Translations under genes and position numbers: made by a program | In this document: positions 1-64,000 of the stretch, one piece after another | How positions within the stretch are numbered: position 1 is the stretch's first letter | Layout of the letters: the number at the start of each line of letters is the position of its first letter | IMG/VR virus record: IMGVR_UViG_3300016476_000987 | Length of the DNA: 64,000 bases | Source of the DNA: a virus | Taxonomy: Duplodnaviria; Heunggongvirae; Uroviricota; Caudoviricetes | Reading direction: 5' to 3' (one strand) | The notes under the pieces: model-generated | The model's input: the letters and a program-made list of their open reading frames with translations, nothing else | The model's database searches: none | What the model was told of the DNA's origin: nothing

Positions 1-959
1 GAGAAATTTTTAGAGTTAATGATAATATACTTCCATCCGAATATAAAAATAAAGATGTAGGATTTATTGTTACTGGGATTAGTCAAGAAGTGATCAGATC
101 TGATTGGCACACTACTTTAACCACTCAGTTTTGTCTTTTAAATCAGAAGCAGAAAAATGACATTTCTTTAGAAAAATCTAAAGAGTTTTATGAAGGATTG
201 GCTCAATTTTATGAAACTTCCAAAATTACTACTTCTGCGGCTATAAAATTATACAATCTTCTTCTGGCTTTTATGGAAGATTTTTTTGCAGATAGGTATG
301 TTATTAAAAACATATTAGGGGATGCTACTTTAGACTACAAATCTAATGTTGCTCAAAATATTAAATCTGCTTTTAATCAAATAACGTCTTATGGTATAGG
401 AGGAGGAAATCTTGATACCTTTAAAAAAGAGTTTGGAAATCTTACTAAGCAAGGATGGAGTTCTTATAGAAATCCTAAAAATAGATTTGAAATCTCGTCT
501 ACATTAGATTCTGACTTTTCTACCGAGGTGATTCTTTCTGACTATCTTGCTTGGGATGCTTTATTAGTACAACAGGTAGGAGGGCCGGAACAAAGCGAAT
601 ATGTAAAGCAGCCTATAAAAAATAATATAAAGAGGTATCTAGATTACGTAGTAAAAAGCAGTTCATACTATAGAGAACTCAAATATAATAGTCAAGAAAT
701 AACTAATATGTTTGATTCTGTATACACCACGATTGTAAATAAATATACTAATCCAGATCAACGTGATTCTAGTACTACAATAATAGTCCCTCCTGCTTTT
801 ACCGGCCCTCTAACTGGTATTATTAGTAGTACAGGGGAAAGTTTTACAACAAAGTATCTAAACCCAGATAGCTTAGATCCACAGTTTCAAAAAATAATTC
901 CAGAAAAAATGTTTTTGGAAAAATCAATATACATAGATTTTAGCGTATTACCCGATTAA
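1..959 (+). CDS. hypothetical protein, 5' end outside window
   Basis: The frame of the 90..959 ORF stays open back to nt 3 (..EIFRVNDNILPSEYKNKDVGFIVTGISQEV-IRSDWH..), so the GTG at 90 is probably internal. No recognisable motif. Confidence 0.6.
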   Translation, partial: EIFRVNDNILPSEYKNKDVGFIVTGISQEVIRSDWHTTLTTQFCLLNQKQKNDISLEKSKEFYEGLAQFYETSKITTSAAIKLYNLLLAFMEDFFADRYVIKNILGDATLDYKSNVAQNIKSAFNQITSYGIGGGNLDTFKKEFGNLTKQGWSSYRNPKNRFEISSTLDSDFSTEVILSDYLAWDALLVQQVGGPEQSEYVKQPIKNNIKRYLDYVVKSSSYYRELKYNSQEITNMFDSVYTTIVNKYTNPDQRDSSTTIIVPPAFTGPLTGIISSTGESFTTKYLNPDSLDPQFQKIIPEKMFLEKSIYIDFSVLPD

Positions 960-963
960 TAAT

Positions 964-1491
964 ATGTACTATCCATTATCAGAAATAACTCCAGATTTAT
1001 ATACAGAGGGATCGGAATTTATATATAAGGATAGCAGCGCTCCTTATGCAGGATACTATTTTTCTACTACAGACGGAAGGTTTTATACAGAGAGGACCTT
1101 ACTCCCTACTTCTAAAGAAATAGTAAAGAGTTTCAATACGTTACCTCAGGATACAACTAATCCGGAACATGTTATTCCTCAACCTTCAGAAGCAGACTAT
1201 CAAGCCGGATACATAACCAGGTATGTATGCAAAAGAGTTAATTCCGGTATAGAAACCATGAGGGAAATAAGTAAAGAGGAGTATAATAGGATAAAACGGG
1301 ATCCTCTTTATAATAATGTGGAATTTAAATGGGTTATTGTAGGAAATACATTAGACGATTTTAGCAATCCAAAAATTCCCGTATACGGAATTATTCGCAT
1401 AAATAAGATAACTGTGAATAACTTGGAGCCCAAAATGCCAGGGATTAGCCAATTTTTTAAGAATTACGCAGAATTCGCCAAAGACCCTTAA
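964..1491 (+). CDS. hypothetical protein
   Basis: 175-aa ORF starting 5 nt after the upstream stop, same strand. No motif recognised. Confidence 0.6.
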   Translation: MYYPLSEITPDLYTEGSEFIYKDSSAPYAGYYFSTTDGRFYTERTLLPTSKEIVKSFNTLPQDTTNPEHVIPQPSEADYQAGYITRYVCKRVNSGIETMREISKEEYNRIKRDPLYNNVEFKWVIVGNTLDDFSNPKIPVYGIIRINKITVNNLEPKMPGISQFFKNYAEFAKDP

Positions 1492-1514
1492 CTTTGCTTC
1501 AAAGGTTGTGAAGC

Positions 1515-2852
1515 ATGTATTACATAGTAGAGACTCAAGAACAGCTAAAAAAGTTCAAGAGTTATGATTTTTCTAGATGTATAGTAGATGTTGTAACCAA
1601 TAATGATCATTGGCACCTACTATTATCTCACGTATCCTTGGTGTATATTCGTCCCTTTAGGTCTAGAGCCGGATTTATCATCCCCATAAACCATAGTGAA
1701 TCTACCGGACTAGAGTATTCTGATATAGAGCCTATCATATCGCAGCAAATAGGCCAAATTTACGCTATAGATGCTAAAAGGCTTAGGTACTTTTTTAAAA
1801 GAAAGAAGGCCTTATTTTGCCTTAAAACGGCTTATTATTTGAAAGAGGGCCAAGCTTTTAACGAGAATAATCATGACACGTCTGCTCATAGGTTTTTTAT
1901 GTCTAAGTATGAAGACTATGAAGACATAAATACTATAGTGCCTATAGCAAAACACTATGAGAAATTAGAAGCGATATCTGCGCAACTAAAGAAACACGTA
2001 GCTGTTATAGATGAGCCCTATTACGATTTATACGCAGATGCAGCAATCAAAGTTTTCTCTACTATAGAAAAGTCCGGAGTTCCTACAGATCAAAAAGAGT
2101 TTGAAGCCAATTTTTCTTTAAAAGTACCGGCAGCTTCTTATTACAAAGAGAGGGTTTATACTTCGTATAATCTCTACACTGCTACTGGGAGGCCTTCTAA
2201 TTCTTTCAATGGAGTTAACTTTGCGGCTTTAAATAAAGAAAACAACTCTAGAAAATCTTTTGTAGCTAAGAATGACTACTTTGTAGAGTTTGATTACTCC
2301 TCTTACCACTTAAAAATACTTTGTAAACTTATTAACTATGAATTTCAAGACGAAGACATACATACTCATATTGCAAAGTTTTACTTTGAAAAAGATACAA
2401 TATCTGAAAAAGAGTACATCGAAGGGAAGCAGCTAACTTTTAAATTGCTATATACAGAGTCTAACATTAAAGAAGTAGACAAGATTCCGTTTTTTACTAA
2501 AGTTAGAGAGTTTAAACATTCTCTATGGGAAAAGTATAAAATAGATAAGTATATTCCAAGCCTTAGATCCGGTAGACCCCTCAAGAATATAGATAGCATT
2601 ACTCAGATACTTCCTTACATACTACAGAATTATGAAACGGAAAGAAATATAGAAGTTCTTCAGAAAATAATCTCTTACCTAAGAGGAAAAAAGACCAAGC
2701 TAATTCTATATTGTTACGATTCTTTTCTTTTTGATTACTCAAAAGAGGACGGTAAGGATATTTTATGTAATATTGCAGAAATACTTGAAGAAGAAGGCTA
2801 TAATACTTCTTTTAAGTACGGAAAGAATTACCAAGATTTAAAACAGATTTAA
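1515..2852 (+). CDS. divergent family A DNA polymerase-like protein (polymerase domain only, no exonuclease motifs)
   Basis: TATGRPSNSFNGVNFAALNK resembles the PolA T-x-TGRLSS-x-PNLQNIP motif. EFDYSSYHLKIL resembles motif A (DYSQIELR). GKQLTFKLLY resembles motif B. LYCYDSFLFDY resembles motif C (HDE changed to YDS). Confidence 0.6.
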   Translation: MYYIVETQEQLKKFKSYDFSRCIVDVVTNNDHWHLLLSHVSLVYIRPFRSRAGFIIPINHSESTGLEYSDIEPIISQQIGQIYAIDAKRLRYFFKRKKALFCLKTAYYLKEGQAFNENNHDTSAHRFFMSKYEDYEDINTIVPIAKHYEKLEAISAQLKKHVAVIDEPYYDLYADAAIKVFSTIEKSGVPTDQKEFEANFSLKVPAASYYKERVYTSYNLYTATGRPSNSFNGVNFAALNKENNSRKSFVAKNDYFVEFDYSSYHLKILCKLINYEFQDEDIHTHIAKFYFEKDTISEKEYIEGKQLTFKLLYTESNIKEVDKIPFFTKVREFKHSLWEKYKIDKYIPSLRSGRPLKNIDSITQILPYILQNYETERNIEVLQKIISYLRGKKTKLILYCYDSFLFDYSKEDGKDILCNIAEILEEEGYNTSFKYGKNYQDLKQI

Positions 2853-2881
2853 TTTTTTTATTGTTTAATTGATATTTATAT

Positions 2882-3310
2882 ATGTTATACGATGAAATAG
2901 ATGTTATAATTGACGATCAATTGAACAAACTTTTTTGTACATTTACGCAGAAGGATGATTTAGAAGAGACGATTACTAAAATCGGCTCAATGTATTCGGT
3001 TATTTATTCTAAAATTTTTGTTTTGGAGATCGCCGATAGCAGCGAATTTGTATGTACATATAATATTGAATCGGAAAACACAGATCGCTCCAAGATTATT
3101 CCTGGAACTATTCTGATGCATCGTAGAAAAGAGACTGATACCCTCTACACAATTAATTCTTTAAACCTTCTCATTGCCAGCCTAAATAATGGAGTAGTTG
3201 ATAAGACATTCAAAATCAACTGGTCCGATTATAGAAATAGTATCCTCCTCACCAGAGCTGGCCAATTCACCCAACTGAACACAAAAGTCCACAAGATTAT
3301 TGCTCTCTAA
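2882..3310 (+). CDS. hypothetical protein
   Basis: 142-aa ORF in a co-directional gene string. Confidence 0.55.
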   Translation: MLYDEIDVIIDDQLNKLFCTFTQKDDLEETITKIGSMYSVIYSKIFVLEIADSSEFVCTYNIESENTDRSKIIPGTILMHRRKETDTLYTINSLNLLIASLNNGVVDKTFKINWSDYRNSILLTRAGQFTQLNTKVHKIIAL

Positions 3311-3325
3311 GAGAGAAAAAATATT

Positions 3326-3355
3326 TTGCTATTCCAAACTGCTTTCTTATTTTTG
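3326..3355 (+). promoter_or_regulatory. candidate Bacteroidota-type promoter (-33 TTG / -7 TAnnTTTG)
   Basis: TTG at 3326-3328 and TATTTTTG at 3348-3355 with a 19-nt spacer. The -7 box ends 23 nt before the SSB start codon. Confidence 0.35.
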
Positions 3356-3378
3356 TAAACACTTAAAATTTAAATGCC

Positions 3379-4221
3379 ATGTCAAACATTGATTTGATCA
3401 AACAGCGCCTTCAGAAATTGCAATCGAAAACCTCAGACAGCAGCTCTCAGGTTGATTACTCCAAGATCTTTTGGAAACCGAAGTTGGGAACACAGATTGT
3501 TCGTATTGTTCCCCGTAAAGAAAACAGGGATTACCCCTTTGTAGAAGTTTCCTTCCATCAGTACAATGTCTTCAAAAAGAGCGTCTATTGCCTGGATGTT
3601 TTCGGAGAAGAGGATCCGGTGCTTCAATATCGGAAAGAGTTGTACAACGAAGGTACTCCAGAAGCCAAAGATCTGGCTAAAAAGATCGCCCCCCGCACTA
3701 AGTATTTTGCACAAGTAGTAGTAAGAGGAGAAGAGGACATGGGGACTCGTCTCTGGGAATTTAACAAGACTACTTACGAAAAGCTTCTTAGCATTATGGC
3801 TAACGAAGACTTTGGTGATGTTACAGACATTATTGATGGTACTGATCTTACGATTGAAGGGTATAAGGATACTGTTGCAATCGGAAAAAAGAATGTAGAG
3901 TACATCGCTGTAAACGTCACTCCTAAAAGAAGGACCTCTCCTCTTTCGGAAAATGCAGAACAAGCTAAGTCTTTCCTTGAAAATCAAAACAACATTCTTG
4001 AAGTCTATAAGAAGTTTACTTATGACGAAATCAAGACTATGTTGAAGAACTATCTTGTTCCGAAAGAAGACTCCGCTGAAGAACCTGTCGCTTCTGTCTC
4101 CGTAGCTGCTCCTGCTAAAGCATCGGCTATCATGGATGACGAAGATGATGAGCCTCCATTTCCGGTAGTAAAGAAGCAGTCCACTGCTCAGAAGTTTAAC
4201 GATATTTTTGACGAAGAGTAA
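3379..4221 (+). CDS. T4 gp32-like single-stranded DNA-binding protein
   Basis: N-terminal FWKPKLGTQIVRIVP resembles gp32 WKLKLD..IRFLP. Acidic C-terminal tail (MDDEDDEPPF...DIFDEE). Sits in the replication module. Confidence 0.75.
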   Translation: MSNIDLIKQRLQKLQSKTSDSSSQVDYSKIFWKPKLGTQIVRIVPRKENRDYPFVEVSFHQYNVFKKSVYCLDVFGEEDPVLQYRKELYNEGTPEAKDLAKKIAPRTKYFAQVVVRGEEDMGTRLWEFNKTTYEKLLSIMANEDFGDVTDIIDGTDLTIEGYKDTVAIGKKNVEYIAVNVTPKRRTSPLSENAEQAKSFLENQNNILEVYKKFTYDEIKTMLKNYLVPKEDSAEEPVASVSVAAPAKASAIMDDEDDEPPFPVVKKQSTAQKFNDIFDEE

Positions 4222-4232
4222 TCTCTAAACTT

Positions 4233-5336
4233 ATGGATGAAAAAAGAAGTGCAAAGAGCGGTCTAACAGCCGCTCTTTCTAAGAAGTCTAGTGCCTTTAG
4301 CCTAGATAATTTTAAGAAATCCAAAAACCTCACAGAAGGGTCTAAGTTTAAAAAGCAAGAGTGGATTCCTCTGTCTCCTGCTTTTAATTCTGCGATTGGA
4401 TTTCCAGGACTGCCTAAAGGACATATTACAGTAATTAGGGGCCATAGCGATACCGGTAAGACTACCGCTATGATTGAGACTGCAATCTCTGCTCAAAAAA
4501 TGGGCCTTCTTCCTGTATTCATTATTACAGAAATGAAATGGTCTTTTGAGCATGCCAAAGAAATGGGATTTGAAGTAGAAGCTATTCCGGATCCTGAGAC
4601 TGGAGAAGTTACCTACACTGGAGAGTTTCTCTACATAGACAGGTCTTCTTTGAATGTGATCGAAGATGTCTCTTCCTTTATCATTGATATTCTCAATGAA
4701 CAGAAAAAAGGAAACCTTCCTTACGATCTTGTATTCTTGTGGGACTCTGCCGGTTCTATCCCTTCTGCTCAATCAGTAGAAGCCAAGAAGAACAACGCTA
4801 TGTGGAATGCAGCAGCAATGTCTATTCAGTTTTCCAACTTTGTTAACCAGGAGTTTTCAATGTCTAGGAAGGCTAGTAGTCAATACACAAACACTTTCAT
4901 TGTCGTAAACAAGGTCAGAGTAGAATATCCGGTGTCAAATCCGATGGAGAAGCCTAAGCTTAGAAACAAAGGAGGCGATGTCATGTATTGGGATGCTACT
5001 CTTGTGATTACCTTCGGTAACATTACTAACTCTGGCGTGTCCAAAGTAGAGGCTACAAAGGATAAAAAGACGGTAGTGTTTGCCAAGAGGACTAAAGTTT
5101 CTGTTGATAAAAACCACATGACAGAATCAAATACCTCTTCTAGGATAGTTATGACAGCTCATGGCTTCATTGAAGACACTCCAACTGCTATTGAGAAGTA
5201 CAAAAAAGAGCATAGGCATGAGTGGCTTAAAGTTCTTGGAGAAGGAGACTTCGATGTGGTATTTGAGCCCGACATGCAGGAGGATATGAAACCCAGGTAC
5301 GAGAATGTTATTGATGATGAAATAGGAGATGAGTAA
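4233..5336 (+). CDS. RecA/RadA-superfamily recombination ATPase (UvsX/Sak4-like)
   Basis: Walker A in GLPKGHITVIRGHSDTGKTT and a Walker B-like LVFLWDSAG. Adjacent to the SSB and FEN genes. Confidence 0.65.
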   Translation: MDEKRSAKSGLTAALSKKSSAFSLDNFKKSKNLTEGSKFKKQEWIPLSPAFNSAIGFPGLPKGHITVIRGHSDTGKTTAMIETAISAQKMGLLPVFIITEMKWSFEHAKEMGFEVEAIPDPETGEVTYTGEFLYIDRSSLNVIEDVSSFIIDILNEQKKGNLPYDLVFLWDSAGSIPSAQSVEAKKNNAMWNAAAMSIQFSNFVNQEFSMSRKASSQYTNTFIVVNKVRVEYPVSNPMEKPKLRNKGGDVMYWDATLVITFGNITNSGVSKVEATKDKKTVVFAKRTKVSVDKNHMTESNTSSRIVMTAHGFIEDTPTAIEKYKKEHRHEWLKVLGEGDFDVVFEPDMQEDMKPRYENVIDDEIGDE

Positions 5337-6372
5337 CAGACTATTGGACATATTCTCTAAAGTCCAAAAAACAGAGAGACCTGCTAACATCCATGCTAAT
5401 AGCAGAGTGTTGATTGTGGATGGAATGAACACATTCTTGCGCAGTTTTGCAGTTGTTAATAGACTTAACCTTTTGGGTCATGAAATTGGAGGGTTAGTAG
5501 GTTTCTTTAAGTCTGTAGGTTCTGCTATAAAAACTATTAACCCGACCCGTGTTATCCTCGTTTTTGACGGGGAGGCCGGGTCGGCTAATAGGCGGTATCT
5601 TTATCCTGAGTACAAAGGAAATAGGCAGCATAATAGAATAATGAACAAAGTTCTATATCAAGATAGAGCTGTTGAGGATGATTCTAAGTATGAGCAATTA
5701 GTTCGTTTGGTAGACTACTTAGAGTATCTTCCGCTGCTAACTATTTCTTTAGACAATTTAGAAGCTGATGACATTATAGGCAATCTAGCATCTTTATCCT
5801 ACAATGGATTTTCTGATAGTGAGACTTATATCATGTCTTCAGACAATGACTTCATGCAGCTAGTAAATGATCGGGTTAGAGTGTATAGCCCTATAAAGAA
5901 AAAGATATATCAAGTAGATCATGTCCTTTCTGATTTTGGCGTACACCCAAATAATTTTGTTATTTACAAAGCTTTGATTGGAGATACTTCAGATAATGTT
6001 CCTGGCGTACAAGGAATAGGAGAGAAAAATGCTCCTAAGTTGTTTGAGTTCCTTTCTCAAAGCGATAGAAAAGACTTGGATTATTTATTTGAAGTATGTG
6101 CTAACCCTCCTAAAAAGTCTGTGCTTTATGATAGAGTACTGAATGTAAACAAAAATGTTGATATTTTTTATAGGATCATGGACCTAGTAAATCCTAATAT
6201 TTCAGATGAGTACAAAGAACTAATTAAAACAAAGTTTTATGATCCAATCCCCGAATTTAAAAAGCATGAGTTCATAAAGTTGTATAATTATGATAGAATG
6301 GGAGATGCTATCCCTAATTTGGATAGCTGGTTAAATGTTTTTATACCTTTGAATAATTATAGGCAGTTATGA
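5329..6372 (+). CDS. 5'-3' exonuclease / flap endonuclease (T4 RNase H / T5 D15 family)
   Basis: PIN-like motifs VLIVDGMN, VFDGEAGSANRRYLYPEYKGNR, LEADDIIG and SSDNDFMQL, plus the H3TH motif IGDTSDNVPGVQGIGEKNA. Confidence 0.9.
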   Translation: MSNRLLDIFSKVQKTERPANIHANSRVLIVDGMNTFLRSFAVVNRLNLLGHEIGGLVGFFKSVGSAIKTINPTRVILVFDGEAGSANRRYLYPEYKGNRQHNRIMNKVLYQDRAVEDDSKYEQLVRLVDYLEYLPLLTISLDNLEADDIIGNLASLSYNGFSDSETYIMSSDNDFMQLVNDRVRVYSPIKKKIYQVDHVLSDFGVHPNNFVIYKALIGDTSDNVPGVQGIGEKNAPKLFEFLSQSDRKDLDYLFEVCANPPKKSVLYDRVLNVNKNVDIFYRIMDLVNPNISDEYKELIKTKFYDPIPEFKKHEFIKLYNYDRMGDAIPNLDSWLNVFIPLNNYRQL

Positions 6373-7718
6373 CAGCAAATAAGCTAAATCAGTACGGTTA
6401 TTCTTTTCAGTTAAAAGTTCTCTATTCTCTACTAAACGACAAGCCCTTTCTTCAAAACATCTCAGATGTAATACAAGTAGAGTTTTTTGAGTCTCCGGCT
6501 CACAAATGGATTGTTACTACGATACTTGAATATTATTCCAAGTATCACACTTTCCCCACAATGGAAGTGGTTAAGATCGAAATGATGAAAGAACAGAACG
6601 AAGTTCTTCGTCTTTCGATTAAAGAGGAGCTAAAACACATATACACTACCGCTCACGATGAAATTGAGTACGTAAAAGAGGAGTTTTTTAATTTCTGTAA
6701 GAACCAAAGACTTAGGGATGCTCTTCTTACTTCCGTAGATCTTCTTAAAGGAGGAGAATACGAAGGTATCCGAAAGATCATTGATGAAGCTCTCAAAGCC
6801 GGTAATGATAAACAAATCGGACATGAGTATGAAAAAGATATTGAGTCTAGATTTAGAGAAGAAGAAGATAAAAAGATTCCTTTTCCTTGGAAGGCTTTTA
6901 ATGATGCTACCGATGGGGGAATTGGATCTGGTAATCTTATGCTTCTATTTGCTCCTCCTGGCATAGGAAAGTCCACAGTGGTTTGTAATATCGCTGCCCA
7001 TGTATTGAAAATTGGATATAAAGTAGTCTACTATACTTTGGAATTGGATGAAAGGTACGTAGGTAAAAAGATAGACTCTATTCTTACCGGTATTGATGTT
7101 AAAAACCTAAAGCATCACCGTAAAGAAGTAGAAAAAGCAGTAAAAGATCTTAAAGGCCGGATTGTAATCAAGGAGTACTCTCCTAATCGTGCTTCTCTTG
7201 ACACTATAGAATCTCACCTGAGGCAATTAGAGGCCAATAGCGACTTCGTTCCGGATATAGTTATCATTGACTACCCTGACCTTTTAAGGCCCAGGAAGAT
7301 AAGGAAAGCGACCATAGAAGAGATTGATGACATCTATGTGGATGTTAAAGGTCTTGCTAAAGACTTAAAGATTCCCGTAGTAGCACCTTCCCAGATTAAC
7401 AGGATGGGAGCAAGGGATGAAATCATCGAAGGAGATAAAGTAGCCGGTAGTTTTAGTAAGATGATGATTGCAGATCTCAGCATCTCTCTTTCTAGAAAAA
7501 GAAAAGACAAACTTAACGGTACCGGTCGATTTCACTTTATGAAATCCCGTCTTGGGCCCGATGGTATGACCTATGAGGCAAAGATTGATCTCAATAAAGG
7601 TTATATCGAAGTATCAGAGGAACTGTATGATGAAGCTTCAGGAGATTCAGATGGAGGGAATGGGGATTTTTCAGCTGATGAACTAGACAAATTGAAGAAC
7701 AAGTTTCTAAAAGGATAA
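6369..7718 (+). CDS. DnaB-family replicative helicase
   Basis: Walker A LLFAPPGIGKST, Walker B IVIIDYPDLL, SQINR (DnaB H4-like motif), and an N-terminal helical domain. Confidence 0.85.
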   Translation: MTANKLNQYGYSFQLKVLYSLLNDKPFLQNISDVIQVEFFESPAHKWIVTTILEYYSKYHTFPTMEVVKIEMMKEQNEVLRLSIKEELKHIYTTAHDEIEYVKEEFFNFCKNQRLRDALLTSVDLLKGGEYEGIRKIIDEALKAGNDKQIGHEYEKDIESRFREEEDKKIPFPWKAFNDATDGGIGSGNLMLLFAPPGIGKSTVVCNIAAHVLKIGYKVVYYTLELDERYVGKKIDSILTGIDVKNLKHHRKEVEKAVKDLKGRIVIKEYSPNRASLDTIESHLRQLEANSDFVPDIVIIDYPDLLRPRKIRKATIEEIDDIYVDVKGLAKDLKIPVVAPSQINRMGARDEIIEGDKVAGSFSKMMIADLSISLSRKRKDKLNGTGRFHFMKSRLGPDGMTYEAKIDLNKGYIEVSEELYDEASGDSDGGNGDFSADELDKLKNKFLKG

Positions 7719-7736
7719 GAGTCCTATAAGTATCAT

Positions 7737-7793
7737 ATATACCGTATAAAAAATCCGGGCAATTACAGAAATTTTCTTTTTTATATACGGTAT
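7737..7793. terminator. long imperfect inverted repeat after the helicase gene (possible terminator or regulatory hairpin)
   Basis: ATATACCGTATAAAAAA (7737-7753) pairs with TTTTTTATATACGGTAT (7777-7793). The core ACCGTATA/TATACGGT is exact, and the loop is about 23 nt. Confidence 0.35.
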
Positions 7794-7848
7794 TTATTCT
7801 TGCCTCCCATTAATTTTGTAACTCCAATTAATAAAAATACACTCTATT

Positions 7849-9753
7849 ATGAAAGATTTAGGGCTTGAAGCGTTGTCTAGGATCACAATTTTTTCCAAAT
7901 ATGCGAAATACATTCCGGAACTACAGAGGAGAGAGACCTGGGATGAGATTGTAGATCGTTACGAAAGCATGCTAGTAAAGAAATTCCCGAACTTACAGTT
8001 GGCTATTGTAGAAAATGCCAAATTTATTCGGGACAAAAAAATACTCCCTTCTATGAGGGCCTTGCAGTTTGCTGGTCCAGCTATGGAGGTGAATAATGCT
8101 AGAGGATACAACTGTTGCTACCTTCCTATTGATAGCATTCACGGGTTTAGTGAGACTATGTTCCTGTTATTGGGAGGTACCGGTGTAGGATATTCTGTAC
8201 AAAAGCATCATGTAGCCCAGCTTCCTGAAGTTAAAAAACCCGGAAAAGCTAGGAACTATCTGATCGAAGACAGTATTATGGGATGGGCCGATGCTGTAAA
8301 AGTGCTTATGAAAGCATATCTTGAAGGATCTTTTATGCCTAAGTTTGACTTTAGAGCTATTAGGCACAAAGGAGCACGTCTTATTACTGCTGGAGGTAAA
8401 GCTCCTGGTCCTGAGCCGTTGAAAATTTGTCTTACTCACATTCAGGCTATCTTAGATAGGAAAGAAGAAGGAGAGGCTTTGTCTCCCCTGGAGTGTCATG
8501 ACATTCTTTGTCACATTGCAAATAGCGTTCTATCCGGAGGAATCAGGAGATCAGCTATGATCGCTCTGTTTAGCCATGATGATGAGGAGATGATTACTTG
8601 TAAATATGGTAACTGGTGGGAACTCAATGAACAAAGAGGAAGAGCTAATAACTCTGCTGTTCTTAAAAGAGGAGAAGTAGAAGCTCAGGAATTTTTTGAT
8701 CTTTGGAAAAGAATCGAACTTAGCAACAGCGGAGAGCCTGGTATTTACTGGACTAACAATCTTGAATGGGGAACTAATCCATGCTGCGAGATCGCCCTTC
8801 GTCCCTATCAGTTCTGTAACCTTTGTGAAGTAAATGTTAGCGATGTTACTAGTCAACATGATTTAAACGAGAGAGTAGCAAAAGCGGCATTCTTCGGCAC
8901 ACTACAAGCTAGCTTTACAGACTTCCATTATCTTCGTCCTATCTGGCAAAAAACCACACAAAAGGATGCTCTATTAGGTATTGGTATGACCGGCATTGGT
9001 AGTGGAGAAATTTTGAAATATGATCTAGAAGAAGCGGCTAGTATAGGAATTTCTATAAATAAAGAAACAAGTGATGCTATAGGTACTAACCCAGCCGCTA
9101 GGGTTACTTGCATAAAGCCTTCAGGCACAACGAGTTTGGTATTGGGAACTGCTAGCGGTATCCACGCTTGGCATAATGATTACTATCTTCGCACTATGAG
9201 GTTTAACAAGAACGAAGACTTGGCTGCTTACCTTATGGTAAACCATCCTGAGCTTTGTGAAGATGACCAACTGAGACCTCATGACACTGTATGTGTAAGA
9301 ATTCCTGTTAAGGCTCCTGAAGGTTCTATATTCAGAACAGAGACAGCTATTGATACATTAGAGCGTGTTAAGAAGTTCTCTGTAGAATGGATTAAGGCAG
9401 GACATGTCAATGGAGACAACACACACAACGTAAGTGCTACAATTTCTATTGATAAGAGTAGAATGTATCCCTTCCATGTAGAAAACGGTGAAGTATGGGA
9501 AAGAGATGAGTGGGAAGAAGTAGGTATGTGGATGTGGAACAATAGAGAATTCTATAATGGTCTGTCTGTACTCCCCTACTTTGGAGGCTCATTTGTACAA
9601 GCTCCTTTTGAAGACATCAGCAAGGAAGAGTACGAAACCCGGATTCAGGCTGTCAAAGAAATCGATCTTACTAAAGTATTAGAGCTGGACGATACTGTAG
9701 ACTTTGGAGCTATTGCAGCTTGTGCCGGGGGTCAATGCGAAGTAAATATCTAA
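7849..9753 (+). CDS. nrdJ: class II (adenosylcobalamin-type) ribonucleotide reductase
   Basis: Active-site loop WGTNPCCEIAL (class II TNPCGEI type, not class I NLC-E), LPSMRALQFAG, and a C-terminal Cys pair in ACAGGQCEV. No small-subunit gene nearby. Confidence 0.8.
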   Translation: MKDLGLEALSRITIFSKYAKYIPELQRRETWDEIVDRYESMLVKKFPNLQLAIVENAKFIRDKKILPSMRALQFAGPAMEVNNARGYNCCYLPIDSIHGFSETMFLLLGGTGVGYSVQKHHVAQLPEVKKPGKARNYLIEDSIMGWADAVKVLMKAYLEGSFMPKFDFRAIRHKGARLITAGGKAPGPEPLKICLTHIQAILDRKEEGEALSPLECHDILCHIANSVLSGGIRRSAMIALFSHDDEEMITCKYGNWWELNEQRGRANNSAVLKRGEVEAQEFFDLWKRIELSNSGEPGIYWTNNLEWGTNPCCEIALRPYQFCNLCEVNVSDVTSQHDLNERVAKAAFFGTLQASFTDFHYLRPIWQKTTQKDALLGIGMTGIGSGEILKYDLEEAASIGISINKETSDAIGTNPAARVTCIKPSGTTSLVLGTASGIHAWHNDYYLRTMRFNKNEDLAAYLMVNHPELCEDDQLRPHDTVCVRIPVKAPEGSIFRTETAIDTLERVKKFSVEWIKAGHVNGDNTHNVSATISIDKSRMYPFHVENGEVWERDEWEEVGMWMWNNREFYNGLSVLPYFGGSFVQAPFEDISKEEYETRIQAVKEIDLTKVLELDDTVDFGAIAACAGGQCEVNI

Positions 9754-9947
9754 TGGCAAAGAAAGATCTAATAGAGAACGTTGATTATCATGTAGATGAG
9801 AGGGGGAACATAGTTTTCTCCTCTCTCTTTCTCTTAGAAAGAGGCTACTGTTGTGGAAATAAATGCCGGAACTGTCCTTATTCAAAACCTGTGAAAAAAG
9901 GAAATACGGTTATTGACGAACATTTCTTACATTTGAAAAAACAATAA
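9753..9947 (+). CDS. small Cys-rich protein (DUF5522-like, ERGYCCGNxCRxCPY)
   Basis: Motif LLERGYCCGNKCRNCPY. Start moved to the ATG overlapping the RNR stop (TAATG); the track start at 9720 would lie inside nrdJ. Confidence 0.6.
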   Translation: MAKKDLIENVDYHVDERGNIVFSSLFLLERGYCCGNKCRNCPYSKPVKKGNTVIDEHFLHLKKQ

Positions 9948-9981
9948 ATATATTTATATAAAATTTTTAAATTAAAACTTA

Positions 9982-10641
9982 ATGGAAAAAGTAAAAGCCT
10001 TTATAGTAAATAGGAATCTATTAACTACATTAACTAATACAGTTGAATTTCTTAAAAAAGAATCTAGAGTTGATATTATTATATTCGATCAACAATCTAC
10101 CTATCCCCCTTTATTAGACTATTATAAAAATAGTGGGGTTTCTGTTGTTTTTTCTAATGATAACGACGGTCCTTATAATGTATGGAAAGGCCAATTAAAT
10201 CCTTATTTTAATGATTCTCCTTATATTGTAACAGATTCGGATTGTTTGTATGATACAGTTCCAGACGATTGGTTTGATAAAATGTTAGAAGCTTTGAATA
10301 ATAATCCTGTGCTCAAAGTAGGGTTTTCTTTAGAAATAAATGATTTACCAGATACATACATGGGAAATTCAGCTAGAGGATGGGAAACGGGATATTGGCA
10401 TAGTAAGAATCAATATGGTTGGCAATCTCCTATAGATACAACCTTTGCTTTATATAAGCCACATTCAAGTCATGATATTAATCCTGCGATAAGATTAGAT
10501 AGGCCTTATTGCATAAAACACGTACCTTGGTATTTGACAAAAGAGAACATTACAGAAGAGTGGTTATATTATTTAGAGCATGCGTCCAGCGCTTCTTCAT
10601 GGGGATCAAAACTAAAAAGATTAATTGAAAATGAACAATAA
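9982..10641 (+). CDS. putative nucleotide-diphospho-sugar transferase (GT-A-like)
   Basis: N-terminal beta-alpha pattern AFIVNRNLL..IIIFDQQS and a DxD-like VTDSDC. This is weak, motif-level evidence only. Confidence 0.35.
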   Translation: MEKVKAFIVNRNLLTTLTNTVEFLKKESRVDIIIFDQQSTYPPLLDYYKNSGVSVVFSNDNDGPYNVWKGQLNPYFNDSPYIVTDSDCLYDTVPDDWFDKMLEALNNNPVLKVGFSLEINDLPDTYMGNSARGWETGYWHSKNQYGWQSPIDTTFALYKPHSSHDINPAIRLDRPYCIKHVPWYLTKENITEEWLYYLEHASSASSWGSKLKRLIENEQ

Positions 10642-10713
10642 AAAAATGATGATAATCTTTTTAAGTAAACCCATCTATTGACTAGCATTTATTACATTTA
10701 AAAGTAATTATTT

Positions 10714-11295
10714 ATGAATTACATAGGAGACATTTCAAAAAATGATTTTATAGTGCTGAAGCAAGCAGCGGAAATGTATAAAAACATATTAGAATTTGGA
10801 GTAGGCGCTAGCACTCAAGTTATATTGAATTATACTTCCGGTAATTTTTTATCAATTGATACATCATCAGAATGGGTAGATCTTACAAAAAAAAATTTGA
10901 GCTATCTTAATATAAACAAGCCTATAAACATGATGATGTACCATGAGTTTAAACCTTCATTAGACGATAGTTACGATTTTGTATTTAATGATGGAGTCGA
11001 TGAACTTAGATTAGAGTTTGGACTATCTATATTTCCATACATAAAAATTGGAGGCATAATAGCTTATCATGATACAAGGAGAAATAAAGATATACTAAAC
11101 GTAACAAGTCTTATAAATAAATACCATAATGAAATTGATCTTATTGAAGTAAATAAATATGGTTCTAATATTACAGTAATTAGAAAAAAGAAAGAGGAGC
11201 CTTACGAAGATTGGAACATTGCTGAAGGTAAGACTTATTTGAAAAAAGGAGGGTATATATTCAAAGACACTATTCCACCTCCTCATATGGCATAA
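10714..11295 (+). CDS. class I SAM-dependent methyltransferase-like protein
   Basis: Motif I-like ILEFGVGASTQVIL, followed by acidic FVFNDG and IIAYHD. Confidence 0.5.
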   Translation: MNYIGDISKNDFIVLKQAAEMYKNILEFGVGASTQVILNYTSGNFLSIDTSSEWVDLTKKNLSYLNINKPINMMMYHEFKPSLDDSYDFVFNDGVDELRLEFGLSIFPYIKIGGIIAYHDTRRNKDILNVTSLINKYHNEIDLIEVNKYGSNITVIRKKKEEPYEDWNIAEGKTYLKKGGYIFKDTIPPPHMA

Positions 11296-11333
11296 ATTGC
11301 TAAATATTCCTTACATTTGAAAAAACAATAATT

Positions 11334-11522
11334 ATGGATTGGTTACATTTTTGCTTATTTGCCCTATTGCTAGTTTCTGTAGGAGTGTTATTTTATTTCA
11401 ATAGCAGGCAAAATAAAATAAATACTGCTCTTTCTACATTTACTACCATCGCTAGTTTAGCTTTTGCAGAGGTGAAAAAAGAAATAGACGAACTTAAAGA
11501 AAAACTTGAAAAAAAACAGTAA
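11334..11522 (+). CDS. small membrane protein
   Basis: One hydrophobic helix (FCLFALLLVSVGVLFYF) followed by a charged coiled tail. Confidence 0.5.
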   Translation: MDWLHFCLFALLLVSVGVLFYFNSRQNKINTALSTFTTIASLAFAEVKKEIDELKEKLEKKQ

Positions 11523-11524
11523 CT

Positions 11525-11767
11525 ATGCAAGCAGGATCTTTAGTTTTATGCATTCAGGGATATCCTGGCCTTTTAGAAGAAGGGCAAATTTATACCGTTG
11601 ATTCTTTGGAAGAGCATGAGAGAACTAAAACTATAGGAGTATGGTTGTATGAAGTATCTCCTCCCCCTCCGCATCTAGGATTTTCCGTTCATCGATTTAT
11701 TGAAATTCAAGAACCTTTAGACGTTAACTCCTTAGTAAAAGATGTTTTATATGAAAGTAAAAATTAA
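11525..11767 (+). CDS. hypothetical protein
   Basis: 80-aa ORF starting 3 nt after the upstream stop. Confidence 0.5.
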   Translation: MQAGSLVLCIQGYPGLLEEGQIYTVDSLEEHERTKTIGVWLYEVSPPPPHLGFSVHRFIEIQEPLDVNSLVKDVLYESKN

Positions 11768-12176
11768 AAAACTACATCCTAACGCAGTAATTCCTAAATA
11801 CGCAAAGGAAGGAGATGCAGGACTAGACTTAGTAGCTACTGAGGTTTATGAAGACTCTGAGGATCGAATTACTTATGGAACTGGCGTAGCTATAGAAATC
11901 CCCGAAGCATATTTAGGTCTCCTCATGCCTAGATCTTCTGTGAGAAACTATGATCTTATTCTATCAAACTCTGTTGGACTTTCGGATAGCGGATATCGGG
12001 GGGAGATTATGGCTACTTTTAAAAAGACAAAAGGATTCTACAGCAAAGCGTATTTTCCAGGAGAGCGTATTGTTCAATTAGTTATACTACCTTACCCCTA
12101 TATTTCTTTTGAGGAAGTGGAAGAACTGTCTGATTCTGAGAGGGGAGCCACAGGGTTTGGTAGCTCAGGTAAATAA
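11751..12176 (+). CDS. dut: dUTP diphosphatase
   Basis: Motifs AGLDL, PRSS, GLSDSGYRGEI and ERGATGFGSSG. An alternative start exists at 11742. Confidence 0.92.
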   Translation: MKVKIKKLHPNAVIPKYAKEGDAGLDLVATEVYEDSEDRITYGTGVAIEIPEAYLGLLMPRSSVRNYDLILSNSVGLSDSGYRGEIMATFKKTKGFYSKAYFPGERIVQLVILPYPYISFEEVEELSDSERGATGFGSSGK

Positions 12177-12181
12177 TAGTT

Positions 12182-14485
12182 ATGTTTGATAAGAAGTATG
12201 TTTTGGTAAATAGTGAGGAATCGCTAATAGAAATGGTTTCTCATATTAAATCTTTTAATATTATATCTTTTGATACGGAAACTACTTCTTTAAATCCAAG
12301 GAAAGGCAATATAGTGGGATTGTCCGTATCTGCTGAAGTAGGGATAGGCTATTATATGCCTACTTATTTGATGAAAGAAGGAGAGCTTGTTGAAGCAGAA
12401 ATTGCCGGTACTTCTTGTAAAGAGTTAGCCAGAAAGACCTTTAACTTATTGAAAAAGAAAAAGTTAGTAGGTCATAATCTATCTTTTGACTGTAGGTTTG
12501 TTTATCACGAATATGGTATAGACTTAGTTCCAAGCATTTACGCTGATACTTTATTGTTAGTACACACAGTATCTGAAGAAGGTATTGGCGTAGGCGGATC
12601 TTTTGCTCTTAAAGAAATTGCTAAAGGCATACAAGAGCATATAGGATTAGACATGGATAAAGAGGCTAACGAAGAACAGATAGAACTGAAGGCCTCTATA
12701 AAAGCTAATGGAGGGTCTACTACTAAAGAAAACTACGAAATCTACAAGGCAGATATAGATATTCTGTGTAAGTATGCTTGCGCAGATACTGACTTGACTC
12801 TTAGGGTATTTAATCACTTCTCCGACATACTAAAGGAAGAAAAACTAGAGTCTTTCTTTTATGAAGAAGAGGTTATGCCTTTGTATAAAGAAGTAACCAT
12901 TCCTATGGAAATGAACGGAGTTCTATTAGATATAGAACTCATGGAATCATCTAGAAAAGAAATAAAAGAAGACCTAGCTAAATACAAAAAGTTAGTTATT
13001 TCAGAACTTCTTAAAGATGATAGAGTTAGGGATTGGGTAGTAGCGAAAGCCATAACAGAGTTCCCAACCAGCAATAAAGGGAGGTTTGTCCAAGAATTGA
13101 TAAAAGTAACCGGCCAGGAATTCCCAGTATCTGCTAAAACCGGAAAATACTTAGTAAATGCTACTAATGTAAAATTGTGTGCTAATGAAGAGACTAAAGA
13201 GTTTCTTCTTACGGGAGATCCTAGTCTTATAGATGAAAATCTGTCCCTTAAAATAAGCATATCTTTATGGAAGGAAACTCAAGACGGAGATTTCTTTAAC
13301 ATACAATCCAAAGATCATTTAGGTCAAATAGCTTTTACTGCACTAGGAATGACTCCTATATCTACTACAGATAAAGGAAAGGCTCAATTCGATGATGATT
13401 TTATTCAATCCATCTCTGATAAACATGAGTGGGCTAAGAACTTACGCATATACAATAAACTGCTGAAGATAAAGTCTACATACATGGACCGGTTCCTTGA
13501 AAAGCAAGAGAATGGGATGTACTACTTTTACTATAAGCAGCATGCCACAGTATCCGGAAGATATGGATCAGACGCTCAACAGCTACCCAGACCTAAAGAA
13601 GAAGGAGAAGAGGACCCTATTGTACTGAAATACAATAATCTTATACGGGCTTTCTTTATATCAAAACCAGGGAACGTGTTTATTGATTGTGACTATGAGT
13701 CTTTGGAGCCTAAAGTATTCTCTCATGTATCTGGAGATGAAGGATTAAAGGACATTTTTAAGAATAATTGGGACTTTTACTCTACGATTGCTATAAAAAC
13801 TGAGAAGCTGCATCAGTACTCACCTGACAAAAAGGCACCCAACTACCTAAAGAAACTGGCAAATGATGTAAGACAGAAGGCTAAGGCATACTCTTTGGGG
13901 ATTGCTTATGGCATGGGAGCCTATGCTTTAGGTAAAAATATCAACGTTTCTACCAAAGAAGCAGAGAAGCTTGTCGAAGGTTATCTAAATGGGTTTCCTG
14001 AATTGAAAAGGTGGATGGAAGAATCCAGAGAGTTTGTAAAGAAAAACGGCTATATTAAAACTCAAGTAGGAAGAGTTCGACATTTATCAAAAGTTTCCTA
14101 TCTTTACAAGAAGTTTGGAGATAATCTTTTAGAATGGGATTATCAAAGAAAGCTAGAAGAAAAGCTAGGTAAAGACTTGGTTGTGAATATGGTAAGGGAT
14201 TATAAGAACGGTTTGAATAATGCAATGAACGTACAGATTCAAGGCTTAGCAGCATCTATTGTTAATAGGTCTGCTATAGCTATAAACCGTGCTTTTAAAG
14301 AAGCCGGAATAAAAGGACAAGTAATTGCACAGATTCATGACCAGTTAGTTATGGAAGTAGAAGAGGCAAGAGCGGAGGAGGCATCTAAAATAGTACAGGA
14401 TAAGATGGAAAACACAATCAATCTTACTGTAGAATTGAAAGCTCCTCCTGCTCTTGCTCATAATCTTAGAGATGGTCATGGCTAA
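12182..14485 (+). CDS. family A DNA polymerase with 3'-5' exonuclease domain
   Basis: ExoI FDTETTSL, ExoII GHNLSFDCRF, ExoIII YACADTDLT. SGRYGSDAQQLPRP. Motif A DCDYESLEPKVF, motif B RQKAKAYSLGIAYGMG, motif C QIHDQLVMEV. Confidence 0.95.
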   Translation: MFDKKYVLVNSEESLIEMVSHIKSFNIISFDTETTSLNPRKGNIVGLSVSAEVGIGYYMPTYLMKEGELVEAEIAGTSCKELARKTFNLLKKKKLVGHNLSFDCRFVYHEYGIDLVPSIYADTLLLVHTVSEEGIGVGGSFALKEIAKGIQEHIGLDMDKEANEEQIELKASIKANGGSTTKENYEIYKADIDILCKYACADTDLTLRVFNHFSDILKEEKLESFFYEEEVMPLYKEVTIPMEMNGVLLDIELMESSRKEIKEDLAKYKKLVISELLKDDRVRDWVVAKAITEFPTSNKGRFVQELIKVTGQEFPVSAKTGKYLVNATNVKLCANEETKEFLLTGDPSLIDENLSLKISISLWKETQDGDFFNIQSKDHLGQIAFTALGMTPISTTDKGKAQFDDDFIQSISDKHEWAKNLRIYNKLLKIKSTYMDRFLEKQENGMYYFYYKQHATVSGRYGSDAQQLPRPKEEGEEDPIVLKYNNLIRAFFISKPGNVFIDCDYESLEPKVFSHVSGDEGLKDIFKNNWDFYSTIAIKTEKLHQYSPDKKAPNYLKKLANDVRQKAKAYSLGIAYGMGAYALGKNINVSTKEAEKLVEGYLNGFPELKRWMEESREFVKKNGYIKTQVGRVRHLSKVSYLYKKFGDNLLEWDYQRKLEEKLGKDLVVNMVRDYKNGLNNAMNVQIQGLAASIVNRSAIAINRAFKEAGIKGQVIAQIHDQLVMEVEEARAEEASKIVQDKMENTINLTVELKAPPALAHNLRDGHG

Positions 14486-14514
14486 ATTTATGATATTTAT
14501 AGTAAATAAATACT

Positions 14515-15279
14515 ATGAATAATAACTACGTTGTTTACCAACATAGAAGATTAGATAATAATCAAATTTTTTATGTTGGACAAGGATTGTTAAGCAGAGC
14601 TTATCAAAATCAAGTGAACAGAAGAAACACTAATTGGATAAAAGTAGTCAAAGAAGCAGGAGGATTTATAGTAGATATATTAAAAGAAGGACTTAGTAAA
14701 GAGGAGTCTTTGATTATAGAATCTGAGTATATAAAAAAATATGGAACTATAAAACATAACACTGGAATTCTTGTAAATGAAAGACTGTCCGGGAGTAGAG
14801 GAGTAAAAAGTGGCTACACCCACTCTGAAGAAAAAAGAAAAGAGATAAGCGAAAAAACAAAAAAAGCCATGCAAAATCCGGAAACAAAAAAAAGATTAAT
14901 AGAAAGTCATTTAAAATATTGGGAAAATTCGGAAAATCATATAAAAGCTTCTATTTCTACTAAAGGAGTTCATGCTGGCAGTAAACACCCAATGTACGGT
15001 AAAACTCATTCGGAAGAGTCTAAAGATAAAATGTCAAAAGCTAAATTAGGAAAAAAAAGATCTTTAGAAGCAATTGAAAAATTAAAAAAAAGAATTCCTT
15101 GGAATAAAGGACTTAAAGGAGCATATAAACAAAAACAAGAGACTATAGAAAAAAGAAAAAATACTTTAAAAAATAGACCCTATACTCCTCAAAAAAAAGT
15201 AGAATGTCCTTATTGTAAATTAATAGGCGGTTTTACTAATATGAAAAGATATCACTTTGATAATTGCAAAAACAAATAA
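14515..15279 (+). CDS. GIY-YIG homing endonuclease with NUMOD3-like repeats
   Basis: N-terminal YVVYQH..IFYVGQG and a conserved Glu region ESLIIESEYI. Repeated GxTHSEExK segments (GYTHSEEKRKEISEK, GKTHSEESKDKMSKAK). C-terminal CPYC...FDNC. Lies directly after polA. Confidence 0.75.
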   Translation: MNNNYVVYQHRRLDNNQIFYVGQGLLSRAYQNQVNRRNTNWIKVVKEAGGFIVDILKEGLSKEESLIIESEYIKKYGTIKHNTGILVNERLSGSRGVKSGYTHSEEKRKEISEKTKKAMQNPETKKRLIESHLKYWENSENHIKASISTKGVHAGSKHPMYGKTHSEESKDKMSKAKLGKKRSLEAIEKLKKRIPWNKGLKGAYKQKQETIEKRKNTLKNRPYTPQKKVECPYCKLIGGFTNMKRYHFDNCKNK

Positions 15280-15289
15280 ACAAAAGATA

Positions 15290-15775
15290 ATGGTTATTAA
15301 AAAAAACACACATGCTCCGCTTAGGTTTCCTAAATTGCTTATTGGGGAAGTCCTTATTAGCGCTGTTGTAGAATTTACAGACTCTTGTAGGTACGATGTA
15401 GGAGAAGATCAACTAGATGTCAATAAACTATTTGGTATCGGATACTTCCCTACTCATCATACTAATAGCGTAAGATTTGGATGGAGATACGATAAAAATG
15501 TAGATAAGATAGAAATCTTAGCCTACTATTATTTAAATGGTGATAGGCATTTTGATACTCTGACTTGGGCAGATATTGGAGTTTCTTATAGATGCGTTAT
15601 CTTTATTGAGCCCAATAATCATACTTTGTGTATGGGTAAAAAAGATATAGGAAGTTTGTTTGAAGTAGAACATTCCGTTCCTGTTAAAAGAAAATCTGTA
15701 GGGTACCTTCTTAGGCCTTACTTTGGCGGAAACAAAAAAGCACCTCACAACATAGAAATTAAAATTGAGATATGA
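15290..15775 (+). CDS. hypothetical protein
   Basis: Start moved to MVIKKNTH to avoid overlap with the endonuclease gene. No motif recognised. Confidence 0.5.
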   Translation: MVIKKNTHAPLRFPKLLIGEVLISAVVEFTDSCRYDVGEDQLDVNKLFGIGYFPTHHTNSVRFGWRYDKNVDKIEILAYYYLNGDRHFDTLTWADIGVSYRCVIFIEPNNHTLCMGKKDIGSLFEVEHSVPVKRKSVGYLLRPYFGGNKKAPHNIEIKIEI

Positions 15776-16068
15776 GAAAAGTAGTAGCATTACACGACAA
15801 AGTTGTTCTTAAAAAAATTGAAGACGAAGACAAAGTAGTAGGAGGGATTATCATTCCCGATACCGGTAAAGAAAAATCAAACTATTTTGAGGTAGTTGAT
15901 ATAGGCCCAGGAATGTACCATCCTCACGTAATTAAAGAATATTATCCTATGGAGACATGTGTAGGAGACGTTGTTATTGTCCCTAAAGCAGTAGTAACGC
16001 AGATAATTGTAGACGGGGATGAATATTATGTTTGTAGAGAAGTAGAAATTCTAGCAATAATTAAGTGA
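15772..16068 (+). CDS. groES: co-chaperonin GroES-like
   Basis: VLKKIEDEDKVVGGIIIPDTGKEKSNYFEVVDIGPG matches the Cpn10 mobile-loop region. The ATGA overlap with the upstream gene and its position upstream of groEL support the call. Confidence 0.8.
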   Translation: MRKVVALHDKVVLKKIEDEDKVVGGIIIPDTGKEKSNYFEVVDIGPGMYHPHVIKEYYPMETCVGDVVIVPKAVVTQIIVDGDEYYVCREVEILAIIK

Positions 16069-16075
16069 TATAGAT

Positions 16076-16285
16076 ATGGACAAACATTTTGCTGTATTAG
16101 TAGATGTTCCTACAAAAGGAGAAATGATGTTGTTTCTTGGTTACTATGAAGATAATAAAGAGCAAATGGATGAAAGATATGAAGAGGTATCTATGGATCT
16201 TCCATTAACTCCTATCCTTGATAAATTGAAATCACACAAGTATAAATTGTTTAAACAAAAAGAAATAAATAATGATCAAGACTGA
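16076..16285 (+). CDS. hypothetical protein
   Basis: 69-aa acidic ORF between groES and groEL, overlapping the groEL start by 14 nt. Confidence 0.45.
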   Translation: MDKHFAVLVDVPTKGEMMLFLGYYEDNKEQMDERYEEVSMDLPLTPILDKLKSHKYKLFKQKEINNDQD

Positions 16286-17945
16286 ATTTGGAAATGAGCT
16301 AAAAAGTAAACTGCTCAGCGGTATTTGTAAATTGAATGATAGCGTATCCTCTACTCTCGGTCCTGGAGGTAGAAACGTTATTATCCGGGATGAGGATGGC
16401 AACATTAAAGTAACGAAAGACGGAGTTACTGTAGCCAGGGCTTTCTCTAAGCTTGAGGATGATATTGAAGACATCGGTGCTCAGATGATCCGTAAAGTGT
16501 CTGAGAAGTCTGCTGATAAAGCAGGAGACGGTACTACAACCTCTACTCTCCTGGCTACTGTAATGGTAGAAGAAGGAATCAAAGTTATCACTCAGGGATG
16601 TAATGCCGTAGAAGTTAAAAAGGGTATTGACATTGGAGTAAAAAAAGTAGTAAGCCTTCTTAAAGAACTCTCAAGAGAAATCTCTTCTGATGATCAAATC
16701 AAACAAGTAGCTACTATCTCTGCCAATAACGATGTTGAAGTAGGAAATCTTATTGCAACAGCGATTGATAAAGTAGGTACTGACGGTGTTGTAGCTATTG
16801 AAGAATCTAAGACTGGTGAGACTTCTCTGGAAGTTGTTGAGGGTATGATGTTTGATCGTGGGTACAAATCCCCTTATTTTGTCACCAATCAGAATACTAT
16901 GCAAGCCGTTCTGGAAAAGCCACTTGTATTTCTGTATGATGGCAAAATAATGAACTCTAGCCAAGCAGTACCAGTTCTACAAGCAGCTGCTATGGAAAAT
17001 AGGCCCCTTCTTATTGTTGCGGAAGAAATCGAAGGAGAAGCCCTGGCTCTTCTTGTAGTAAATAAAGCTAATCAAACGATTAAGGTCTGTGCAGTAAAAG
17101 CTCCAGACTTTGGAGATCGTAGGACTGCTATTCTGGAGGACATCGCTATTCTAACCGGTGGAACTGTCCTGTCTCCTAACAAAGGTCACAAGCTTGATAA
17201 AATGAAGCCGACCGAGTTCAAAGCACATTTCGGAGAAGCAAGGGTAGTTAATGTTACTTCTAAAGACACTACAATCGTAGATGGAAAAGGATCAGCAGAG
17301 GCTATTGAGCAAAGACTGAACGAGATTAAGACTCAAATTGATATTGCTAAGTCTAATTTTGAGATTGAGAAACTTCAAGAAAGGTTGTCTAAACTTACTG
17401 GAGGAGTAGCTATCGTTAACGTAGGAGGTCTTAGTGAAGTGGAAATGAAGGAAAAGAAAGATCGTGTAGAAGATGCTCTTTACGCTACCAAAGCTGCGTT
17501 GGATCAAGGTATTGTCCCAGGAGGAGGAATGGCCCTTGTTATGTGCTCTTATAGGCTTCTTAAAGAAGCTATTACTGAGAACTCAGATCAACAAATTGGA
17601 GTTAGTATTGTATATAAATCATTAGTAGCTCCATTCAGAAAGATTATGCAAAATGCAGGGATTGAAGATTATCATTCTATGCTTAGTGAAATTCGTGATC
17701 TTAGAGTCGAGCATGAAAAGAAGCATCCCGAAGATCCTATGTTTCTCTGGTATGGATACAATGTGAAACTTGGAAATTTTGTTAACATGTATAAGGAAGG
17801 GATTATAGATCCGACTAAAGTAACTAGGACCGCCATAGAGAACGCAGCTAGCGTAGCCGGTACAATCCTTACTACAGAATCAGTAATCTTCTCAGTAGGA
17901 GAAAAAAAGAAAGAAGAAATTGATTACAGCCAATTCATGCAATAA
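16272..17945 (+). CDS. groEL: chaperonin GroEL (Cpn60)
   Basis: Full-length Cpn60 signature: [76 protein letters not shown]. The Gly-Met-rich C-terminal tail is absent. Confidence 0.97.
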
Positions 17946-17960
17946 TTTAAATTAATAAAA

Positions 17961-18200
17961 ATGGAGCATAATCCCCTAGCAGGAGTTAAATTTGAACAGA
18001 CATCCGGAGTAGTTTGTGAAAAATGTAAAGAAGCTGTTTTTTCCGAAGCTCTTATCCTTAGAAAGGTGTCTAGATTTTTGGTAGCCACTACTAGTAATAA
18101 AGACACTCTTATTCCGGTACCTGTTTTTTATTGCGTAAATTGCAAGCACGTCAATAAAGAATTTTTACCGGAAGGGTACACACAAGAGGATTCAGAATGA
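17961..18200 (+). CDS. zinc-ribbon protein
   Basis: CEKC...CVNC pairs. Confidence 0.5.
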   Translation: MEHNPLAGVKFEQTSGVVCEKCKEAVFSEALILRKVSRFLVATTSNKDTLIPVPVFYCVNCKHVNKEFLPEGYTQEDSE

Positions 18201-18376
18201 ACATAGATGAGATAAATGACAAAATAAAGATTTGTCAACAAAAAATTAACAGTTGCAGTGAAAGATTAGAAGCCGTAACTGATTCCAATACTTCTATGGA
18301 TGAGTACAATAATATCGTCCTGGAATTAGATAAAGCTATAGACGAACTTACTGAACTGATTAAAATCATAGAATGA
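18197..18376 (+). CDS. small coiled-coil protein (59 aa, below the ORF-track cutoff)
   Basis: ATGA overlaps at both ends (17961 gene stop and 18373 gene start). Translation MNIDEINDKIKICQQKINSCSERLEAV...ELTELIKIIE. It explains the spurious antisense ORF 18235..18567. Confidence 0.55.
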   Translation: MNIDEINDKIKICQQKINSCSERLEAVTDSNTSMDEYNNIVLELDKAIDELTELIKIIE

Positions 18377-19308
18377 AAGAGTTCCTGGGTATTTCTGAAG
18401 AGATAAAGAATAAAATAAGAGAAGGGAAGAGGAGCGATCAAAAGAATATTTCTTTTAGTCAATTCTCGGTTTACGAATCTTGTCCGTACCGTTGGTACCT
18501 TACTTATGCTAAGGGAAACTATCTGTTTTCGGCTAGCATAAATACTGTATTTGGTACAGCTATTCATGAAGCTCTTCAGGAATACCTCAGGATCTTATTT
18601 GAAGTAAGTGCTAAAGAAGCAGATCGTTCTGATATTTTAGGCATATTTGAAACCTCTTTTAAAAGAGAGTACTTAAAAGAAGTAGAAAGTAATGGAGGAG
18701 TTCATTTTTCTAATAAAATAGAAATGATGGAGTTCTATGAAGATGGAGTACAAATATTAGAACAGTTTAGAAAAAAAAGGCAGCAGTTCTTTTCTAATAG
18801 AAAGCAAGAACTTTTAGGAATGGAAATTCCTTTATTAGTAGAAATAAAGGAAGACACTGATACTTTTTTATTCAATGGATTTATTGATTTAATTTATCGA
18901 GATAAAGAAGACGGTACGATTTACATAGAAGATATAAAAACATCCACAAAAGGCTGGTCTAAATATGAAAAGTCAGATGAGACCAAACTTTCACAGCTTC
19001 TTCTATATAAAAACTTCTTTTCTAAGCAATATGGATTTGACAAGAAAGATATTGTCCCCCAGTTCAGAATTCTAAAAAGAAAGCTTTGGGAAAATGCAGA
19101 ATTCCCTCAGAGCAGGATACAAACTCATGAGCCAGCGAATGGTACAGCAAAAGTAAATAATGCAGTACAAAGGCTTAATGTGTTCATCAATGAATGTTTT
19201 AATATTGATGGTACGCCTAAAGAAAAAGAGTATCCTAAAAAACCTTCCACTAATAATTGTAGATTTTGTCCTTTTAAAGATAGGCCGGATTTGTGCAATA
19301 AAAAGTAA
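18373..19308 (+). CDS. PD-(D/E)XK nuclease with Cas4/AddB-type Fe-S cysteine cluster
   Basis: N-terminal CPYRWY, core FNGFIDLIYRDKEDGTIYIEDIKTS (D..ExK), and C-terminal CRFCPFKDRPDLC. Confidence 0.75.
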   Translation: MKEFLGISEEIKNKIREGKRSDQKNISFSQFSVYESCPYRWYLTYAKGNYLFSASINTVFGTAIHEALQEYLRILFEVSAKEADRSDILGIFETSFKREYLKEVESNGGVHFSNKIEMMEFYEDGVQILEQFRKKRQQFFSNRKQELLGMEIPLLVEIKEDTDTFLFNGFIDLIYRDKEDGTIYIEDIKTSTKGWSKYEKSDETKLSQLLLYKNFFSKQYGFDKKDIVPQFRILKRKLWENAEFPQSRIQTHEPANGTAKVNNAVQRLNVFINECFNIDGTPKEKEYPKKPSTNNCRFCPFKDRPDLCNKK

Positions 19309-19331
19309 GTAATTTCTTTCGTTTTTGCATA

Positions 19332-19355
19332 TTTGTATATATTTATATATACAAA
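19332..19355. promoter_or_regulatory. perfect 10-bp inverted repeat (candidate operator)
   Basis: TTTGTATATA (19332-19341), a 4-nt spacer, then TATATACAAA (19346-19355). It ends 10 nt before the start of the RHH-like gene. Confidence 0.4.
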
Positions 19356-19364
19356 CTGTATATT

Positions 19365-19562
19365 ATGCGAAGCGAAAACTTAAAACTTACTTCCGTAAAA
19401 ATACATAAGGATTTAGCTGACAACTTTAAAGTTGAAAGTGCGTTGACTGGTTTTTCGTTGCAAAAACTGGTCAATCGGAGTTTGCACCTGTTTATGACAG
19501 ATCCAGACTTCAAAGTAAAACTTATGTCTTATAGCACACTCTCACCGAGCGGAAGTCTTTAA
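19365..19562 (+). CDS. putative ribbon-helix-helix DNA-binding protein
   Basis: 65 aa with a beta-strand-like LTSVKIHKDL followed by two helices (ADNFKVESALTG, SLQKLVNRSLHLF). First gene of the sugar island. Confidence 0.4.
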   Translation: MRSENLKLTSVKIHKDLADNFKVESALTGFSLQKLVNRSLHLFMTDPDFKVKLMSYSTLSPSGSL

Positions 19563-19574
19563 AAGAAATGATTT

Positions 19575-21014
19575 ATGAAAGAAGGTTATATTAAAAAAGA
19601 AGATAGAAAAAAGATTTTATTAATCTCAGACGACATTAGATTTTTTTCCGGTATCGCCACAGTGTCCAGGGAAATTGTTATTGGAACAGCACATCATTAT
19701 AACTATGTATGTATCTGTGCTGCTCTGCAACATCCGGACAAAGGCAAAAGAATGGACCTTAGCGAATCCACAAACCAAATAACTGGTATTACAGATTCAG
19801 ATGTTACTATTTACCCTTATGATGGTTATGGGGATGCCGATTTTGTAAGAAATTTGATAAAATACGAGAAGCCTGATGCTCTGTTTTTTGTAACAGATCC
19901 CAGGTATTACACTTGGCTTTTTGAAATAGAGAATGAAATTAGGAAAAAAATCCCAATGATTTATTTGCAGATTTGGGATTGCGAACCGGCTCCTCTTTAT
20001 AATAGAGAGTTCTATCGTAGTTGCGATGCCTTATTAGCTATTTCTAAACAAACAGAAATACTTAATAAAGTAGTGTTAGGTAAATACCAAGAAGATTGTC
20101 TTATTAAATATGTTCCTCATGGTATTAACAGTAACATGTTTTTTAAGATAGACTCAGGACATGAAAAGTATGAAGAGCTACAAAACTTTAGAAAAGATTT
20201 ATTCGGTAAAAAAGATTTTCAATTTGTAGTCCTTTTTAACAGTAGAAACATTCGTAGAAAATCTCTCCCGGATACTATTGTAGCTTTTAAATTATTACTG
20301 GACTCTATGTCTCCTGAAGAAGCGGATAAGTGCTGCTTAGTGCTTCATACACATCAAGTAGATGAAAATGGAACTGATCTACCAGCAGTAATTGAAGTAT
20401 TTTTAGGGGACAGGAAAGACCAAGTAATCTTTTCTAACCCTGGATTAGACACCGGTAGAATGAACCTTCTGTATAATCTTGCAGATGTTACAGTACTAAT
20501 AAGTAGTAACGAAGGATGGGGCCTCTCTTTAACAGAGAGCCTAATGTCTGGCACCATGATTATTGCGAACGTAACAGGAGGCATGCAAGATCAAATGAGG
20601 TTTGAAGACGAGAATGGAGATTGGATAGAGTTCACAGAGTCTTTCTGTTCTAATCATTTTGGAAAGTATAAGAATTGTGGAGAATGGGCTATCCCTGTAT
20701 TTCCTTCTAATATTAGTATCCAAGGATCTGTGCCTACTCCTTACATCGCTGACGACAGAGCAGACTTTAGAGACGTTGCTAATGCTATGAAGCAAGTATA
20801 CGGTATGTCTAAAGAAGAAAGGATTAGCAGAGGAATGAAAGGACGAGAGTGGGTAACTTCAGACGAGGCTATGATGACTGCTGATAATATGTGTAAAAAC
20901 GTCATAGAAGCAGTAGATCAAACTATAGAGGAGTTCAGCCCTAGAAAAAAATATTATATCATAAACACAAATGATAGAGATAAGAAAACTCTTGCTTTCC
21001 CTCTTTCTTTATAA
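19575..21014 (+). CDS. GT-B glycosyltransferase (GT4-like)
   Basis: E-x7-E region SSNEGWGLSLTESLMSGTMIIA. Confidence 0.7.
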   Translation: MKEGYIKKEDRKKILLISDDIRFFSGIATVSREIVIGTAHHYNYVCICAALQHPDKGKRMDLSESTNQITGITDSDVTIYPYDGYGDADFVRNLIKYEKPDALFFVTDPRYYTWLFEIENEIRKKIPMIYLQIWDCEPAPLYNREFYRSCDALLAISKQTEILNKVVLGKYQEDCLIKYVPHGINSNMFFKIDSGHEKYEELQNFRKDLFGKKDFQFVVLFNSRNIRRKSLPDTIVAFKLLLDSMSPEEADKCCLVLHTHQVDENGTDLPAVIEVFLGDRKDQVIFSNPGLDTGRMNLLYNLADVTVLISSNEGWGLSLTESLMSGTMIIANVTGGMQDQMRFEDENGDWIEFTESFCSNHFGKYKNCGEWAIPVFPSNISIQGSVPTPYIADDRADFRDVANAMKQVYGMSKEERISRGMKGREWVTSDEAMMTADNMCKNVIEAVDQTIEEFSPRKKYYIINTNDRDKKTLAFPLSL

Positions 21015-21022
21015 TATTAGTT

Positions 21023-21991
21023 ATGATAAAAAGAGCATTAATTACCGGGATCAACGGTATGGATGGTAGTCATTTAGCGGATTTACTATTGACTAAAGGA
21101 TATGTTGTGTATGGTATGGAAAGACGAAAGTCTGTAAAACAAAATACTAACACAAAACATCTAGAAGGGAAAGTTAACTTTTTAGTTGGAGATCTAACAG
21201 ATCAAAATTCTTTAGTAAGAGCTTTAGTAGAATCTGATCCTCATGAAGTGTATAATTTAGCTGCACAGTCTTTTGTAGGAGAGAGTTGGAATACCCCAGA
21301 GCAAACTTCTGATGTAACTGGTTTAGGAGTTCTTAGGGTGTTAGAGGCAATCAGAATGTATGATAAATACAATAAGATTAGATTCTATCAAGCCTCTTCT
21401 TCTGAGATGTTTGGTAGAATGGTAGAGAATCCGGCTACCGAACAAACTCCTTTTTATCCTAGAAGTCCTTATGGAGTAGCCAAGCTATATGGACATTGGA
21501 TAACTAAGAATTATAGAGAGTCTTATAACATGTTCACTTGCAGCGGTATTCTTTTCAATCATGAATCTGAAAGAAGAGGATTAGAATTTGTAACCAGGAA
21601 AATAACTAACGGAGTAGCTAAAATACAAAAAGGATTGGCCGACAGTATTTCTTTGGGAAATCTAGATGCAAAAAGAGATTGGGGATATGCTCCTGATTAT
21701 GTAGAAGCTATGTGGGCCATGTTACAAAGAGATACTCCGGATGATTATGTTATATCTACAGGAAATACTTACAGTGTAAGAGACTTTCTAGACGTTGCTT
21801 TTCAAACAGTAGGAATTTCTAATTGGGAACCCTATGTTAAAATAGACCCTAAGTTTTTTAGACCGGCAGAAGTAGATGTCCTAAGAGGACATTCAGGTAA
21901 AGCTAGAGCCTCTTTAGGTTGGTACCCTAAAACTTCTTTTGAAGATATGGTAAAGATTATGGTTAATAATGATATTAAATTACTAAACTAA
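21023..21991 (+). CDS. gmd: GDP-mannose 4,6-dehydratase
   Basis: ALITGINGMDGSHLADLLLTKGY, YQASSSEMFG, SPYGVAKLYGHWITKNYRESY, GILFNHESERRG. Confidence 0.92.
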   Translation: MIKRALITGINGMDGSHLADLLLTKGYVVYGMERRKSVKQNTNTKHLEGKVNFLVGDLTDQNSLVRALVESDPHEVYNLAAQSFVGESWNTPEQTSDVTGLGVLRVLEAIRMYDKYNKIRFYQASSSEMFGRMVENPATEQTPFYPRSPYGVAKLYGHWITKNYRESYNMFTCSGILFNHESERRGLEFVTRKITNGVAKIQKGLADSISLGNLDAKRDWGYAPDYVEAMWAMLQRDTPDDYVISTGNTYSVRDFLDVAFQTVGISNWEPYVKIDPKFFRPAEVDVLRGHSGKARASLGWYPKTSFEDMVKIMVNNDIKLLN

Positions 21992-21992
21992 T

Positions 21993-23303
21993 ATGAATAA
22001 GTTATCGTGTGTAGTAGCCAGTCCAATTGATACATTTAGCGGATATGGTGTTATGGCTAGAAATTTTGCAAAAGCTCTTCTTAAAATAAGGAAAGACGAA
22101 TGGGATATTAAATTCTTGTCTTTGAGATGGGGAATGACTCCTTTTGGAGCATTAGATGAATCTGATCCTTCAGATGCAGAGATTATGAGTCTAATTATCC
22201 CAGACGGACAACTAAAATATAAACCAGATATTTGGTTTCAGATTAGCGTGTCTGAAGAGTTTACTCCTGTAGGAACGGTAAATATTGGGTACTCTTGTTT
22301 AGTAGAGACTACCATTCTTCCTGGGGAAATGCTTGAAGGGCTCAATAGAATGAATTTTAATCTTGTTTCTTGTGAGCATGCAAAAACTATTGCTACATCT
22401 ACTTCATGGGATAAAGTAGACCAAAATCAGAAAAAAATAGGAGAGTTAGTACTAGAAAAGCCAGTAGAAACTTTATTTATTGGGCTTGATACAGATAAGT
22501 TTAAGAAGCCTAAATCGGTATCTTTTGATCTTTCTAACATTAAAGAATCTTTTTGTTTTTTATCAGTAGGGCATATGCTTCCCGGAGCTGTAGAGTTAGA
22601 AGATCGAAAAATGATGGGAAGATTAATTAAAACTTTCTTAGAGACTTTTAAAGATAAAAAAAACAAACCTGCTCTTATACTTAAAACAGCAACCTCAGGT
22701 TATTCTTATGTAGACCAAGAAAGGACGTTATCTATTATAGACAAAATTAAAAGTACTGTATCAGGAAAAGACCTCCCAAATATTTACCTAATTCATGGAG
22801 AATTAAGTGAACAGGAACTTTGTGAGCTATATTCTCATGATAAAGTAAAAGCTTTTGTACTAACCGGCAACGAAGGTTTTGGTCTACCTTACATAGAATT
22901 TTCAGCAGTATCAGGAAAACCTTTGATTGTGTCTCCCTGGAGCGGTCATTTAGATTTTTTAGATAAAGAATTTAACACTTTTGTATTTGGGGCTATAGAG
23001 CAAATTCACCCAGCAGCAGCAAATAAGTATTTACTAAGAGAGGCTGCGTGGTATAAACCTGATGTAAAAGATCTTTCGGACAAACTTGTAGACATGCATA
23101 AGAATTATTCTAAGTATGTAGACAACGGAAAAAGACAAGGATTTAAATCTAGAACAGAATTTACTATTGATAAGATGGCTGAGAAATTAGACGATATTCT
23201 TAAAACTAATATTCCTCCTATTAGCAAACCCGTTCCCTTATCTTTACCTAAACTAGTTGATATAAAAAAGCCTAACTTTGACTATCTAGAAGAATCTAAA
23301 TAA
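21993..23303 (+). CDS. GT-B glycosyltransferase-like protein
   Basis: TGNEGFGLPYIEFSAVSGKPLIVS (E-x7-E-like motif). Confidence 0.6.
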   Translation: MNKLSCVVASPIDTFSGYGVMARNFAKALLKIRKDEWDIKFLSLRWGMTPFGALDESDPSDAEIMSLIIPDGQLKYKPDIWFQISVSEEFTPVGTVNIGYSCLVETTILPGEMLEGLNRMNFNLVSCEHAKTIATSTSWDKVDQNQKKIGELVLEKPVETLFIGLDTDKFKKPKSVSFDLSNIKESFCFLSVGHMLPGAVELEDRKMMGRLIKTFLETFKDKKNKPALILKTATSGYSYVDQERTLSIIDKIKSTVSGKDLPNIYLIHGELSEQELCELYSHDKVKAFVLTGNEGFGLPYIEFSAVSGKPLIVSPWSGHLDFLDKEFNTFVFGAIEQIHPAAANKYLLREAAWYKPDVKDLSDKLVDMHKNYSKYVDNGKRQGFKSRTEFTIDKMAEKLDDILKTNIPPISKPVPLSLPKLVDIKKPNFDYLEESK

Positions 23304-23310
23304 ATAAAGT

Positions 23311-23511
23311 ATGAACTCTAAAGAATTTGTAATTTGGTTAAAAGGATTTGTAGCCGCAGCAAATGAATATAATATAACTCCTAAGCAATTTGAACAAATT
23401 GTAGAGCAGTTGAGTAAAGTATCGGAAGGTACTAATGTATACTACGGAACTACTATTACAGGAGTTTCAAGCACTTCTCCAGTGTCAAAAACAAACACAT
23501 TAAACGGATAA
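23311..23511 (+). CDS. hypothetical protein
   Basis: 66-aa ORF in the operon string. Confidence 0.45.
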   Translation: MNSKEFVIWLKGFVAAANEYNITPKQFEQIVEQLSKVSEGTNVYYGTTITGVSSTSPVSKTNTLNG

Positions 23512-23513
23512 TA

Positions 23514-23957
23514 ATGTCAGATCAATTAACTACTTGTAGAAAATGCGGATCTCCTCTATGTTATGAAAGACATACAGAGAGTATCATCTTCTGGGACTGT
23601 TTACAATGTGGCTATAGCACTAACACCCTTCTTTTAGTAAACACAGAAGCCGTGTTCTCTTATGAATCTATGGTACCTAGACTATTTCAGGATATTAAGT
23701 ATGTAGACAGTGATGGGCTAGTTTGGTTTCCTACCACTGTAACTAAAGAAGGAGTAGGGATTATTTTTCCAGATGGAACCAATAAAGATGATTGGAAGTG
23801 GGCAGTAGCTAGACATGTGCCGGTAGAAGAAGCAGAAAAAGAGAGATTTAAAAAGAAAGATGGGACATATCATACCTATAAAACGGATATGAAAAATGTT
23901 CTTCATTTTGATAAAGAGTATTTTTCTAAAGCATTAGAATCGTTAGGATTTATTTAA
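23514..23957 (+). CDS. zinc-ribbon protein
   Basis: CRKCGSPLC...CLQCGYS. Confidence 0.5.
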   Translation: MSDQLTTCRKCGSPLCYERHTESIIFWDCLQCGYSTNTLLLVNTEAVFSYESMVPRLFQDIKYVDSDGLVWFPTTVTKEGVGIIFPDGTNKDDWKWAVARHVPVEEAEKERFKKKDGTYHTYKTDMKNVLHFDKEYFSKALESLGFI

Positions 23958-23967
23958 TAAAGTAATT

Positions 23968-24591
23968 ATGGTAAGCGTATCATATTGTATTACAGTTCAT
24001 AATGAAGGCTCTATGTATTTAGAGCCTCTTTTTCAAAAGCTATTTAAGTATTTACAACCGGAAGATGAGATTGTAGTAGTAGATGATATGTCTGATGAAG
24101 AGACTACTATCGCTACTCTTTCTAAATACGAAGATAGAATCAATTATTATAAGCATAAGTTTGAAGGAAATTTTGCTAATCATAAGAACTTTGCAAAATC
24201 AAAATGTACTAAGGATTATATATTCTTTATAGATGCTGATGAAAATATGCACGATAATCTTCTGCTTACTTTAAAAGAAGTGCTTTACAATAATCCTACC
24301 GTAGAAATGTACATGGTACCAAGAATTAATATAGTTCCTGGATTGACTGAGGAACATAAGAAAGCTTGGGGGTGGGTAACTAATGAAAAAGGGTGGATAA
24401 TGTTTCCGGATTATCAGACTCGAATTATTAAAAACTTGTCTAGTATTAACTGGGAAGGGAAAGTACATGAAAGATTGTCCGGACACACCGTTCATACAGC
24501 ATTGCCTCACGAAACAGAAGACTATTGTCTATTGCATATCAAAGATATAAAAAGACAAGAAGCGCAAAATAATCTATATAACAGTTTATGA
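23968..24591 (+). CDS. family 2 glycosyltransferase (GT-A)
   Basis: VSYCITVHNE, VVVDDMSDEET and FFIDADE (DxD). Confidence 0.75.
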   Translation: MVSVSYCITVHNEGSMYLEPLFQKLFKYLQPEDEIVVVDDMSDEETTIATLSKYEDRINYYKHKFEGNFANHKNFAKSKCTKDYIFFIDADENMHDNLLLTLKEVLYNNPTVEMYMVPRINIVPGLTEEHKKAWGWVTNEKGWIMFPDYQTRIIKNLSSINWEGKVHERLSGHTVHTALPHETEDYCLLHIKDIKRQEAQNNLYNSL

Positions 24592-25502
24592 AAATCGTAT
24601 TTCATAGCAATCAACTAGGAATCAGAGGCACAGAAGTAGCTTTATACGATTATGCGCACTATAATGAATCTATACTGGGAAATATTTCTTATATAGCTGC
24701 TCCGGTGTACTCAGACATGCAGGCGCATGAAAAATTTAAAAATAGATTTAAAGATAGAGTACTATTATACGGTACTTTAGATGAACTGCGTTCTTATAAT
24801 TTTGACGTAGCTTATTTTATAAAGGCAGGATATAATGATGGAAAATTAATTGAAGGAGCTAAAAACATAGTTCATTATGTGTTTGATGGATCTGCTCCTC
24901 ATGGAGATGCTTATGTTGGAGTAAGTGAGTGGTTATCTAAAAAATACAATACAGAGTTTCTCCCCCACATAGTATCCCTCCCAGAAGTAGATTATTCTTA
25001 TAGAGAATACTTAGGTATCTCAAAAGAAGATATTGTGTTTGGTAGATATGGAGGACTAGATCAATTTGATGTTTCTTACTTGAGAGAATCAGTAGAAGCT
25101 GCTGCCGATACAGGTATCAAGTTTCTTTTTATGAACACTTCTGTTTTTACAATAGATCATCCTAATATCATATACTTAACTCCTTCTTATGAATTAGAAA
25201 CTAAGTCTGCTTTTATAAACAGTTGCGATGCTATGCTTCATGGTAGAACAGAAGGAGAAACCTTTGGTTTATCTATTTGTGAGTTCTTGTATTTTAATAA
25301 ACCGGTAGTAACTAACATAATTTGTAGAGATAGAAATCACATAGAATTATTAAAAGACAAAGGATTTTATTACACAAATGCAAATGAGTTATATTCTATA
25401 TTAGTGAATTTTACTAAAAAAGATTATAGCGTAAAACAGCTAGTACAAAAGTATAGCCCAGAAGAAGTTATTAATAAATTTAAAAATTTATATAATGGAT
25501 AG
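24588..25502 (+). CDS. GT-B glycosyltransferase-like protein
   Basis: GRTEGETFGLSICEFLYFNKPVVT. Confidence 0.55.
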   Translation: MKIVFHSNQLGIRGTEVALYDYAHYNESILGNISYIAAPVYSDMQAHEKFKNRFKDRVLLYGTLDELRSYNFDVAYFIKAGYNDGKLIEGAKNIVHYVFDGSAPHGDAYVGVSEWLSKKYNTEFLPHIVSLPEVDYSYREYLGISKEDIVFGRYGGLDQFDVSYLRESVEAAADTGIKFLFMNTSVFTIDHPNIIYLTPSYELETKSAFINSCDAMLHGRTEGETFGLSICEFLYFNKPVVTNIICRDRNHIELLKDKGFYYTNANELYSILVNFTKKDYSVKQLVQKYSPEEVINKFKNLYNG

Positions 25503-26178
25503 AGTATTTCAGAATTATCATAGAGTATATAATTATTTTTCTCCAAAATCTTATTTAGATATAGGGGCTTGCAAAGGACATCACATTCCATACGTTTTAC
25601 AAATCTTAAAAGATTTGAATAAAATAGAATTAATAGAAGCTTGTAGATATCATGAATATGATTTAAAATTATTACAAAACAGTTTTTTTACAAAAAATAT
25701 TTCTTATAAAATAGAAGTACTGTCTGATTGTGTAAAGGAAGTAGACTTCTACTTATCTGGCCTAGAGGAACAAGGCTCCGGTGGGACCGGTAACTCTTAT
25801 TACAAAGAGGATACTCCTCATTATGTAAACTGCGTAATAGAAAAAAGAATAACTAATACTTTAGACATATTGTATAAATACGAAGAGCCTTTTGATCTAA
25901 TTAAAATGGATACTCAAGGTAGTGAGTTGGATATAATAAAAGGAGGATTAAACATAATATCTAATGCTAAAGGTATTATATTAGAAGAAAACGTAGTTAC
26001 TTTTAATACCGGCGCTCCTTTGCATTATGAAGTAAAGCCTTATATGGAATCTATTGGATTTGTATTATGCGAAATATTAGATGAAAAAAACTATCCTATT
26101 AATAATAGTAAAGGAGTGCTTACTCCTCATCATGAAATAGACACGCTTTATATTAGAAAAGACGTGCTTAATCTTTAA
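25495..26178 (+). CDS. FkbM-family methyltransferase
   Basis: LDIGACKGHH and IKMDTQGSELDIIKGG. Confidence 0.7.
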   Translation: MDRVFQNYHRVYNYFSPKSYLDIGACKGHHIPYVLQILKDLNKIELIEACRYHEYDLKLLQNSFFTKNISYKIEVLSDCVKEVDFYLSGLEEQGSGGTGNSYYKEDTPHYVNCVIEKRITNTLDILYKYEEPFDLIKMDTQGSELDIIKGGLNIISNAKGIILEENVVTFNTGAPLHYEVKPYMESIGFVLCEILDEKNYPINNSKGVLTPHHEIDTLYIRKDVLNL

Positions 26179-26186
26179 TATATACT

Positions 26187-27065
26187 ATGAAAATATGTTT
26201 TGTTTATGATTATGAATCTGAGCTTTTGTCTCCTGCTCAATCTTTAATAAACGAATTTATTAGACGGAGTTGTTTAGTATCTAGAGTACATCTATCAAAC
26301 ACTTTAAATTTTCACAAAGCATTAATAGCAAACTACTACGATATTATCATTATCCTGGACAAAACTGGTACTGATATTCCACAAATTATTCACAATCAGA
26401 TTTCTAAGGACATTTTTAAAATCAGAGATTGTGGGGGCACTCCTCAAAAATATGAAGCACATTTACCGCATATAAAAAATTATAATATGTTGCTGACTTC
26501 TGACTATGTCTCCTGTCAGAAGTATATGGCTGAAGGAATCCCCTGTTTATGGTTTAATCATTTTGCGGATACTGATATTCATAAAATATACGAGGGAGAG
26601 GATAGAATGCCTCCTGTACGCTCTACAATGGGCCAAGAAGGCTCTAAAATAGTCGATGCGCTGTCTACCCTTATGCCAAATAAATTTGTCAATAAAAGCG
26701 ATCTAATAGGCTCAGAATACGGGCGCTTTTTAGGGCAAGGAAAAATAGTAGTTCATCACAGTAGGAACGAACAGATCAGCCATAAAATTTTTGAAGCAAT
26801 GGCCTGTAAAAAACTAGTCATTACTGACCGTCTTCCTGAGCATACCCGGATAGCGGACTTATTTGAAGAAGGAAAAGACATCGTTTTTTATGATGATTTT
26901 TCTGATCTCATTTCAAAAATAAACTACTATCTTTGCCCTGAGGGGGAAAGGGGGAGAGAGGATATAGCTATTAGTAGCTATACTAAAGTAATAAATAGTC
27001 ATACTGAGTATAATAGAGTAAATAGTATTATAAGTAGTTATAATAATTGGAAAAATAATCTATAG
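26187..27065 (+). CDS. CgeB-like glycosyltransferase (GT-B C-terminal domain)
   Basis: KIFEAMACKKLVITDRLPE. Confidence 0.5.
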   Translation: MKICFVYDYESELLSPAQSLINEFIRRSCLVSRVHLSNTLNFHKALIANYYDIIIILDKTGTDIPQIIHNQISKDIFKIRDCGGTPQKYEAHLPHIKNYNMLLTSDYVSCQKYMAEGIPCLWFNHFADTDIHKIYEGEDRMPPVRSTMGQEGSKIVDALSTLMPNKFVNKSDLIGSEYGRFLGQGKIVVHHSRNEQISHKIFEAMACKKLVITDRLPEHTRIADLFEEGKDIVFYDDFSDLISKINYYLCPEGERGREDIAISSYTKVINSHTEYNRVNSIISSYNNWKNNL

Positions 27066-27072
27066 TATTATT

Positions 27073-27909
27073 ATGAAAACATTTGATTGTTTTACTTTTT
27101 TTAATGAAATAGATCTACTAAAGATAAGATTAGAGCTTCTTAAAGATGTAGTAGACTATCATGTCATTGTAGAAAGTAATCTAACGTTTAGTGGTTTAAA
27201 TAAAAACTACATATTAGAAGATCACTGGAATGATTTTATAGATTGGAAGAATAAGTTAATTTATATAAAAATAGAACAGTCTAAAGAGGGATTAGAATTT
27301 AGAAAAGTAAATAGCTACTCTCCAGATAACGGAAGTTGGATATTAGAATATCAGCAAAGAAATAGTTTACAGAACGTGTCAGATATAGTAAATGACAATG
27401 ACGTTTTATTGATAGGAGACGTAGACGAAATTCCTGATCCGGAAGCTGTATTAGCTTTAAAAGAATATTTAAAGTCTGGGTACCCTATAGCATTGTCTAT
27501 GCTGTTTCATTACTACTATATGAATTGCCAGAATGTAGGATATGAAAGATATTGGAACGGTACTGTAGGATGTAAGGGAGTTGATTTTAAAAATAATACT
27601 CCTCAACAATTTAGAGATAAAAGGAACAACTATCAAAGATTCTCTAACGGAGGATATCATTTTTCTTTCTTAGGAGGAGTAGAAAAGATTAGAACTAAGA
27701 TCCAGTCTTTTGCTCATACTGAGTTTAATAGAGAAGACATTCTATCAGAAGAAAATATAGTAGAATCTATAGAGAAAGGTAAAGACGTATTCAACAGACC
27801 TGGGGTTTCTTATGAGTTTGTAGATCCTTATCAATATCCGCAAAGAATAAGAGAGTTAATGTTTAAGTATCCTCATTTAATGAAATATGAAAATAAAAGA
27901 TCTAGTTAA
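27073..27909 (+). CDS. family 17 glycosyltransferase (GnT-III-like)
   Basis: FDCFTFFNEIDLLKIRLELLKDVVDYHVIVESNLTFSG and GGYHFSFLGG. Confidence 0.8.
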   Translation: MKTFDCFTFFNEIDLLKIRLELLKDVVDYHVIVESNLTFSGLNKNYILEDHWNDFIDWKNKLIYIKIEQSKEGLEFRKVNSYSPDNGSWILEYQQRNSLQNVSDIVNDNDVLLIGDVDEIPDPEAVLALKEYLKSGYPIALSMLFHYYYMNCQNVGYERYWNGTVGCKGVDFKNNTPQQFRDKRNNYQRFSNGGYHFSFLGGVEKIRTKIQSFAHTEFNREDILSEENIVESIEKGKDVFNRPGVSYEFVDPYQYPQRIRELMFKYPHLMKYENKRSS

Positions 27910-28720
27910 TAAATCAGTATTTGGTACAATAGCAACTATAAGAGACGAGTTTTCGATAAGGAAACTCGATCTTTTTTTACAGTATAACCTACCATTCATT
28001 TTAGAATTTAAAGATAGAGTAGTGATAGCTGTAAATAAAATGGAGCACACTCCGGAACAAGTAGTAAAACAATACAAAGAAGTATTAGAATGTAATATTC
28101 CTGGCTGCGTAATTATAGAAACAGATAACCGGGGCCATATGTTTGGGACTATAGATTTAGAAGAGTCTGTATTAAAATATACAAAGAGACTTTTCCCAGA
28201 AGCAGAATATTTATTTAAGTCGATGGATGATGTTATTACTTACCCATCTTTATTAGAAGTAGAGGTAGATCCGGCAGACTTCTATTATATCCCAGGATTT
28301 AGTTACGAATCTATTTTAAAAGCTGGTTCTAAAGAAAAATTAAGATCTATATATGAAACCTTTGAGAGCGGTTTTTGGACTCCTCAAACAACTTTTTTTA
28401 TTCTCCGTATCAATAACATTGATCTGCTTTATGGCGACGATATTGACTATAAACATAGTGTATATCTCGAAGCTAAAAGATCCCTACCTGAAATAAAGCC
28501 TTGGGAGATTCCCTTTGATATTAAATTTGACTGTGAGACTCACTTAGGTAGAACTGTAAAAGACATGGCTAAGTACTGTCTAATCAAGGACAAGTTCAAA
28601 GATCTACTAGATTTAGTAGAAACTATTCCTATAGGGGATCCGTCTCATAAGAATGTATTCTTTAAAGACATTGGAGTTTGTCATTATCATTATTATGAAT
28701 CTCATGTATTCGATCTGTAA
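27887..28720 (+). CDS. hypothetical protein (last gene of sugar island?)
   Basis: 277-aa ORF overlapping the GT17 gene end by 23 nt. Confidence 0.55.
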   Translation: MKIKDLVNKSVFGTIATIRDEFSIRKLDLFLQYNLPFILEFKDRVVIAVNKMEHTPEQVVKQYKEVLECNIPGCVIIETDNRGHMFGTIDLEESVLKYTKRLFPEAEYLFKSMDDVITYPSLLEVEVDPADFYYIPGFSYESILKAGSKEKLRSIYETFESGFWTPQTTFFILRINNIDLLYGDDIDYKHSVYLEAKRSLPEIKPWEIPFDIKFDCETHLGRTVKDMAKYCLIKDKFKDLLDLVETIPIGDPSHKNVFFKDIGVCHYHYYESHVFDL

Positions 28721-28745
28721 TCGATATATACCATATTTATAGACG

Positions 28746-29534
28746 ATGGAAACTTTAATGCAATTATTACTAGAAGCGCCAATTACTCCTGATCAGGTAA
28801 ATAAATTCTTATTGCCTAGAGATAACCAGGTTAGTATCTTCTATGATAAGAAATGGATTTCTGTAGAACCGGTAAGGGTACAGGAAATAGACGGGGAAGA
28901 TTACTTAATTGCATTTGAAGTATCAGACCCTCAAGCTAAGACTCCAGTTAGATACGAACTTAAAAAAATAACCAATTGGAACGTACTTAGTAAAAAATCT
29001 GCTGATAGAGCTAAGAAAGAAAAACAGAAAGGAGTAGTTAAAATAAAATCTGAGAAAAATAAAATAGTAGATTCTATAGTAAATAAAAGATATGTGAAGT
29101 TCTATTACAAGGGAGATAAGGAAAATAAACCGGGATATAGAACAAGCGTTCAGCCAGTATGTTACGGGGTGACCAATGGTAAAAAGTATCTTAGGGCATG
29201 GCAAGACGAAGGAGAGACTTATAGAGGTAAACTACCTAAAGACAACAAAGAGTATAGGCCTATGCCTGGCTGGAGGTTTTTTAGAGAAGATAGAATAAGC
29301 ATGAACACTTATCAAGAAACAGGAAAAAATTTTACTGTTCCTCCTAGAGCAGACTATAATCCTACCGGCGATAAACATATAAATGATGTTATAGCTATTG
29401 CTAAGTTTGATACTGGTAACAAACCTCCTCCTGTTCCGGAGGAACCAAAGGCACCTGCTCCAACAAAAGGAAAGAAGAAGTTACAAGAAAATAAAATAAT
29501 AAGTGCTATCTTAGAGGCTGTGAGAATTTTATAA
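28746..29534 (+). CDS. protein with two WYL-like beta-barrel repeats and a Pro/Lys-rich tail
   Basis: KKYLRAWQDEG...PGWRFFREDRI resembles the WYL hallmark (YL.A...R.FR.DRI). The N-terminal half repeats the pattern (DYLIAFEV...VRYELKKI). No HTH is seen. Confidence 0.4.
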   Translation: METLMQLLLEAPITPDQVNKFLLPRDNQVSIFYDKKWISVEPVRVQEIDGEDYLIAFEVSDPQAKTPVRYELKKITNWNVLSKKSADRAKKEKQKGVVKIKSEKNKIVDSIVNKRYVKFYYKGDKENKPGYRTSVQPVCYGVTNGKKYLRAWQDEGETYRGKLPKDNKEYRPMPGWRFFREDRISMNTYQETGKNFTVPPRADYNPTGDKHINDVIAIAKFDTGNKPPPVPEEPKAPAPTKGKKKLQENKIISAILEAVRIL

Positions 29535-29545
29535 AACTATGTAGT

Positions 29546-29896
29546 ATGAGAAGGAAGAACCCAAAAAGAACTGTCCCAACTTTAAACTATTATGTAAATT
29601 CTTTTAGTGATTACCAGACCATAAGTACGATGCAAGACACTAGGAAGTTAGTATTTAACAATCTTATAGAAGCTATAGAAGATAGCATGAGAAGCAAAAA
29701 AAACGAAGCTTCTATTTTTATGTTGGATTATGATCATTATGTAGCATTAAATAAAAGAAGTTGGAAAAAAAGCTTAAATACTGCTATTGAGTTTTTTTCT
29801 TCTGAGGGAGTAGAAGAGTATGAGATTTGTAAAAAGTGCGTAGATTTGATTAATAAAATAGACTCTGAAGAAAAAACAAAGGTTGAAGATGAGTAA
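29546..29896 (+). CDS. hypothetical protein
   Basis: 116-aa ORF. Confidence 0.5.
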   Translation: MRRKNPKRTVPTLNYYVNSFSDYQTISTMQDTRKLVFNNLIEAIEDSMRSKKNEASIFMLDYDHYVALNKRSWKKSLNTAIEFFSSEGVEEYEICKKCVDLINKIDSEEKTKVEDE

Positions 29897-36656: not shown

Positions 36657-36976
36657 AAAAAGAACCTGAAGTTAAGACAGAAGCAGTTGTGGAAGTAAAA
36701 GCGACTACCCCTAGTAAGAAGTACAAGCTTACTAGTTCTGATAAAAAAGTATCTCTAGAGGCTGATGAAGTTCAGTACATAGTATGGAGATCTAATGGAA
36801 CTTTTGGAAGTACTACTAATAACCCTTCTGTAGGTAACAGCCTGGCTTTAGATCTAGTAGTAGGAGAGTCTGCTACCCATGTTACTGATGTTATAGTAGA
36901 GATAGTAGAGAACACCGGCAAATCAGTAAAGTTTAAGACTAAAGACAAAAGTTACGAATTGGTAGTACAGAAGTAA
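36653..36976 (+). CDS. hypothetical protein
   Basis: 107-aa ORF with an ATGA overlap to the upstream gene. Confidence 0.55.
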   Translation: MKKEPEVKTEAVVEVKATTPSKKYKLTSSDKKVSLEADEVQYIVWRSNGTFGSTTNNPSVGNSLALDLVVGESATHVTDVIVEIVENTGKSVKFKTKDKSYELVVQK

Positions 36977-36988
36977 TATAAAGGCTGT

Positions 36989-37306
36989 ATGAGCAGAAAA
37001 AACAGTAAGACAACAGAACTGTACTTAGGCTCAGGAGCTAATTTAGAACTAGTATCAACTAAAGTATTGTCTACTACAGATACTCTTGTATTGTACGGCC
37101 CTTCGGGAGATAATTACGAATTACAAATAAAAATTGAGGGAGACTTGAGTAATATTCCTGAGGAGTATCATCAAGCCTTCCTCAATATGTTTTCGGCCAA
37201 GTATTTGGGAAGAGTGTCCTACACAGAGAATATTTTATCTGATCATGAAAATCCTCCTAAGAGAAAGTGGTATGAGTTCTGGAAAATAATAAAGATTTCC
37301 TTTTAA
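36989..37306 (+). CDS. hypothetical protein
   Basis: 105-aa ORF. Confidence 0.5.
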   Translation: MSRKNSKTTELYLGSGANLELVSTKVLSTTDTLVLYGPSGDNYELQIKIEGDLSNIPEEYHQAFLNMFSAKYLGRVSYTENILSDHENPPKRKWYEFWKIIKISF

Positions 37307-37307
37307 T

Positions 37308-37568
37308 ATGAAAAGACAATACACAGATGTCTTAGAAGACATAATAAATAAGATGTTTGAGATTTCCAATCATACAGTAACGTATAAGTCTTTATTAGGT
37401 AGAACAGATCCTTGGTATACTCAATATGAAATGACTAAAGAACAGGAGCAGCAGTGGTTAGAGTATGGTGTTTCATATATTAGAACTGAGATGAAAGTTC
37501 CAAAATACATAGCTAAAAATATGATGGCAAACATACATCTTCTGTATGGATTAAAAGTAAAAGAATGA
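37308..37568 (+). CDS. hypothetical protein
   Basis: 86-aa ORF, tightly packed. Confidence 0.5.
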   Translation: MKRQYTDVLEDIINKMFEISNHTVTYKSLLGRTDPWYTQYEMTKEQEQQWLEYGVSYIRTEMKVPKYIAKNMMANIHLLYGLKVKE

Positions 37569-38293
37569 AAACTGTTTTTATAGGAGATCTTCATGGCAAT
37601 CCTGCCTGGAAAAAGATTGTAGAAGATAATTTGGATGCCGGTAGGTTTGTCTTTGTGGGGGACTACTTTGACAGCTTTCATTATAGCGCAGTAGAACAAT
37701 TAGCAAATTTTAAAGACGTTGTAGAGTTTAAGGAGACTTCTAGTGCTGAAGTTGTAATGCTAGTAGGGAATCATGATATACATTACTATCCTGGCGTAAC
37801 AGATACAGCTACACGGGGATTTCAAAGGTCTTTATATTTTTCAATAATGCCCGTCGTAGAAGAGCATAGGAAGCATCTACAGATAGCCTATTCTTTTGAA
37901 GATGTCTTATGTACTCATGCCGGAGTTAGTGAAGACTTTATGAAAGATAATTTTAACTATGATTGGAAAATGAGCACTATAGCCGAGCAGCTTAATATGC
38001 TGTTTGAGTATAGACCTAATAAGTTTCGTTTTCCGGAATACTGTATTGATCCTTATGGAGATGATAAAGACCAAACTCCAATTTGGATACGACCTAAGAG
38101 CCTTATGAGAGCTAGTAAGAATATAAGAAAAGTCTATAGGCAAGTAGTAGGACATACTAAAATGGATAGACTAAGAATAGAAGACTTAAAAAAATGGACC
38201 GGAGGAAATTATTTTTTCATAGATACTATAAACACTTCTGGTGAATATTTGATTAGAGAATCAGATGGTACTTATCGTACAGGTAAAATATAA
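37565..38293 (+). CDS. Ser/Thr-phosphatase-type metallophosphoesterase (PPP/ApaH-like)
   Basis: FIGDLHGN, VFVGDYFDS, VGNHD, CTHAG. Confidence 0.8.
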   Translation: MKTVFIGDLHGNPAWKKIVEDNLDAGRFVFVGDYFDSFHYSAVEQLANFKDVVEFKETSSAEVVMLVGNHDIHYYPGVTDTATRGFQRSLYFSIMPVVEEHRKHLQIAYSFEDVLCTHAGVSEDFMKDNFNYDWKMSTIAEQLNMLFEYRPNKFRFPEYCIDPYGDDKDQTPIWIRPKSLMRASKNIRKVYRQVVGHTKMDRLRIEDLKKWTGGNYFFIDTINTSGEYLIRESDGTYRTGKI

Positions 38294-38303
38294 AAATGAA
38301 GTT

Positions 38304-38567
38304 ATGTGCCACGTTGTTAGATTAAAAGATGGAACTTACGGAACAGTTATCCGTGAATGGAGCTGGAAAGATAATCCACACTTTAAAATATATAAAGACA
38401 GAACATACAAAGAAAGATTATATGAAGATTTTGTTGATGTAGAATTAGATGCCCACTTTAAAGGTGAAACTTTTAAAATGGCTAATCCTCTACATAGTAA
38501 TTTCTATCAAGTTTTTTCTACTGTATGTCAAAAAGATGTAGAATACGTTTACTTAACAAAAGAATAA
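38304..38567 (+). CDS. hypothetical protein
   Basis: Start moved to MCHVVRLKDG to avoid overlap with the phosphatase gene. Confidence 0.45.
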   Translation: MCHVVRLKDGTYGTVIREWSWKDNPHFKIYKDRTYKERLYEDFVDVELDAHFKGETFKMANPLHSNFYQVFSTVCQKDVEYVYLTKE

Positions 38568-38571
38568 AGGT

Positions 38572-38826
38572 ATGAAGTTATATTATTTCAATCCAAATAG
38601 TTATGGATTACAATGGTTTGTGGTATCTGACAGTGAAGAGAATGCTATCAAAGCATTAAATGAGTTTTTTGCAAACAATGAAGAGCCATATATGGCTAAG
38701 TTTAAATGGGTTGATGGACAGTTAACAGAACCTTCTAAATATTCTGAAGACGGAATTCATAGGTATAAACATTATACTATTGATGTATATGAACCCAATC
38801 AGGTCCTTGATAGCGAAATAGCTTAA
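38572..38826 (+). CDS. hypothetical protein
   Basis: 84-aa ORF. Confidence 0.5.
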   Translation: MKLYYFNPNSYGLQWFVVSDSEENAIKALNEFFANNEEPYMAKFKWVDGQLTEPSKYSEDGIHRYKHYTIDVYEPNQVLDSEIA

Positions 38827-38843
38827 TTATTAAAAATAAAGTT

Positions 38844-39380
38844 ATGAAAGATCTAAAAGTAGGAGATAAAGTATGGATGGGGTGTTACACCTCTATGGGA
38901 GCTTCATCAGAAGGAGAATCAACTATTGAGGAAGTAGACTACCGGTATGATGAAAAGACTGGAAGCAAATACAAAGTATATAAAGTAGGGAGCGATTGGT
39001 TCAATGAAGCGGGATGTTGTTTAAATAAAGACTCTATGTTTTACATAGAAGAAATGTGTCCTCCGTCAAAACCAATCTATAAAAAAAGAATTATAGATGA
39101 TAAGACTGCTGAGATCTATAGTAACTATAATCCCAAAGCAGTTAATACTATTTTAACTGATTTGCAAAAAGAGTTCAAACCAAAAAGAAAAATATCTAAA
39201 AGATATAATAAAAAATCTCTTACTGCCGAAGAAAAGAAAGTATCAAGAAAAACTGCTAAAATGAAAAAAGAATTGATACAAAAGTATTTAGATAGAGGAC
39301 ACGATAAAGAGCAAGCCGAAACTATGGCAATGAGAATTTTATATATAGCTGGTTTTTCTGGACCTACTTTTAAAGACTAA
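38844..39380 (+). CDS. hypothetical protein with Lys-rich C-terminal half
   Basis: 178-aa ORF. Confidence 0.55.
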   Translation: MKDLKVGDKVWMGCYTSMGASSEGESTIEEVDYRYDEKTGSKYKVYKVGSDWFNEAGCCLNKDSMFYIEEMCPPSKPIYKKRIIDDKTAEIYSNYNPKAVNTILTDLQKEFKPKRKISKRYNKKSLTAEEKKVSRKTAKMKKELIQKYLDRGHDKEQAETMAMRILYIAGFSGPTFKD

Positions 39381-39390
39381 AATAAAGATT

Positions 39391-39945
39391 ATGACATTAG
39401 TAGATCATGCAAGGTTTGAATTAGAATTAAAGGGTCTTATGTCTGAAGAAGGAGACTTCTACGGAGGTATGACAGGACAGGCAGTAATGGAGTTAATTGA
39501 GGTGTTTTCCAAACAAGGACACTCTGGTATGTCTGCGGGTAGGGTGCTATCGCTATTTAGTAAATTAGCTCGTTTTGAGCCTATAGGACCTCTTACAGGA
39601 AAAGATGAAGAATGGAGGTTGTTAGATTACTCAAAAAAAGTCATATACCAAAATATGCGTTGCTCAGCAGTATTTAAAGATGCACAGGGTATAGCAACGT
39701 ATAATTCAGCTATAGTAAAAAGATGTCCTAACGGAGCAAATTGGACCGGTCCGCTATACATGACTAAAGAAGATGCTATTAATAATACTAATAAAATTGA
39801 AGTAGCTATTAAAGAATTTCCTTTTACTCCTAAAACTTTTTTTATAGATGTTATTGAAGAAGAAATTGAAGAAGATGATTGGATAATGTGGGTAAAAGAT
39901 CCTCAACAGTTAGAAGAAGTATTCGAGTATTATAAACAAGTATAA
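39391..39945 (+). CDS. hypothetical protein
   Basis: 184-aa ORF. Confidence 0.55.
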   Translation: MTLVDHARFELELKGLMSEEGDFYGGMTGQAVMELIEVFSKQGHSGMSAGRVLSLFSKLARFEPIGPLTGKDEEWRLLDYSKKVIYQNMRCSAVFKDAQGIATYNSAIVKRCPNGANWTGPLYMTKEDAINNTNKIEVAIKEFPFTPKTFFIDVIEEEIEEDDWIMWVKDPQQLEEVFEYYKQV

Positions 39946-39949
39946 GGTT

Positions 39950-40378
39950 ATGAACAACGAAAGATACAATCAGATAATTGATGAGGCGTATGAGAATTAC
40001 ACAAATTATCCATTAGCAACAATACACGACCACCATACAAATATTCTTTATCAAAATAGAGATAAAGGTTGGTGCATGATAAATGGACGTTCGATAGTAT
40101 CTCCACACCCAACCCGACATCTAACACGAGAAGAGTTCATCAACAAAATTAAAACCGATAATGAGTTCTCAGAAAAGTGGGAATTGAAAATTGAAGAAAG
40201 AAAATTAACTTTAGAGGAACGCTATAATAAATGGTTCAATAGCAATTACGAAACCGGTATGGAAAGATATTTTGATCTAAATGATCTACCTGATTTTAAC
40301 GATCCTTATTATGAACCAACCCCTACTAAAGTAATTACAGTAACATACCAGGGAGAAAAAACAGAAGTTTATGAATGA
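39950..40378 (+). CDS. hypothetical protein, paralog A (MNNERYNQIIDEAY...TEVYE)
   Basis: Shares both termini with 40573..40953. Carries EEFINKIKTDNEFSEKW, also present in the ThyA insert. Confidence 0.6.
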   Translation: MNNERYNQIIDEAYENYTNYPLATIHDHHTNILYQNRDKGWCMINGRSIVSPHPTRHLTREEFINKIKTDNEFSEKWELKIEERKLTLEERYNKWFNSNYETGMERYFDLNDLPDFNDPYYEPTPTKVITVTYQGEKTEVYE

Positions 40379-40580
40379 ATACTACATAAATAAAAAACAG
40401 ATTAGATACTTTTATGATTCAAAACGATATCAATGGGTGGATAAAAATGGACATTATTTAGATAGCTTTGAGGAAGTCATCATGTTTCGAGAAACTGAAG
40501 AGGGACAAATGCTTTGGCCTTATTATGATAAACATGAGTATCGAACAGACATAAGATTTAAAATAATTGAAAATGAATAA
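40371..40580 (+). CDS. hypothetical protein
   Basis: 69-aa ORF whose start lies in the ATGAATGA junction with paralog A. Confidence 0.5.
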   Translation: MNEYYINKKQIRYFYDSKRYQWVDKNGHYLDSFEEVIMFRETEEGQMLWPYYDKHEYRTDIRFKIIENE

Positions 40581-40953
40581 CGAAAGATACAATCAGATTA
40601 TTGATGAGGCGTATAAGAATTATTCCAAAGAATATGAAAAGGATAATTCAATAGGTATGACTTTACTTGTTCAAAGAGTAGATGGCAAAGCAGTCTATCG
40701 TAAACCTGACAGAGAAAGGTTCGTAACTATGTGCACCTACGATAAAACATTCTCAGAAAGGTGGGGATTGAAAATTGAAGAAAGAGAGTTGAGTTTGGAA
40801 GAAAGAGGACAATGGTGTCAAGACTTTTTAGATTGGGATTTGGTAGTTGGTAATTTAGACCATGACCATATACGAGAAGATGTTGAAGAAAATGCCCCAA
40901 CCAAACTAATCACAATAACATACAAAAATGAAAAAACAGAAGTTTATGAATAA
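40573..40953 (+). CDS. hypothetical protein, paralog B
   Basis: MNNERYNQIIDEAYKNY...FSERWGLKIEERELSLEER...ITYKNEKTEVYE. Start placed at the ATGAATAA junction. Confidence 0.6.
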   Translation: MNNERYNQIIDEAYKNYSKEYEKDNSIGMTLLVQRVDGKAVYRKPDRERFVTMCTYDKTFSERWGLKIEERELSLEERGQWCQDFLDWDLVVGNLDHDHIREDVEENAPTKLITITYKNEKTEVYE

Positions 40954-41200
40954 CGAACCAAAATTTCAAATAGTTACACAAGAACTATTAGAAACAATGC
41001 ATTTAAAATATTATTCATCAGGTAAAAAATTAAAAGAAGGTGACTTAATAATACCTGGTTTTACAATAGGATATGCAAATATAAATGGACATCCTCCACC
41101 AAATTATTATAGTCACGATGATGCATCTTCTTTAAACCTTAATATTTTTGTTTGGGATAAAGAAAGTAATTTACTATTTCAATTATATAACATAGTATAA
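40946..41200 (+). CDS. hypothetical protein
   Basis: Start placed at the ATGAATAA junction (MNNEPKF). Confidence 0.5.
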   Translation: MNNEPKFQIVTQELLETMHLKYYSSGKKLKEGDLIIPGFTIGYANINGHPPPNYYSHDDASSLNLNIFVWDKESNLLFQLYNIV

Positions 41201-41210
41201 AAATAAAATT

Positions 41211-41471
41211 ATGAACCAAATTTATGAACAAATAAAAAGTGAGTGCCAATTACCTGTTGCACTATTAACATACACATACAAAGATTTTGATGGTGTGTTA
41301 CATCCATTTGGTAGTATTACTATAAATTTTGGAGATAGTGATGAAATCAACATTGAAAAAATGGAAAAAATAAAAAGTGAGTATGGAGAATTTTTTATGT
41401 TTTTTAATAATAGTACAGAAGGGAAAGAGTTTTGGAAAAATAATCCAATAACAATAACACAGAAAAAATAA
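41211..41471 (+). CDS. hypothetical protein
   Basis: 86-aa ORF. Confidence 0.5.
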   Translation: MNQIYEQIKSECQLPVALLTYTYKDFDGVLHPFGSITINFGDSDEINIEKMEKIKSEYGEFFMFFNNSTEGKEFWKNNPITITQKK

Positions 41472-41475
41472 AATT

Positions 41476-42651
41476 ATGAACCAAATCGATATTGATTATC
41501 AAAACTTAGTAAGAGACATTCTTGAGAACGGAAGTCGTAAAAATGATCGTACCAAAACGGGAACCATAAGTGTCTTTGGTAGGACTATTAGACATAGTAT
41601 GAAGGATGGATTTCCACTTCTCACTACAAAGAAGATGGCGTTCAAAACAATGACAACAGAGTTATTGTGGTTTTTGCGTGGTGATACCAATATCAAATAC
41701 CTTGTTGACAATGGGTGTCACATTTGGGATGGTGATGCATGGAAACATTTTTCTACTGTTAGGAAGAGTATGTTAATGTTAAAACCACCTGCATCAGAAG
41801 ATAAATTACGTGAGTATATTGAATGGTATGAGCAAATAACAACACAAGAAGAGTTTATCAACAAAATCAAAACCGATGATGAGTTTGCAAAGAAGTGGGG
41901 AGACCTCGGACCTGTGTATGGAAAGCAGTGGAGGAGTTGGGAAAAATATGGGGTCAGAGGAGTTCAAAATGGAGCAGCCGATATGGGATGGGAAGTTGAA
42001 TCTCCATATATTGACCAAATCGCAAACGTAATCAATCTACTCAAGACAGACCCTGACAGTCGAAGAATGATTGTGAGTGCCTGGAACACAGCGGATTTGT
42101 CAGCAATGGTCCTGCCACCATGCCACATGATGTTTCAGTTTTATACGAGAGAGTTGAGTGAGAGCGAGATATGGGATTATATTCACAAAAATAAAATTGA
42201 AATTAAACATCAACACGCTGTACTATATGGTCACGAAGTTGGAAGTGAATTAAGAAAATCATTTATACCAACACTAAAAGAGAATTATAACATACCAACC
42301 AGAGCAATCTCACTACGATGGGACCAACGCAGCGTTGACGTAGGTCTCGGTTTGCCGTTCAACATAGCAAGTTACGCTCTACTATTGGAGATAGTAGCTA
42401 AAGCAGTTAACATGATTCCTGAAGAACTTATTGGTGATTTAGGTGATTGTCACATCTATAATAATCATATTGATGGCTTGAAAGAACAATTGACTAGAGT
42501 ACCGTATGAGCTACCAACAGTAAAATTACCAAAAACTGATGCGTTTTGGAAAGTATTTGATGTTTCTTTGTTTGGTCACCTCAACTCGACTGATTTCATT
42601 TTAGAAAACTATCAATCACATCCGGCAATTAAACTTCCACTTTCAAATTAA
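41476..42651 (+). CDS. thyA: thymidylate synthase (ThyA) with two in-frame insertions
   Basis: RTKTGTISVFG, GDLGPVYGKQWRSW, VLPPCHMMFQFY, QRSVDVGLGLPFNIASYALL, GDCHIYNNH. At 391 aa it is about 125 aa longer than the compact ThyA form. Confidence 0.93.
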   Translation: MNQIDIDYQNLVRDILENGSRKNDRTKTGTISVFGRTIRHSMKDGFPLLTTKKMAFKTMTTELLWFLRGDTNIKYLVDNGCHIWDGDAWKHFSTVRKSMLMLKPPASEDKLREYIEWYEQITTQEEFINKIKTDDEFAKKWGDLGPVYGKQWRSWEKYGVRGVQNGAADMGWEVESPYIDQIANVINLLKTDPDSRRMIVSAWNTADLSAMVLPPCHMMFQFYTRELSESEIWDYIHKNKIEIKHQHAVLYGHEVGSELRKSFIPTLKENYNIPTRAISLRWDQRSVDVGLGLPFNIASYALLLEIVAKAVNMIPEELIGDLGDCHIYNNHIDGLKEQLTRVPYELPTVKLPKTDAFWKVFDVSLFGHLNSTDFILENYQSHPAIKLPLSN

Positions 42652-42657
42652 AAAACC

Positions 42658-42918
42658 ATGGATAAATTAATTATCGTACATTACATTGATATATCAAAAG
42701 CAGAACCAAATAATATTCCCGAATTAATGGAAGATGTTGCAAAGAGATTTACCCCAACCGAAGACAACATACTAACATACTGGATACCTGTTTATAGTGA
42801 AACCAGAATTGAGTGCATAAATCCAAAACTGATCACAGAAGGAGAATACATTGATGTAAAGTCTTTTTTAGATAAACATCAACAAGCAGTGAATGAATTT
42901 TTAATGCAAGCAAAGTGA
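42658..42918 (+). CDS. hypothetical protein
   Basis: 86-aa ORF. Confidence 0.5.
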   Translation: MDKLIIVHYIDISKAEPNNIPELMEDVAKRFTPTEDNILTYWIPVYSETRIECINPKLITEGEYIDVKSFLDKHQQAVNEFLMQAK

Positions 42919-43091
42919 CAGAATCAGAATACTTAAAGTCTAAAGAATTCCAAGAAGACTTTAGAAAACAAGTCGAGAAAGATACTTGGGATAAAGATCT
43001 TCCTATGGTATATCTAAACGAAGAAGGTTGGATAGTTAAACATTATAAAGACGGTACAATAGAAAAAGTAAAAAAGATAGATAACAAATAA
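42915..43091 (+). CDS. small hypothetical protein (58 aa, GTG start, below track cutoff)
   Basis: GTGA overlap with the upstream stop. Translation (M)TESEYLKSKEFQEDFRKQVEKDTWDKDLPMVYLNEEGWIVKHYKDGTIEKVKKIDNK. Fills an otherwise empty 180-nt gap. Confidence 0.45.
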   Translation: MTESEYLKSKEFQEDFRKQVEKDTWDKDLPMVYLNEEGWIVKHYKDGTIEKVKKIDNK

Positions 43092-43101
43092 ATTAGTAGT
43101 T

Positions 43102-43386
43102 ATGAGAATTAAATCTTTTAGCGTAGATATAGACATAGATGATTTTCTATCTGAGTTATCCAATAGAGACAGGGAGTATATGATGGAATCTCTACAGGAA
43201 GACGGGTACATATCTGATCTCTGTATTATAAAATATGATGGAACAGTAGAGCCTAAGTCAACGAAAAATTCTCCTAGTCCTAATGATGAGTTTGAGGTAG
43301 CTTTGATTAAACTATCCGGTAATGGTTGGAAGCTAACAAAAGAAGAAGAGGAGTTAGTAATAAAGATTTCTCAAAGGATCCCATAA
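43102..43386 (+). CDS. hypothetical protein
   Basis: 94-aa ORF, last gene before the bidirectional terminator. Confidence 0.5.
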   Translation: MRIKSFSVDIDIDDFLSELSNRDREYMMESLQEDGYISDLCIIKYDGTVEPKSTKNSPSPNDEFEVALIKLSGNGWKLTKEEEELVIKISQRIP

Positions 43387-43397
43387 GAAATAAAAAA

Positions 43398-43415
43398 GGG
43401 TAGATCTCTCTACCC
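43398..43415. terminator. bidirectional intrinsic terminator
   Basis: GGGTAGA-TCTC-TCTACCC flanked by an A-run upstream and TTTTCTTTTC downstream, between convergent genes 43102..43386 (+) and 43439..43633 (-). Confidence 0.75.
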
Positions 43416-43438
43416 TTTTCTTTTCTAGCTTAATTCAA

Positions 43439-43633
43439 TTAAGCTGCTTTCTTCTTGTCCAGAATGGACCAAACGGCACCTGCGAGGGTGATAACAGCAC
43501 CGATAACCTGGCTAAGGCCAGCTTCATCGAATATGCCATTAGTTACCATAAAGCCACCGCCAAAGGTTAATACGTGGCGAAGAAGACCGAGTACTTGATC
43601 TTTTGTCATAAATTTACTAATTTTGGTACACAT
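43439..43633 (-). CDS. small membrane protein (holin-like size and topology)
   Basis: 64 aa with two hydrophobic segments (VLTFGGGFMVTNGIF, VIGAVITLAGAVWSIL) and a charged end (DKKKAA). The only - strand gene in this area. Confidence 0.5.
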   Translation of the reverse strand: MCTKISKFMTKDQVLGLLRHVLTFGGGFMVTNGIFDEAGLSQVIGAVITLAGAVWSILDKKKAA

Positions 43634-43671
43634 ATAAATATAGTATATACTTTTAAAAAATAGATTACAAG

Positions 43672-44400
43672 ATGAACCCTCCCCCTAAGTATCCATTACT
43701 ATCAGATGATACTATCAATATAGTGATATGTGAAGATCATATTCTATACAGGCAAGGAATAAAATACACTCTGGATCAAAAGAATAATATACAAATTATC
43801 GGAGAAGCCGATAACGGAGTGTCTTTATTAAATCTACTAAAGCATGTGACTCCTAACATTATTATCCTGGATATTAACATGCCGGTAATGGATGGGGTAG
43901 CTGTGCTACCGGAAATAAAAAGACTGTACCCGGCCATAAAAGTACTGGTCCTTACTATGAATAATACTCCGGAAATGATAGAGATCATGATGTCTAAAGG
44001 AGCTGACGGGTATCTCACAAAGAATGATGATCCGGAAGTTATCTATACGGCCATCTTAGATTGCCATAAAGAAGGAAAATACATAGATAAGAGAACCCAG
44101 GACGTACTTATAAACACTGTTAGGAGAGTAGGAGGAGATCCTATTATAGATATCCCTAATAAAACTACTCAGCCTGCTAGATTTGACACCCCTATACCAG
44201 ACAAAGAACCTTGGTATAAAATGCCAACCAGAGCTACTCTAGTAGGCCTAGGAATAGCTTTTGCTGTGTTTATAGGTCTATACGCATATGAGAAGCTTAG
44301 GGTCAGTAATAAGCCTGTAAAGACGGTACAAGCTCCTCCTAGTTATCCACAAGATTATAACAATAATCGATATGGACTAGATACCATATTCTCTAAATAA
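43672..44400 (+). CDS. orphan response-regulator receiver (REC) domain protein with C-terminal TM anchor
   Basis: The CheY-like set is complete: acidic pair in ICEDH, phospho-acceptor in IIILDINMPVMDG, T in VLVLTMN, K in GADGYLTK. No output HTH is present. A TM helix ATLVGLGIAFAVFIGLYAY lies near the C-terminus. Confidence 0.75.
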   Translation: MNPPPKYPLLSDDTINIVICEDHILYRQGIKYTLDQKNNIQIIGEADNGVSLLNLLKHVTPNIIILDINMPVMDGVAVLPEIKRLYPAIKVLVLTMNNTPEMIEIMMSKGADGYLTKNDDPEVIYTAILDCHKEGKYIDKRTQDVLINTVRRVGGDPIIDIPNKTTQPARFDTPIPDKEPWYKMPTRATLVGLGIAFAVFIGLYAYEKLRVSNKPVKTVQAPPSYPQDYNNNRYGLDTIFSK

Positions 44401-44432
44401 GCAAGGGGCACATATTTATATTAAAGAGAAAA

Positions 44433-44834
44433 ATGAAAAACATGAAGAACAAATTAGTCGAGTGGCTTATAGTTCTGGTTGTAGCATTTACTGCTGTTTT
44501 TTTTGTGGTTACAAAAACAATAAAAGGAACAAACGTACAAGTAGCCCTACAATTAGAGAAGCAATCTAAAGATCTGGAGCAGATTAGTAGCGATGTAATG
44601 TTGAATCAACAAAGCATATTGATGGTCAACGACTTAATCGTTGATATGGATACTAATCAAGCTAAGTATCTGAATGCAATAAAAGAGAACACTAGGTGGC
44701 AGCAAATCAACTACCAGCAGATGTTAAAACTAAAAACCATTTACGATGAAAAAATTAATTCTGTTAGTAATTATAATTACAATCAGGTTGACAGCTTTTT
44801 CGCAAACCGATACGACAGTTACAAAAAAGATTGA
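44433..44834 (+). CDS. N-terminally anchored membrane protein
   Basis: TM helix LVEWLIVLVVAFTAVFFVV, then a Gln/Asn-rich helical region. Confidence 0.55.
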   Translation: MKNMKNKLVEWLIVLVVAFTAVFFVVTKTIKGTNVQVALQLEKQSKDLEQISSDVMLNQQSILMVNDLIVDMDTNQAKYLNAIKENTRWQQINYQQMLKLKTIYDEKINSVSNYNYNQVDSFFANRYDSYKKD

Positions 44835-45195
44835 TACTTCTTTTGTAAGTCTACCTAAAGCCGTAGCGGTACAAGTAATAAAAGATTTAGTAACAAAAGA
44901 TTATTTAGTAGAAGAAAATAAACTTTTAACTTCTACTAATATCTTATTAACAAATAATATATTATTAAAAGACAGCTTACTACAAAAAAAAGATTCTATT
45001 GTTAGTTTATATATACAAAAAGAATCTTATTTTACTAAGACATTAGAAATGAAAGACTTAGAAATCCATTCTTATAAATCCACACAGTCTATTCTAATAA
45101 AAGAAAATAGTAAATTAAACAAAAAACTTTCTTTTTCTAGAGGACTTATTATTAGCGTTTTAGTATTAATGTCTACTTTATTTGCTATTAAATAA
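44746..45195 (+). CDS. secreted / C-terminally anchored protein, overlaps upstream gene by 89 nt
   Basis: Signal-like MKKLILLVIIITIRLTAFS and C-terminal TM LIISVLVLMSTLFAI. Confidence 0.5.
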   Translation: MKKLILLVIIITIRLTAFSQTDTTVTKKIDTSFVSLPKAVAVQVIKDLVTKDYLVEENKLLTSTNILLTNNILLKDSLLQKKDSIVSLYIQKESYFTKTLEMKDLEIHSYKSTQSILIKENSKLNKKLSFSRGLIISVLVLMSTLFAIK

Positions 45196-45227
45196 AATTT
45201 GTAGTTAGCTGTGCAAAAACACAGCTT

Positions 45228-45710
45228 ATGAAAAAAATATTGATCAGCATAGTACTCATGCTGACCTCCCTATTTTCTATTAGCCAGGATTTTATAAAGG
45301 ATAGAAAGTACGCTGGAGACCCTCTATTTGACTTTGTATATGAATGGTGGAGGACTCCCTACAGGTATGGAGGCCAAAGCAAGAAAGGAATAGACTGTAG
45401 CGCTTTTACTCAGAGATTAGCTAAAGAAGTGTATGGAAAGTCCTTGCTAAGGACTGCTAGTCAGCAATATAGATCTTCAAGAAGAATCCCAAAAGACTCC
45501 TTAACAGATGGAGATCTAGTATTTTTTAAGATAAAGTCAAGGAGATATACTAGAAAAGGAAAGACTTACTATACATCCGGATGGCATGTGGGAGTTTATC
45601 TTACAAAAGGGTGGTTTATACATTCTAGTTCTAATGGAGGAGTAAAGCTTAGTAATTTAGAAGATCCTTTTTATAAACGGATCTATTATTCTTCTGGTAG
45701 GTTTTTATAA
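45228..45710 (+). CDS. NlpC/P60 cell-wall peptidase (candidate endolysin) with signal peptide
   Basis: Catalytic GIDCSAFTQ, GDLVFF, and His in WHVGVYL. N-terminal MKKILISIVLMLTSLFS. Confidence 0.8.
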   Translation: MKKILISIVLMLTSLFSISQDFIKDRKYAGDPLFDFVYEWWRTPYRYGGQSKKGIDCSAFTQRLAKEVYGKSLLRTASQQYRSSRRIPKDSLTDGDLVFFKIKSRRYTRKGKTYYTSGWHVGVYLTKGWFIHSSSNGGVKLSNLEDPFYKRIYYSSGRFL

Positions 45711-45765
45711 ATAATTTTTGGTGAGTTGCCCGTAATTACTTATTTTTGAAACAAATAAACAGTTT

Positions 45766-46911
45766 ATGAAATTGACTCTTGATGCTAGTAGAGAGAAGCT
45801 GTATTATGATAGAAGCTATGAAAGCTCTTTTCCAATAGCCAATTACTATGTTCAAAAGTTTGGGAGGTTTCCTTTAGTATATACTTTCGGGGTATATTAT
45901 GAGGAAACTCTTGTTGAATATCTTGTTTCTTCTGGGTATGAAAAGTTATGGTCTTCAGAGAAGGAAACCAAAAAGGGCCAGAAAGAAGACGTATCTGTGT
46001 ATTATAAATCTGATACACTAGTACAAGTAGAGTACCACACAAACAATGAGAATTACGAACGTAGTTATGATTTTGGAGATAGTTCTCTACTAAAAGAAGT
46101 CGATTCTAAACAACCTGGAGATATTGTACTAAAAATGGTAGTATACTATTCTAGCAGAGAAATGTTTGAGATATTAAGGGAGAATATCAATAAGTACAAA
46201 ATAGACGATTCTGATAAGCCTAAGATCCTCCTGGTTACTTCTAACAGTAGGGGATTGACGACTATTCCTCAATACATTAATAATATGGAGGGGCTTGACA
46301 TCGGACTTAATTATGGAGAAGCGTTTGAAAAGACTCACAACAAAATTGTAGAAAGACTAAGCCAAGATAAAGGAAAGGGGCTTGTACTTCTTCATGGAAA
46401 GCCTGGGACCGGTAAGACTAGCTATATCCGGTACTTGTGCTCTGTAGTAGATAAAAGAGTGATCTTTATCCCCCCTTACCTTACCGAGAATATCTCCAGC
46501 CCTCAGTTTGTTCCCTTCCTTATAGAGCACTCTAATTCTATTCTAGTGATAGAAGATGCTGAAAAGATCATTATAGATAGAGATTCAGCTGAGAGCAGCC
46601 GACAAGGAGTAGCAAACATTCTTAATCTTACAGACGGTATATTGAGCGATTGCTTATCTATTCAGATAATAGCAACCTTTAATACTACTAGAGAAAAAAT
46701 AGACAAAGCTTTGTTGAGGAAGGGGAGACTTATCGCAGAACATAAGTTTGATGAACTCAGCGTAGAAAATAGCAATAAACTATTGAAGCATCTCCAAAAA
46801 GACTACACAACCAATAAACCAATGACTCTTACTGAGATATACAACTTCGGAGAAGAAGAGTATCTTGCTCAAGAAGAATCTAGGTCGATCGGATTCAACT
46901 CTCGTTATTAA
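45766..46911 (+). CDS. AAA+ ATPase with unknown N-terminal domain
   Basis: Walker A LLHGKPGTGKTSY, Walker B ILVIEDAE, TFNT...ALLRKGRL (second region of homology / Arg finger). Confidence 0.8.
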   Translation: MKLTLDASREKLYYDRSYESSFPIANYYVQKFGRFPLVYTFGVYYEETLVEYLVSSGYEKLWSSEKETKKGQKEDVSVYYKSDTLVQVEYHTNNENYERSYDFGDSSLLKEVDSKQPGDIVLKMVVYYSSREMFEILRENINKYKIDDSDKPKILLVTSNSRGLTTIPQYINNMEGLDIGLNYGEAFEKTHNKIVERLSQDKGKGLVLLHGKPGTGKTSYIRYLCSVVDKRVIFIPPYLTENISSPQFVPFLIEHSNSILVIEDAEKIIIDRDSAESSRQGVANILNLTDGILSDCLSIQIIATFNTTREKIDKALLRKGRLIAEHKFDELSVENSNKLLKHLQKDYTTNKPMTLTEIYNFGEEEYLAQEESRSIGFNSRY

Positions 46912-46930
46912 CCATTAAAACCCCATAGTT

Positions 46931-47137
46931 ATGGCAAAAACCAAGAGCCAGCAACAGAAGCTGGTAAATTACCTGATGAAGAACCGTAAGATCACAGCAA
47001 AGCAAGCTGAGGCTAAGTTTGGAACTAAGAACCTCCGGGCCAGGATTAATGATCTCCGACAGGCTGGATGGGAAATCGTTTCCGATCGAAATCCCAAAGA
47101 TCAACGAACTGTTATTTATCGGGTAGTTTCTTATTAA
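46931..47137 (+). CDS. small winged-helix / HTH protein
   Basis: ITAKQAEAKFGTKNLRARINDLRQAGWEI pattern. Confidence 0.5.
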   Translation: MAKTKSQQQKLVNYLMKNRKITAKQAEAKFGTKNLRARINDLRQAGWEIVSDRNPKDQRTVIYRVVSY

Positions 47138-47148
47138 TCTTTAACTCA

Positions 47149-47181
47149 AGTAGGAGAGAGGCTCATAGCTTTTCTCCTACT
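47149..47181 (+). terminator. stem-loop after the wHTH gene (possible terminator)
   Basis: AGTAGGAGA (47149-47157) pairs with TCTCCTACT (47173-47181), with a 15-nt loop. The downstream tract is AT-rich but not a clean U-run. Confidence 0.35.
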
Positions 47182-47195
47182 TAATTAATTATTCT

Positions 47196-48017
47196 ATGGC
47201 AATTATTGGTATATCTGGAAAAATAGGAAGTGGGAAAGATACGGTTGGTAAACTCGTACAACTTCTTATCTGTAAAAGTAAAGGAACAAAAGCAGACCTT
47301 ACTGATGTAACAGACCATACTGGTACACATGACTGGTGGTTAGAAGACAACTCAGGCTGGGAAATAAAAAAGTTTGCCGGTAAACTCAAACAGGTAGCCT
47401 CTATTCTTACAGGTATTCCTATAGAAAAGTTTGAAGACCAGGAATTCAAAAAGACATTTCTTCCAGAAGTCTGGAATAATTCTGATATGGAACCGGAAGA
47501 TTGGTGTGTTGAAAATCACTGGGAGAAGTGGAAAGTCTTTATTTTAGAAAACAAAAATGCAACTTTAAAACTAAAAGATATAATAGAGTTTGCTCGGACA
47601 TGTGGATGGGAAGACCGCATGACAGTAAGAGACTTCTTACAACGTCTTGGTACAGAGGGTTTGAGAGACGGTCTTCATCCCAACACTTGGGTAAATGCTC
47701 TTATGGCTGACTATAAGCCAGGTCCTTTTTTTCCTGAAGTACCTGCTGAAGACCACGCTAAGTTACCCAACTGGATCATTACAGATACTAGGTTTGAAAA
47801 CGAAGCTCAAGCTATTAAAGATAGATGGGGTATTCTTATTAGAGTTGAGAACAAAAACATTACTAGTACACAATCTCACCCCTCTGAAACTGCATTAGAC
47901 GATTGGGAATTTGATTATGTAATAGATAATAGTGGAAGTATCGAAGAACTTTCAGATAAGGTGTATGAGATGTTAAGGCACTTTGATATTATTCCTGCGC
48001 CAGCGGCCAACGACTAA
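47196..48017 (+). CDS. deoxynucleoside-monophosphate kinase-like P-loop protein
   Basis: IGISGKIGSGKDT and ITDTRFENEAQAIK, resembling T5-type dNMP kinase (SGKDT ... D-x-RF-x-NE). Contains a long internal insertion. Confidence 0.55.
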   Translation: MAIIGISGKIGSGKDTVGKLVQLLICKSKGTKADLTDVTDHTGTHDWWLEDNSGWEIKKFAGKLKQVASILTGIPIEKFEDQEFKKTFLPEVWNNSDMEPEDWCVENHWEKWKVFILENKNATLKLKDIIEFARTCGWEDRMTVRDFLQRLGTEGLRDGLHPNTWVNALMADYKPGPFFPEVPAEDHAKLPNWIITDTRFENEAQAIKDRWGILIRVENKNITSTQSHPSETALDDWEFDYVIDNSGSIEELSDKVYEMLRHFDIIPAPAAND

Positions 48018-48062
48018 TTTTATCTGATAACGATATATTTATAAAAAACCCTCGCCGGTCCT

Positions 48063-48248
48063 ATGCCAGTAATAAATCCTGAGACTATCTTTTCGGAGAT
48101 AATAGCTGAACTAGAAGCAATAAAGGATATTTATTCCTATTCTAACAACAATCAATTGTATAATTCCTTTGTAGATCTTTGCATAGAAAAAGTTTTGGAG
48201 ATCAAAGAAAAGCACGATTCAGAAAATCAAAATAACACAAATGAGTAA
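48063..48248 (+). CDS. hypothetical protein
   Basis: 61-aa ORF. Confidence 0.45.
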   Translation: MPVINPETIFSEIIAELEAIKDIYSYSNNNQLYNSFVDLCIEKVLEIKEKHDSENQNNTNE

Positions 48249-49434
48249 AAAAGAAGAGATCCAAACAAGAAATGATAGAATCCAGAAATATCTTATAGAA
48301 AATCCTGAAAAACTATCCGCAGATTACGAAGACACTGCTAAACTATTTAATGTTACTTCTGAGACTATTAGGCACATTTGTAGAAAACTTAGAGCAAAGA
48401 TATCGATTAACGAAAAAGAAGAAAGGTTTGTAATCACCGAGCAGGTATTACTTAGAAAGGAAAATGCAGAGATCAAGTCTTTAAAAAGACAACTAGAACA
48501 AGCGGTAAAAGACTACCAGGAATTATCAGATGCTTATGATATTGCTCTAAATCTAAAGAGCTCTCCGGTAATAGATAATGTTCCCTCTATAGATTTTAAT
48601 CAAAAAGAAACACAGGAAGCCACAGTAATTGTACAAATAAGCGATGGTCACTTTGGAAAAGTGATTACACCTTCTACAGTAAATGGATTGAACAAATACA
48701 ATCCGGACATCGCTAAGAAAAGGATGGAGACCTGCGCAGAGAATACGATCAGACTAGTAAAAAAAGAAAGGGAAGATATTAAGATCACCAATATGGTATT
48801 GATCTTGGGAGGAGACTTCCTGGAGAATAGCCAGCTTCATCATCACAGTGAAATGACAACGGCCCTCTCTCCTATGGAAGAAACTTTATTTTCCAGGGAA
48901 GTATTAAAAAAGTATATAAAGACTGTAGGAGAGTATTGCAATTTCAATAAGATGATCGTAGCCTGTACGAGAGGAAACCATGCGAGGATTACCCACAAGA
49001 TGATCTCTTCTGTAGACTACAGAATGAACTATGAGACTATACTCTACAACATCCTTCGTAGTGATTTTGAAGGAGAGAATATAGACTGGACAATTCCGGA
49101 TTCAGAAGTAGCTGAAGTAGAAGTATATGGTAATAGCCTTAGAATTATTCACGGACACCAAGTTAAGTACCAGGGTGGAGTTGGAGGATTGACTATCCCT
49201 CTTAATAAGTATGTTATGAGGATGGACCAAATAAATAAGGCTTATTATAATTTTGTGCATCACTATCATAACCTCAGCTACCCTACTGTAAACACTACTG
49301 TAAATGGAAGCATTGTAGGATATGATCCATATGCTATGAGTATAGGATGTTCTTATCAACCTCCTATGCAAGCATTTCAACTATTAGATTCTAGAAGAGG
49401 CATGACAATCAAGGCTCCAATATTTTGTGATTAA
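48241..49434 (+). CDS. calcineurin-like metallophosphoesterase with N-terminal HTH-like region
   Basis: VQISDGHFG, LGGDFLEN, RGNHARI, IIHGHQ. N-terminal TAKLFNVTSETIRHICRKL. Confidence 0.65.
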   Translation: MSKKEEIQTRNDRIQKYLIENPEKLSADYEDTAKLFNVTSETIRHICRKLRAKISINEKEERFVITEQVLLRKENAEIKSLKRQLEQAVKDYQELSDAYDIALNLKSSPVIDNVPSIDFNQKETQEATVIVQISDGHFGKVITPSTVNGLNKYNPDIAKKRMETCAENTIRLVKKEREDIKITNMVLILGGDFLENSQLHHHSEMTTALSPMEETLFSREVLKKYIKTVGEYCNFNKMIVACTRGNHARITHKMISSVDYRMNYETILYNILRSDFEGENIDWTIPDSEVAEVEVYGNSLRIIHGHQVKYQGGVGGLTIPLNKYVMRMDQINKAYYNFVHHYHNLSYPTVNTTVNGSIVGYDPYAMSIGCSYQPPMQAFQLLDSRRGMTIKAPIFCD

Positions 49435-49444
49435 AATATAATAT

Positions 49445-49696
49445 ATGAATAAGAGAGACATATTAATAGAAAGTACTGAAGAGAACATTCTTACTGCTGA
49501 TGGTTTTGATGAAGCTATCCTTGGGTATGAAGAGAGCTCCGGTAGAGTTATATACTCTGTATCTAAATGCATAGAGATCTTGATGGAGGATGATATGACT
49601 TACGAAGATGCTATTGAGTATTTCTATTTTAATGTATCTGGTGGTTACGTAGGTGAGCTTACTCCTATATGGTGCGATGATAGAATGTATGAATAA
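49445..49696 (+). CDS. hypothetical protein
   Basis: 83-aa ORF. Confidence 0.5.
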   Translation: MNKRDILIESTEENILTADGFDEAILGYEESSGRVIYSVSKCIEILMEDDMTYEDAIEYFYFNVSGGYVGELTPIWCDDRMYE

Positions 49697-49806
49697 ATTC
49701 CTGGGTAACTTTTTGACCTCCAAATAAAAAATGGCTTTTTATTTTTTTACTCAATTTTTATAGTTTTAAACGATTTTTTAGGATTTACCTTAACCCTCCA
49801 GAGAAT

Positions 49807-50202
49807 ATGACAGACTCGAATAAAAGATATGGTCTCGGACATATGATAGGAGTTCGAGAAGGAGATGTAGGAGAAATAGTAGGAATGACGTTGGAAACTG
49901 TAACTGTTCGATATAAAGATCAAGAAGACACAACAGTTAGTTGGAATTCAATATACCCAGTTCCGGTATCGGTAGAAATGATGCAGAAGATCGGATTCTC
50001 TATAATAAAGAAACAAGATCTTCCGCATCATACCGAATACCTAATGGATATAAAAATCAATGGCAGGTTCTACTCTTCTAAAGGGATACTATTAAAAGAC
50101 AGATCTATATGGTCCTTTAATAATGTTTCCGCTAGGTTCATACACCAGATACAATCTTTAATTTGGATAATAGAACCTAGCATATCATTTAATCTATATT
50201 GA
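49807..50202 (+). CDS. hypothetical protein (last + strand gene)
   Basis: 131-aa ORF whose 3' end overlaps the 3' end of - strand gene 50189..50722 by 14 nt. Confidence 0.5.
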   Translation: MTDSNKRYGLGHMIGVREGDVGEIVGMTLETVTVRYKDQEDTTVSWNSIYPVPVSVEMMQKIGFSIIKKQDLPHHTEYLMDIKINGRFYSSKGILLKDRSIWSFNNVSARFIHQIQSLIWIIEPSISFNLY

Positions 50203-50722
50203 AGTAGTTAGCATCAAATAGATTAGAGTATACCTCATTAAGATCTTTTATATCTTTCATTAAGAAATTACCATTGTGAAACAGACCGGCCCTAATTAAA
50301 AAGTGTATCATTTTAACGTAGTCATCTTTAGTAGCCCAACCAAAATATTTAGCAGCTGTCTCTGCTACAGCTTCTATATTATTTCCTAAAGGGATCTTAT
50401 TAAGACTGAAAAAAGTCAAACACTTTTTTAGCCTGAACTCATTAGATAACACTCTCGGCTTCTTTCTTTTTCCAAAGCTTTTAGAAGCCAGATCAAAGTG
50501 AGTAAACAAGGGCCAGGTATAAGTGAAACAACTATCCGGAAGATATACCTCAGCCTTTACAAATACTTCCTGGAAGTTCTTAGTGTGGATCCTTGATACC
50601 TCTGCTCTGCCATAATATCCGTGATCGTATAAACATTCTTGAAACTCATGGGCAGTTCTTAAATTAGAAGTAAATACTAAACTGTTAATTGATATACTGT
50701 ACTCGTCACTTCTAGAATTCAT
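50189..50722 (-). CDS. hypothetical protein
   Basis: 177-aa ORF, terminal gene of the - strand block. Confidence 0.6.
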   Translation of the reverse strand: MNSRSDEYSISINSLVFTSNLRTAHEFQECLYDHGYYGRAEVSRIHTKNFQEVFVKAEVYLPDSCFTYTWPLFTHFDLASKSFGKRKKPRVLSNEFRLKKCLTFFSLNKIPLGNNIEAVAETAAKYFGWATKDDYVKMIHFLIRAGLFHNGNFLMKDIKDLNEVYSNLFDANYFNID

Positions 50723-50727
50723 AATAA

Positions 50728-51051
50728 TTAGTTTGCACAGATTTCGATAGCTTCTATAATACTGACATCAACTATAGACTTTTTAGGATTAAAACAAAAG
50801 TCTAGCTGTCTTTTTATAGCTGATACTCTTCTGTAGTCTTCTTCTTGTAAATAATAACATAGGCACACCCTGAGCCCAAACATAGTAGCATTAAGCAGCG
50901 TATTGTTAGTAATGCTAGCATTACCTATGAACATTAGCTCTTCGTAGTAATTAGCCATGTATTCTTCTAGATTCTCTTCTGACTCCCGCATCTTCTCTAC
51001 GATCTCAGCTATTTCCTCATCAGTGTACTTTGTGAAATTTTCCATAACCAT
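50728..51051 (-). CDS. hypothetical protein
   Basis: 107-aa ORF. Confidence 0.55.
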   Translation of the reverse strand: MVMENFTKYTDEEIAEIVEKMRESEENLEEYMANYYEELMFIGNASITNNTLLNATMFGLRVCLCYYLQEEDYRRVSAIKRQLDFCFNPKKSIVDVSIIEAIEICAN

Positions 51052-51058
51052 TGATTTG

Positions 51059-51436
51059 TTAAGTGAATAGATTTTCTGGTTTACTTCCTTTACTAATTAG
51101 ATCCTCTAGATTATTTATAACTCGTACATGATGCCGGAACATATCTAACTGTTCTTGAGAGATTTTCCAATCTTGCTCAATAACTTTTCTTAGTACGTCA
51201 CAGCACCTCTTTATCATTAGAGATTGAAACTGTTCTAAGGTACGATTACCTTTCATATTATTACAAGGCCTACATGCAAAAACTTTGTTATTTATTAGAG
51301 TGTTACCTTTAGATAAAGGCTCAAAGTGATCCCTGGTAATTAGTTCATAGGGAGTATTATCTTTGCAATAGAAACACTGGCTACCTTGTAATTTGTACTG
51401 CTCTTCTAGGGTTTCATTCTTTTTTCTTTTTATCAT
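51059..51436 (-). CDS. HNH endonuclease
   Basis: CFYCKD...RDHFEPLSKGNTLINNKVFACRPCNNMKGN. Start moved to MIKRKKN, 1 nt after the upstream stop. Confidence 0.8.
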   Translation of the reverse strand: MIKRKKNETLEEQYKLQGSQCFYCKDNTPYELITRDHFEPLSKGNTLINNKVFACRPCNNMKGNRTLEQFQSLMIKRCCDVLRKVIEQDWKISQEQLDMFRHHVRVINNLEDLISKGSKPENLFT

Positions 51437-51437
51437 A

Positions 51438-51806
51438 TTACATATCTGTATAAAGTTTTCTACCATTACTCCAGATAGTATCATAATCGTGATTGTCTAC
51501 TATCTCTCCATTAATAGTCCAATTAGGAAGGATCCTCGGATTGTATTTGATCTGATGCTTGTTAGTTACATCATTTTGTAACAAAGCTATACTAACTTTA
51601 TTACAAAGGACCCAAGCACATACTACCTTTTCTCCTCCATTATAAATCTTCTCAGCTGTCTTTTTATAGTTCTTTAATGTACAGCCGGTCATTACAAGAG
51701 AGTATTCTTCCGGATCGTAGTAGGCTATTCCTTCTTTAGATTCTACTTTCCACTTCATGTAGTTTGGTCCTCTACCTAAATGAAATCTAACTTTTGTTCT
51801 GGTCAT
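51438..51806 (-). CDS. hypothetical protein
   Basis: 122-aa ORF. Confidence 0.55.
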   Translation of the reverse strand: MTRTKVRFHLGRGPNYMKWKVESKEGIAYYDPEEYSLVMTGCTLKNYKKTAEKIYNGGEKVVCAWVLCNKVSIALLQNDVTNKHQIKYNPRILPNWTINGEIVDNHDYDTIWSNGRKLYTDM

Positions 51807-51816
51807 GGTATATGTA

Positions 51817-52101
51817 TTAAATCATTATGCTAATATCTGTATCATGAGTAGAAGGGTTCTCTTTTATAAGAAGCCCTTTATAATAATAAAGATCTCCGGA
51901 TCTTTCAAAGTCTTCCGGGTACTTTTCTAACCTTGCAAACAGTAAGATCATAGCGCTGCTCACTACAAAGTACTGAGGGTTTTTTCTTCTGTAGCTTTCC
52001 AACAAACTGTTTGCTGATTTAATAAAGTACTCTATGCTAACAGACTTTACAACATGGCCTGTTTTCCAGGAGTCTAAATTATTGTCTGATGTACCGTACA
52101 T
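51817..52101 (-). CDS. hypothetical protein
   Basis: 94-aa ORF. Confidence 0.5.
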   Translation of the reverse strand: MYGTSDNNLDSWKTGHVVKSVSIEYFIKSANSLLESYRRKNPQYFVVSSAMILLFARLEKYPEDFERSGDLYYYKGLLIKENPSTHDTDISIMI

Positions 52102-52114
52102 ACTCTTTACTTGA

Positions 52115-52408
52115 TTATTTATATTTTTCTAGATATTCCCACAGACCTTTTACGTCTTGGCATATAAGGTTACCATCCGAATCATGTGCAGTTATGTCCT
52201 CTCTTTTTCCATAGTCTCTATCGTAACAATACCAATTGAACATGTCCAGACCCTCCTCTCCGTAATATTCTTCTATTAGAGTAGAAATTACAAAGCGGTA
52301 TGGGTCTATAAATTCTATCAGGTCTACACTAAGTTCGTACAGTTTAGATGCAATCTCGTCCTGTTCTTTCAAAGTATTTACAATTGATTCAAAAGTTTCA
52401 AATTTCAT
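52115..52408 (-). CDS. hypothetical protein
   Basis: 97-aa acidic ORF. Confidence 0.5.
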   Translation of the reverse strand: MKFETFESIVNTLKEQDEIASKLYELSVDLIEFIDPYRFVISTLIEEYYGEEGLDMFNWYCYDRDYGKREDITAHDSDGNLICQDVKGLWEYLEKYK

Positions 52409-52599
52409 TTCTTAAAGTTTTTATTGTAAAAATCGTTTACACCACAAATCAATGCTGTAAATCCTTGACTAAAACAAAACAAAGTAACAATATGTCCTCT
52501 ATCGATCCTAGTAGTAGGTTGTCCGTCAAAATAAACGTATTGCACCATCAAGCAAAAAATAATTGCCGATATAATATGAACAGTTAATCCCTTATTCAT
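52405..52599 (-). CDS. small membrane protein
   Basis: 64 aa with two hydrophobic segments. ATGA-type overlaps with both neighbours. Confidence 0.5.
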   Translation of the reverse strand: MNKGLTVHIISAIIFCLMVQYVYFDGQPTTRIDRGHIVTLFCFSQGFTALICGVNDFYNKNFKK

Positions 52600-52853
52600 T
52601 TCTTATAGTTTTTATTGTAATATTCTTTAGCGTTTGAGTAGTCAACCACGACCAGTCCATTTTTGCCAAGAGCGTGCCCATCTGTCCAAGCCATGCAGAT
52701 GTTCTGCTCTTCTCTTTGTTTGGCTTCGTTTTTTAATTTGTAGACCAATTCGGTTAGAGGTTTATTGTCACACAACAGTTTGTGATTTAATATATTATTG
52801 TGCGCTAACATCTCAAAGAACCATTCAACTGCGGTCATGTTATTCTTTTCCAT
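52596..52853 (-). CDS. TAVEW-family small protein, copy 1
   Basis: MEKNNMTAVEWFFEML...NEAKQREEQ...AKEYYNKNYKK. Start placed at the ATG inside TATGGAAAAGAATAA, which overlaps the upstream stop by 14 nt. Confidence 0.6.
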   Translation of the reverse strand: MEKNNMTAVEWFFEMLAHNNILNHKLLCDNKPLTELVYKLKNEAKQREEQNICMAWTDGHALGKNGLVVVDYSNAKEYYNKNYKK

Positions 52854-53136
52854 AAGTGTCGTTGTAGTATTGTTTACCACTGCCATAATTCGGCTCATAC
52901 CCATCTAATGTACCTTGTTCGTAGGCTTTTTCTATTTGTTTGTTCTCTATCTGTTTGGCTTGATTTATCAAGGCATCTAAAACTTCCCAATTTATCTCAC
53001 AAACCTGCGGGTTTCCATAATCTTCTAACTCTTTAGCTAACCATTCAACTGCTGTCATGTTAATGTTTTTTGTAATGTTTTTTAGTTCATACTCTTTCAA
53101 TAAAGCCATCATGTAATTCTCTGCTGATTGTAGCAT
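52840..53136 (-). CDS. TAVEW-family small protein, copy 2
   Basis: ..NINMTAVEWLAKELE...NQAKQIENKQIEKAY...GKQYYNDTYGKE. Confidence 0.6.
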   Translation of the reverse strand: MLQSAENYMMALLKEYELKNITKNINMTAVEWLAKELEDYGNPQVCEINWEVLDALINQAKQIENKQIEKAYEQGTLDGYEPNYGSGKQYYNDTYGKE

Positions 53137-53150
53137 GTGTATGTGTGTTG

Positions 53151-53381
53151 TTATTTATCGAATGTTTCTTTGTAGTATTGTTCCCAAGACTCCCAGACAG
53201 GGGGCATACCGTCATCGAGTGATTGTCTTGATTGTTTAAATGTTTCTTCATGTTGCTCCTTCTCCATTTGTTTTGCCTGTTCAAATTCACCCCTTACTTT
53301 CATTAAATGATGCAAATCATGTGATGTACTTTCAATCCTTTCTATTAACCATTCAACTGCTGTCATGTTATTTTGTTCCAT
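53151..53381 (-). CDS. TAVEW-family small protein, copy 3
   Basis: MEQNNMTAVEWLIERIE...EQAKQMEKEQ...WEQYYKETFDK. Start lies inside TATGGAACAAAATAA, overlapping the upstream stop by 14 nt. Confidence 0.6.
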   Translation of the reverse strand: MEQNNMTAVEWLIERIESTSHDLHHLMKVRGEFEQAKQMEKEQHEETFKQSRQSLDDGMPPVWESWEQYYKETFDK

Positions 53382-53871
53382 ATGTTTCATTATAATATTG
53401 TTCTCCGTTTAAAAAATTTCCATTATCATCTAGAAATACGTTATCATAAGCATTCAATAGTTGCTTCTTCTCCATTTGTTTTGCCTGTTCAAGTAGCTCC
53501 GAATAGTTTGTTTTTCCTTCCACTACTGTTTGATTATAGTACCAATCAACAGCACTAATTAGTTCTGTAGAAGGTTCCTCCGGTTGATCTAAGGCATTAA
53601 AGAAGATCTGAGCATCTCTTTCAGAGAAAAACTCAATGCTGTTTTTAGAACTATTTTCTACCGGATAATCTTTATTAAAATCTAAAGAAGGAATATAAGC
53701 CATACCGTGTTTAACTTCATAACGTACAAAAGGGAAGGATAGTATCCTGGCTTCTATATTATCAAACTTTTTTGATAGCTCTTCTATCTGTTTAACATTA
53801 TCATCGTGAAGAACTAGATTAGATTCTACTTCCCATTGATCAAATACTTTTTTAATTATACCGTCTATCAT
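53368..53871 (-). CDS. two-part protein whose C-terminal half is a TAVEW-family module (copy 4)
   Basis: C-terminal half LISAVDWYYNQ...EQAKQMEKKQLLNAY...GEQYYNETYGTK. Confidence 0.6.
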   Translation of the reverse strand: MIDGIIKKVFDQWEVESNLVLHDDNVKQIEELSKKFDNIEARILSFPFVRYEVKHGMAYIPSLDFNKDYPVENSSKNSIEFFSERDAQIFFNALDQPEEPSTELISAVDWYYNQTVVEGKTNYSELLEQAKQMEKKQLLNAYDNVFLDDNGNFLNGEQYYNETYGTK

Positions 53872-53882
53872 AGTAGTCTATT

Positions 53883-54116
53883 TTACATTTTTTCAATCTC
53901 TGCTTTTACTTGAGTCCAATATGTCCAACTTGTCTCATAATCAGTATTCATACTGGTAATGTTCCGAATAATTTCATTCACGGCTATCAACGCACACTTC
54001 TTTGTATACGGGTTAGTATAAACCGGTATATCATCCCCTCCGGTATAGTTTGTCAAATACGAGATAGATATGCCCATGGCATCGAACAACTCTATTGCCT
54101 TGTCTCTTGGTGTCAT
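53883..54116 (-). CDS. hypothetical protein, paralog of 59610..59837
   Basis: Shared pattern KAxELFD...ALIAVxEII...YWxQVKxEIE. Confidence 0.55.
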   Translation of the reverse strand: MTPRDKAIELFDAMGISISYLTNYTGGDDIPVYTNPYTKKCALIAVNEIIRNITSMNTDYETSWTYWTQVKAEIEKM

Positions 54117-54403
54117 TACTTTAATCTTTTTATGTGTCTTTTGATCCAGTAGGTTCTGGGTTTTAGTTTACCTACTGGGAAATAATAGAATTCTGAATTT
54201 TTAGGTGTCTTGTATTTTTCTATTAGGTTGGCCCATGAGAAGTAGTCTGGTGGATTATTATCGATATATTTGAGTAGTAAGTCTCCTTCCTCTTCTGTAA
54301 TTAGATCTTTATATACTAATCCATAGGTCCACCAACACATTCCTGTTTTGAACAGTTGTTTGTTATTGAGCATTATCTCTAGTAGTTCTTTGGTCGATCT
54401 CAT
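54116..54403 (-). CDS. hypothetical protein
   Basis: Start moved to MRSTKELLEIML (ATGA overlap with the upstream membrane-protein gene). The track start at 54493 would overlap that gene by 94 nt. Confidence 0.5.
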   Translation of the reverse strand: MRSTKELLEIMLNNKQLFKTGMCWWTYGLVYKDLITEEEGDLLLKYIDNNPPDYFSWANLIEKYKTPKNSEFYYFPVGKLKPRTYWIKRHIKRLK

Positions 54404-54600
54404 GGAAGATATTTTGTAATTAGGTGAATGATTGTTGGTATTAATATAGATACTAGTATTATCGATAGTAATACAAAGATCATACTTTGCCAAAAAGGTA
54501 TATTGTTATGAAATGGATCAAATGTTCCTTCTGATAACTTTTTTATTCTGAAGTATAATATTATCTTTCCTAGGATTAGTAGTACTGTTAGTGATATCAT
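54400..54600 (-). CDS. small two-TM membrane protein
   Basis: MISLTVLLILGKIILYF and MIFVLLSIILVSILIPTII. Confidence 0.5.
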   Translation of the reverse strand: MISLTVLLILGKIILYFRIKKLSEGTFDPFHNNIPFWQSMIFVLLSIILVSILIPTIIHLITKYLP

Positions 54601-54920
54601 TGTTTAGGTTTTATTGTTTTAAATAAATTATCGATTTTTCTATGTCCATGTGACCACCTCCACACTCTACCCATACCTTGAATATGGTATTTGGATAAGA
54701 AGCTAAGCGGTATATGTTTAGATATAAATTTAAAATCCCAAGGATTGTGAAAAGAAATAATGTCCTTATTAAAAGGATTTAATTCAAAGTTGCCATCTCT
54801 CTTATCAAGATATTCTTCGACATCTTCTTCTGTTATAAAGGAACCATAGACAGTAAATAAAGATAGTTCAATCATTCCTATTAATGTAATTATAAAGCCT
54901 AAGATTTCTATTGTATTCAT
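54597..54920 (-). CDS. membrane-anchored hypothetical protein
   Basis: N-terminal TM ILGFIITLIGMIELSLFTVYG. Confidence 0.5.
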   Translation of the reverse strand: MNTIEILGFIITLIGMIELSLFTVYGSFITEEDVEEYLDKRDGNFELNPFNKDIISFHNPWDFKFISKHIPLSFLSKYHIQGMGRVWRWSHGHRKIDNLFKTIKPKQ

Positions 54921-55438
54921 GACTTGAGTTTTAGTTTACCATTAACGAATTCAACTTCCCACTCTGTTTTGGGTTGGAGAGCTTGAATAATTTCCTCAAT
55001 AGAATGCTCTTGATGATGTCTTGCCTCATACAAAGCCCATTGCATATCTTCCTCTGTATATTTCTTCTCCTTATTGTCTTCAAGAGCTTGGTTATAACCT
55101 TTTCTAACTCCATTTTCAAAATCATAATTTCCACCAACATATAATTCTAACCCCATTTTTAATGATAATTCTTCAACTTTATTCACCTCACCAATAAGTT
55201 CTTTCACTTCTGATAATAGAAGAGGCAGTACTGATTGCATCCAACCGGTACCTAAGGATTCTGGTTGTGTTGAACAGATGATCTTCTTCTGTCTTAGTTT
55301 ATCTATATCATTCAGGGTGTGGATTGTAAACAAATCATACTTACCTGTCAGTAACCTCTCTGCTACTATATCTCCGATATTAATTTCTGAATCATCTGCC
55401 ACTATATAGTGGTCCTCAGACAGTTTTATTAGTGTCAT
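54917..55438 (-). CDS. hypothetical protein
   Basis: 173-aa ORF. Confidence 0.55.
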   Translation of the reverse strand: MTLIKLSEDHYIVADDSEINIGDIVAERLLTGKYDLFTIHTLNDIDKLRQKKIICSTQPESLGTGWMQSVLPLLLSEVKELIGEVNKVEELSLKMGLELYVGGNYDFENGVRKGYNQALEDNKEKKYTEEDMQWALYEARHHQEHSIEEIIQALQPKTEWEVEFVNGKLKLKS

Positions 55439-55452
55439 TGTTCTGATTGTAA

Positions 55453-55651
55453 TTAATCTTGCTCATTATATTTAATACCATCACCTTCTACAAGCACATC
55501 ATCTGCTATTTTAGACAGTAAATCAGGAGCATAAATGATGGCATTATCACTTTGCATTATGCATTCCCCAACTCCATATACTTCAAAGTATTTTGTAAGC
55601 ATTTCTATTGCTTTGTCTTTTTTTTTCTTCTGTCCAAGTAATTGTGTACAT
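55453..55651 (-). other. two short out-of-frame ORFs joined by an A9 tract (frameshifted gene, slippage site, or a 49-aa gene starting at 55602)
   Basis: The ATG at 55651 opens a 22-codon frame that runs through GAAG-A9-GAC. The other frame reads ..KDKAIEMLTKYFEVYGVGECIMQSDN...KYNEQD and stops at 55453. An A8 tract would fuse the two frames. Confidence 0.4.
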
Positions 55652-55666
55652 AGTTGTTTAATTTAA

Positions 55667-55969
55667 TTAGTCTTTTACAGGTTCCCAATATGTTTCAGTA
55701 ATTACCCTCTCTCTTTTCTCCACTCTTGTTAATTCTTGTATTTCATTTTTATCCCAATCAAATTCTGACCAAATATATGGATTGGTCTCCCAATAACCAT
55801 CGAGTTCTCTTGGTACTTCTGGACACCACCTTTCATTTATTGTTACAATAGAACTCATATAGAATGTCGATCCTTTACGATGCTCTTGCTTGCTTGTTTC
55901 CATATCCTCCAAAAGAATGTCAAAATCAAAACCTATTTCTTTTGCTGTCTGTCTTGTAATCTTGTTCAT
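55667..55969 (-). CDS. hypothetical protein
   Basis: 100-aa ORF. Confidence 0.55.
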   Translation of the reverse strand: MNKITRQTAKEIGFDFDILLEDMETSKQEHRKGSTFYMSSIVTINERWCPEVPRELDGYWETNPYIWSEFDWDKNEIQELTRVEKRERVITETYWEPVKD

Positions 55970-56005
55970 TTGTTTATTTTTTACTGGTTTGTGATACTAT
56001 TAGTA

Positions 56006-56191
56006 TCAATAATATTTGTCAATCCAATCTGCTGTTATTGTAAGAAAATTTACTAAAACAGTTGCTGGAAGCCACCAAATAAGATATAGAAAAATAAGCC
56101 AATAGTTGTCTTTATATATTGACAGTCCAATTGGAAATAACCAAATAAGAATCATCAACAAAAGAATAAGTAGTAGGATTAGTTTTTTCAT
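56006..56191 (-). CDS. small membrane protein
   Basis: 61 aa, almost entirely hydrophobic (LILLLILLLMILIWLFPIGL...). Confidence 0.5.
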   Translation of the reverse strand: MKKLILLLILLLMILIWLFPIGLSIYKDNYWLIFLYLIWWLPATVLVNFLTITADWIDKYY

Positions 56192-56457
56192 TGCTTTGCT
56201 TTTAGAAATTCTTGGAATAGTGTTTTACCTGAATATTCACTTAACCCAAAGTTATTTGTCCAATTTCCTGAGTTCAATTTGAGAAATTCTGCATTCCCAA
56301 GCCATTCAGCAAACTCAATAGCAATTTGTTCTGTAACTTTTTCTGATTCCATCGCAGCAGAATTAATGCCTGATAAGTATGGATATCCATTATCAGGGTA
56401 ATCTAGATAAATTGTAGAATTCATAATATCACGATGCATTTCATGTATTTTACTCAT
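56188..56457 (-). CDS. hypothetical protein
   Basis: 89-aa ORF with an ATGA overlap. Confidence 0.5.
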   Translation of the reverse strand: MSKIHEMHRDIMNSTIYLDYPDNGYPYLSGINSAAMESEKVTEQIAIEFAEWLGNAEFLKLNSGNWTNNFGLSEYSGKTLFQEFLKAKQ

Positions 56458-56722
56458 TGTTTTGTTTTTCTTGTTTTATTATATTAGCTGTGTATTCGTT
56501 GAGTTGTTCTGGTGTAAATACAAATACTTCTTGTGGTTTAAGCCAATAAGCGACTTGAGCTAATATTTGATGCTCATCTTCACATTGAAATTCATCATCA
56601 TCAATTTTATAAATATTTCCTACAAGTAAATCATTTGAAATATTTATACATATAACCTCTTTTTCAGGCAATTCATCTTCTACTTTTACAGGTAAATAAA
56701 CTGTTTGTTTAGTAGGTGTCAT
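56450..56722 (-). CDS. DUF551-like small protein
   Basis: DELPEKE...VAYWLKPQE, resembling the DUF551 pattern (..THWMPLPxPP). Confidence 0.45.
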   Translation of the reverse strand: MTPTKQTVYLPVKVEDELPEKEVICINISNDLLVGNIYKIDDDEFQCEDEHQILAQVAYWLKPQEVFVFTPEQLNEYTANIIKQEKQNNE

Positions 56723-56970
56723 AGCTCAGAAAGTTTTTGTTCAAGTATTATTATTTGTTGTTTTATTTTATTGCCAAGTAAATCACCATTAGGTTGTTCA
56801 ATTACTTTTAATAAACCAATAGCAAATTGTAGTTTTTGTTTTTCAATCCAATTACTTGTTGCTCCTGCTATAAACCCTTCATTGAACGCTAAATATTTTT
56901 CACCCAATGGTTTACCATAATACGCATATCCATTAGCTTTTTCTGCTTCTAATTCAAGTTCTTTGTTCAT
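56719..56970 (-). CDS. hypothetical protein
   Basis: 83-aa ORF. Confidence 0.5.
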   Translation of the reverse strand: MNKELELEAEKANGYAYYGKPLGEKYLAFNEGFIAGATSNWIEKQKLQFAIGLLKVIEQPNGDLLGNKIKQQIIILEQKLSEL

Positions 56971-57286
56971 TGTTATACCAAATTAAAAATTGATTAATTG
57001 CTTCTACTACTGCTTCTTTTGCAGATTTACCTAACAGAGCTTGTACTTCTCTTTTTAAAGTAGAATGTGTTGTATCTCCTCCTTGTTTTGGATTTTGAGT
57101 TTTATTAATAGCCTCAACTACTTCCATTATCCAGTTCCAATCTGAATGGAATTTTAAATCAATAGATTCTACAAAAGAATATTGACGAAGCATGTCTTCA
57201 TTCCATCTATCTTTTTCTTCACTATATTTCCAACCTAAAAACTCAGCACATCTTTTATTATATTCAAGTGTTTCTTGTTCTGTCAT
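56954..57286 (-). CDS. phage ABA-sandwich-domain-like protein
   Basis: CAEFLGWKY...LKFHSDWNWIMEVVEAI matches, from memory, the FHSxWxWLMPVVEKI hallmark. Confidence 0.5.
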   Translation of the reverse strand: MTEQETLEYNKRCAEFLGWKYSEEKDRWNEDMLRQYSFVESIDLKFHSDWNWIMEVVEAINKTQNPKQGGDTTHSTLKREVQALLGKSAKEAVVEAINQFLIWYNNEQRT

Positions 57287-57289
57287 AAT

Positions 57290-57487
57290 TCACCTTTTAA
57301 AAAGTTTGACAAAGAATTTTAGCATATACTTTATTAGAATAAGAACCCAGAAAATACCATAAAACAACCAATCGTAAAAATTATCTATTTCAGGTATGGC
57401 ATCTTCTATGCCAAATGCAAGTGCTGTTATACCTAATACTGAAAGTGTAACTATAAAGTAAATTAATAATATTGTTTCTATTGTCAT
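57290..57487 (-). CDS. small two-TM membrane protein
   Basis: ILLIYFIVTLSVLGITALAF and FYGIFWVLILIKYML. Confidence 0.5.
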   Translation of the reverse strand: MTIETILLIYFIVTLSVLGITALAFGIEDAIPEIDNFYDWLFYGIFWVLILIKYMLKFFVKLFKR

Positions 57488-57490
57488 ACA

Positions 57491-58018
57491 TCAAGTTTTA
57501 AGTTTGTTTGGTTCTTCACTTGGAATGATTATTTTGTATTTTATATTTTCATGTGTGGGTATAAAATTACCTACTCTCATAAAACATCCTTTTTTACAAC
57601 TATAACCTCTTTTTACAATTTCTCCACATTCTCTACATTTTTGAGAGTAGTCTTCTTCTTTAATATCAACCTCTTTACAACTTGGATTCTTAACAAACCA
57701 TTCAAGGAATGTATCATCAATGGGTTGAACACCATCAACGATAAGTTGAAGGTCTGTTGTTAGAATTACTTTTTTCCAAAATTCATCAAATTCGTGACTG
57801 CAATTAAAAATAAGATTTTCATCTGCTTTCACAATATTTCCATTTTCATAAATTACCCAATCTCCTTCTTTAATTTCTGAATCATGAGTGATGTAGATGT
57901 GTTGGTTGATTCTACCCAAAGGAATTTCAATCCATTTGTTATTAAAACCTAAATTTCCATTAATGTCTTTAAATAAACTACTTGGTTTGTCTGTTGAAGT
58001 AACGTGTATATTTTTCAT
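57491..58018 (-). CDS. hypothetical protein with C-terminal Cys cluster
   Basis: CRECGEIVKRGYSCKKGC. Confidence 0.55.
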   Translation of the reverse strand: MKNIHVTSTDKPSSLFKDINGNLGFNNKWIEIPLGRINQHIYITHDSEIKEGDWVIYENGNIVKADENLIFNCSHEFDEFWKKVILTTDLQLIVDGVQPIDDTFLEWFVKNPSCKEVDIKEEDYSQKCRECGEIVKRGYSCKKGCFMRVGNFIPTHENIKYKIIIPSEEPNKLKT

Positions 58019-58296
58019 ATATCAAGTTTTAAGTTTGAGATGTATTCATTTTTATCTCCATCGTATTTATTTTCTATGTTTACATTAAAGCAAAACACGC
58101 CTCCAGCATCAAAAGCCTTTTCAATCTCAGGAATTAATGGTGTTGATTGAGATAGGATTTGTTTTAAAGAATTGATTTTACCTAAGTATAAAATGTCGTA
58201 GAAATCATCTTTTAGCTCTAGTAACCTTTCTTTTTCCAACTCTTCTATTCTTTTTTGAATAGCTGTCTTATTGACAATTATGTACTCGTTATTCAT
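58015..58296 (-). CDS. hypothetical protein
   Basis: 93-aa ORF. Confidence 0.5.
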   Translation of the reverse strand: MNNEYIIVNKTAIQKRIEELEKERLLELKDDFYDILYLGKINSLKQILSQSTPLIPEIEKAFDAGGVFCFNVNIENKYDGDKNEYISNLKLDI

Positions 58297-58639
58297 TCTC
58301 TTTATTTATTTTGTCTAAGTCTTCTAAGTCTTCCTTCAATCTTCTTAAGAAACTATCGTCTCCATCATCACCACTCAATAACCAGTCAATCCTATGAGCA
58401 TATATCTCAGCCATACGAAGTATCTTTACTGCCTCTTTGAACTTCTCAATAACTTCATTGGGGTATTCGTAATGATATAACTCGTCTGGATACTTCTCAT
58501 ACCAATCCGGTAAATTCCAAGACTCTTCTTTTAGTTCTTCGGCAGTCTTCTTCCTACCATTCTTTTCTATATGATACTCTATATCATCAGCAATGTCCCC
58601 TATCTTGTATTGGTTATAGTCAAATCTTCCTCCCGACAT
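58289..58639 (-). CDS. hypothetical protein
   Basis: 116-aa ORF starting MSGGRFDYNQYKIGDIADDIE. Confidence 0.55.
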   Translation of the reverse strand: MSGGRFDYNQYKIGDIADDIEYHIEKNGRKKTAEELKEESWNLPDWYEKYPDELYHYEYPNEVIEKFKEAVKILRMAEIYAHRIDWLLSGDDGDDSFLRRLKEDLEDLDKINKENE

Positions 58640-58653
58640 AGCAACCTCCTTTT

Positions 58654-58938
58654 TTAGTTATTTAATAATTTAGTATAAGTTTCGTTGTAGTATTGTTCGG
58701 CATCCTCAAACGCTTTTGTTGTGCATCCGTATGTTTTATTGTTCAAACATCTGTTGTGGACATGCGACATTATTATCTGCTCCTTCTCCATTTGTTTGGA
58801 TTTTTGAACCGTCTCTCTGATTTCATCCCACCTATGTAATGGTATTTCACCTATCAATTCCGTACTTAATTTTCTTACCAACCATTCTACTGCCGTTATA
58901 GATTTATCGGAATTTCCGATTTTTTTTTGCTGTGCCAT
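58654..58938 (-). CDS. TAVEW-family small protein, copy 5 (MAQQ start)
   Basis: MAQQKK...SITAVEWLVRKL...QKSKQMEKEQ...AEQYYNETYTK. Confidence 0.6.
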   Translation of the reverse strand: MAQQKKIGNSDKSITAVEWLVRKLSTELIGEIPLHRWDEIRETVQKSKQMEKEQIIMSHVHNRCLNNKTYGCTTKAFEDAEQYYNETYTKLLNN

Positions 58939-58942
58939 GTGT
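58926..58942 (-). repeat. start-codon box copy 5 (coding strand ACACATGGCACAGCAAA)
   Basis: + strand tttgctgtgccatgtgt; the ATG is the start of 58654..58938. Confidence 0.9.
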
Positions 58943-58953
58943 CAAATTTTAAT

Positions 58954-59145
58954 TTAATCTAAAAGGGGACATATCCAAATTGGGCAAATAATTAGCCAAC
59001 ACATAAACCTTTCTTGCAGGCTAACGGCTAAATTATCTTGACCAATTTCTCTGCAATCTTTTTTCCAAATAAAATAGAATGGGATAAAAAAAACAAATTG
59101 CAATGATATACATATTATATATGCTACTATTGTTTGCTGTGCCAT
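58954..59145 (-). CDS. small membrane protein (MAQQ start)
   Basis: MAQQTIVAYIICISLQFVFFIPFYFIW... Confidence 0.55.
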   Translation of the reverse strand: MAQQTIVAYIICISLQFVFFIPFYFIWKKDCREIGQDNLAVSLQERFMCWLIICPIWICPLLD

Positions 59146-59149
59146 GTTA
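59133..59149 (-). repeat. start-codon box copy 4 (TAACATGGCACAGCAAA)
   Basis: + strand tttgctgtgccatgtta; the ATG is the start of 58954..59145. Confidence 0.9.
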
Positions 59150-59386
59150 TTTGTTTAATATTTGATCTCTCATCCATTTAGCACCGTATAAAAAAGATAC
59201 TCTTTCCTTAGGCCAGTCTGAAAATCCAAAAGATTTTTCTTCTATCTCCTCATCACTTGGTAGTTTAACTGGTCTAACATATTCATCGATGTATTCCATA
59301 ATATGTTTAGCATCAATCATAGACACCTCGCATCTCTCCGCTGCATGTAAAAACATTTCTTTTGTGTATAGTTTTTGCTGTGCCAT
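59147..59386 (-). CDS. hypothetical protein (MAQQ start)
   Basis: 79-aa ORF starting MAQQKLYTKEMF. Confidence 0.55.
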   Translation of the reverse strand: MAQQKLYTKEMFLHAAERCEVSMIDAKHIMEYIDEYVRPVKLPSDEEIEEKSFGFSDWPKERVSFLYGAKWMRDQILNK

Positions 59387-59390
59387 GTGT
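59374..59390 (-). repeat. start-codon box copy 3 (ACACATGGCACAGCAAA)
   Basis: + strand tttgctgtgccatgtgt; the ATG is the start of 59147..59386. Confidence 0.9.
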
Positions 59391-59393
59391 TAT

Positions 59394-59606
59394 TTAATTT
59401 ATTGGTTCGTCAGGAAGTGTTGTCCAATGGGTTACATCATCTAAAAAATTTTCAGATGATTCACTATAAAATCCTTTAACATCATCGTAATATTCAGCCA
59501 CTAACCAACGACTGTTTTTTGGAAAACTTTTTGGTGCGTAAACTAAAAAACTTCCATGTTCAACGTTTGGTAATTTTTCTTTCACACTAAATATTTGTTG
59601 TGCCAT
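59394..59606 (-). CDS. DUF551-like small protein (MAQQ start)
   Basis: MAQQIFSVKEKLP...VTHWTTLPDEP. Confidence 0.55.
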   Translation of the reverse strand: MAQQIFSVKEKLPNVEHGSFLVYAPKSFPKNSRWLVAEYYDDVKGFYSESSENFLDDVTHWTTLPDEPIN

Positions 59607-59610
59607 GTGT
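59594..59610 (-). repeat. start-codon box copy 2 (ACACATGGCACAACAAA)
   Basis: + strand tttgttgtgccatgtgt; the ATG is the start of 59394..59606. Confidence 0.9.
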
Positions 59611-59837
59611 TACAATATTTCTATCTCTTGTTTAACTTGTCTCCAATAATCAATCAAATCCAATAGTATATTACCTCTCACATCCACATCTCTAATATCC
59701 ATACTTAGAGTGTTAATTATCTCATCCACAGCTATTAATGCATAATTTTTAGTTCTGTCAACATACCATTGACTTCCTGCAATTTGATACTTATCAAATA
59801 ACTCTTTTGCTTTTTCTTTAGGTGTTTGCTGTGCCAT
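59610..59837 (-). CDS. hypothetical protein (MAQQ start), paralog of 53883..54116
   Basis: MAQQTPKEKAKELFD...ALIAVDEII...YWRQVKQEIEIL. Confidence 0.55.
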   Translation of the reverse strand: MAQQTPKEKAKELFDKYQIAGSQWYVDRTKNYALIAVDEIINTLSMDIRDVDVRGNILLDLIDYWRQVKQEIEIL

Positions 59838-59841
59838 ATGT
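59825..59841 (-). repeat. start-codon box copy 1 (ACATATGGCACAGCAAA)
   Basis: + strand tttgctgtgccatatgt; the ATG is the start of 59610..59837. Confidence 0.9.
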
Positions 59842-59903
59842 TTGTTTTTATCGCCTATTCATGGAATAATTTACAATTATCGCCTTAGAATATTACAGGT
59901 ATA

Positions 59904-59939
59904 AAACCGGACTCCATATAAAGTTATGAAGTCCGGTTT
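59904..59939 (-). terminator. intrinsic terminator after the DUF932-like gene
   Basis: A 10-bp stem AAACCGGACT / AGTCCGGTTT with a 16-nt loop. Read on the - strand, ACCGGACT..AGTCCGGT is followed by TTTTAT. It lies 14 nt downstream of the 59953 stop. Confidence 0.6.
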
Positions 59940-59952
59940 AAATTATAAAATC

Positions 59953-60936
59953 TTACTTAACCATTTCCAAAGCAAGATCAAAGGCTTTGCTGATCTTAGC
60001 AGCAGCCGTACCATAGTTAAGGTCTTTCATCCTCTGCTCAGCATTCTTATAGTCTTTGATGTGAGTATAATATCCGGAGATAGAATTATAAGCTCCCCAC
60101 AAAGTCTTATAAGCCGCCTCTGTTCTCTGAGTAGAATGAGTCATTGCAAAGTCAAAGACGGTGTCTGTAGTATTCTTAAGCTTAGTAGACAGCTCTTTAG
60201 CCTCAGCGCTTACAACTTCTCTTTCAACTTTCATGGCATTAGTAATAAACTCTTTGAACTCAAAGTCAGACAGTCTCTTCTGACTCATTCGATCAAAGAT
60301 AGTATTCACCTCTGTCATATACTTAGAAGCGATTCCCATGACCCTAGAAGCCTCTTTTAGCTTGCTTTCAGCAGATGCTGTGTGAGAGATGCTGACCTTA
60401 TTATCAAGGCCCTTAAGAGCTGCCTGGAGGGTGTTATTACACACTACTCGAATGGATGTAAACCCTGCAATAATAGTGGTAGATCCATCGTGAGAGTTAG
60501 TAAGAATAATATACTTCTCTACCTTTTCCCCATGGACCAACATATCTTCCGGAAGTTTGGCAGTAACGAAGATCTTCTCTCCGAGTCCCAAAGCACCGGC
60601 AGTCTCGAAGATAGCCTCACCCTGATCAATGATAGAGTCAAAGAAACCAAAAGCATCTTGATTCTGTACGATAGTGTACCTACCTTTAACAATTCCGAGA
60701 GGACTTCCGGTATCAGTCCTAACAGTAGAGAAGTGACCAGGAACCTCAACCAATCCTTTAGAAGGATCGTTTACATACAGAGGTCTTTTCTCTACTCTAT
60801 AGTCAAGACCACCGAGTCGGATAGCCTCCTCAGCTGTCATTGCTTTGTCAACATACTGGCCAAGACCATGCCATGCTTTTTCTCCTTTAGCTACGAAAGA
60901 CCATTTGTCGTTTGAGAAATTCAGATTGTGAGCCAT
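59953..60936 (-). CDS. DUF932 / phage-plasmid TIGR03299-like protein
   Basis: MAHNLNF...KAWHGLGQYVDKAMTAEEAIRLGGLDYRVEKRPLYV matches the family's N-terminal signature as I remember it. Confidence 0.7.
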   Translation of the reverse strand: MAHNLNFSNDKWSFVAKGEKAWHGLGQYVDKAMTAEEAIRLGGLDYRVEKRPLYVNDPSKGLVEVPGHFSTVRTDTGSPLGIVKGRYTIVQNQDAFGFFDSIIDQGEAIFETAGALGLGEKIFVTAKLPEDMLVHGEKVEKYIILTNSHDGSTTIIAGFTSIRVVCNNTLQAALKGLDNKVSISHTASAESKLKEASRVMGIASKYMTEVNTIFDRMSQKRLSDFEFKEFITNAMKVEREVVSAEAKELSTKLKNTTDTVFDFAMTHSTQRTEAAYKTLWGAYNSISGYYTHIKDYKNAEQRMKDLNYGTAAAKISKAFDLALEMVK

Positions 60937-60962
60937 AACTGTTTGATTTTAAATGTTGTTTT

Positions 60963-61226
60963 TTATTTTTTACTAGGCAATGCTTCAATATCAGCTAACG
61001 TCTTTTCTACATCTTTTGTACTCAGATACCCTAGTACATCACTAGTAACAGGAGTATCATATGTTATATTGCCTCCATCAAGTACAGCAATCTCATACAA
61101 TCCTTCTGGGCCTCCATAACTAAATGGGTGGCATATAATGGAAGCTCCATATCCATTAGGAAATACTACGATTGCTTGCACTCCTCCATGCCGCTCAAGC
61201 TTAAATACTAAATCATCAAATTTCAT
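60963..61226 (-). CDS. hypothetical protein
   Basis: 87-aa ORF (..FPNGYGASIICHPFSYGGPEGLYEIAV..). Confidence 0.55.
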   Translation of the reverse strand: MKFDDLVFKLERHGGVQAIVVFPNGYGASIICHPFSYGGPEGLYEIAVLDGGNITYDTPVTSDVLGYLSTKDVEKTLADIEALPSKK

Positions 61227-61255
61227 ATCTCTTATTTTTACAAATATATGAATTA

Positions 61256-61969
61256 TTATTTCTTTTTAGAGTATCCTCTGATACCTTTTTTTCTAAGATT
61301 TGATAGAGCTTGGGAGGCTTCTGACCCGCTCTTCTGTGTGCCATGAATAAGGAGAGCAAAGCTTTCTCCTTTATTATAGGCATAACTGTCATCGTGATCA
61401 ATCTCCAACTGTAGGTTTGTAGCTTCTTCTTCGGTGAAGACGACCCTAGCATTCTTTAAGTTATTGAGAGTCACTACTTTATCTCCTGCTCCTCCCATTG
61501 AAGCAGTCAATTCAAAATTACCTGGGATAGAATCCTTTCTAGCCAGCCAGTAGTTTACGCTTTTCGTATAGGCATAAAATTTAATATGTTTAAAATTCGT
61601 TGCTACCTCCATCCAAGCATCAAAGTAATCTTGATTAAAGAAGTCCCCTGATACATGCACTCTAACTATCTGTGCTTTCTTAGGAAGGCTTTCCATAATC
61701 AAGTTACGCATACCTTCCTTTGTTTTCCTGGCCCGTAACAGATCGTAATTCTTCCACCTGGATGCTCTAGTGGAAGCATACAACGCTTCTGCTGAGGCTG
61801 AGAAACACCTGAACTTTTGGAATCTACCGTCTGTTATCTTACCGGTATGTCGATCTGCTGATGCTTGACACTCGTAAGCAAAGGGACAACTGTGTCCTGC
61901 CGGTAAAGAGAAGGTAAGAATCTTCTTCTCTAGCTTAGCGTTTCCTTTCTGGAATCTTAGTTTTTCCAT
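61256..61969 (-). CDS. GP88-family-like protein
   Basis: FQKGNAKLEKKILTFSLPAGHSCPFAYEC resembles the GP88 N-terminal pattern (GNxKL..FSLPA..TCP.A..C). Confidence 0.55.
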   Translation of the reverse strand: MEKLRFQKGNAKLEKKILTFSLPAGHSCPFAYECQASADRHTGKITDGRFQKFRCFSASAEALYASTRASRWKNYDLLRARKTKEGMRNLIMESLPKKAQIVRVHVSGDFFNQDYFDAWMEVATNFKHIKFYAYTKSVNYWLARKDSIPGNFELTASMGGAGDKVVTLNNLKNARVVFTEEEATNLQLEIDHDDSYAYNKGESFALLIHGTQKSGSEASQALSNLRKKGIRGYSKKK

Positions 61970-62012
61970 CTATTTGTTTTTACTTGTTTACCAATGTGGA
62001 AGCTCAAGTGTG

Positions 62013-62180
62013 TTAGCTAAAATACACTTCGTAAACGGACACATACTCAAAGTTAATACCCGGGTAGATGTTTACTCGCTTACAACCTATAGGTCTAGTC
62101 CCGTATTTTTTCTCAGCGGTATCAAATACTTGATCGTTTGTGTACTCATTGTTCCGGGAAATCATTGTTACATAATTCAT
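62013..62180 (-). CDS. small hypothetical protein (55 aa, below track cutoff)
   Basis: MNYVTMISRNNEYTNDQVFDTAEKKYGTRPIGCKRVNIYPGINFEYVSVYEVYFS. Fills the gap between - strand genes. The + strand ORF 61974..62351 over this region looks spurious. Confidence 0.45.
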   Translation of the reverse strand: MNYVTMISRNNEYTNDQVFDTAEKKYGTRPIGCKRVNIYPGINFEYVSVYEVYFS

Positions 62181-62194
62181 AATCTTGATTTTTA

Positions 62195-62488
62195 TTATTC
62201 TACTTCATCTGTATTGTATCCCCACTCTTTCAATTTACTGATAACAGGATCAGGTAAACTAAATACACCGTCATACCCTGTGATACTTTTACCTTCTATT
62301 TGTAATGACCCCTCAGCATACCATTCATTACCGTCTGATTTGAGATCATAAAACTCAAACCATCCATAATCTTCACTCTTGATACCTACTGTAATCTCTA
62401 ACTGAACACTCTCTTCTGAGTCAATTACCCCAAAGGAATTCTCAAGGGTTAAATTCTGTACTGCTGTAAATGTCTCTTGCTTAATCAT
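62195..62488 (-). CDS. hypothetical protein
   Basis: 97-aa ORF. Confidence 0.55.
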   Translation of the reverse strand: MIKQETFTAVQNLTLENSFGVIDSEESVQLEITVGIKSEDYGWFEFYDLKSDGNEWYAEGSLQIEGKSITGYDGVFSLPDPVISKLKEWGYNTDEVE

Positions 62489-62497
62489 AGCTATTGT

Positions 62498-62716
62498 TTA
62501 TAATTGATTGATTAGTTCTATTATCTCTTCCGGTGTCTCTTTAACATCAAACCCTCCATTATTGTGGGTCACTACTCCTACGGTTGTATAAGTTATTGAG
62601 TTGTTACTATAATAGGATGTCTGCTCAGTAGTTCTATACATGTGCCCTATGTGATCTATGTTAATGTAGATAGCTCTATCTGCTGATCTAAGACTCGTAA
62701 GCTTGATTAGTTTCAT
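62498..62716 (-). CDS. hypothetical protein
   Basis: 72-aa ORF. Confidence 0.5.
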   Translation of the reverse strand: MKLIKLTSLRSADRAIYINIDHIGHMYRTTEQTSYYSNNSITYTTVGVVTHNNGGFDVKETPEEIIELINQL

Positions 62717-62940
62717 AATTTATTATTAAAGTATATGTAAGAAATCCAGTATTGTTCTAAATCAATTTCTTGATCATTACAACTATCCATGAAGGTATGC
62801 AAGTCCATCAGAACAGCTTTCCTATCTAACAAAGCTCTTATCTTATCCTGATTACATTGCATACCTTCGATAGTCTCTGCATCCTTCCTCCTATCAAAGT
62901 CATTAATGTTTAGGAGAGCAACTATCAGATTGTTTTCCAT
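62713..62940 (-). CDS. hypothetical protein
   Basis: 75-aa ORF with an ATGA overlap. Confidence 0.5.
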   Translation of the reverse strand: MENNLIVALLNINDFDRRKDAETIEGMQCNQDKIRALLDRKAVLMDLHTFMDSCNDQEIDLEQYWISYIYFNNKL

Positions 62941-62996
62941 AAAACGGCTTTTTTGTTTTGAGATAAAAAATGGAAATTGAATTGATTTTTTGGGAT

Positions 62997-63434
62997 TTAA
63001 GACGAGGGTAGACGAGGGGAAACAGAGAACGGTACATCCGGATATCTCTTCTTAAACTTATGAATGAACTCTTCTATAGGCTCATTCTTAGGAAAGTATA
63101 TGGTAACAGTCTTAGATTCCGGTCCGTAATATCCATCTAGCCTTCTATTGATGTTATCATAGGCTTTAGTGATATAGTCATCATTAATAGATAGAAAGTC
63201 CTTTACACTCTTTACAGAATGTATAACTGTAGTGTGGTGCATCTTTCTACCTCCGGTGCTCATGATAGCAGCAATACTTTCATAACTAAGTTTGAGTCTT
63301 TCTTTTAATACCATGTGAGACATCTGCCTAGATATCACAATACGGTGCTCTCTCTTTTTAGAATAGAAGTCCTCTAAAGAAACATTAAATTCTTTACAGC
63401 ATTCTAATACTACATCTGTTACCGTAATAGTCAT
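62997..63434 (-). CDS. DnaA domain IV-like HTH DNA-binding protein
   Basis: FYSKKREHRIVISRQMSHMVLKERLKLSYESIAAIM..GRKMHHTTVIHSVKSV parallels DnaA-C (R..ARQIAMYL..LT..S...IG..FG.RDHTTVLHA..KI). Confidence 0.65.
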   Translation of the reverse strand: MTITVTDVVLECCKEFNVSLEDFYSKKREHRIVISRQMSHMVLKERLKLSYESIAAIMSTGGRKMHHTTVIHSVKSVKDFLSINDDYITKAYDNINRRLDGYYGPESKTVTIYFPKNEPIEEFIHKFKKRYPDVPFSVSPRLPSS

Positions 63435-63439
63435 AAATT

Positions 63440-63790
63440 TTAATTTATTAAGTCCTTGTGATATTTAATAATAGTGGCTGTGTGATCATCTACATCCCCT
63501 CTCCATTGGTCTACCATTAAAGTAGAATCAGATTTCATATACTCTTTGGCCTCTTCTAAAGTATCAAACGTAGCCACAGTCGTAGTACTTCCATCCTCTA
63601 GAGTAGTGAATACCTCAAACCAATCTTTGTCTTCGTCTATTACCTCATAATAATCTGTATCTAAAAAATCCATTGGCTCTGATGAGTATGGAATATTACT
63701 TACTTTTAATAGAGCATCTGTTTCGCTACTTGCTTCTACTGTTATTAATTGAAGAAAGAGCACCTGTCTGCTAACTAAATACTTTTTCAT
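63440..63790 (-). CDS. hypothetical protein
   Basis: 116-aa ORF. Confidence 0.55.
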   Translation of the reverse strand: MKKYLVSRQVLFLQLITVEASSETDALLKVSNIPYSSEPMDFLDTDYYEVIDEDKDWFEVFTTLEDGSTTTVATFDTLEEAKEYMKSDSTLMVDQWRGDVDDHTATIIKYHKDLIN

Positions 63791-63807
63791 AATCTTAATT
63801 TTTGTTA

Positions 63808-63990
63808 TTATCTTTTATAAAATTCCCAACTATCCCATATGAAGTAAGGAGTCAAGGGAGGCCCTGCCGGGAATCTATACCTAGGAAAGTCCCCATAGCT
63901 AAAGCTAGCTATCCAAATATCTTCAATCAAACAATCGTCTTCTTCTGCATAAAATACATAACTTTTAAACATACTACAGTGTTCTTGCAT
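63808..63990 (-). CDS. hypothetical protein
   Basis: 60-aa ORF at the window edge, in line with the - strand block. Confidence 0.4.
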   Translation of the reverse strand: MQEHCSMFKSYVFYAEEDDCLIEDIWIASFSYGDFPRYRFPAGPPLTPYFIWDSWEFYKR

Positions 63991-64000
63991 TTTGTAGTAG

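Follow-up and report, generated by a model that had tools for sequence, protein, structure and literature searches.

Five copies of a small module in the window

The window, by which we mean the whole 64,000-nucleotide stretch of viral DNA that was analysed, contains five related genes, here called c1-c5, which are all located on the minus strand and whose common motifs are visible in a MAFFT alignment, as an earlier note on this DNA had described. An HMM built from the five modules recovered exactly these five among the 862 six-frame ORFs of the window, with E-values from 7e-38 to 2.5e-26 and a next match at E = 2.7, and the reading of c1-c5 as true paralogs arranged head to tail in an array is supported. 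The module common to the five genes is about 75 amino acids long, and the gene products are roughly 70-100 amino acids across the family. It contains three short conserved motifs, the anchors A1, A2, and A3. The features of the locus are as follows:

52404..52437, minus strand: A3-like tail (DFYNKNFKK and stop) of a hydrophobic 64-aa gene directly downstream of c1
52596..52853, minus strand: c1, 85 aa counted from MEKNN, in an ORF that runs on to 52904; A1 at 52818-52835 (TAVEWF), A2 at 52701-52727 (EAKQREEQN), A3 at 52605-52628 (KEYYNKNY)
52818..52875, minus strand: composite junction c2/c1, with the same architecture as the c4/c3 junction
52840..53136, minus strand: c2, 98 aa, including an N-terminal extension of 26 aa; A1 at 53038-53055, A2 at 52936-52962 (QAKQIENKQ), A3 at 52852-52875 (KQYYNDTY)
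53151..53381, minus strand: c3, 76 aa (71 aa in the database call P0001, which starts at MTAVEW); A1 at 53346-53363, A2 at 53253-53279 (QAKQMEKEQ), A3 at 53160-53183 (EQYYKETF)
53346..53403, minus strand: composite junction c4/c3, running from the c4 A3 through stop and start to the c3 A1 (GAACAATATTATAATGAAACATATGGAACAAAATAACATGACAGCAGTTGAATGGTTA)
53368..53871, minus strand: c4, 167 aa, an unrelated N-terminal part of about 95 aa (53587-53871) fused to the module (53371-53586); A1 at 53539-53556 (SAVDWY), A2 at 53461-53487 (QAKQMEKKQ), A3 at 53380-53403 (EQYYNETY)
58654..58938, minus strand: c5, 94 aa, 4.8 kb away from the array; A1 at 58879-58896, A2 at 58777-58803 (KSKQMEKEQ), A3 at 58675-58698 (EQYYNETY)

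The copies are surrounded by small early-type genes and not by tail genes. Three of the products have acidic pI values of 4.4-4.9, and the other two are close to neutral (7.8). The A2 motif of c1 is the most diverged of the five, and the N-terminal part of c4 was found, among the loci compared, only in the window and in the related locus L092. In the alignment, the five copies are only 24-37% identical in pairwise comparisons, and outside the anchors they are mutually unrelated. The earlier note had described conserved ends and a variable center. The variation is confirmed, but there is no single center: two variable segments, the cassettes V1 and V2, are separated by a third conserved motif.

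The module is predicted to fold into a small helical bundle. The AlphaFold2 model of c3 (pLDDT 84.6) contains four helices, and the order of the helices is the same in the model of c5 (pLDDT 79.6), although the cassettes of the two proteins are unrelated. A1 (TAVEWL) falls within helix 1 and A2 (QAKQMEKEQ) within the long helix at the center, and the last helix contains A3 (EQYYNETY).

Conserved DNA at the gene junctions

The conservation of the joints at the DNA level is far beyond chance, as judged from shuffled sequences and a repeat search. The string AACATGACAGCAGTTGAATGGTT, reported earlier as near-identical in three copies, is indeed present at 52819-52841, 53039-53061, and 53347-53369 with 0-1 mismatch, while no matches were expected by chance (100 shuffles). 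The repeat search additionally identified a 56-nt block that the c2/c1 and c4/c3 junctions have in common at 86% identity (D1) and a block of 33 nt with 97% identity in the middle motifs of c3 and c4 (D3). Both junction strings of the earlier note, ...TATGGAAAAGAATAACATGACC and ...TATGGAACAAAATAACATGACA, are present. It had also placed the ATG of each next gene 14 nt inside the end of the previous one. The architecture is as described, but a second candidate start, an ATG (MTAVEW...) 1 nt past the upstream stop, is used in the database call for c3, and the start codon is thus ambiguous and the 14-nt overlap plausible rather than certain. The longer reading M-E-x-N-N-M-TAVEW is kept in several homologs. 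Overlapping stop and start codons of the form TATGGAAAATAA were also seen in five further loci (L015, with two instances, L020, L082, L086, and L092) and are found at the junctions of at least 8 arrays. A conserved block of about 55 nt in the tandem arrays consists of A3, this overlap, and the A1 of the following gene.

A sixth, partial trace of the family is seen in the unrelated 64-aa gene at 52405-52599, which ends with DFYNKNFKK. The terminal 34 nt are 88% identical to the end of c1 at 52595-52628 (D6). A general spread of the anchors to unrelated genes was considered and rejected, since an A3-like C-terminus was seen in no non-family ORFs other than this gene, its ortholog in L092, and one 47-aa ORF. 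A 26-nt repeat raised the question of whether 54917-55438 and 57491-58018 are paralogs, for which we found no support (E = 1.8). Non-family genes that start with MAQQ were seen, among the loci compared, in this phage only. Sigma-70 promoter-like sites in the region were at chance level (56 versus 56.3 expected), and so, in our judgment, were terminator-like sites (9 versus 5.7 expected).

A large family without a name

A profile search against metagenomes retrieved 7,933 clusters (50% identity) at E<=1e-3 and 1,678 at E<=1e-10, and a word-indexed search retrieved at least 6,915 proteins, none of which contained a Pfam domain. The module is thus a member of a very large family of small helical phage proteins that is unnamed in any database. 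The possibility that it is a well-known housekeeping domain, raised by the earlier note as a test, received no support from the curated profile databases: the five copies gave nothing above the cut-off in Pfam-A, PHROGs v4, NCBIfam 20, and PADLOC-DB 2, and scanning 84 members singly revealed no consistent family, the best being DUF3983 in 10 of the 84, all at E>=0.0098. No relative was found by sequence or fold among PDB chains, and no homology to defense or anti-defense families, including characterized inhibitors of the Acr and Ocr/ArdA types. A tblastn search with the consensus, P0034, and c2 identified no family member in 50,697 deposited phage records, a nucleotide search with 50000-62000 against GenBank phages gave just one chance-like match of 47 nt, and a literature search on the motif strings retrieved no paper. 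The longer members, scanned for informative fused domains, contain only tandem modules or other segments. The family has so far been seen only in uncultured phages. Two to five copies are present in 31 of 84 sources (the loci and the window), and neighboring copies are separated by no more than 50 nt in 22 of 38 cases, often with the TATGGAAAATAA overlap.

Variable cassettes are combined almost at random

The anchors frame the cassettes V1 and V2, each with well over a hundred discrete and internally conserved types, and these types are combined almost at random across phages. The identities in V1 and V2 were uncorrelated in 217 distinct modules (r = 0.05). Among 363 pairs of modules with a shared V1 (>=60% identity), V2 was also common in 22 and less than 30% identical in 257. 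One V1 type, represented by 24 modules, is paired with 18 types of V2, and one V2 type, represented by 19 modules, with 17 types of V1. Because the set of the top 120 proteins is biased toward cassettes that occur in the window, the test was repeated on 100 modules retrieved by the anchor patterns alone, with a similar outcome (r = 0.014; 8 pairs sharing V1, 15 sharing V2, and one sharing both). Only one four-gamete square was present in the sample. The cassettes of the window participate in this assortment: the V1 types of c5 and c2 were found in 24 and 13 modules, respectively, the V2 type of c3 in 19 modules with 17 different V1 types, and the V1 and V2 types of c1 are common to 6 and 13 modules elsewhere.

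Breakpoints in related phages

When one cassette is common to two phages at high DNA identity, the similarity ends in or beside an anchor. For example, L056 and L079 are identical at 56 of 57 nt in V1 and unrelated in V2, while L053 and L008 are 97% identical in V2 and unrelated in V1. In the DNA examples, an identity of 97-98% gives way to unrelated sequence, with the switch at A2. At a threshold of >=80% nucleotide identity, seven pairs share one half only, compared to five that share both. The V1 of c5 is 84% identical at the nucleotide level to that of L001, next to an unrelated V2, and the V1 of c2 recurs in L092 and L093 at 91-95% nucleotide identity, coupled to different V2 cassettes.

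The most informative relative is L092, which is syntenic with the window at 79-84% nucleotide identity. Here, the order of the genes is a homolog of c4, a copy of c2 with a V2 of the c3 type, and a homolog of c1, compared to c4-c3-c2-c1 in the window, and the switches are located within A2 and A3. In L093, the V1 of c2 is combined with a c1-like V2 and the tail of c5, along with the gene downstream of c5. Presence, number, and position of the copies vary even among close relatives. Exchange at the joints, by recombination or by the gene conversion that the earlier note had suggested, can be seen directly in related phages. The relatives all come from metagenomic assemblies, and individual chimeras, such as L092 with its single contig, could in principle be mis-assemblies. 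Such an error would require more exact sequence in common than the anchors of c2 and c3 have, and the pattern is repeated in many independent samples. Random recombination would also leave breakpoints at the anchors, provided that only the in-frame and foldable products survived.

Synonymous conservation of the anchors

Codon frequencies in the anchors were compared with those in the V regions of the same family. Ala37 is encoded by GCC in 81 of 117 modules (69%), compared to a frequency of 0.11 in the V regions (p = 4e-51), Glu43 by GAG in 83 of 92 (0.19; p = 2e-49), Gln44 by CAG in 85 of 112 (0.11; p = 1e-56), and Tyr72 by TAC in 99 of 115 (0.20; p = 4e-52). In contrast, Glu74 is encoded by GAA (92 of 93) and Ala6 by GCA (98 of 116), which shows that the choice of codon is position-specific and not a general preference. 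Glutamate is encoded by GAA at positions 39, 69, and 74 but by GAG at positions 41 and 43, and the strongest fixation against the bias is seen in A2 (GCC, GAG, AAG, GAG, CAG). The anchors are thus conserved as nucleotide strings, including the synonymous positions, against the codon bias of the family. This signal lies in which codon is preferred and not in pairwise codon identity, which is 0.57-0.70 for the anchors of unrelated modules and only modestly above the level expected by chance from the strong AT bias.

All nine anti-bias anchor codons end in G or C, but we rejected a general GC-biased conversion, since adjacent anchor codons are fixed in A-ending forms, and more strongly than in the background; the anchor is therefore a fixed string rather than a product of GC3 drift. 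Selection for translational accuracy was rejected because the fixed codon for one and the same amino acid varies with position. Another constraint at the level of nucleic acids, such as signals for translation start and coupling at A3-A1 or a binding site, could also cause the synonymous conservation.

One alternative is that the anchors are conserved only as a folding core together with signals for initiation and coupling of translation from A3 through stop and start to A1, and that recombination is an incidental by-product. The near-invariant W, YY, and A-K-x-x-E residues fit a structural core, the stop and start codons overlap in the arrays mentioned above, and the AT-rich context is consistent with leader-poor initiation. 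However, A2 is located in the middle of the gene, distant from the starts, and yet shows the strongest anti-bias fixation, the position-dependent use of GAA and GAG is inexplicable by protein folding, and single-copy loci with unrelated neighbors show the same degree of anchor conservation. We therefore consider this explanation unlikely.

The cassettes display a different pattern. Synonymous codon identity is 0.67-0.71 at 70-90% amino acid identity, compared to 0.54-0.60 between unrelated cassettes. Within a type, synonymous change is close to saturation although the amino acid sequence has been retained, and the types are therefore old and under purifying selection.

Origin of the array

The genes could also be ordinary accessory or regulatory proteins of a replication-recombination ("nin-like") region, with neutrally drifting loops and a non-adaptive copy number. 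In smaller relatives, they are placed downstream of exonuclease, Erf, or primase genes and upstream of terminase, and a prophage-like locus from Chitinophagia has the same arrangement. However, neutral drift gives no discrete types that are kept at 70-98% amino acid identity and freely re-paired, it is common for a genome to carry two to five copies that are differently equipped, and their presence, number, and position are unstable between close relatives, which makes this explanation improbable.

The earlier note had read the array as a recent duplication followed by diversification, in which case the centers would have diverged rapidly in place after tandem duplication, while gene conversion within the genome kept the ends alike. 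The head-to-tail order, the near-identical junctions (86% over 56 nt; the 23-mer with 0-1 mismatch), and the 33 nt with 97% identity in the A2 of c3 and c4 agree with this scenario. But with 24-37% identity and mutually unrelated cassettes, the copies do not look recent: every cassette is much closer to cassettes in other phages than to those of the window, and the same cassettes are re-paired in other genomes. Nor is the diversification fresh, given the age of the types and the purifying selection on them. In-place duplication is already largely refuted, and we regard it as very improbable. Targeted hypermutation of the variable segments by a diversity-generating retroelement or a similar system would fit the sharp contrast between invariant flanks and hypervariable segments but is hardly credible, given that there is no reverse transcriptase among the 40 larger ORFs scanned in the window (64 kb of the 184-kb contig) and no template/variable repeat pair in 52400-59200, that the cassettes are discrete, length-variable, and differ by indels and whole-segment replacement with no adenine-specific scatter, and that the types are conserved at the amino acid level despite near-saturated synonymous change.

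Independent assortment, the breakpoints, and the anchor codons instead point to combinatorial reshuffling of old cassette types at conserved nucleotide joints: the array has been composed and recomposed out of a large standing stock of cassettes. The explanation that we consider probable for the data as a whole is a family with two shuffled cassettes per module, in which the anchors serve as homology patches and the products are binders of variable specificity. Crossovers or conversion tracts in A2 and A3 would swap single cassettes, whereas crossovers in the A3-A1 junction would add, delete, or move entire genes. Continual exchange would keep the anchors homogeneous, and the cassette types would last as old alleles. 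The anchors would act as patches of homology for phage recombination, and the window encodes gp32-like and RecA-like (UvsX/RecA-like) proteins, a 5'-3' exonuclease, and PD-(D/E)XK proteins. Of 94 loci, 28 have a gene for ERF and 15 a gene for NinG within 4 kb. Erf-type recombinases act on short, diverged homology (PMC3945230).

At the protein level, the anchors may build a constant scaffold of three helices, which is the least certain part of the model, with V1 and V2 as putative specificity surfaces, so that one phage would carry several differently specified binders. These may be aimed at variable targets in the host or in rival phages, in defense or take-over, and be expressed from an accessory region of small genes. 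The copies may act in host interaction or anti-defense, as the earlier note had suggested, and our best guess, drawn from the pattern of variation, the small size, the multi-copy state, and the genomic position, is a specificity-variable binder in the conflict between phage and host. More tentatively, a role as recombination joints may be what keeps the anchors constant as nucleotide sequences, and the family may represent an evolved, population-wide device for combinatorial diversification, in which at least about 100 types each of V1 and V2 are re-dealt by homologous recombination onto a constant three-helix scaffold to give a continually changing set of small binders against host defenses or rival phages in freshwater Bacteroidota phages.

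Comparison to known systems

The T-even internal-protein (IP) loci are tandem arrays of polymorphic small genes with a common conserved N-terminal capsid-targeting sequence, and an anti-restriction role is known for at least one of the internal proteins of T4 (IPI*). Our family is similar in its tandem, highly polymorphic small genes with a short common N-terminal sequence in a large virulent phage, but there is no sign of packaging or of a prohead-protease cleavage motif, and conservation is seen at three sites and not at the N-terminus alone.

In the gp38 tail-fiber adhesins of T2/T6-type phages, glycine-rich motifs (GRM) are placed between hypervariable segments (HVS) (Tetart et al. 1998; Trojet et al. 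2011, PMC3157838), the motifs being thought to form the structural core while the hypervariable segments carry specificity (PMC3157838). Our family works like gp38 in the alternation of conserved motifs with hypervariable segments and in the location of exchanges at these motifs, but it is not a member of that group: it is unrelated in sequence and fold, its anchors (TAVEWL, QAKQMEKEQ, and EQYYNETY) are not glycine-rich, and it has two cassettes rather than four loops. Its products are all-helical proteins of about 75 aa, encoded in 1-5 tandem copies in an accessory region of small genes, and not virion adhesins.

Modular shuffling of small ORFs in hyperplastic regions is known from the promoter-early stem-loop (PeSL) cassettes of T4-type phages (Arbiol et al. 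2010, PMC2839356; PMC4122927), where recombination between PeSLs inserts, deletes, or replaces genes (PMC2839356; PMC4122927). The similarity lies in short repeated conserved DNA on the flanks of small genes that are non-essential, in a phage that is large and virulent and has recombination genes of the T4 type. However, PeSLs are intergenic units of a strong sigma-70-like promoter and a stem-loop terminator, whereas the repeated elements described here are coding (the ends and the middle of a protein), with promoter and terminator scans at chance level, and shuffling therefore takes place within the gene as well. The modular theory of Botstein invokes conserved "linker" sequences, and Rad52-like recombinases of phages mediate relaxed homologous recombination (De Paepe et al. 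2014, PMC3945230). Here too, mosaic joints are located at short imperfect homologies, and Erf-family genes adjoin many family members. In the lambdoid cases, whole genes or gene blocks are exchanged, while the linkers of our family are in-frame motifs of 18-27 nt in one small protein and carry position-specific synonymous conservation.

Implications

A family of about 8,000 clusters (50% identity) with a clear and unusual architecture has no database name and no cultured carrier. It offers a textbook case of intragenic shuffling at short joints with a quantitative footprint, consisting of assortment, mapped breakpoints, and position-specific synonymous conservation, and it is relevant to the long-standing debate on whether mosaicism in phages arises via homologous linkers or by random joining followed by selection. 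The scaffold with its two cassettes provides candidates for screens of anti-defense and host take-over functions in Bacteroidota phages, and could possibly be used as a natural scaffold for small binders. If the more tentative reading, an evolved device for diversification, is true, the family would be a functional counterpart, based on recombination, to diversity-generating retroelements or antigenic-variation cassettes.

Five module genes and their junctions

Five genes in the window carry a module of about 75 amino acids, four of them in a tandem array (c1 to c4) and the fifth (c5) 4.8 kb away.

52596-52853, minus strand, c1
52840-53136, minus strand, c2
53151-53381, minus strand, c3
53368-53871, minus strand, c4, with the module in the C-terminal 72 residues
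58654-58938, minus strand, c5

An earlier note had described a tandem family of small proteins with shared motifs, near-identical junctions and variable centres. The alignment of all five copies bears out the motifs, and an HMM of the five modules retrieved exactly c1-c5 from 862 six-frame ORFs of the window (E 7e-38 to 2.5e-26), with the next-best ORF at E = 2.7. The junction DNA was also as described: AACATGACAGCAGTTGAATGGTT, a 23-mer, is present in three places with no more than one mismatch and was not found in shuffled sequences. A 56-nt block of 86% identity is common to the c2/c1 and c4/c3 junctions, and c3 and c4 share 33 nt at 97% identity in their middle motif. The centre is variable, but it is not single, as a third conserved motif divides it in two. 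The array is thus confirmed as real, and it is more structured than first described. The module genes have ambiguous start codons, since MTAVEW would begin at an ATG one base past the upstream stop codon, and one public gene call, that of the database protein P0001, begins there. Three of the copies are acidic and two near neutral, and neither a signal peptide nor membrane character is evident in the sequences of c1-c5.

Cassettes are paired nearly at random

In an alignment of 84 single-module members, T-A-V-E-W, A-K-x-x-E-x-x-Q and E-x-Y-Y-N-E-T are near-invariant, and the segments between these motifs differ in length and sequence. The module consists of three anchors, A1 (TAVEWL), A2 (QAKQMEKEQ) and A3 (EQYYNETY), which enclose two cassettes, V1 (A1-A2) and V2 (A2-A3). 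Homologous database proteins combine the cassettes differently from the window. P0003 joins the N-terminal half of c2 to the C-terminal half of c3, P0007 has the V1 of c2 with a c1-like V2, P0015, P0074 and P0081 have the V1 of c5 with other V2 cassettes, and P0058 and P0070 have the V2 of c5 with other V1 cassettes.

V1 and V2 were cut out by HMM position from 217 distinct modules, and their identities correlated at 0.05 over 23,436 pairs. V1 was at least 60% identical in 363 pairs, of which 22 also had V2 in common and 257 had V2 below 30%; the reverse comparison of pairs sharing V2 gave 252 with unlike V1 as the counterpart of the 257. Clustering at 55% identity yielded 144 V1 and 129 V2 types, the commonest being a c5-like V1 (24 modules, 18 V2 partners) and a c3-like V2 (19 modules, 17 V1 partners). 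Since protein matches are skewed towards the query's own cassettes, the comparison was repeated with 100 modules from loci selected by the anchor pattern only (r = 0.014); at 60% identity or more, V1 was common in 8 pairs, V2 in 15 and both in 1. The pairing of cassette types is therefore near-random.

The V2 type of c5 (58699-58776, also in P0058 and P0070) keeps the pattern H-x-H-N-R-C ... Y-x-C, which may be a metal-binding site and suggests that the chemistry differs between cassettes. Two kinds of fusion occur among the relatives (P0063, P0066, P0107 and others; P0006, P0014, P0020, P0045): a half module, A1-V1-A2, continued directly by the "MENKQTAVQW" start of a complete module, and two complete modules within a single ORF. 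The A2 anchor (..QMEKEQ) is similar to the MEKNN/MEQNN starts of c1 and c3.

Breakpoints lie at the anchors

Twelve pairs of modules from different related metagenomic loci have a cassette in common at 80% DNA identity or more, and seven of these share one cassette only. L056 and L079 agree at 56 of 57 nt in V1 and have unrelated V2 sequences; L053 and L008 have 97% identity in V2 and unrelated V1 sequences. The identity switches in or right beside A2 in all seven half-sharing pairs.

The closest relative found, L092, is a contig of 3.6 kb, syntenic with 56013-52062 at 79-84% identity. Its gene order is a 78-aa gene, c4', a single chimeric gene, c1' and a 64-aa gene, as compared with a 77-aa gene, c4, c3, c2, c1 and a 64-aa gene in the window. 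A three-way alignment shows that the chimera is c2-like, including the N-terminal extension of c2, up to GCCAAACAAATAGA inside A2, c3-like throughout V2, and again of c2 type inside A3 (TATGGAAAATAATAACATGAC). These switches indicate that one cassette was swapped between two anchors and that one gene is missing. Another locus, L093, combines the V1 of c2 (91% nucleotide identity) with a c1-like V2 and the tail of c5, followed by the downstream neighbour of c5. The breakpoints are thus located at the anchors, and the suggestion of gene conversion at conserved ends was right.

Anchors are conserved as nucleotide sequence

Codons were counted in 127 modules from the loci, and anchor positions were compared with the family's own V regions. 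Many anchor positions prefer a codon that the family otherwise avoids, with binomial p-values of 1e-28 to 1e-56 that are somewhat overstated, the sequences being related.

Codon use at anchor positions and in V regions (position, codon, anchor, V regions)
Ala37, GCC, 69%, 11%
Glu41, GAG, 67%, 19%
Lys42, AAG, 65%, 18%
Glu43, GAG, 90%, 19%
Gln44, CAG, 76%, 11%
Tyr71, TAC, 77%, 20%
Tyr72, TAC, 86%, 20%
Asn73, AAC, 81%, 23%

The opposite fixation is seen at Glu74 (GAA in 99%) and at Ala6 (GCA 84%, GCT only 3%). Codon preference and translational accuracy are ruled out as causes, since one amino acid has different codons depending on the anchor position. Cassettes of one type that are 70-90% identical in amino acids have a codon identity of 0.67-0.71, compared with 0.54-0.60 for unrelated cassettes. 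Synonymous sites within a type are thus near-saturated, which means that the types are old and under purifying selection; they have been re-paired among phages, and the reading of the array as a recent duplication was wrong. Old cassettes beside undecayed silent sites in the anchors imply either that the anchor nucleotide sequence is itself under selection or that it is continually homogenised through frequent exchange.

Arrays and neighbours in related phages

A single copy is present in 53 of 84 sources (83 loci and the window), two copies in 24, three in four, four in one and five in two. A3 is at most 50 nt from the next A1 in 22 of 38 neighbouring same-strand copies. The same overlap, in which TAT GGA AAA TAA (Y G K stop) is read as ATG GAA AAT (M E N) of the next gene, occurs at eight junctions (L015 twice, L020, L082, L086, L092, window twice), so that this architecture is a property of the family. 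Tight tandem arrays are recurrent, copy number differs between close relatives, and the conserved junction block of about 55 nt is well suited to unequal crossing-over.

In smaller relatives, the genes upstream of the module genes include those for a putative exonuclease in 30 loci, an Erf recombinase in 28 (Pfam E 1.5e-38) and NinG in 15. In 25 loci, a gene identified from its sequence as a putative terminase large subunit follows about 2.5 kb downstream. This accessory region is nin-like. Short, diverged sequences are efficient substrates for Erf-type recombinases (PMC3945230).

The window also has two minus-strand members of another small paralogous family, at 53883-54116 (77 aa) and 59610-59837 (75 aa), which are 36% identical to each other (E 2e-9). 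In 17 of 22 cases (18 loci), a member of this family has a module gene no more than 300 nt away, so that it is a frequent companion; the 77-aa member, the copy scanned, had no Pfam match. Directly 3' of c1, there is a gene for a 64-aa hydrophobic protein (52405-52599, minus strand) with DFYNKNFKK at its C-terminus. The final 34 nt of the gene, an A3-like tail, match the end of c1 at 88% identity, and the rest is unrelated; the tail is kept in L092 (3085-3279).

A large and uncharacterised family

The five-module profile matched at least 6,915 proteins in a word-indexed collection, and no Pfam domain was present in any of them. When 1.84 billion representatives were searched exhaustively with HMMER, 7,933 clusters (50% identity) were obtained at E<=1e-3 and 1,678 at E<=1e-10. 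Pfam, PHROGs, NCBIfam, PADLOC and PDB sequences gave nothing for c1-c5 or for 84 members scanned singly, and tblastn with three queries found no member in 50,697 GenBank phage records. A search of 185,579 prokaryotes (one genome per species, one peptide pattern) matched eight loci only, all metagenome-assembled and mostly from freshwater Bacteroidota (Sediminibacterium, Emticicia, Flavobacterium, Chitinophagia); one is a prophage-like region between a DNA methyltransferase and a terminase on a 214-kb Chitinophagia contig. The family is very large and uncharacterised. AlphaFold2 gave confident small helical models for c3 (pLDDT 84.6) and c5 (pLDDT 79.6), with the same predicted order of helices despite unrelated cassettes.

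Genomic setting and possible signals

The window (G+C 35%) is part of a 183,965-bp contig in public collections, and no DNA-level similarity to deposited phages was found. It encodes a family A DNA polymerase, a thymidylate synthase, an RNR-like protein, DUF932, Gp88, a gp32-like SSB, a RecA/UvsX-like protein, a 5'-3' exonuclease, DnaB, a PD-(D/E)XK nuclease and four tRNAs. The array is part of a run of small leftward genes, 12 kb long (about 50.2-62 kb) and without database matches, which is divergent from rightward replication and nucleotide-metabolism genes. Two homing-type endonucleases could provide extra local double-strand breaks and gene conversion. These endonucleases and other features are as follows.

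51059-51484, minus strand, free-standing HNH endonuclease, about 1.1 kb downstream of the array
14515-15279, plus strand, NUMOD3-motif endonuclease, directly after the DNA polymerase gene
16272-17945, plus strand, GroEL-type chaperonin
21023-21991, plus strand, GDP-mannose 4,6-dehydratase, accompanied by several glycosyltransferases
28746-29534, plus strand, WYL-domain protein
43672-44400, plus strand, response-regulator receiver protein
41476-42651, plus strand, thymidylate synthase of 391 aa

The whole 266-position Pfam profile is matched over residues 7-389 of the thymidylate synthase, which implies about 120 inserted residues.

Five consecutive minus-strand genes (58654-58938, 58954-59145, 59147-59386, 59394-59606 and 59610-59837) start with ATGGCACA(G/A)CAA, encoding MAQQ, preceded by (A)ACAC; 0.29 matches were expected from shuffles. 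Four of the five are unrelated to the module family. A MAQQTAVEW start is common in family members of other phages, and non-family MAQQ genes occur in the window phage only, among the loci compared. The string could be a shared translation-start element or a further recombination joint. A perfect Shine-Dalgarno-like AAAGGAGGT (58640-58660, minus strand) lies 5 nt ahead of the ATG of gene 58289-58639, and AAGGAG also occurs within A2. Relatives of the window phage point to Bacteroidota hosts; Bacteroidota mostly do not use Shine-Dalgarno sites. The intergenic region 59838-59952 (minus strand), after the DUF932 gene, contains a hairpin, AAACCGGACT ... AGTCCGGTTT, and past it, just upstream of the first MAQQ gene, two copies of AGGCGATAA 29 nt apart, a 9-mer absent elsewhere in the window. 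Hairpin and repeats could represent a terminator together with a promoter or operator.

Interpretation and comparison with known systems

Retroelement-type hypermutation is ruled out, both by the kind of variation seen and because no reverse transcriptase was found among the 40 larger window ORFs scanned and no template repeat in 52400-59200. We infer that the mechanism is homologous recombination at the anchors by phage recombinases, and the same recombination would both reshuffle the cassettes and keep the anchors uniform. The design works like that of the gp38 adhesins in phages of T2/T6 type, where hypervariable segments are set between conserved glycine-rich motifs at which exchange takes place (PMC3157838), and PeSL shuffling in the hyperplastic regions of T4-type phages is similar at the level of whole genes (PMC2839356). 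However, the module family is a member of neither and has no sequence or fold relation to them. The module protein, unlike gp38, is not a virion protein, and its repeated elements are coding, whereas PeSLs are promoter-terminator units. The protein family is itself undescribed. More tentatively, the anchors may form a constant scaffold and the cassettes specificity surfaces, in which case several differently equipped copies per phage might serve as a panel of binders against variable host or competitor molecules.

Follow-up and report, generated by a model that had tools for sequence, protein, structure and literature searches.

A start-codon box shared by five consecutive small phage genes as a candidate intercistronic stop-start linker

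Five consecutive genes and their common box

The window analyzed here, a 64,000-nt stretch of Caudoviricetes DNA, contains a block of five consecutive minus-strand genes that all begin with MAQQ. The coordinates and translations of these open reading frames (ORFs) match those given in an earlier sequence-only reading of the same DNA, which had placed a 17-nt box across their start codons. The block and its surroundings are organized as follows.

59904..59939, minus strand: hairpin with 15-nt arms (93% complementary) and a 6-nt loop, after the DUF932 gene and before the block
59842..59903, minus strand: non-coding spacer with two AGGCGATAA repeats
59825..59841, minus strand: box copy 1, ACATATGGCACAGCAAA, spanning the ATG of gene 1
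59610..59837, minus strand: gene 1, 75 aa, MAQQ+TPKEKAKELF, phrog_21441
59594..59610, minus strand: box copy 2, ACACATGGCACAACAAA, spanning the ATG of gene 2, with the gene 1 stop 3 nt upstream
59394..59606, minus strand: gene 2, 70 aa, DUF551-like, MAQQ+IFSVKEKLP
59374..59390, minus strand: box copy 3, ACACATGGCACAGCAAA, spanning the ATG of gene 3
59147..59386, minus strand: gene 3, 79 aa, MAQQ+KLYTKEMF
59133..59149, minus strand: box copy 4, TAACATGGCACAGCAAA, spanning the ATG of gene 4
58954..59145, minus strand: gene 4, 63 aa, predicted membrane protein, MAQQTIVAY
58926..58942, minus strand: box copy 5, ACACATGGCACAGCAAA, spanning the ATG of gene 5
58654..58938, minus strand: gene 5, 94 aa, TAVEW-family member

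The box, ACAYATGGCACARCAAA, is present five times in 64 kb (0.1 to 0.2 copies expected), each time at the ATG of one of the consecutive minus-strand genes. When the whole window was searched on both strands with the 17-mer at up to three mismatches, only the same five matches were obtained (0.13 expected), so that within the window the box is confined to starts. Similarly, ACATGGCACARCAAA at up to two mismatches gave five matches across the window, compared to 0.23 expected, a number that none of 100 shuffles reached. A repeat search also detects the copies, in direct-repeat families spaced 207, 241, 220, and 231 nt apart. Copies 3 and 5 are identical 17-mers, copy 4 starts with TAAC, copy 2 carries CAA in place of CAG, and ACAT is found in copy 1. 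As the earlier reading had also stated, none of the other approximately 115 ORFs of the window starts with MAQQ.

Past residues 1 to 5, none of the five proteins shows similarity to another by BLASTP. They belong to different families and thus lack the homologous bodies of a simple tandem paralog array. Box counts and BLASTP therefore agree that the box spans the starts of otherwise unrelated genes. The family assignments proposed for individual genes were borne out. Gene 2 has a DUF551 match (Pfam E value of 2.8e-6), database homologues place gene 5 in the TAVEW family, and gene 1 has its claimed paralog elsewhere in the window:

53883..54116, minus strand: gene 1 paralog (comparator), starting with MTPRDK and not MAQQ

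The two paralogs are 36% identical, aligned from residue 5. The homologue of gene 4 in the related contig L058 starts with MAQQTAVEF, a TAVEW-type 5' end, and gene 5 carries a 10-residue insertion (KKIGNSDKSI) between MAQQ and TAVEW.

No inverted repeats occur at the boxes or junctions, and the sole hairpin (59904-59939) precedes the block. It had been called a terminator; the inverted repeat is genuine, but the terminator scan did not call it, and it is likely the terminator preceding the block. The adjacent spacer contains the two direct repeats that had been reported (59848-59856 and 59877-59885). It is presumed to be the putative promoter region of the block, while the promoter scan returned no convincing sigma-70-type site in it. 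The part of the spacer located 5' of box copy 1, AAAAACAAAC, is similar to the linker consensus described below, though no ORF precedes it. No isolated-phage relatives were found among 50,697 by megablast of the region or by tblastn of the TAVEW protein and gene 3, and the DUF932 neighbor matches distant phages only, at <36% identity. The phage group is known from metagenomes only.

Origin of the box and its occurrence in other gene families

The sequence ATGGCACARCAA is the native 5' end of the multicopy phage family MAQQTAVEWL...MEKEQI...EQYYNETY (TAVEW), which forms tandem arrays in phages of probable Bacteroidota hosts. Scanning IMG/VR with the exact 15-mer returned mainly single chance matches, and the informative query was instead a gapped two-box pattern. 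This pattern retrieved 14 contigs, mostly with tandem MAQQTAVEW paralogs, in which the junction reads ...TATAACAAATAA(A)CT followed by ATGGCACAACAAACAGCAGTAGAATGG. In addition, 18 of the 120 best database homologues of gene 5 start with MAQQ, most of them as MAQQTAVEW. Comparison with these homologues traces the box to the 5' end native to the TAVEW multigene family and not to an element of independent origin. The window contains a second set of such genes:

52596..53871, minus strand: second TAVEW paralog cluster (comparator), with junctions reading AAATAAC, ATG, and ACAGCAGTTGAATGG in succession

Its junctions equal the linker minus the 9 nt GCACARCAA. The TAVEW protein has no Pfam or PHROG match; its AlphaFold model is a three-helix fold (pLDDT of 75), for which Foldseek found no PDB match. 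Among the genome-bin matches of the family, 10 of 14 are in Bacteroidota metagenome-assembled genomes, which is only suggestive of Bacteroidota hosts, as phage contigs are often mis-binned.

In other families, the MAQQ prefix appears to be an addition. Homologues of gene 1 start with MTPKEK in 94 of 120 cases and with MAQQTPKEK in 4, whereas those of gene 3 start with MKLYT in 81 of 120 cases and with MAQQKLYT in 17, next to MAQK, MAQH, MVHQ, and MSQH. Members of the gene 2 family normally start with MTEIF, MNEIF, or MIEIV. The native start reads ATGACACCAAAA... in the gene 1 family and ATGAAACTA... or ATGAAACTATAC... in the gene 3 family. At the nucleotide level, homology of gene 1 to prefix-less relatives begins at 59825, the first base past the 12-nt ATGGCACAGCAA. 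Approximately 60 loci homologous to gene 3 align from 59374, again the first base past this 12-mer, and the homology of gene 2 to its relatives begins at 59596, two bases earlier than in the other two genes. Only 1 to 3 nt of microhomology is found at the joins between the box and the native second codon, and the first grafting events therefore cannot have been ordinary homologous exchanges.

The same arrangement recurs in related contigs. In L140, nine consecutive unrelated genes sit on AATAAC followed by ATGGCACAAC, and four to six genes of L135 have the same linker arrangement. Other lineages graft their own TAVEW-type prefixes, as in MSNNKQS+MKLYT, MEKKQTA+MTPKEK, and MENKLTAV+KLYT. Overall, a shared 5' prefix of at least 15 nt within a locus was found in 11 cases, compared to 2 in the control. 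Taken together, these alignments establish, at the level of sequence, a common origin of the copies and their grafting onto at least four families.

In the relatives, the conserved unit exceeds 17 nt and includes the A/C-rich end of the upstream ORF together with its stop, with the consensus AAACAAATAA(A)C(T) followed by ATGGCACAACAAAC. Box copy 4 and the upstream CAAATATTAAACAAATAAC form a 33-nt junction that is common to the window and L121. This qualifies the earlier proposal that the box is independent of coupling distance: it holds within the window, but in the relatives the stop lies 1 to 3 nt before the ATG, inside the conserved junction. The core ATGGCAC is invariant even where the encoded residues differ, as in the MAQC, MAQL, and MALT variants. 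Conservation is therefore at the nucleotide level, as had been claimed, since the prefix is missing from homologues of genes 1, 2, and 3 and ATGGCAC is kept despite residue changes. In loci found independently of the box, the Ala codon is GCA in 20 of 20 cases and the second Gln codon CAA in 19 of 20, counts that are suggestive, although the common ancestry of the loci and a general bias toward GCA in the second codon confound them. The wobble position of the first Gln codon is at the background ratio (14 CAA to 6 CAG). Intact ORFs of relatives also carry box variants, including a GTG start, TCA, CAT, and a decayed in-frame internal copy.

Recombination joints and translation start context

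Comparison of the related contigs places mosaic joints on the box. L121 and L257 share 324 nt at 98% identity, a stretch that ends 7 nt inside the box, and they are unrelated from there on. The window and L121 are 95% identical only from position -6 of box 2 to position +28 of box 3. Two upstream flank types are joined to five different downstream bodies through the same junction. Between related contigs, 0.85 endpoints of high-scoring segment pairs (HSPs) fall on each box start, compared to 0.10 on each other gene start, an eightfold enrichment of homology-block ends at boxes; the related loci were chosen in part for containing boxes. Box flanks are also more alike within genomes than between them (identity of 0.75 versus 0.63; permutation P value of approximately 2e-4). 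Judged from these comparisons, breakpoints at the box and concerted evolution of its copies are established. This is in line with one of the roles suggested earlier, that of a recombination linker at which gene cassettes can be swapped: the same left flank and box precede different downstream genes, flanks and bodies assort combinatorially, and the copies are homogenized within genomes. We infer that the box itself is the recombination substrate. The phage encodes a candidate machinery for such exchange:

3379..6372, plus strand: phage recombination genes, comprising SSB (3379-4221), a UvsX-like recombinase (4233-5336), and an exonuclease (5329-6372)

As predicted from their sequences, these genes would give the phage the capacity for frequent homologous recombination.

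The start context of the block was analyzed against that of the whole window, where only 6 of 115 genes have a Shine-Dalgarno (SD) core and A peaks at 62 to 72% at positions -12 to -10. Bacteroidia genes are similar: they lack SD sequences, are enriched in A between -14 and -11, and have little structure near the start (Baez et al. 2019, PMC6847099). The accessibility of box starts exceeds that of other starts (0.75 versus 0.60, for five non-independent copies), as does their A+C content (0.74 versus 0.58). A occupies both -12 and -13 in copies 2 and 3, -12 alone in copies 1 and 5, and neither position in copy 4. In these phages, GCA makes up 78% of Ala second codons, compared to 41% of all Ala codons. 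An SD core is present at 38% of starts in SD-using relatives versus 2% in contigs of the MAQQ type, and the SD-using relatives have a stereotyped junction that bears GGAGG in the same positional role. These observations support, indirectly, the earlier suggestion of an SD-independent initiation element, and we infer that the box promotes translation initiation. However, the positive determinants A at -3 and -6, of which A at -3 stimulates initiation in Flavobacterium johnsoniae (PMC6847099), are mostly lacking: position -3 of the box is C in four of five copies, and position -6 is T in three and A in two. The box is thus not simply an optimal start context, since A at -3 is missing and C at -1 and -3 is atypical of the genome (8% and 10% of genes, respectively).

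A portable linker, its alternatives, and known systems

The explanation that we consider rather probable is that the box is part of a portable intercistronic stop-start linker, which would act as a recombination joint and probably also as an SD-independent initiation module. The proposed linker comprises the A/C-rich codons that end the upstream ORF, together with its TAA, a 1- to 7-nt spacer, the ATG, and GCACARCAA. It would have originated as the junction between tandem TAVEW paralogs, whose native N terminus is MAQQTAVEW. Recombination would then have put the same linker ahead of unrelated small genes in the phage lineage, by crossovers between linker copies and by occasional microhomology-based or illegitimate joins just past the linker, and the native start codon of the recipient gene would have been swapped for ATG plus GCACARCAA. 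Unrelated proteins would share an N-terminal peptide because the linker contributes three sense codons. Linkers flanking a gene would provide 17 to 33 nt of identity, at which a UvsX-type system could delete, duplicate, convert, or exchange cassettes. Such recombination between linker copies could account for both the mosaic breakpoints on the boxes and the homogenization within genomes. The linker was probably retained because it is functional, as an unstructured, A/C-rich region for SD-independent initiation or reinitiation in phages whose genes nearly all lack an SD sequence. Several points weigh against this model: random illegitimate recombination with subsequent selection should also leave breakpoints at gene boundaries, an identity of 17 nt is short for efficient homologous recombination (approximately 33 nt is reached at some junctions only), and most orthologues work without the box. 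The random illegitimate model, however, does not predict identical junctions.

A broader version, which is possible but rather unlikely, sees a lineage-tuned connector for small accessory genes in Bacteroidota phages, where one element would combine SD-independent termination-reinitiation, an operator for coordinate control of the block, and a homology patch for cassette exchange. If true, it would be a translational counterpart, under active selection, of the promoter early stem-loop (PeSL) cassettes discussed below, and the SD-using sister lineages would carry a GGAGG version of the same device.

Regulation without recombination offers another explanation, in which the box is an RNA site for a RegA-like protein, of phage or host origin, or for a small RNA that coordinately represses or activates the block, and the sequence is kept by selection for this control; a RegA-like operator was also among the roles suggested earlier. 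The operator of T4 RegA is a sequence that overlaps the AUG of several phage genes, and the box likewise overlaps the initiation codon, here of all five genes. Near-exact nucleotide conservation across consecutive AUGs fits such an operator, as do the persistence of ATGGCAC while residues change, the GCA and CAA counts (20/20 and 19/20), and the C at -1 and -3 that the general start context leaves unexplained; genome-specific box flavors could reflect a coevolving, genome-specific binder. Against it, RegA sites are degenerate and scattered over many early transcripts, whereas box copies are near-identical and, in the window as in L140, L135, and L121, confined to a single contiguous block, with no dispersal over separate transcription units. 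When both strands of the window were scanned for duplexes, the trivial complement was the only antisense or small RNA partner, the best non-self duplex (-17.9 kcal/mol) falling within the shuffled range (-16 to -22), and there is no credible Rfam match. No translational regulator was detected among the approximately 30 of 115 window proteins scanned against Pfam or PHROGs. Many phages have orthologues without the box, mutated boxes persist in intact ORFs, and an operator does not predict the enrichment of breakpoints; the comparative data on the box point to recombination. We consider an operator unlikely.

Comparably doubtful is a pure initiation enhancer, that is, a very good SD-independent start fixed repeatedly by selection, with recombination being incidental. 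The SD-poor genome with its Bacteroidia-type A-tract (PMC6847099), the higher accessibility and A+C content of box starts, the overuse of GCA as Ala second codon (78% versus 41%), and the SD-bearing junction at the same position in SD-using relatives are all consistent with it. But it is implausible that at least four families converged independently on an identical 15- to 17-mer with no copying involved. In addition, C at -1 and -3 is rare at starts of this genome and is not the favored A at -3 (PMC6847099), and most window genes and most orthologues do without the box. Selection alone also leaves the within-genome flavors and the breakpoints unexplained.

A passive relic, in which the bodies of a tandem TAVEW array were replaced one by one and the box is now without a role and decaying, is very unlikely. 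Its TAVEW origin, the mutated variants in relatives, and the background wobble of the first Gln codon would suit a relic. Nevertheless, the copies are nearly identical in a genome despite unrelated gene bodies, the pattern is maintained in several diverged phages with up to nine copies in L140, and homogenization within genomes needs ongoing exchange or selection. Even less credible is a protein-level tag, with the (M)AQQ peptide selected for processing, stability, or targeting. MAQQ is indeed common to all five proteins and to many in relatives, and with Ala as the second residue the initiator Met could be cleaved off. Yet conservation reaches upstream of the ATG into the spacer or into the frame of another gene, nucleotides are fixed while residues vary (MAQC, MAQL, and MALT), Ala is encoded by GCA only, other lineages use unlike peptides in the same role (MSNNKQS and MEKKQTA), and orthologues exist without the tag. 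Leaderless transcripts from a promoter at each box are ruled out by the unconserved upstream flanks and the absence of promoter-like sites at the boxes.

Among known systems, the proposed linker is by analogy functionally closest to the T4-type PeSL cassettes, without being a member of that family. PeSLs are intergenic elements of approximately 100 bp that combine a sigma-70-like promoter with a terminator hairpin (Arbiol et al. 2010, PMC2839356; Comeau et al. 2014, PMC4122927). In both cases, large lytic phages with UvsX-type recombination have short repeats on either side of small, non-essential ORFan-type genes in their variable regions. The repeats bound insertions, deletions, and replacements between relatives (here seen in the HSP endpoints, 0.85 versus 0.10) and equip an incoming gene with an expression signal. 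A PeSL acts on transcription, whereas the signal of the linker would be translational. Moreover, the linker is 17 to 33 nt long, lacks both promoter and hairpin, extends across the stop of one gene and the start of the next, and adds three sense codons. The promoter scan found 7 sites in 58400-60100, compared to 8.6 expected, with none at boxes 2 to 5, and upstream flanks in the window are unconserved beyond approximately -10.

The linker can also be compared with the modular theory of Susskind and Botstein, in which conserved sequences at gene borders were proposed to target homologous recombination (summarized in PMC3974807). In that proposal, as in the one made here for the box, short homologous border patches would let non-homologous modules exchange in register. 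Classical linkers of this kind are rare and debated, the prevailing view being random illegitimate recombination and selection, whereas the box recurs in runs of up to nine copies, contains coding sequence, and has a tandem multigene family as its source. Bacteroidia initiation regions resemble the window in being SD-less, with an A-rich tract and low structure at the start, but their determinants lie upstream of the AUG (PMC6847099), whereas most of the box lies downstream. Integron cassettes, like the block, are unrelated promoterless small genes separated by a recurring sequence. However, attC is an imperfect inverted repeat at the 3' end, while the box lies at the 5' start without an inverted repeat, and no integrase was found among the large window ORFs scanned against Pfam or PHROGs.

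Whether phage mosaicism is guided by short linkers or results from random joining and selection is an old, unsettled question. The present case is unusually clean, with a linker repeated five to nine times in a row, a traceable source, orthologues with and without it, and sister lineages that repeat the same trick with different sequences, which makes the linker idea directly testable. It also suggests that new genes in SD-less hosts can gain a functional start by taking over the initial codons of a gene already in place. For annotation, identical N termini in neighboring phage ORFs need not imply homology.

Two further differences involve L121. Gene 3 and the 107-aa gene of L121 are diverged orthologues with indels, which rules out a cassette swap between them. 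An additional 90-aa gene of L121 seems to reflect a simple indel between CAAATA repeats.

A shared box at five consecutive gene starts

Five consecutive small genes, numbered here in transcription order, all start MAQQ within the same 17-nt box, ACAYATGGCACARCAAA.

59610..59837, minus strand: gene 1, MAQQ start; phrog_21441 match begins at residue 6
59394..59606, minus strand: gene 2, MAQQ start; DUF551
59147..59386, minus strand: gene 3, MAQQ start
58954..59145, minus strand: gene 4, MAQQ start
58654..58938, minus strand: gene 5, MAQQ start; family motifs TAVEW...MEKEQI...EQYYNETY
59848-59856 and 59877-59885, minus strand: AGGCGATAA direct repeats on either side of TAATTGTAAATTA

At up to two mismatches, the 15-mer core of the box occurs five times in the window, against 0.23 expected, and searching both strands for the 17-mer at up to three mismatches returned the same five start sites and no others. 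In a repeat search the copies came out as direct repeats at spacings of 207-241 nt, and a hairpin was confirmed at 59904-59939, upstream of the block. When compared by BLASTP, the five proteins showed no mutual similarity past residues 1-5. These results confirm, far beyond chance, the sequence-only reading of a common box at the starts of otherwise unrelated genes behind a hairpin.

Hairpin and first box are separated by a spacer with two AGGCGATAA repeats around TAATTGTAAATTA. This spacer may act as a promoter or operator for the block; no σ70 and no Bacteroidetes -7 (TAnnTTTG) match was seen in it. Gene 5 contains a perfect palindrome, ATCGGAAATTCCGAT (58906-58920), followed by a T-run on the plus strand and with a terminator-like score. 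It lies within a 10-codon insertion (KKIGNSDKSI) between MAQQ and TAVEW, and several homologues from the database (P0062, P0069, P0070, P0079, and P0113) conserve this peptide.

Origin of the box and its transfer to other families

Gene 5 belongs to the multicopy TAVEW family. In a scan of IMG/VR, 14 contigs had two boxes at a spacing of 211-241 nt. Most carry tandem MAQQTAVEWL... paralogs joined by ...TATAACAAATAA(A)CT/ATGGCACAACAAACAGCAGTAGAATGG; the box is therefore this family's native 5' end. What precedes TAVEW varies across the 120 top-ranking database homologues of gene 5 (MAQQ, 18; MKQT, 18; MEQQ, 8; and others), so MAQQ is the form found in a single lineage. A second TAVEW cluster in the same genome has the junction AAATAAC/ATG/ACAGCAGTTGAATGG, equivalent to the linker (box plus upstream ORF end and stop) minus 9 nt.

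52596-54116, minus strand: second TAVEW paralog cluster and gene 1 paralog; AAATAAC/ATG part of the linker kept, 9-nt GCACARCAA absent

One junction in this cluster, ACACATGCTACAATCAGCA, is possibly a decayed box. In an unrelated IMG/VR contig (L137, 11270-12950), GTAAATGGCACAG(C/G)AAC recurs every 120 or 240 nt right after stop codons; this is probably a tandem repeat within another element, retrieved only through its box core.

The other families mostly start without the prefix. Gene 1 homologues begin MTPKEK in 94 of 120 cases and MAQQTPKEK in 4, and the gene 1 paralog in the same genome retains a native MTPRDK start. For gene 3, MKLYT (81/120) outnumbers MAQQKLYT (17), with occasional MAQK, MAQH, MVHQ, and MSQH, while gene 2 homologues in twelve other contigs start MTEIF, MNEIF, or MIEIV. 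DNA alignments to prefix-less relatives begin at the first base past ATGGCACAGCAA for gene 1 (59825; 5 loci) and gene 3 (59374; ~60 loci), and 2 bases before that point for gene 2 (59596; 8 loci). A gene 4 homologue in contig L058 starts MAQQTAVEF, a fusion of a TAVEW 5' end with a membrane segment. The box copies are shown to share an origin in a TAVEW junction and to have been set before at least four unrelated families.

In a 107-aa ORF of L256 (2669-2992), an N-terminal module, MSQQNKDEQKKLL..., is linked in frame to the DUF551 gene, and a decayed box, GTGGTACAACAA (VVVQQ), forms the joint. In P0052 and P0054 the same module stands ahead of TAVEW domains.

Recombination joints at the box

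Related contigs L121 and L257 are 98% identical over 324 nt, ending 7 nt inside the box, beyond which the genes differ. The 95% identity between the window and L121 is confined to the stretch from -6 of box 2 through +28 of box 3, and in several further contig pairs homology blocks begin at -2/-1 or stop at +13 to +29 of the box. Across 22 loci, HSP endpoints within -25 to +30 number 0.85 per box start versus 0.10 per other gene start. Two upstream flank types, a gene 3-family C-terminus (GAKWMRDQILNK, then stop) and the end of a 90-aa gene, are each linked via CAAATAYTAAACAAATAAC/ATGGCACA to differing downstream bodies (gene 4, another membrane protein, TAVEW, MAQQTALQQ..., and the gene 3 family). 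These comparisons are direct support for the proposal of a recombination linker.

Positions flanking the box are also more alike within genomes (identity, 0.75) than between them (0.63; permutation p ~2e-4), and the flavours are genome-specific, which is concerted evolution.

Window: ACAC/ATGGCACAGCAAA
L140: TAAC/ATGGCACAACAGA
L135: AAACT/ATGGCACAACAAAC

The boxes are shown to mark mosaic joints, with copies homogenised within genomes.

We infer that the linker serves as a recombination substrate for the UvsX-type system of the phage and is retained for Shine-Dalgarno (SD)-independent initiation. Since no more than 1-3 nt are common at the box/second-codon joint, as with the ACA Thr codon of MAQQ-T-AVEW and M-T-PKEK, the first grafts must have arisen by illegitimate or microhomology joining. 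The phage is large (source contig, ~184 kb; window GC, 34.7%) and encodes PolA, RNR, DnaB, ThyA, and a GroEL-like chaperonin, together with an SSB, a UvsX-like recombinase, and an exonuclease of its own, in a row at 3379-6372. A homing-endonuclease-like ORF adjoins the PolA gene (coordinates listed for this ORF and the chaperonin, 14515-15279 and 16272-17945).

A translational operator like those of T4 RegA, a repressor with sites over AUGs, is less likely at the box, being disfavoured by the contiguous box distribution and by orthologues that do without the box. No antisense partner was found on either strand of the window, and no Rfam family matched the box. A protein-level MAQQ tag is unlikely, since conservation extends upstream of the ATG and holds where residues change. 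Integron-type and simple paralog arrays were rejected for the block. In close relatives, some boxes carry a GTG start, TCA, or CAT, and a fused ORF holds an in-frame internal copy that has decayed.

The functionally closest known system is the PeSL (promoter-early stem-loop) cassettes of T4-type phages, in which repeats on either side of ORFans mediate shuffling and supply expression signals (PMC2839356). The linker falls outside that class: it has neither promoter nor stem-loop and, unlike PeSLs, acts at the stop-start junction, within coding sequence. The element also agrees with the old proposal that linkers guide the modular evolution of phages (summarised in PMC3974807) and, on present evidence, is not a new class of mechanism. 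It provides a clear, generalisable case in which the linker hypothesis of phage mosaicism becomes testable.

Initiation signals and parallel arrays in other lineages

An SD core precedes only 6/115 window ORFs, and A at -12 to -10 reaches 62-72%, the SD-poor, A-enriched signature described for Bacteroidia initiation regions in Flavobacterium johnsoniae (PMC6847099). In genome bins, TAVEW genes fall in Bacteroidota MAGs in 10/14 cases; among isolated phages, no relative was found at the nucleotide level or via the small proteins. Box starts are more accessible than other starts (mean unpaired probability, 0.75 versus 0.60; p=0.01), and their A+C content is higher (0.74 versus 0.58), both values coming from five non-independent copies. 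In 1.07 Mb of loci retrieved with box-independent protein patterns (L121-L133, L146-L308), 20 distinct MAQQ ORFs use GCA for Ala in 20/20 cases (background, 41%; 78% as second codon) and CAA for the second Gln in 19/20, with the first Gln at the background ratio (CAA 14, CAG 6). GCA encodes second-codon Ala in 98/125 ORFs of this sample (78%) versus 41% of all Ala codons, suggesting that these phages generally prefer AUG GCA. The box carries C at -1 and -3, rare in this genome (8% and 10%), where F. johnsoniae favours A at -3 (PMC6847099). Copying, rather than general start-context selection, therefore explains the box.

The nine-gene array of L140, nine consecutive unrelated genes including one of 173 aa, is a stronger instance than the window itself.

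L140 (IMGVR_UViG_3300042349_000730), ~1045-3394, minus strand: nine genes, 50-173 aa, on AATAAC/ATGGCACAAC; MAQQ, MAQC, MAQL

L135 has four to six genes on the linker, every upstream ORF ending ...NK*. Other lineages graft other TAVEW-type prefixes: MSNNKQS+MKLYTKEDF, MSNDKQS+MKLYT, MENKLTAV+KLYT, and, with the native Met kept, MEKKQTA+MTPKEKAEEL. TAVEW and non-TAVEW ORFs of one locus have 15 nt or more of their 5' sequence in common in 11 cases, versus 2 in the between-locus control.

Lineages with a somewhat higher GC content have AAGGAGGTAACAAATGAGCAAC as their stereotyped junction, in which C-terminal Gly-Gly codons of any upstream ORF encode the SD; SD cores precede 38% of starts in these contigs versus 2% in MAQQ-type contigs. 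The stop-start junction therefore carries an initiation signal suited to each lineage. Such lineage-matched signals are the strongest indirect reason to think that the MAQQ linker itself works as an initiation or re-initiation region.

In SD-using gene 3-family loci (L231, L237, L239, L245, L300, and others), unrelated ORFs end ...GGNK*, GGDK*, or GGEQ*, their Gly-Gly codons (GGAGGT) forming the SD of the next gene, with a stop/start overlap of ATGA. In L307 (VFQS010009379.1, 1-2840), ~17 tandem paralogs of 50-68 aa start MNNKIEL..., and two reading frames share the junction GATGAACAATAA, which gives ...DEQ* to the upstream gene and MNNK to the downstream one.
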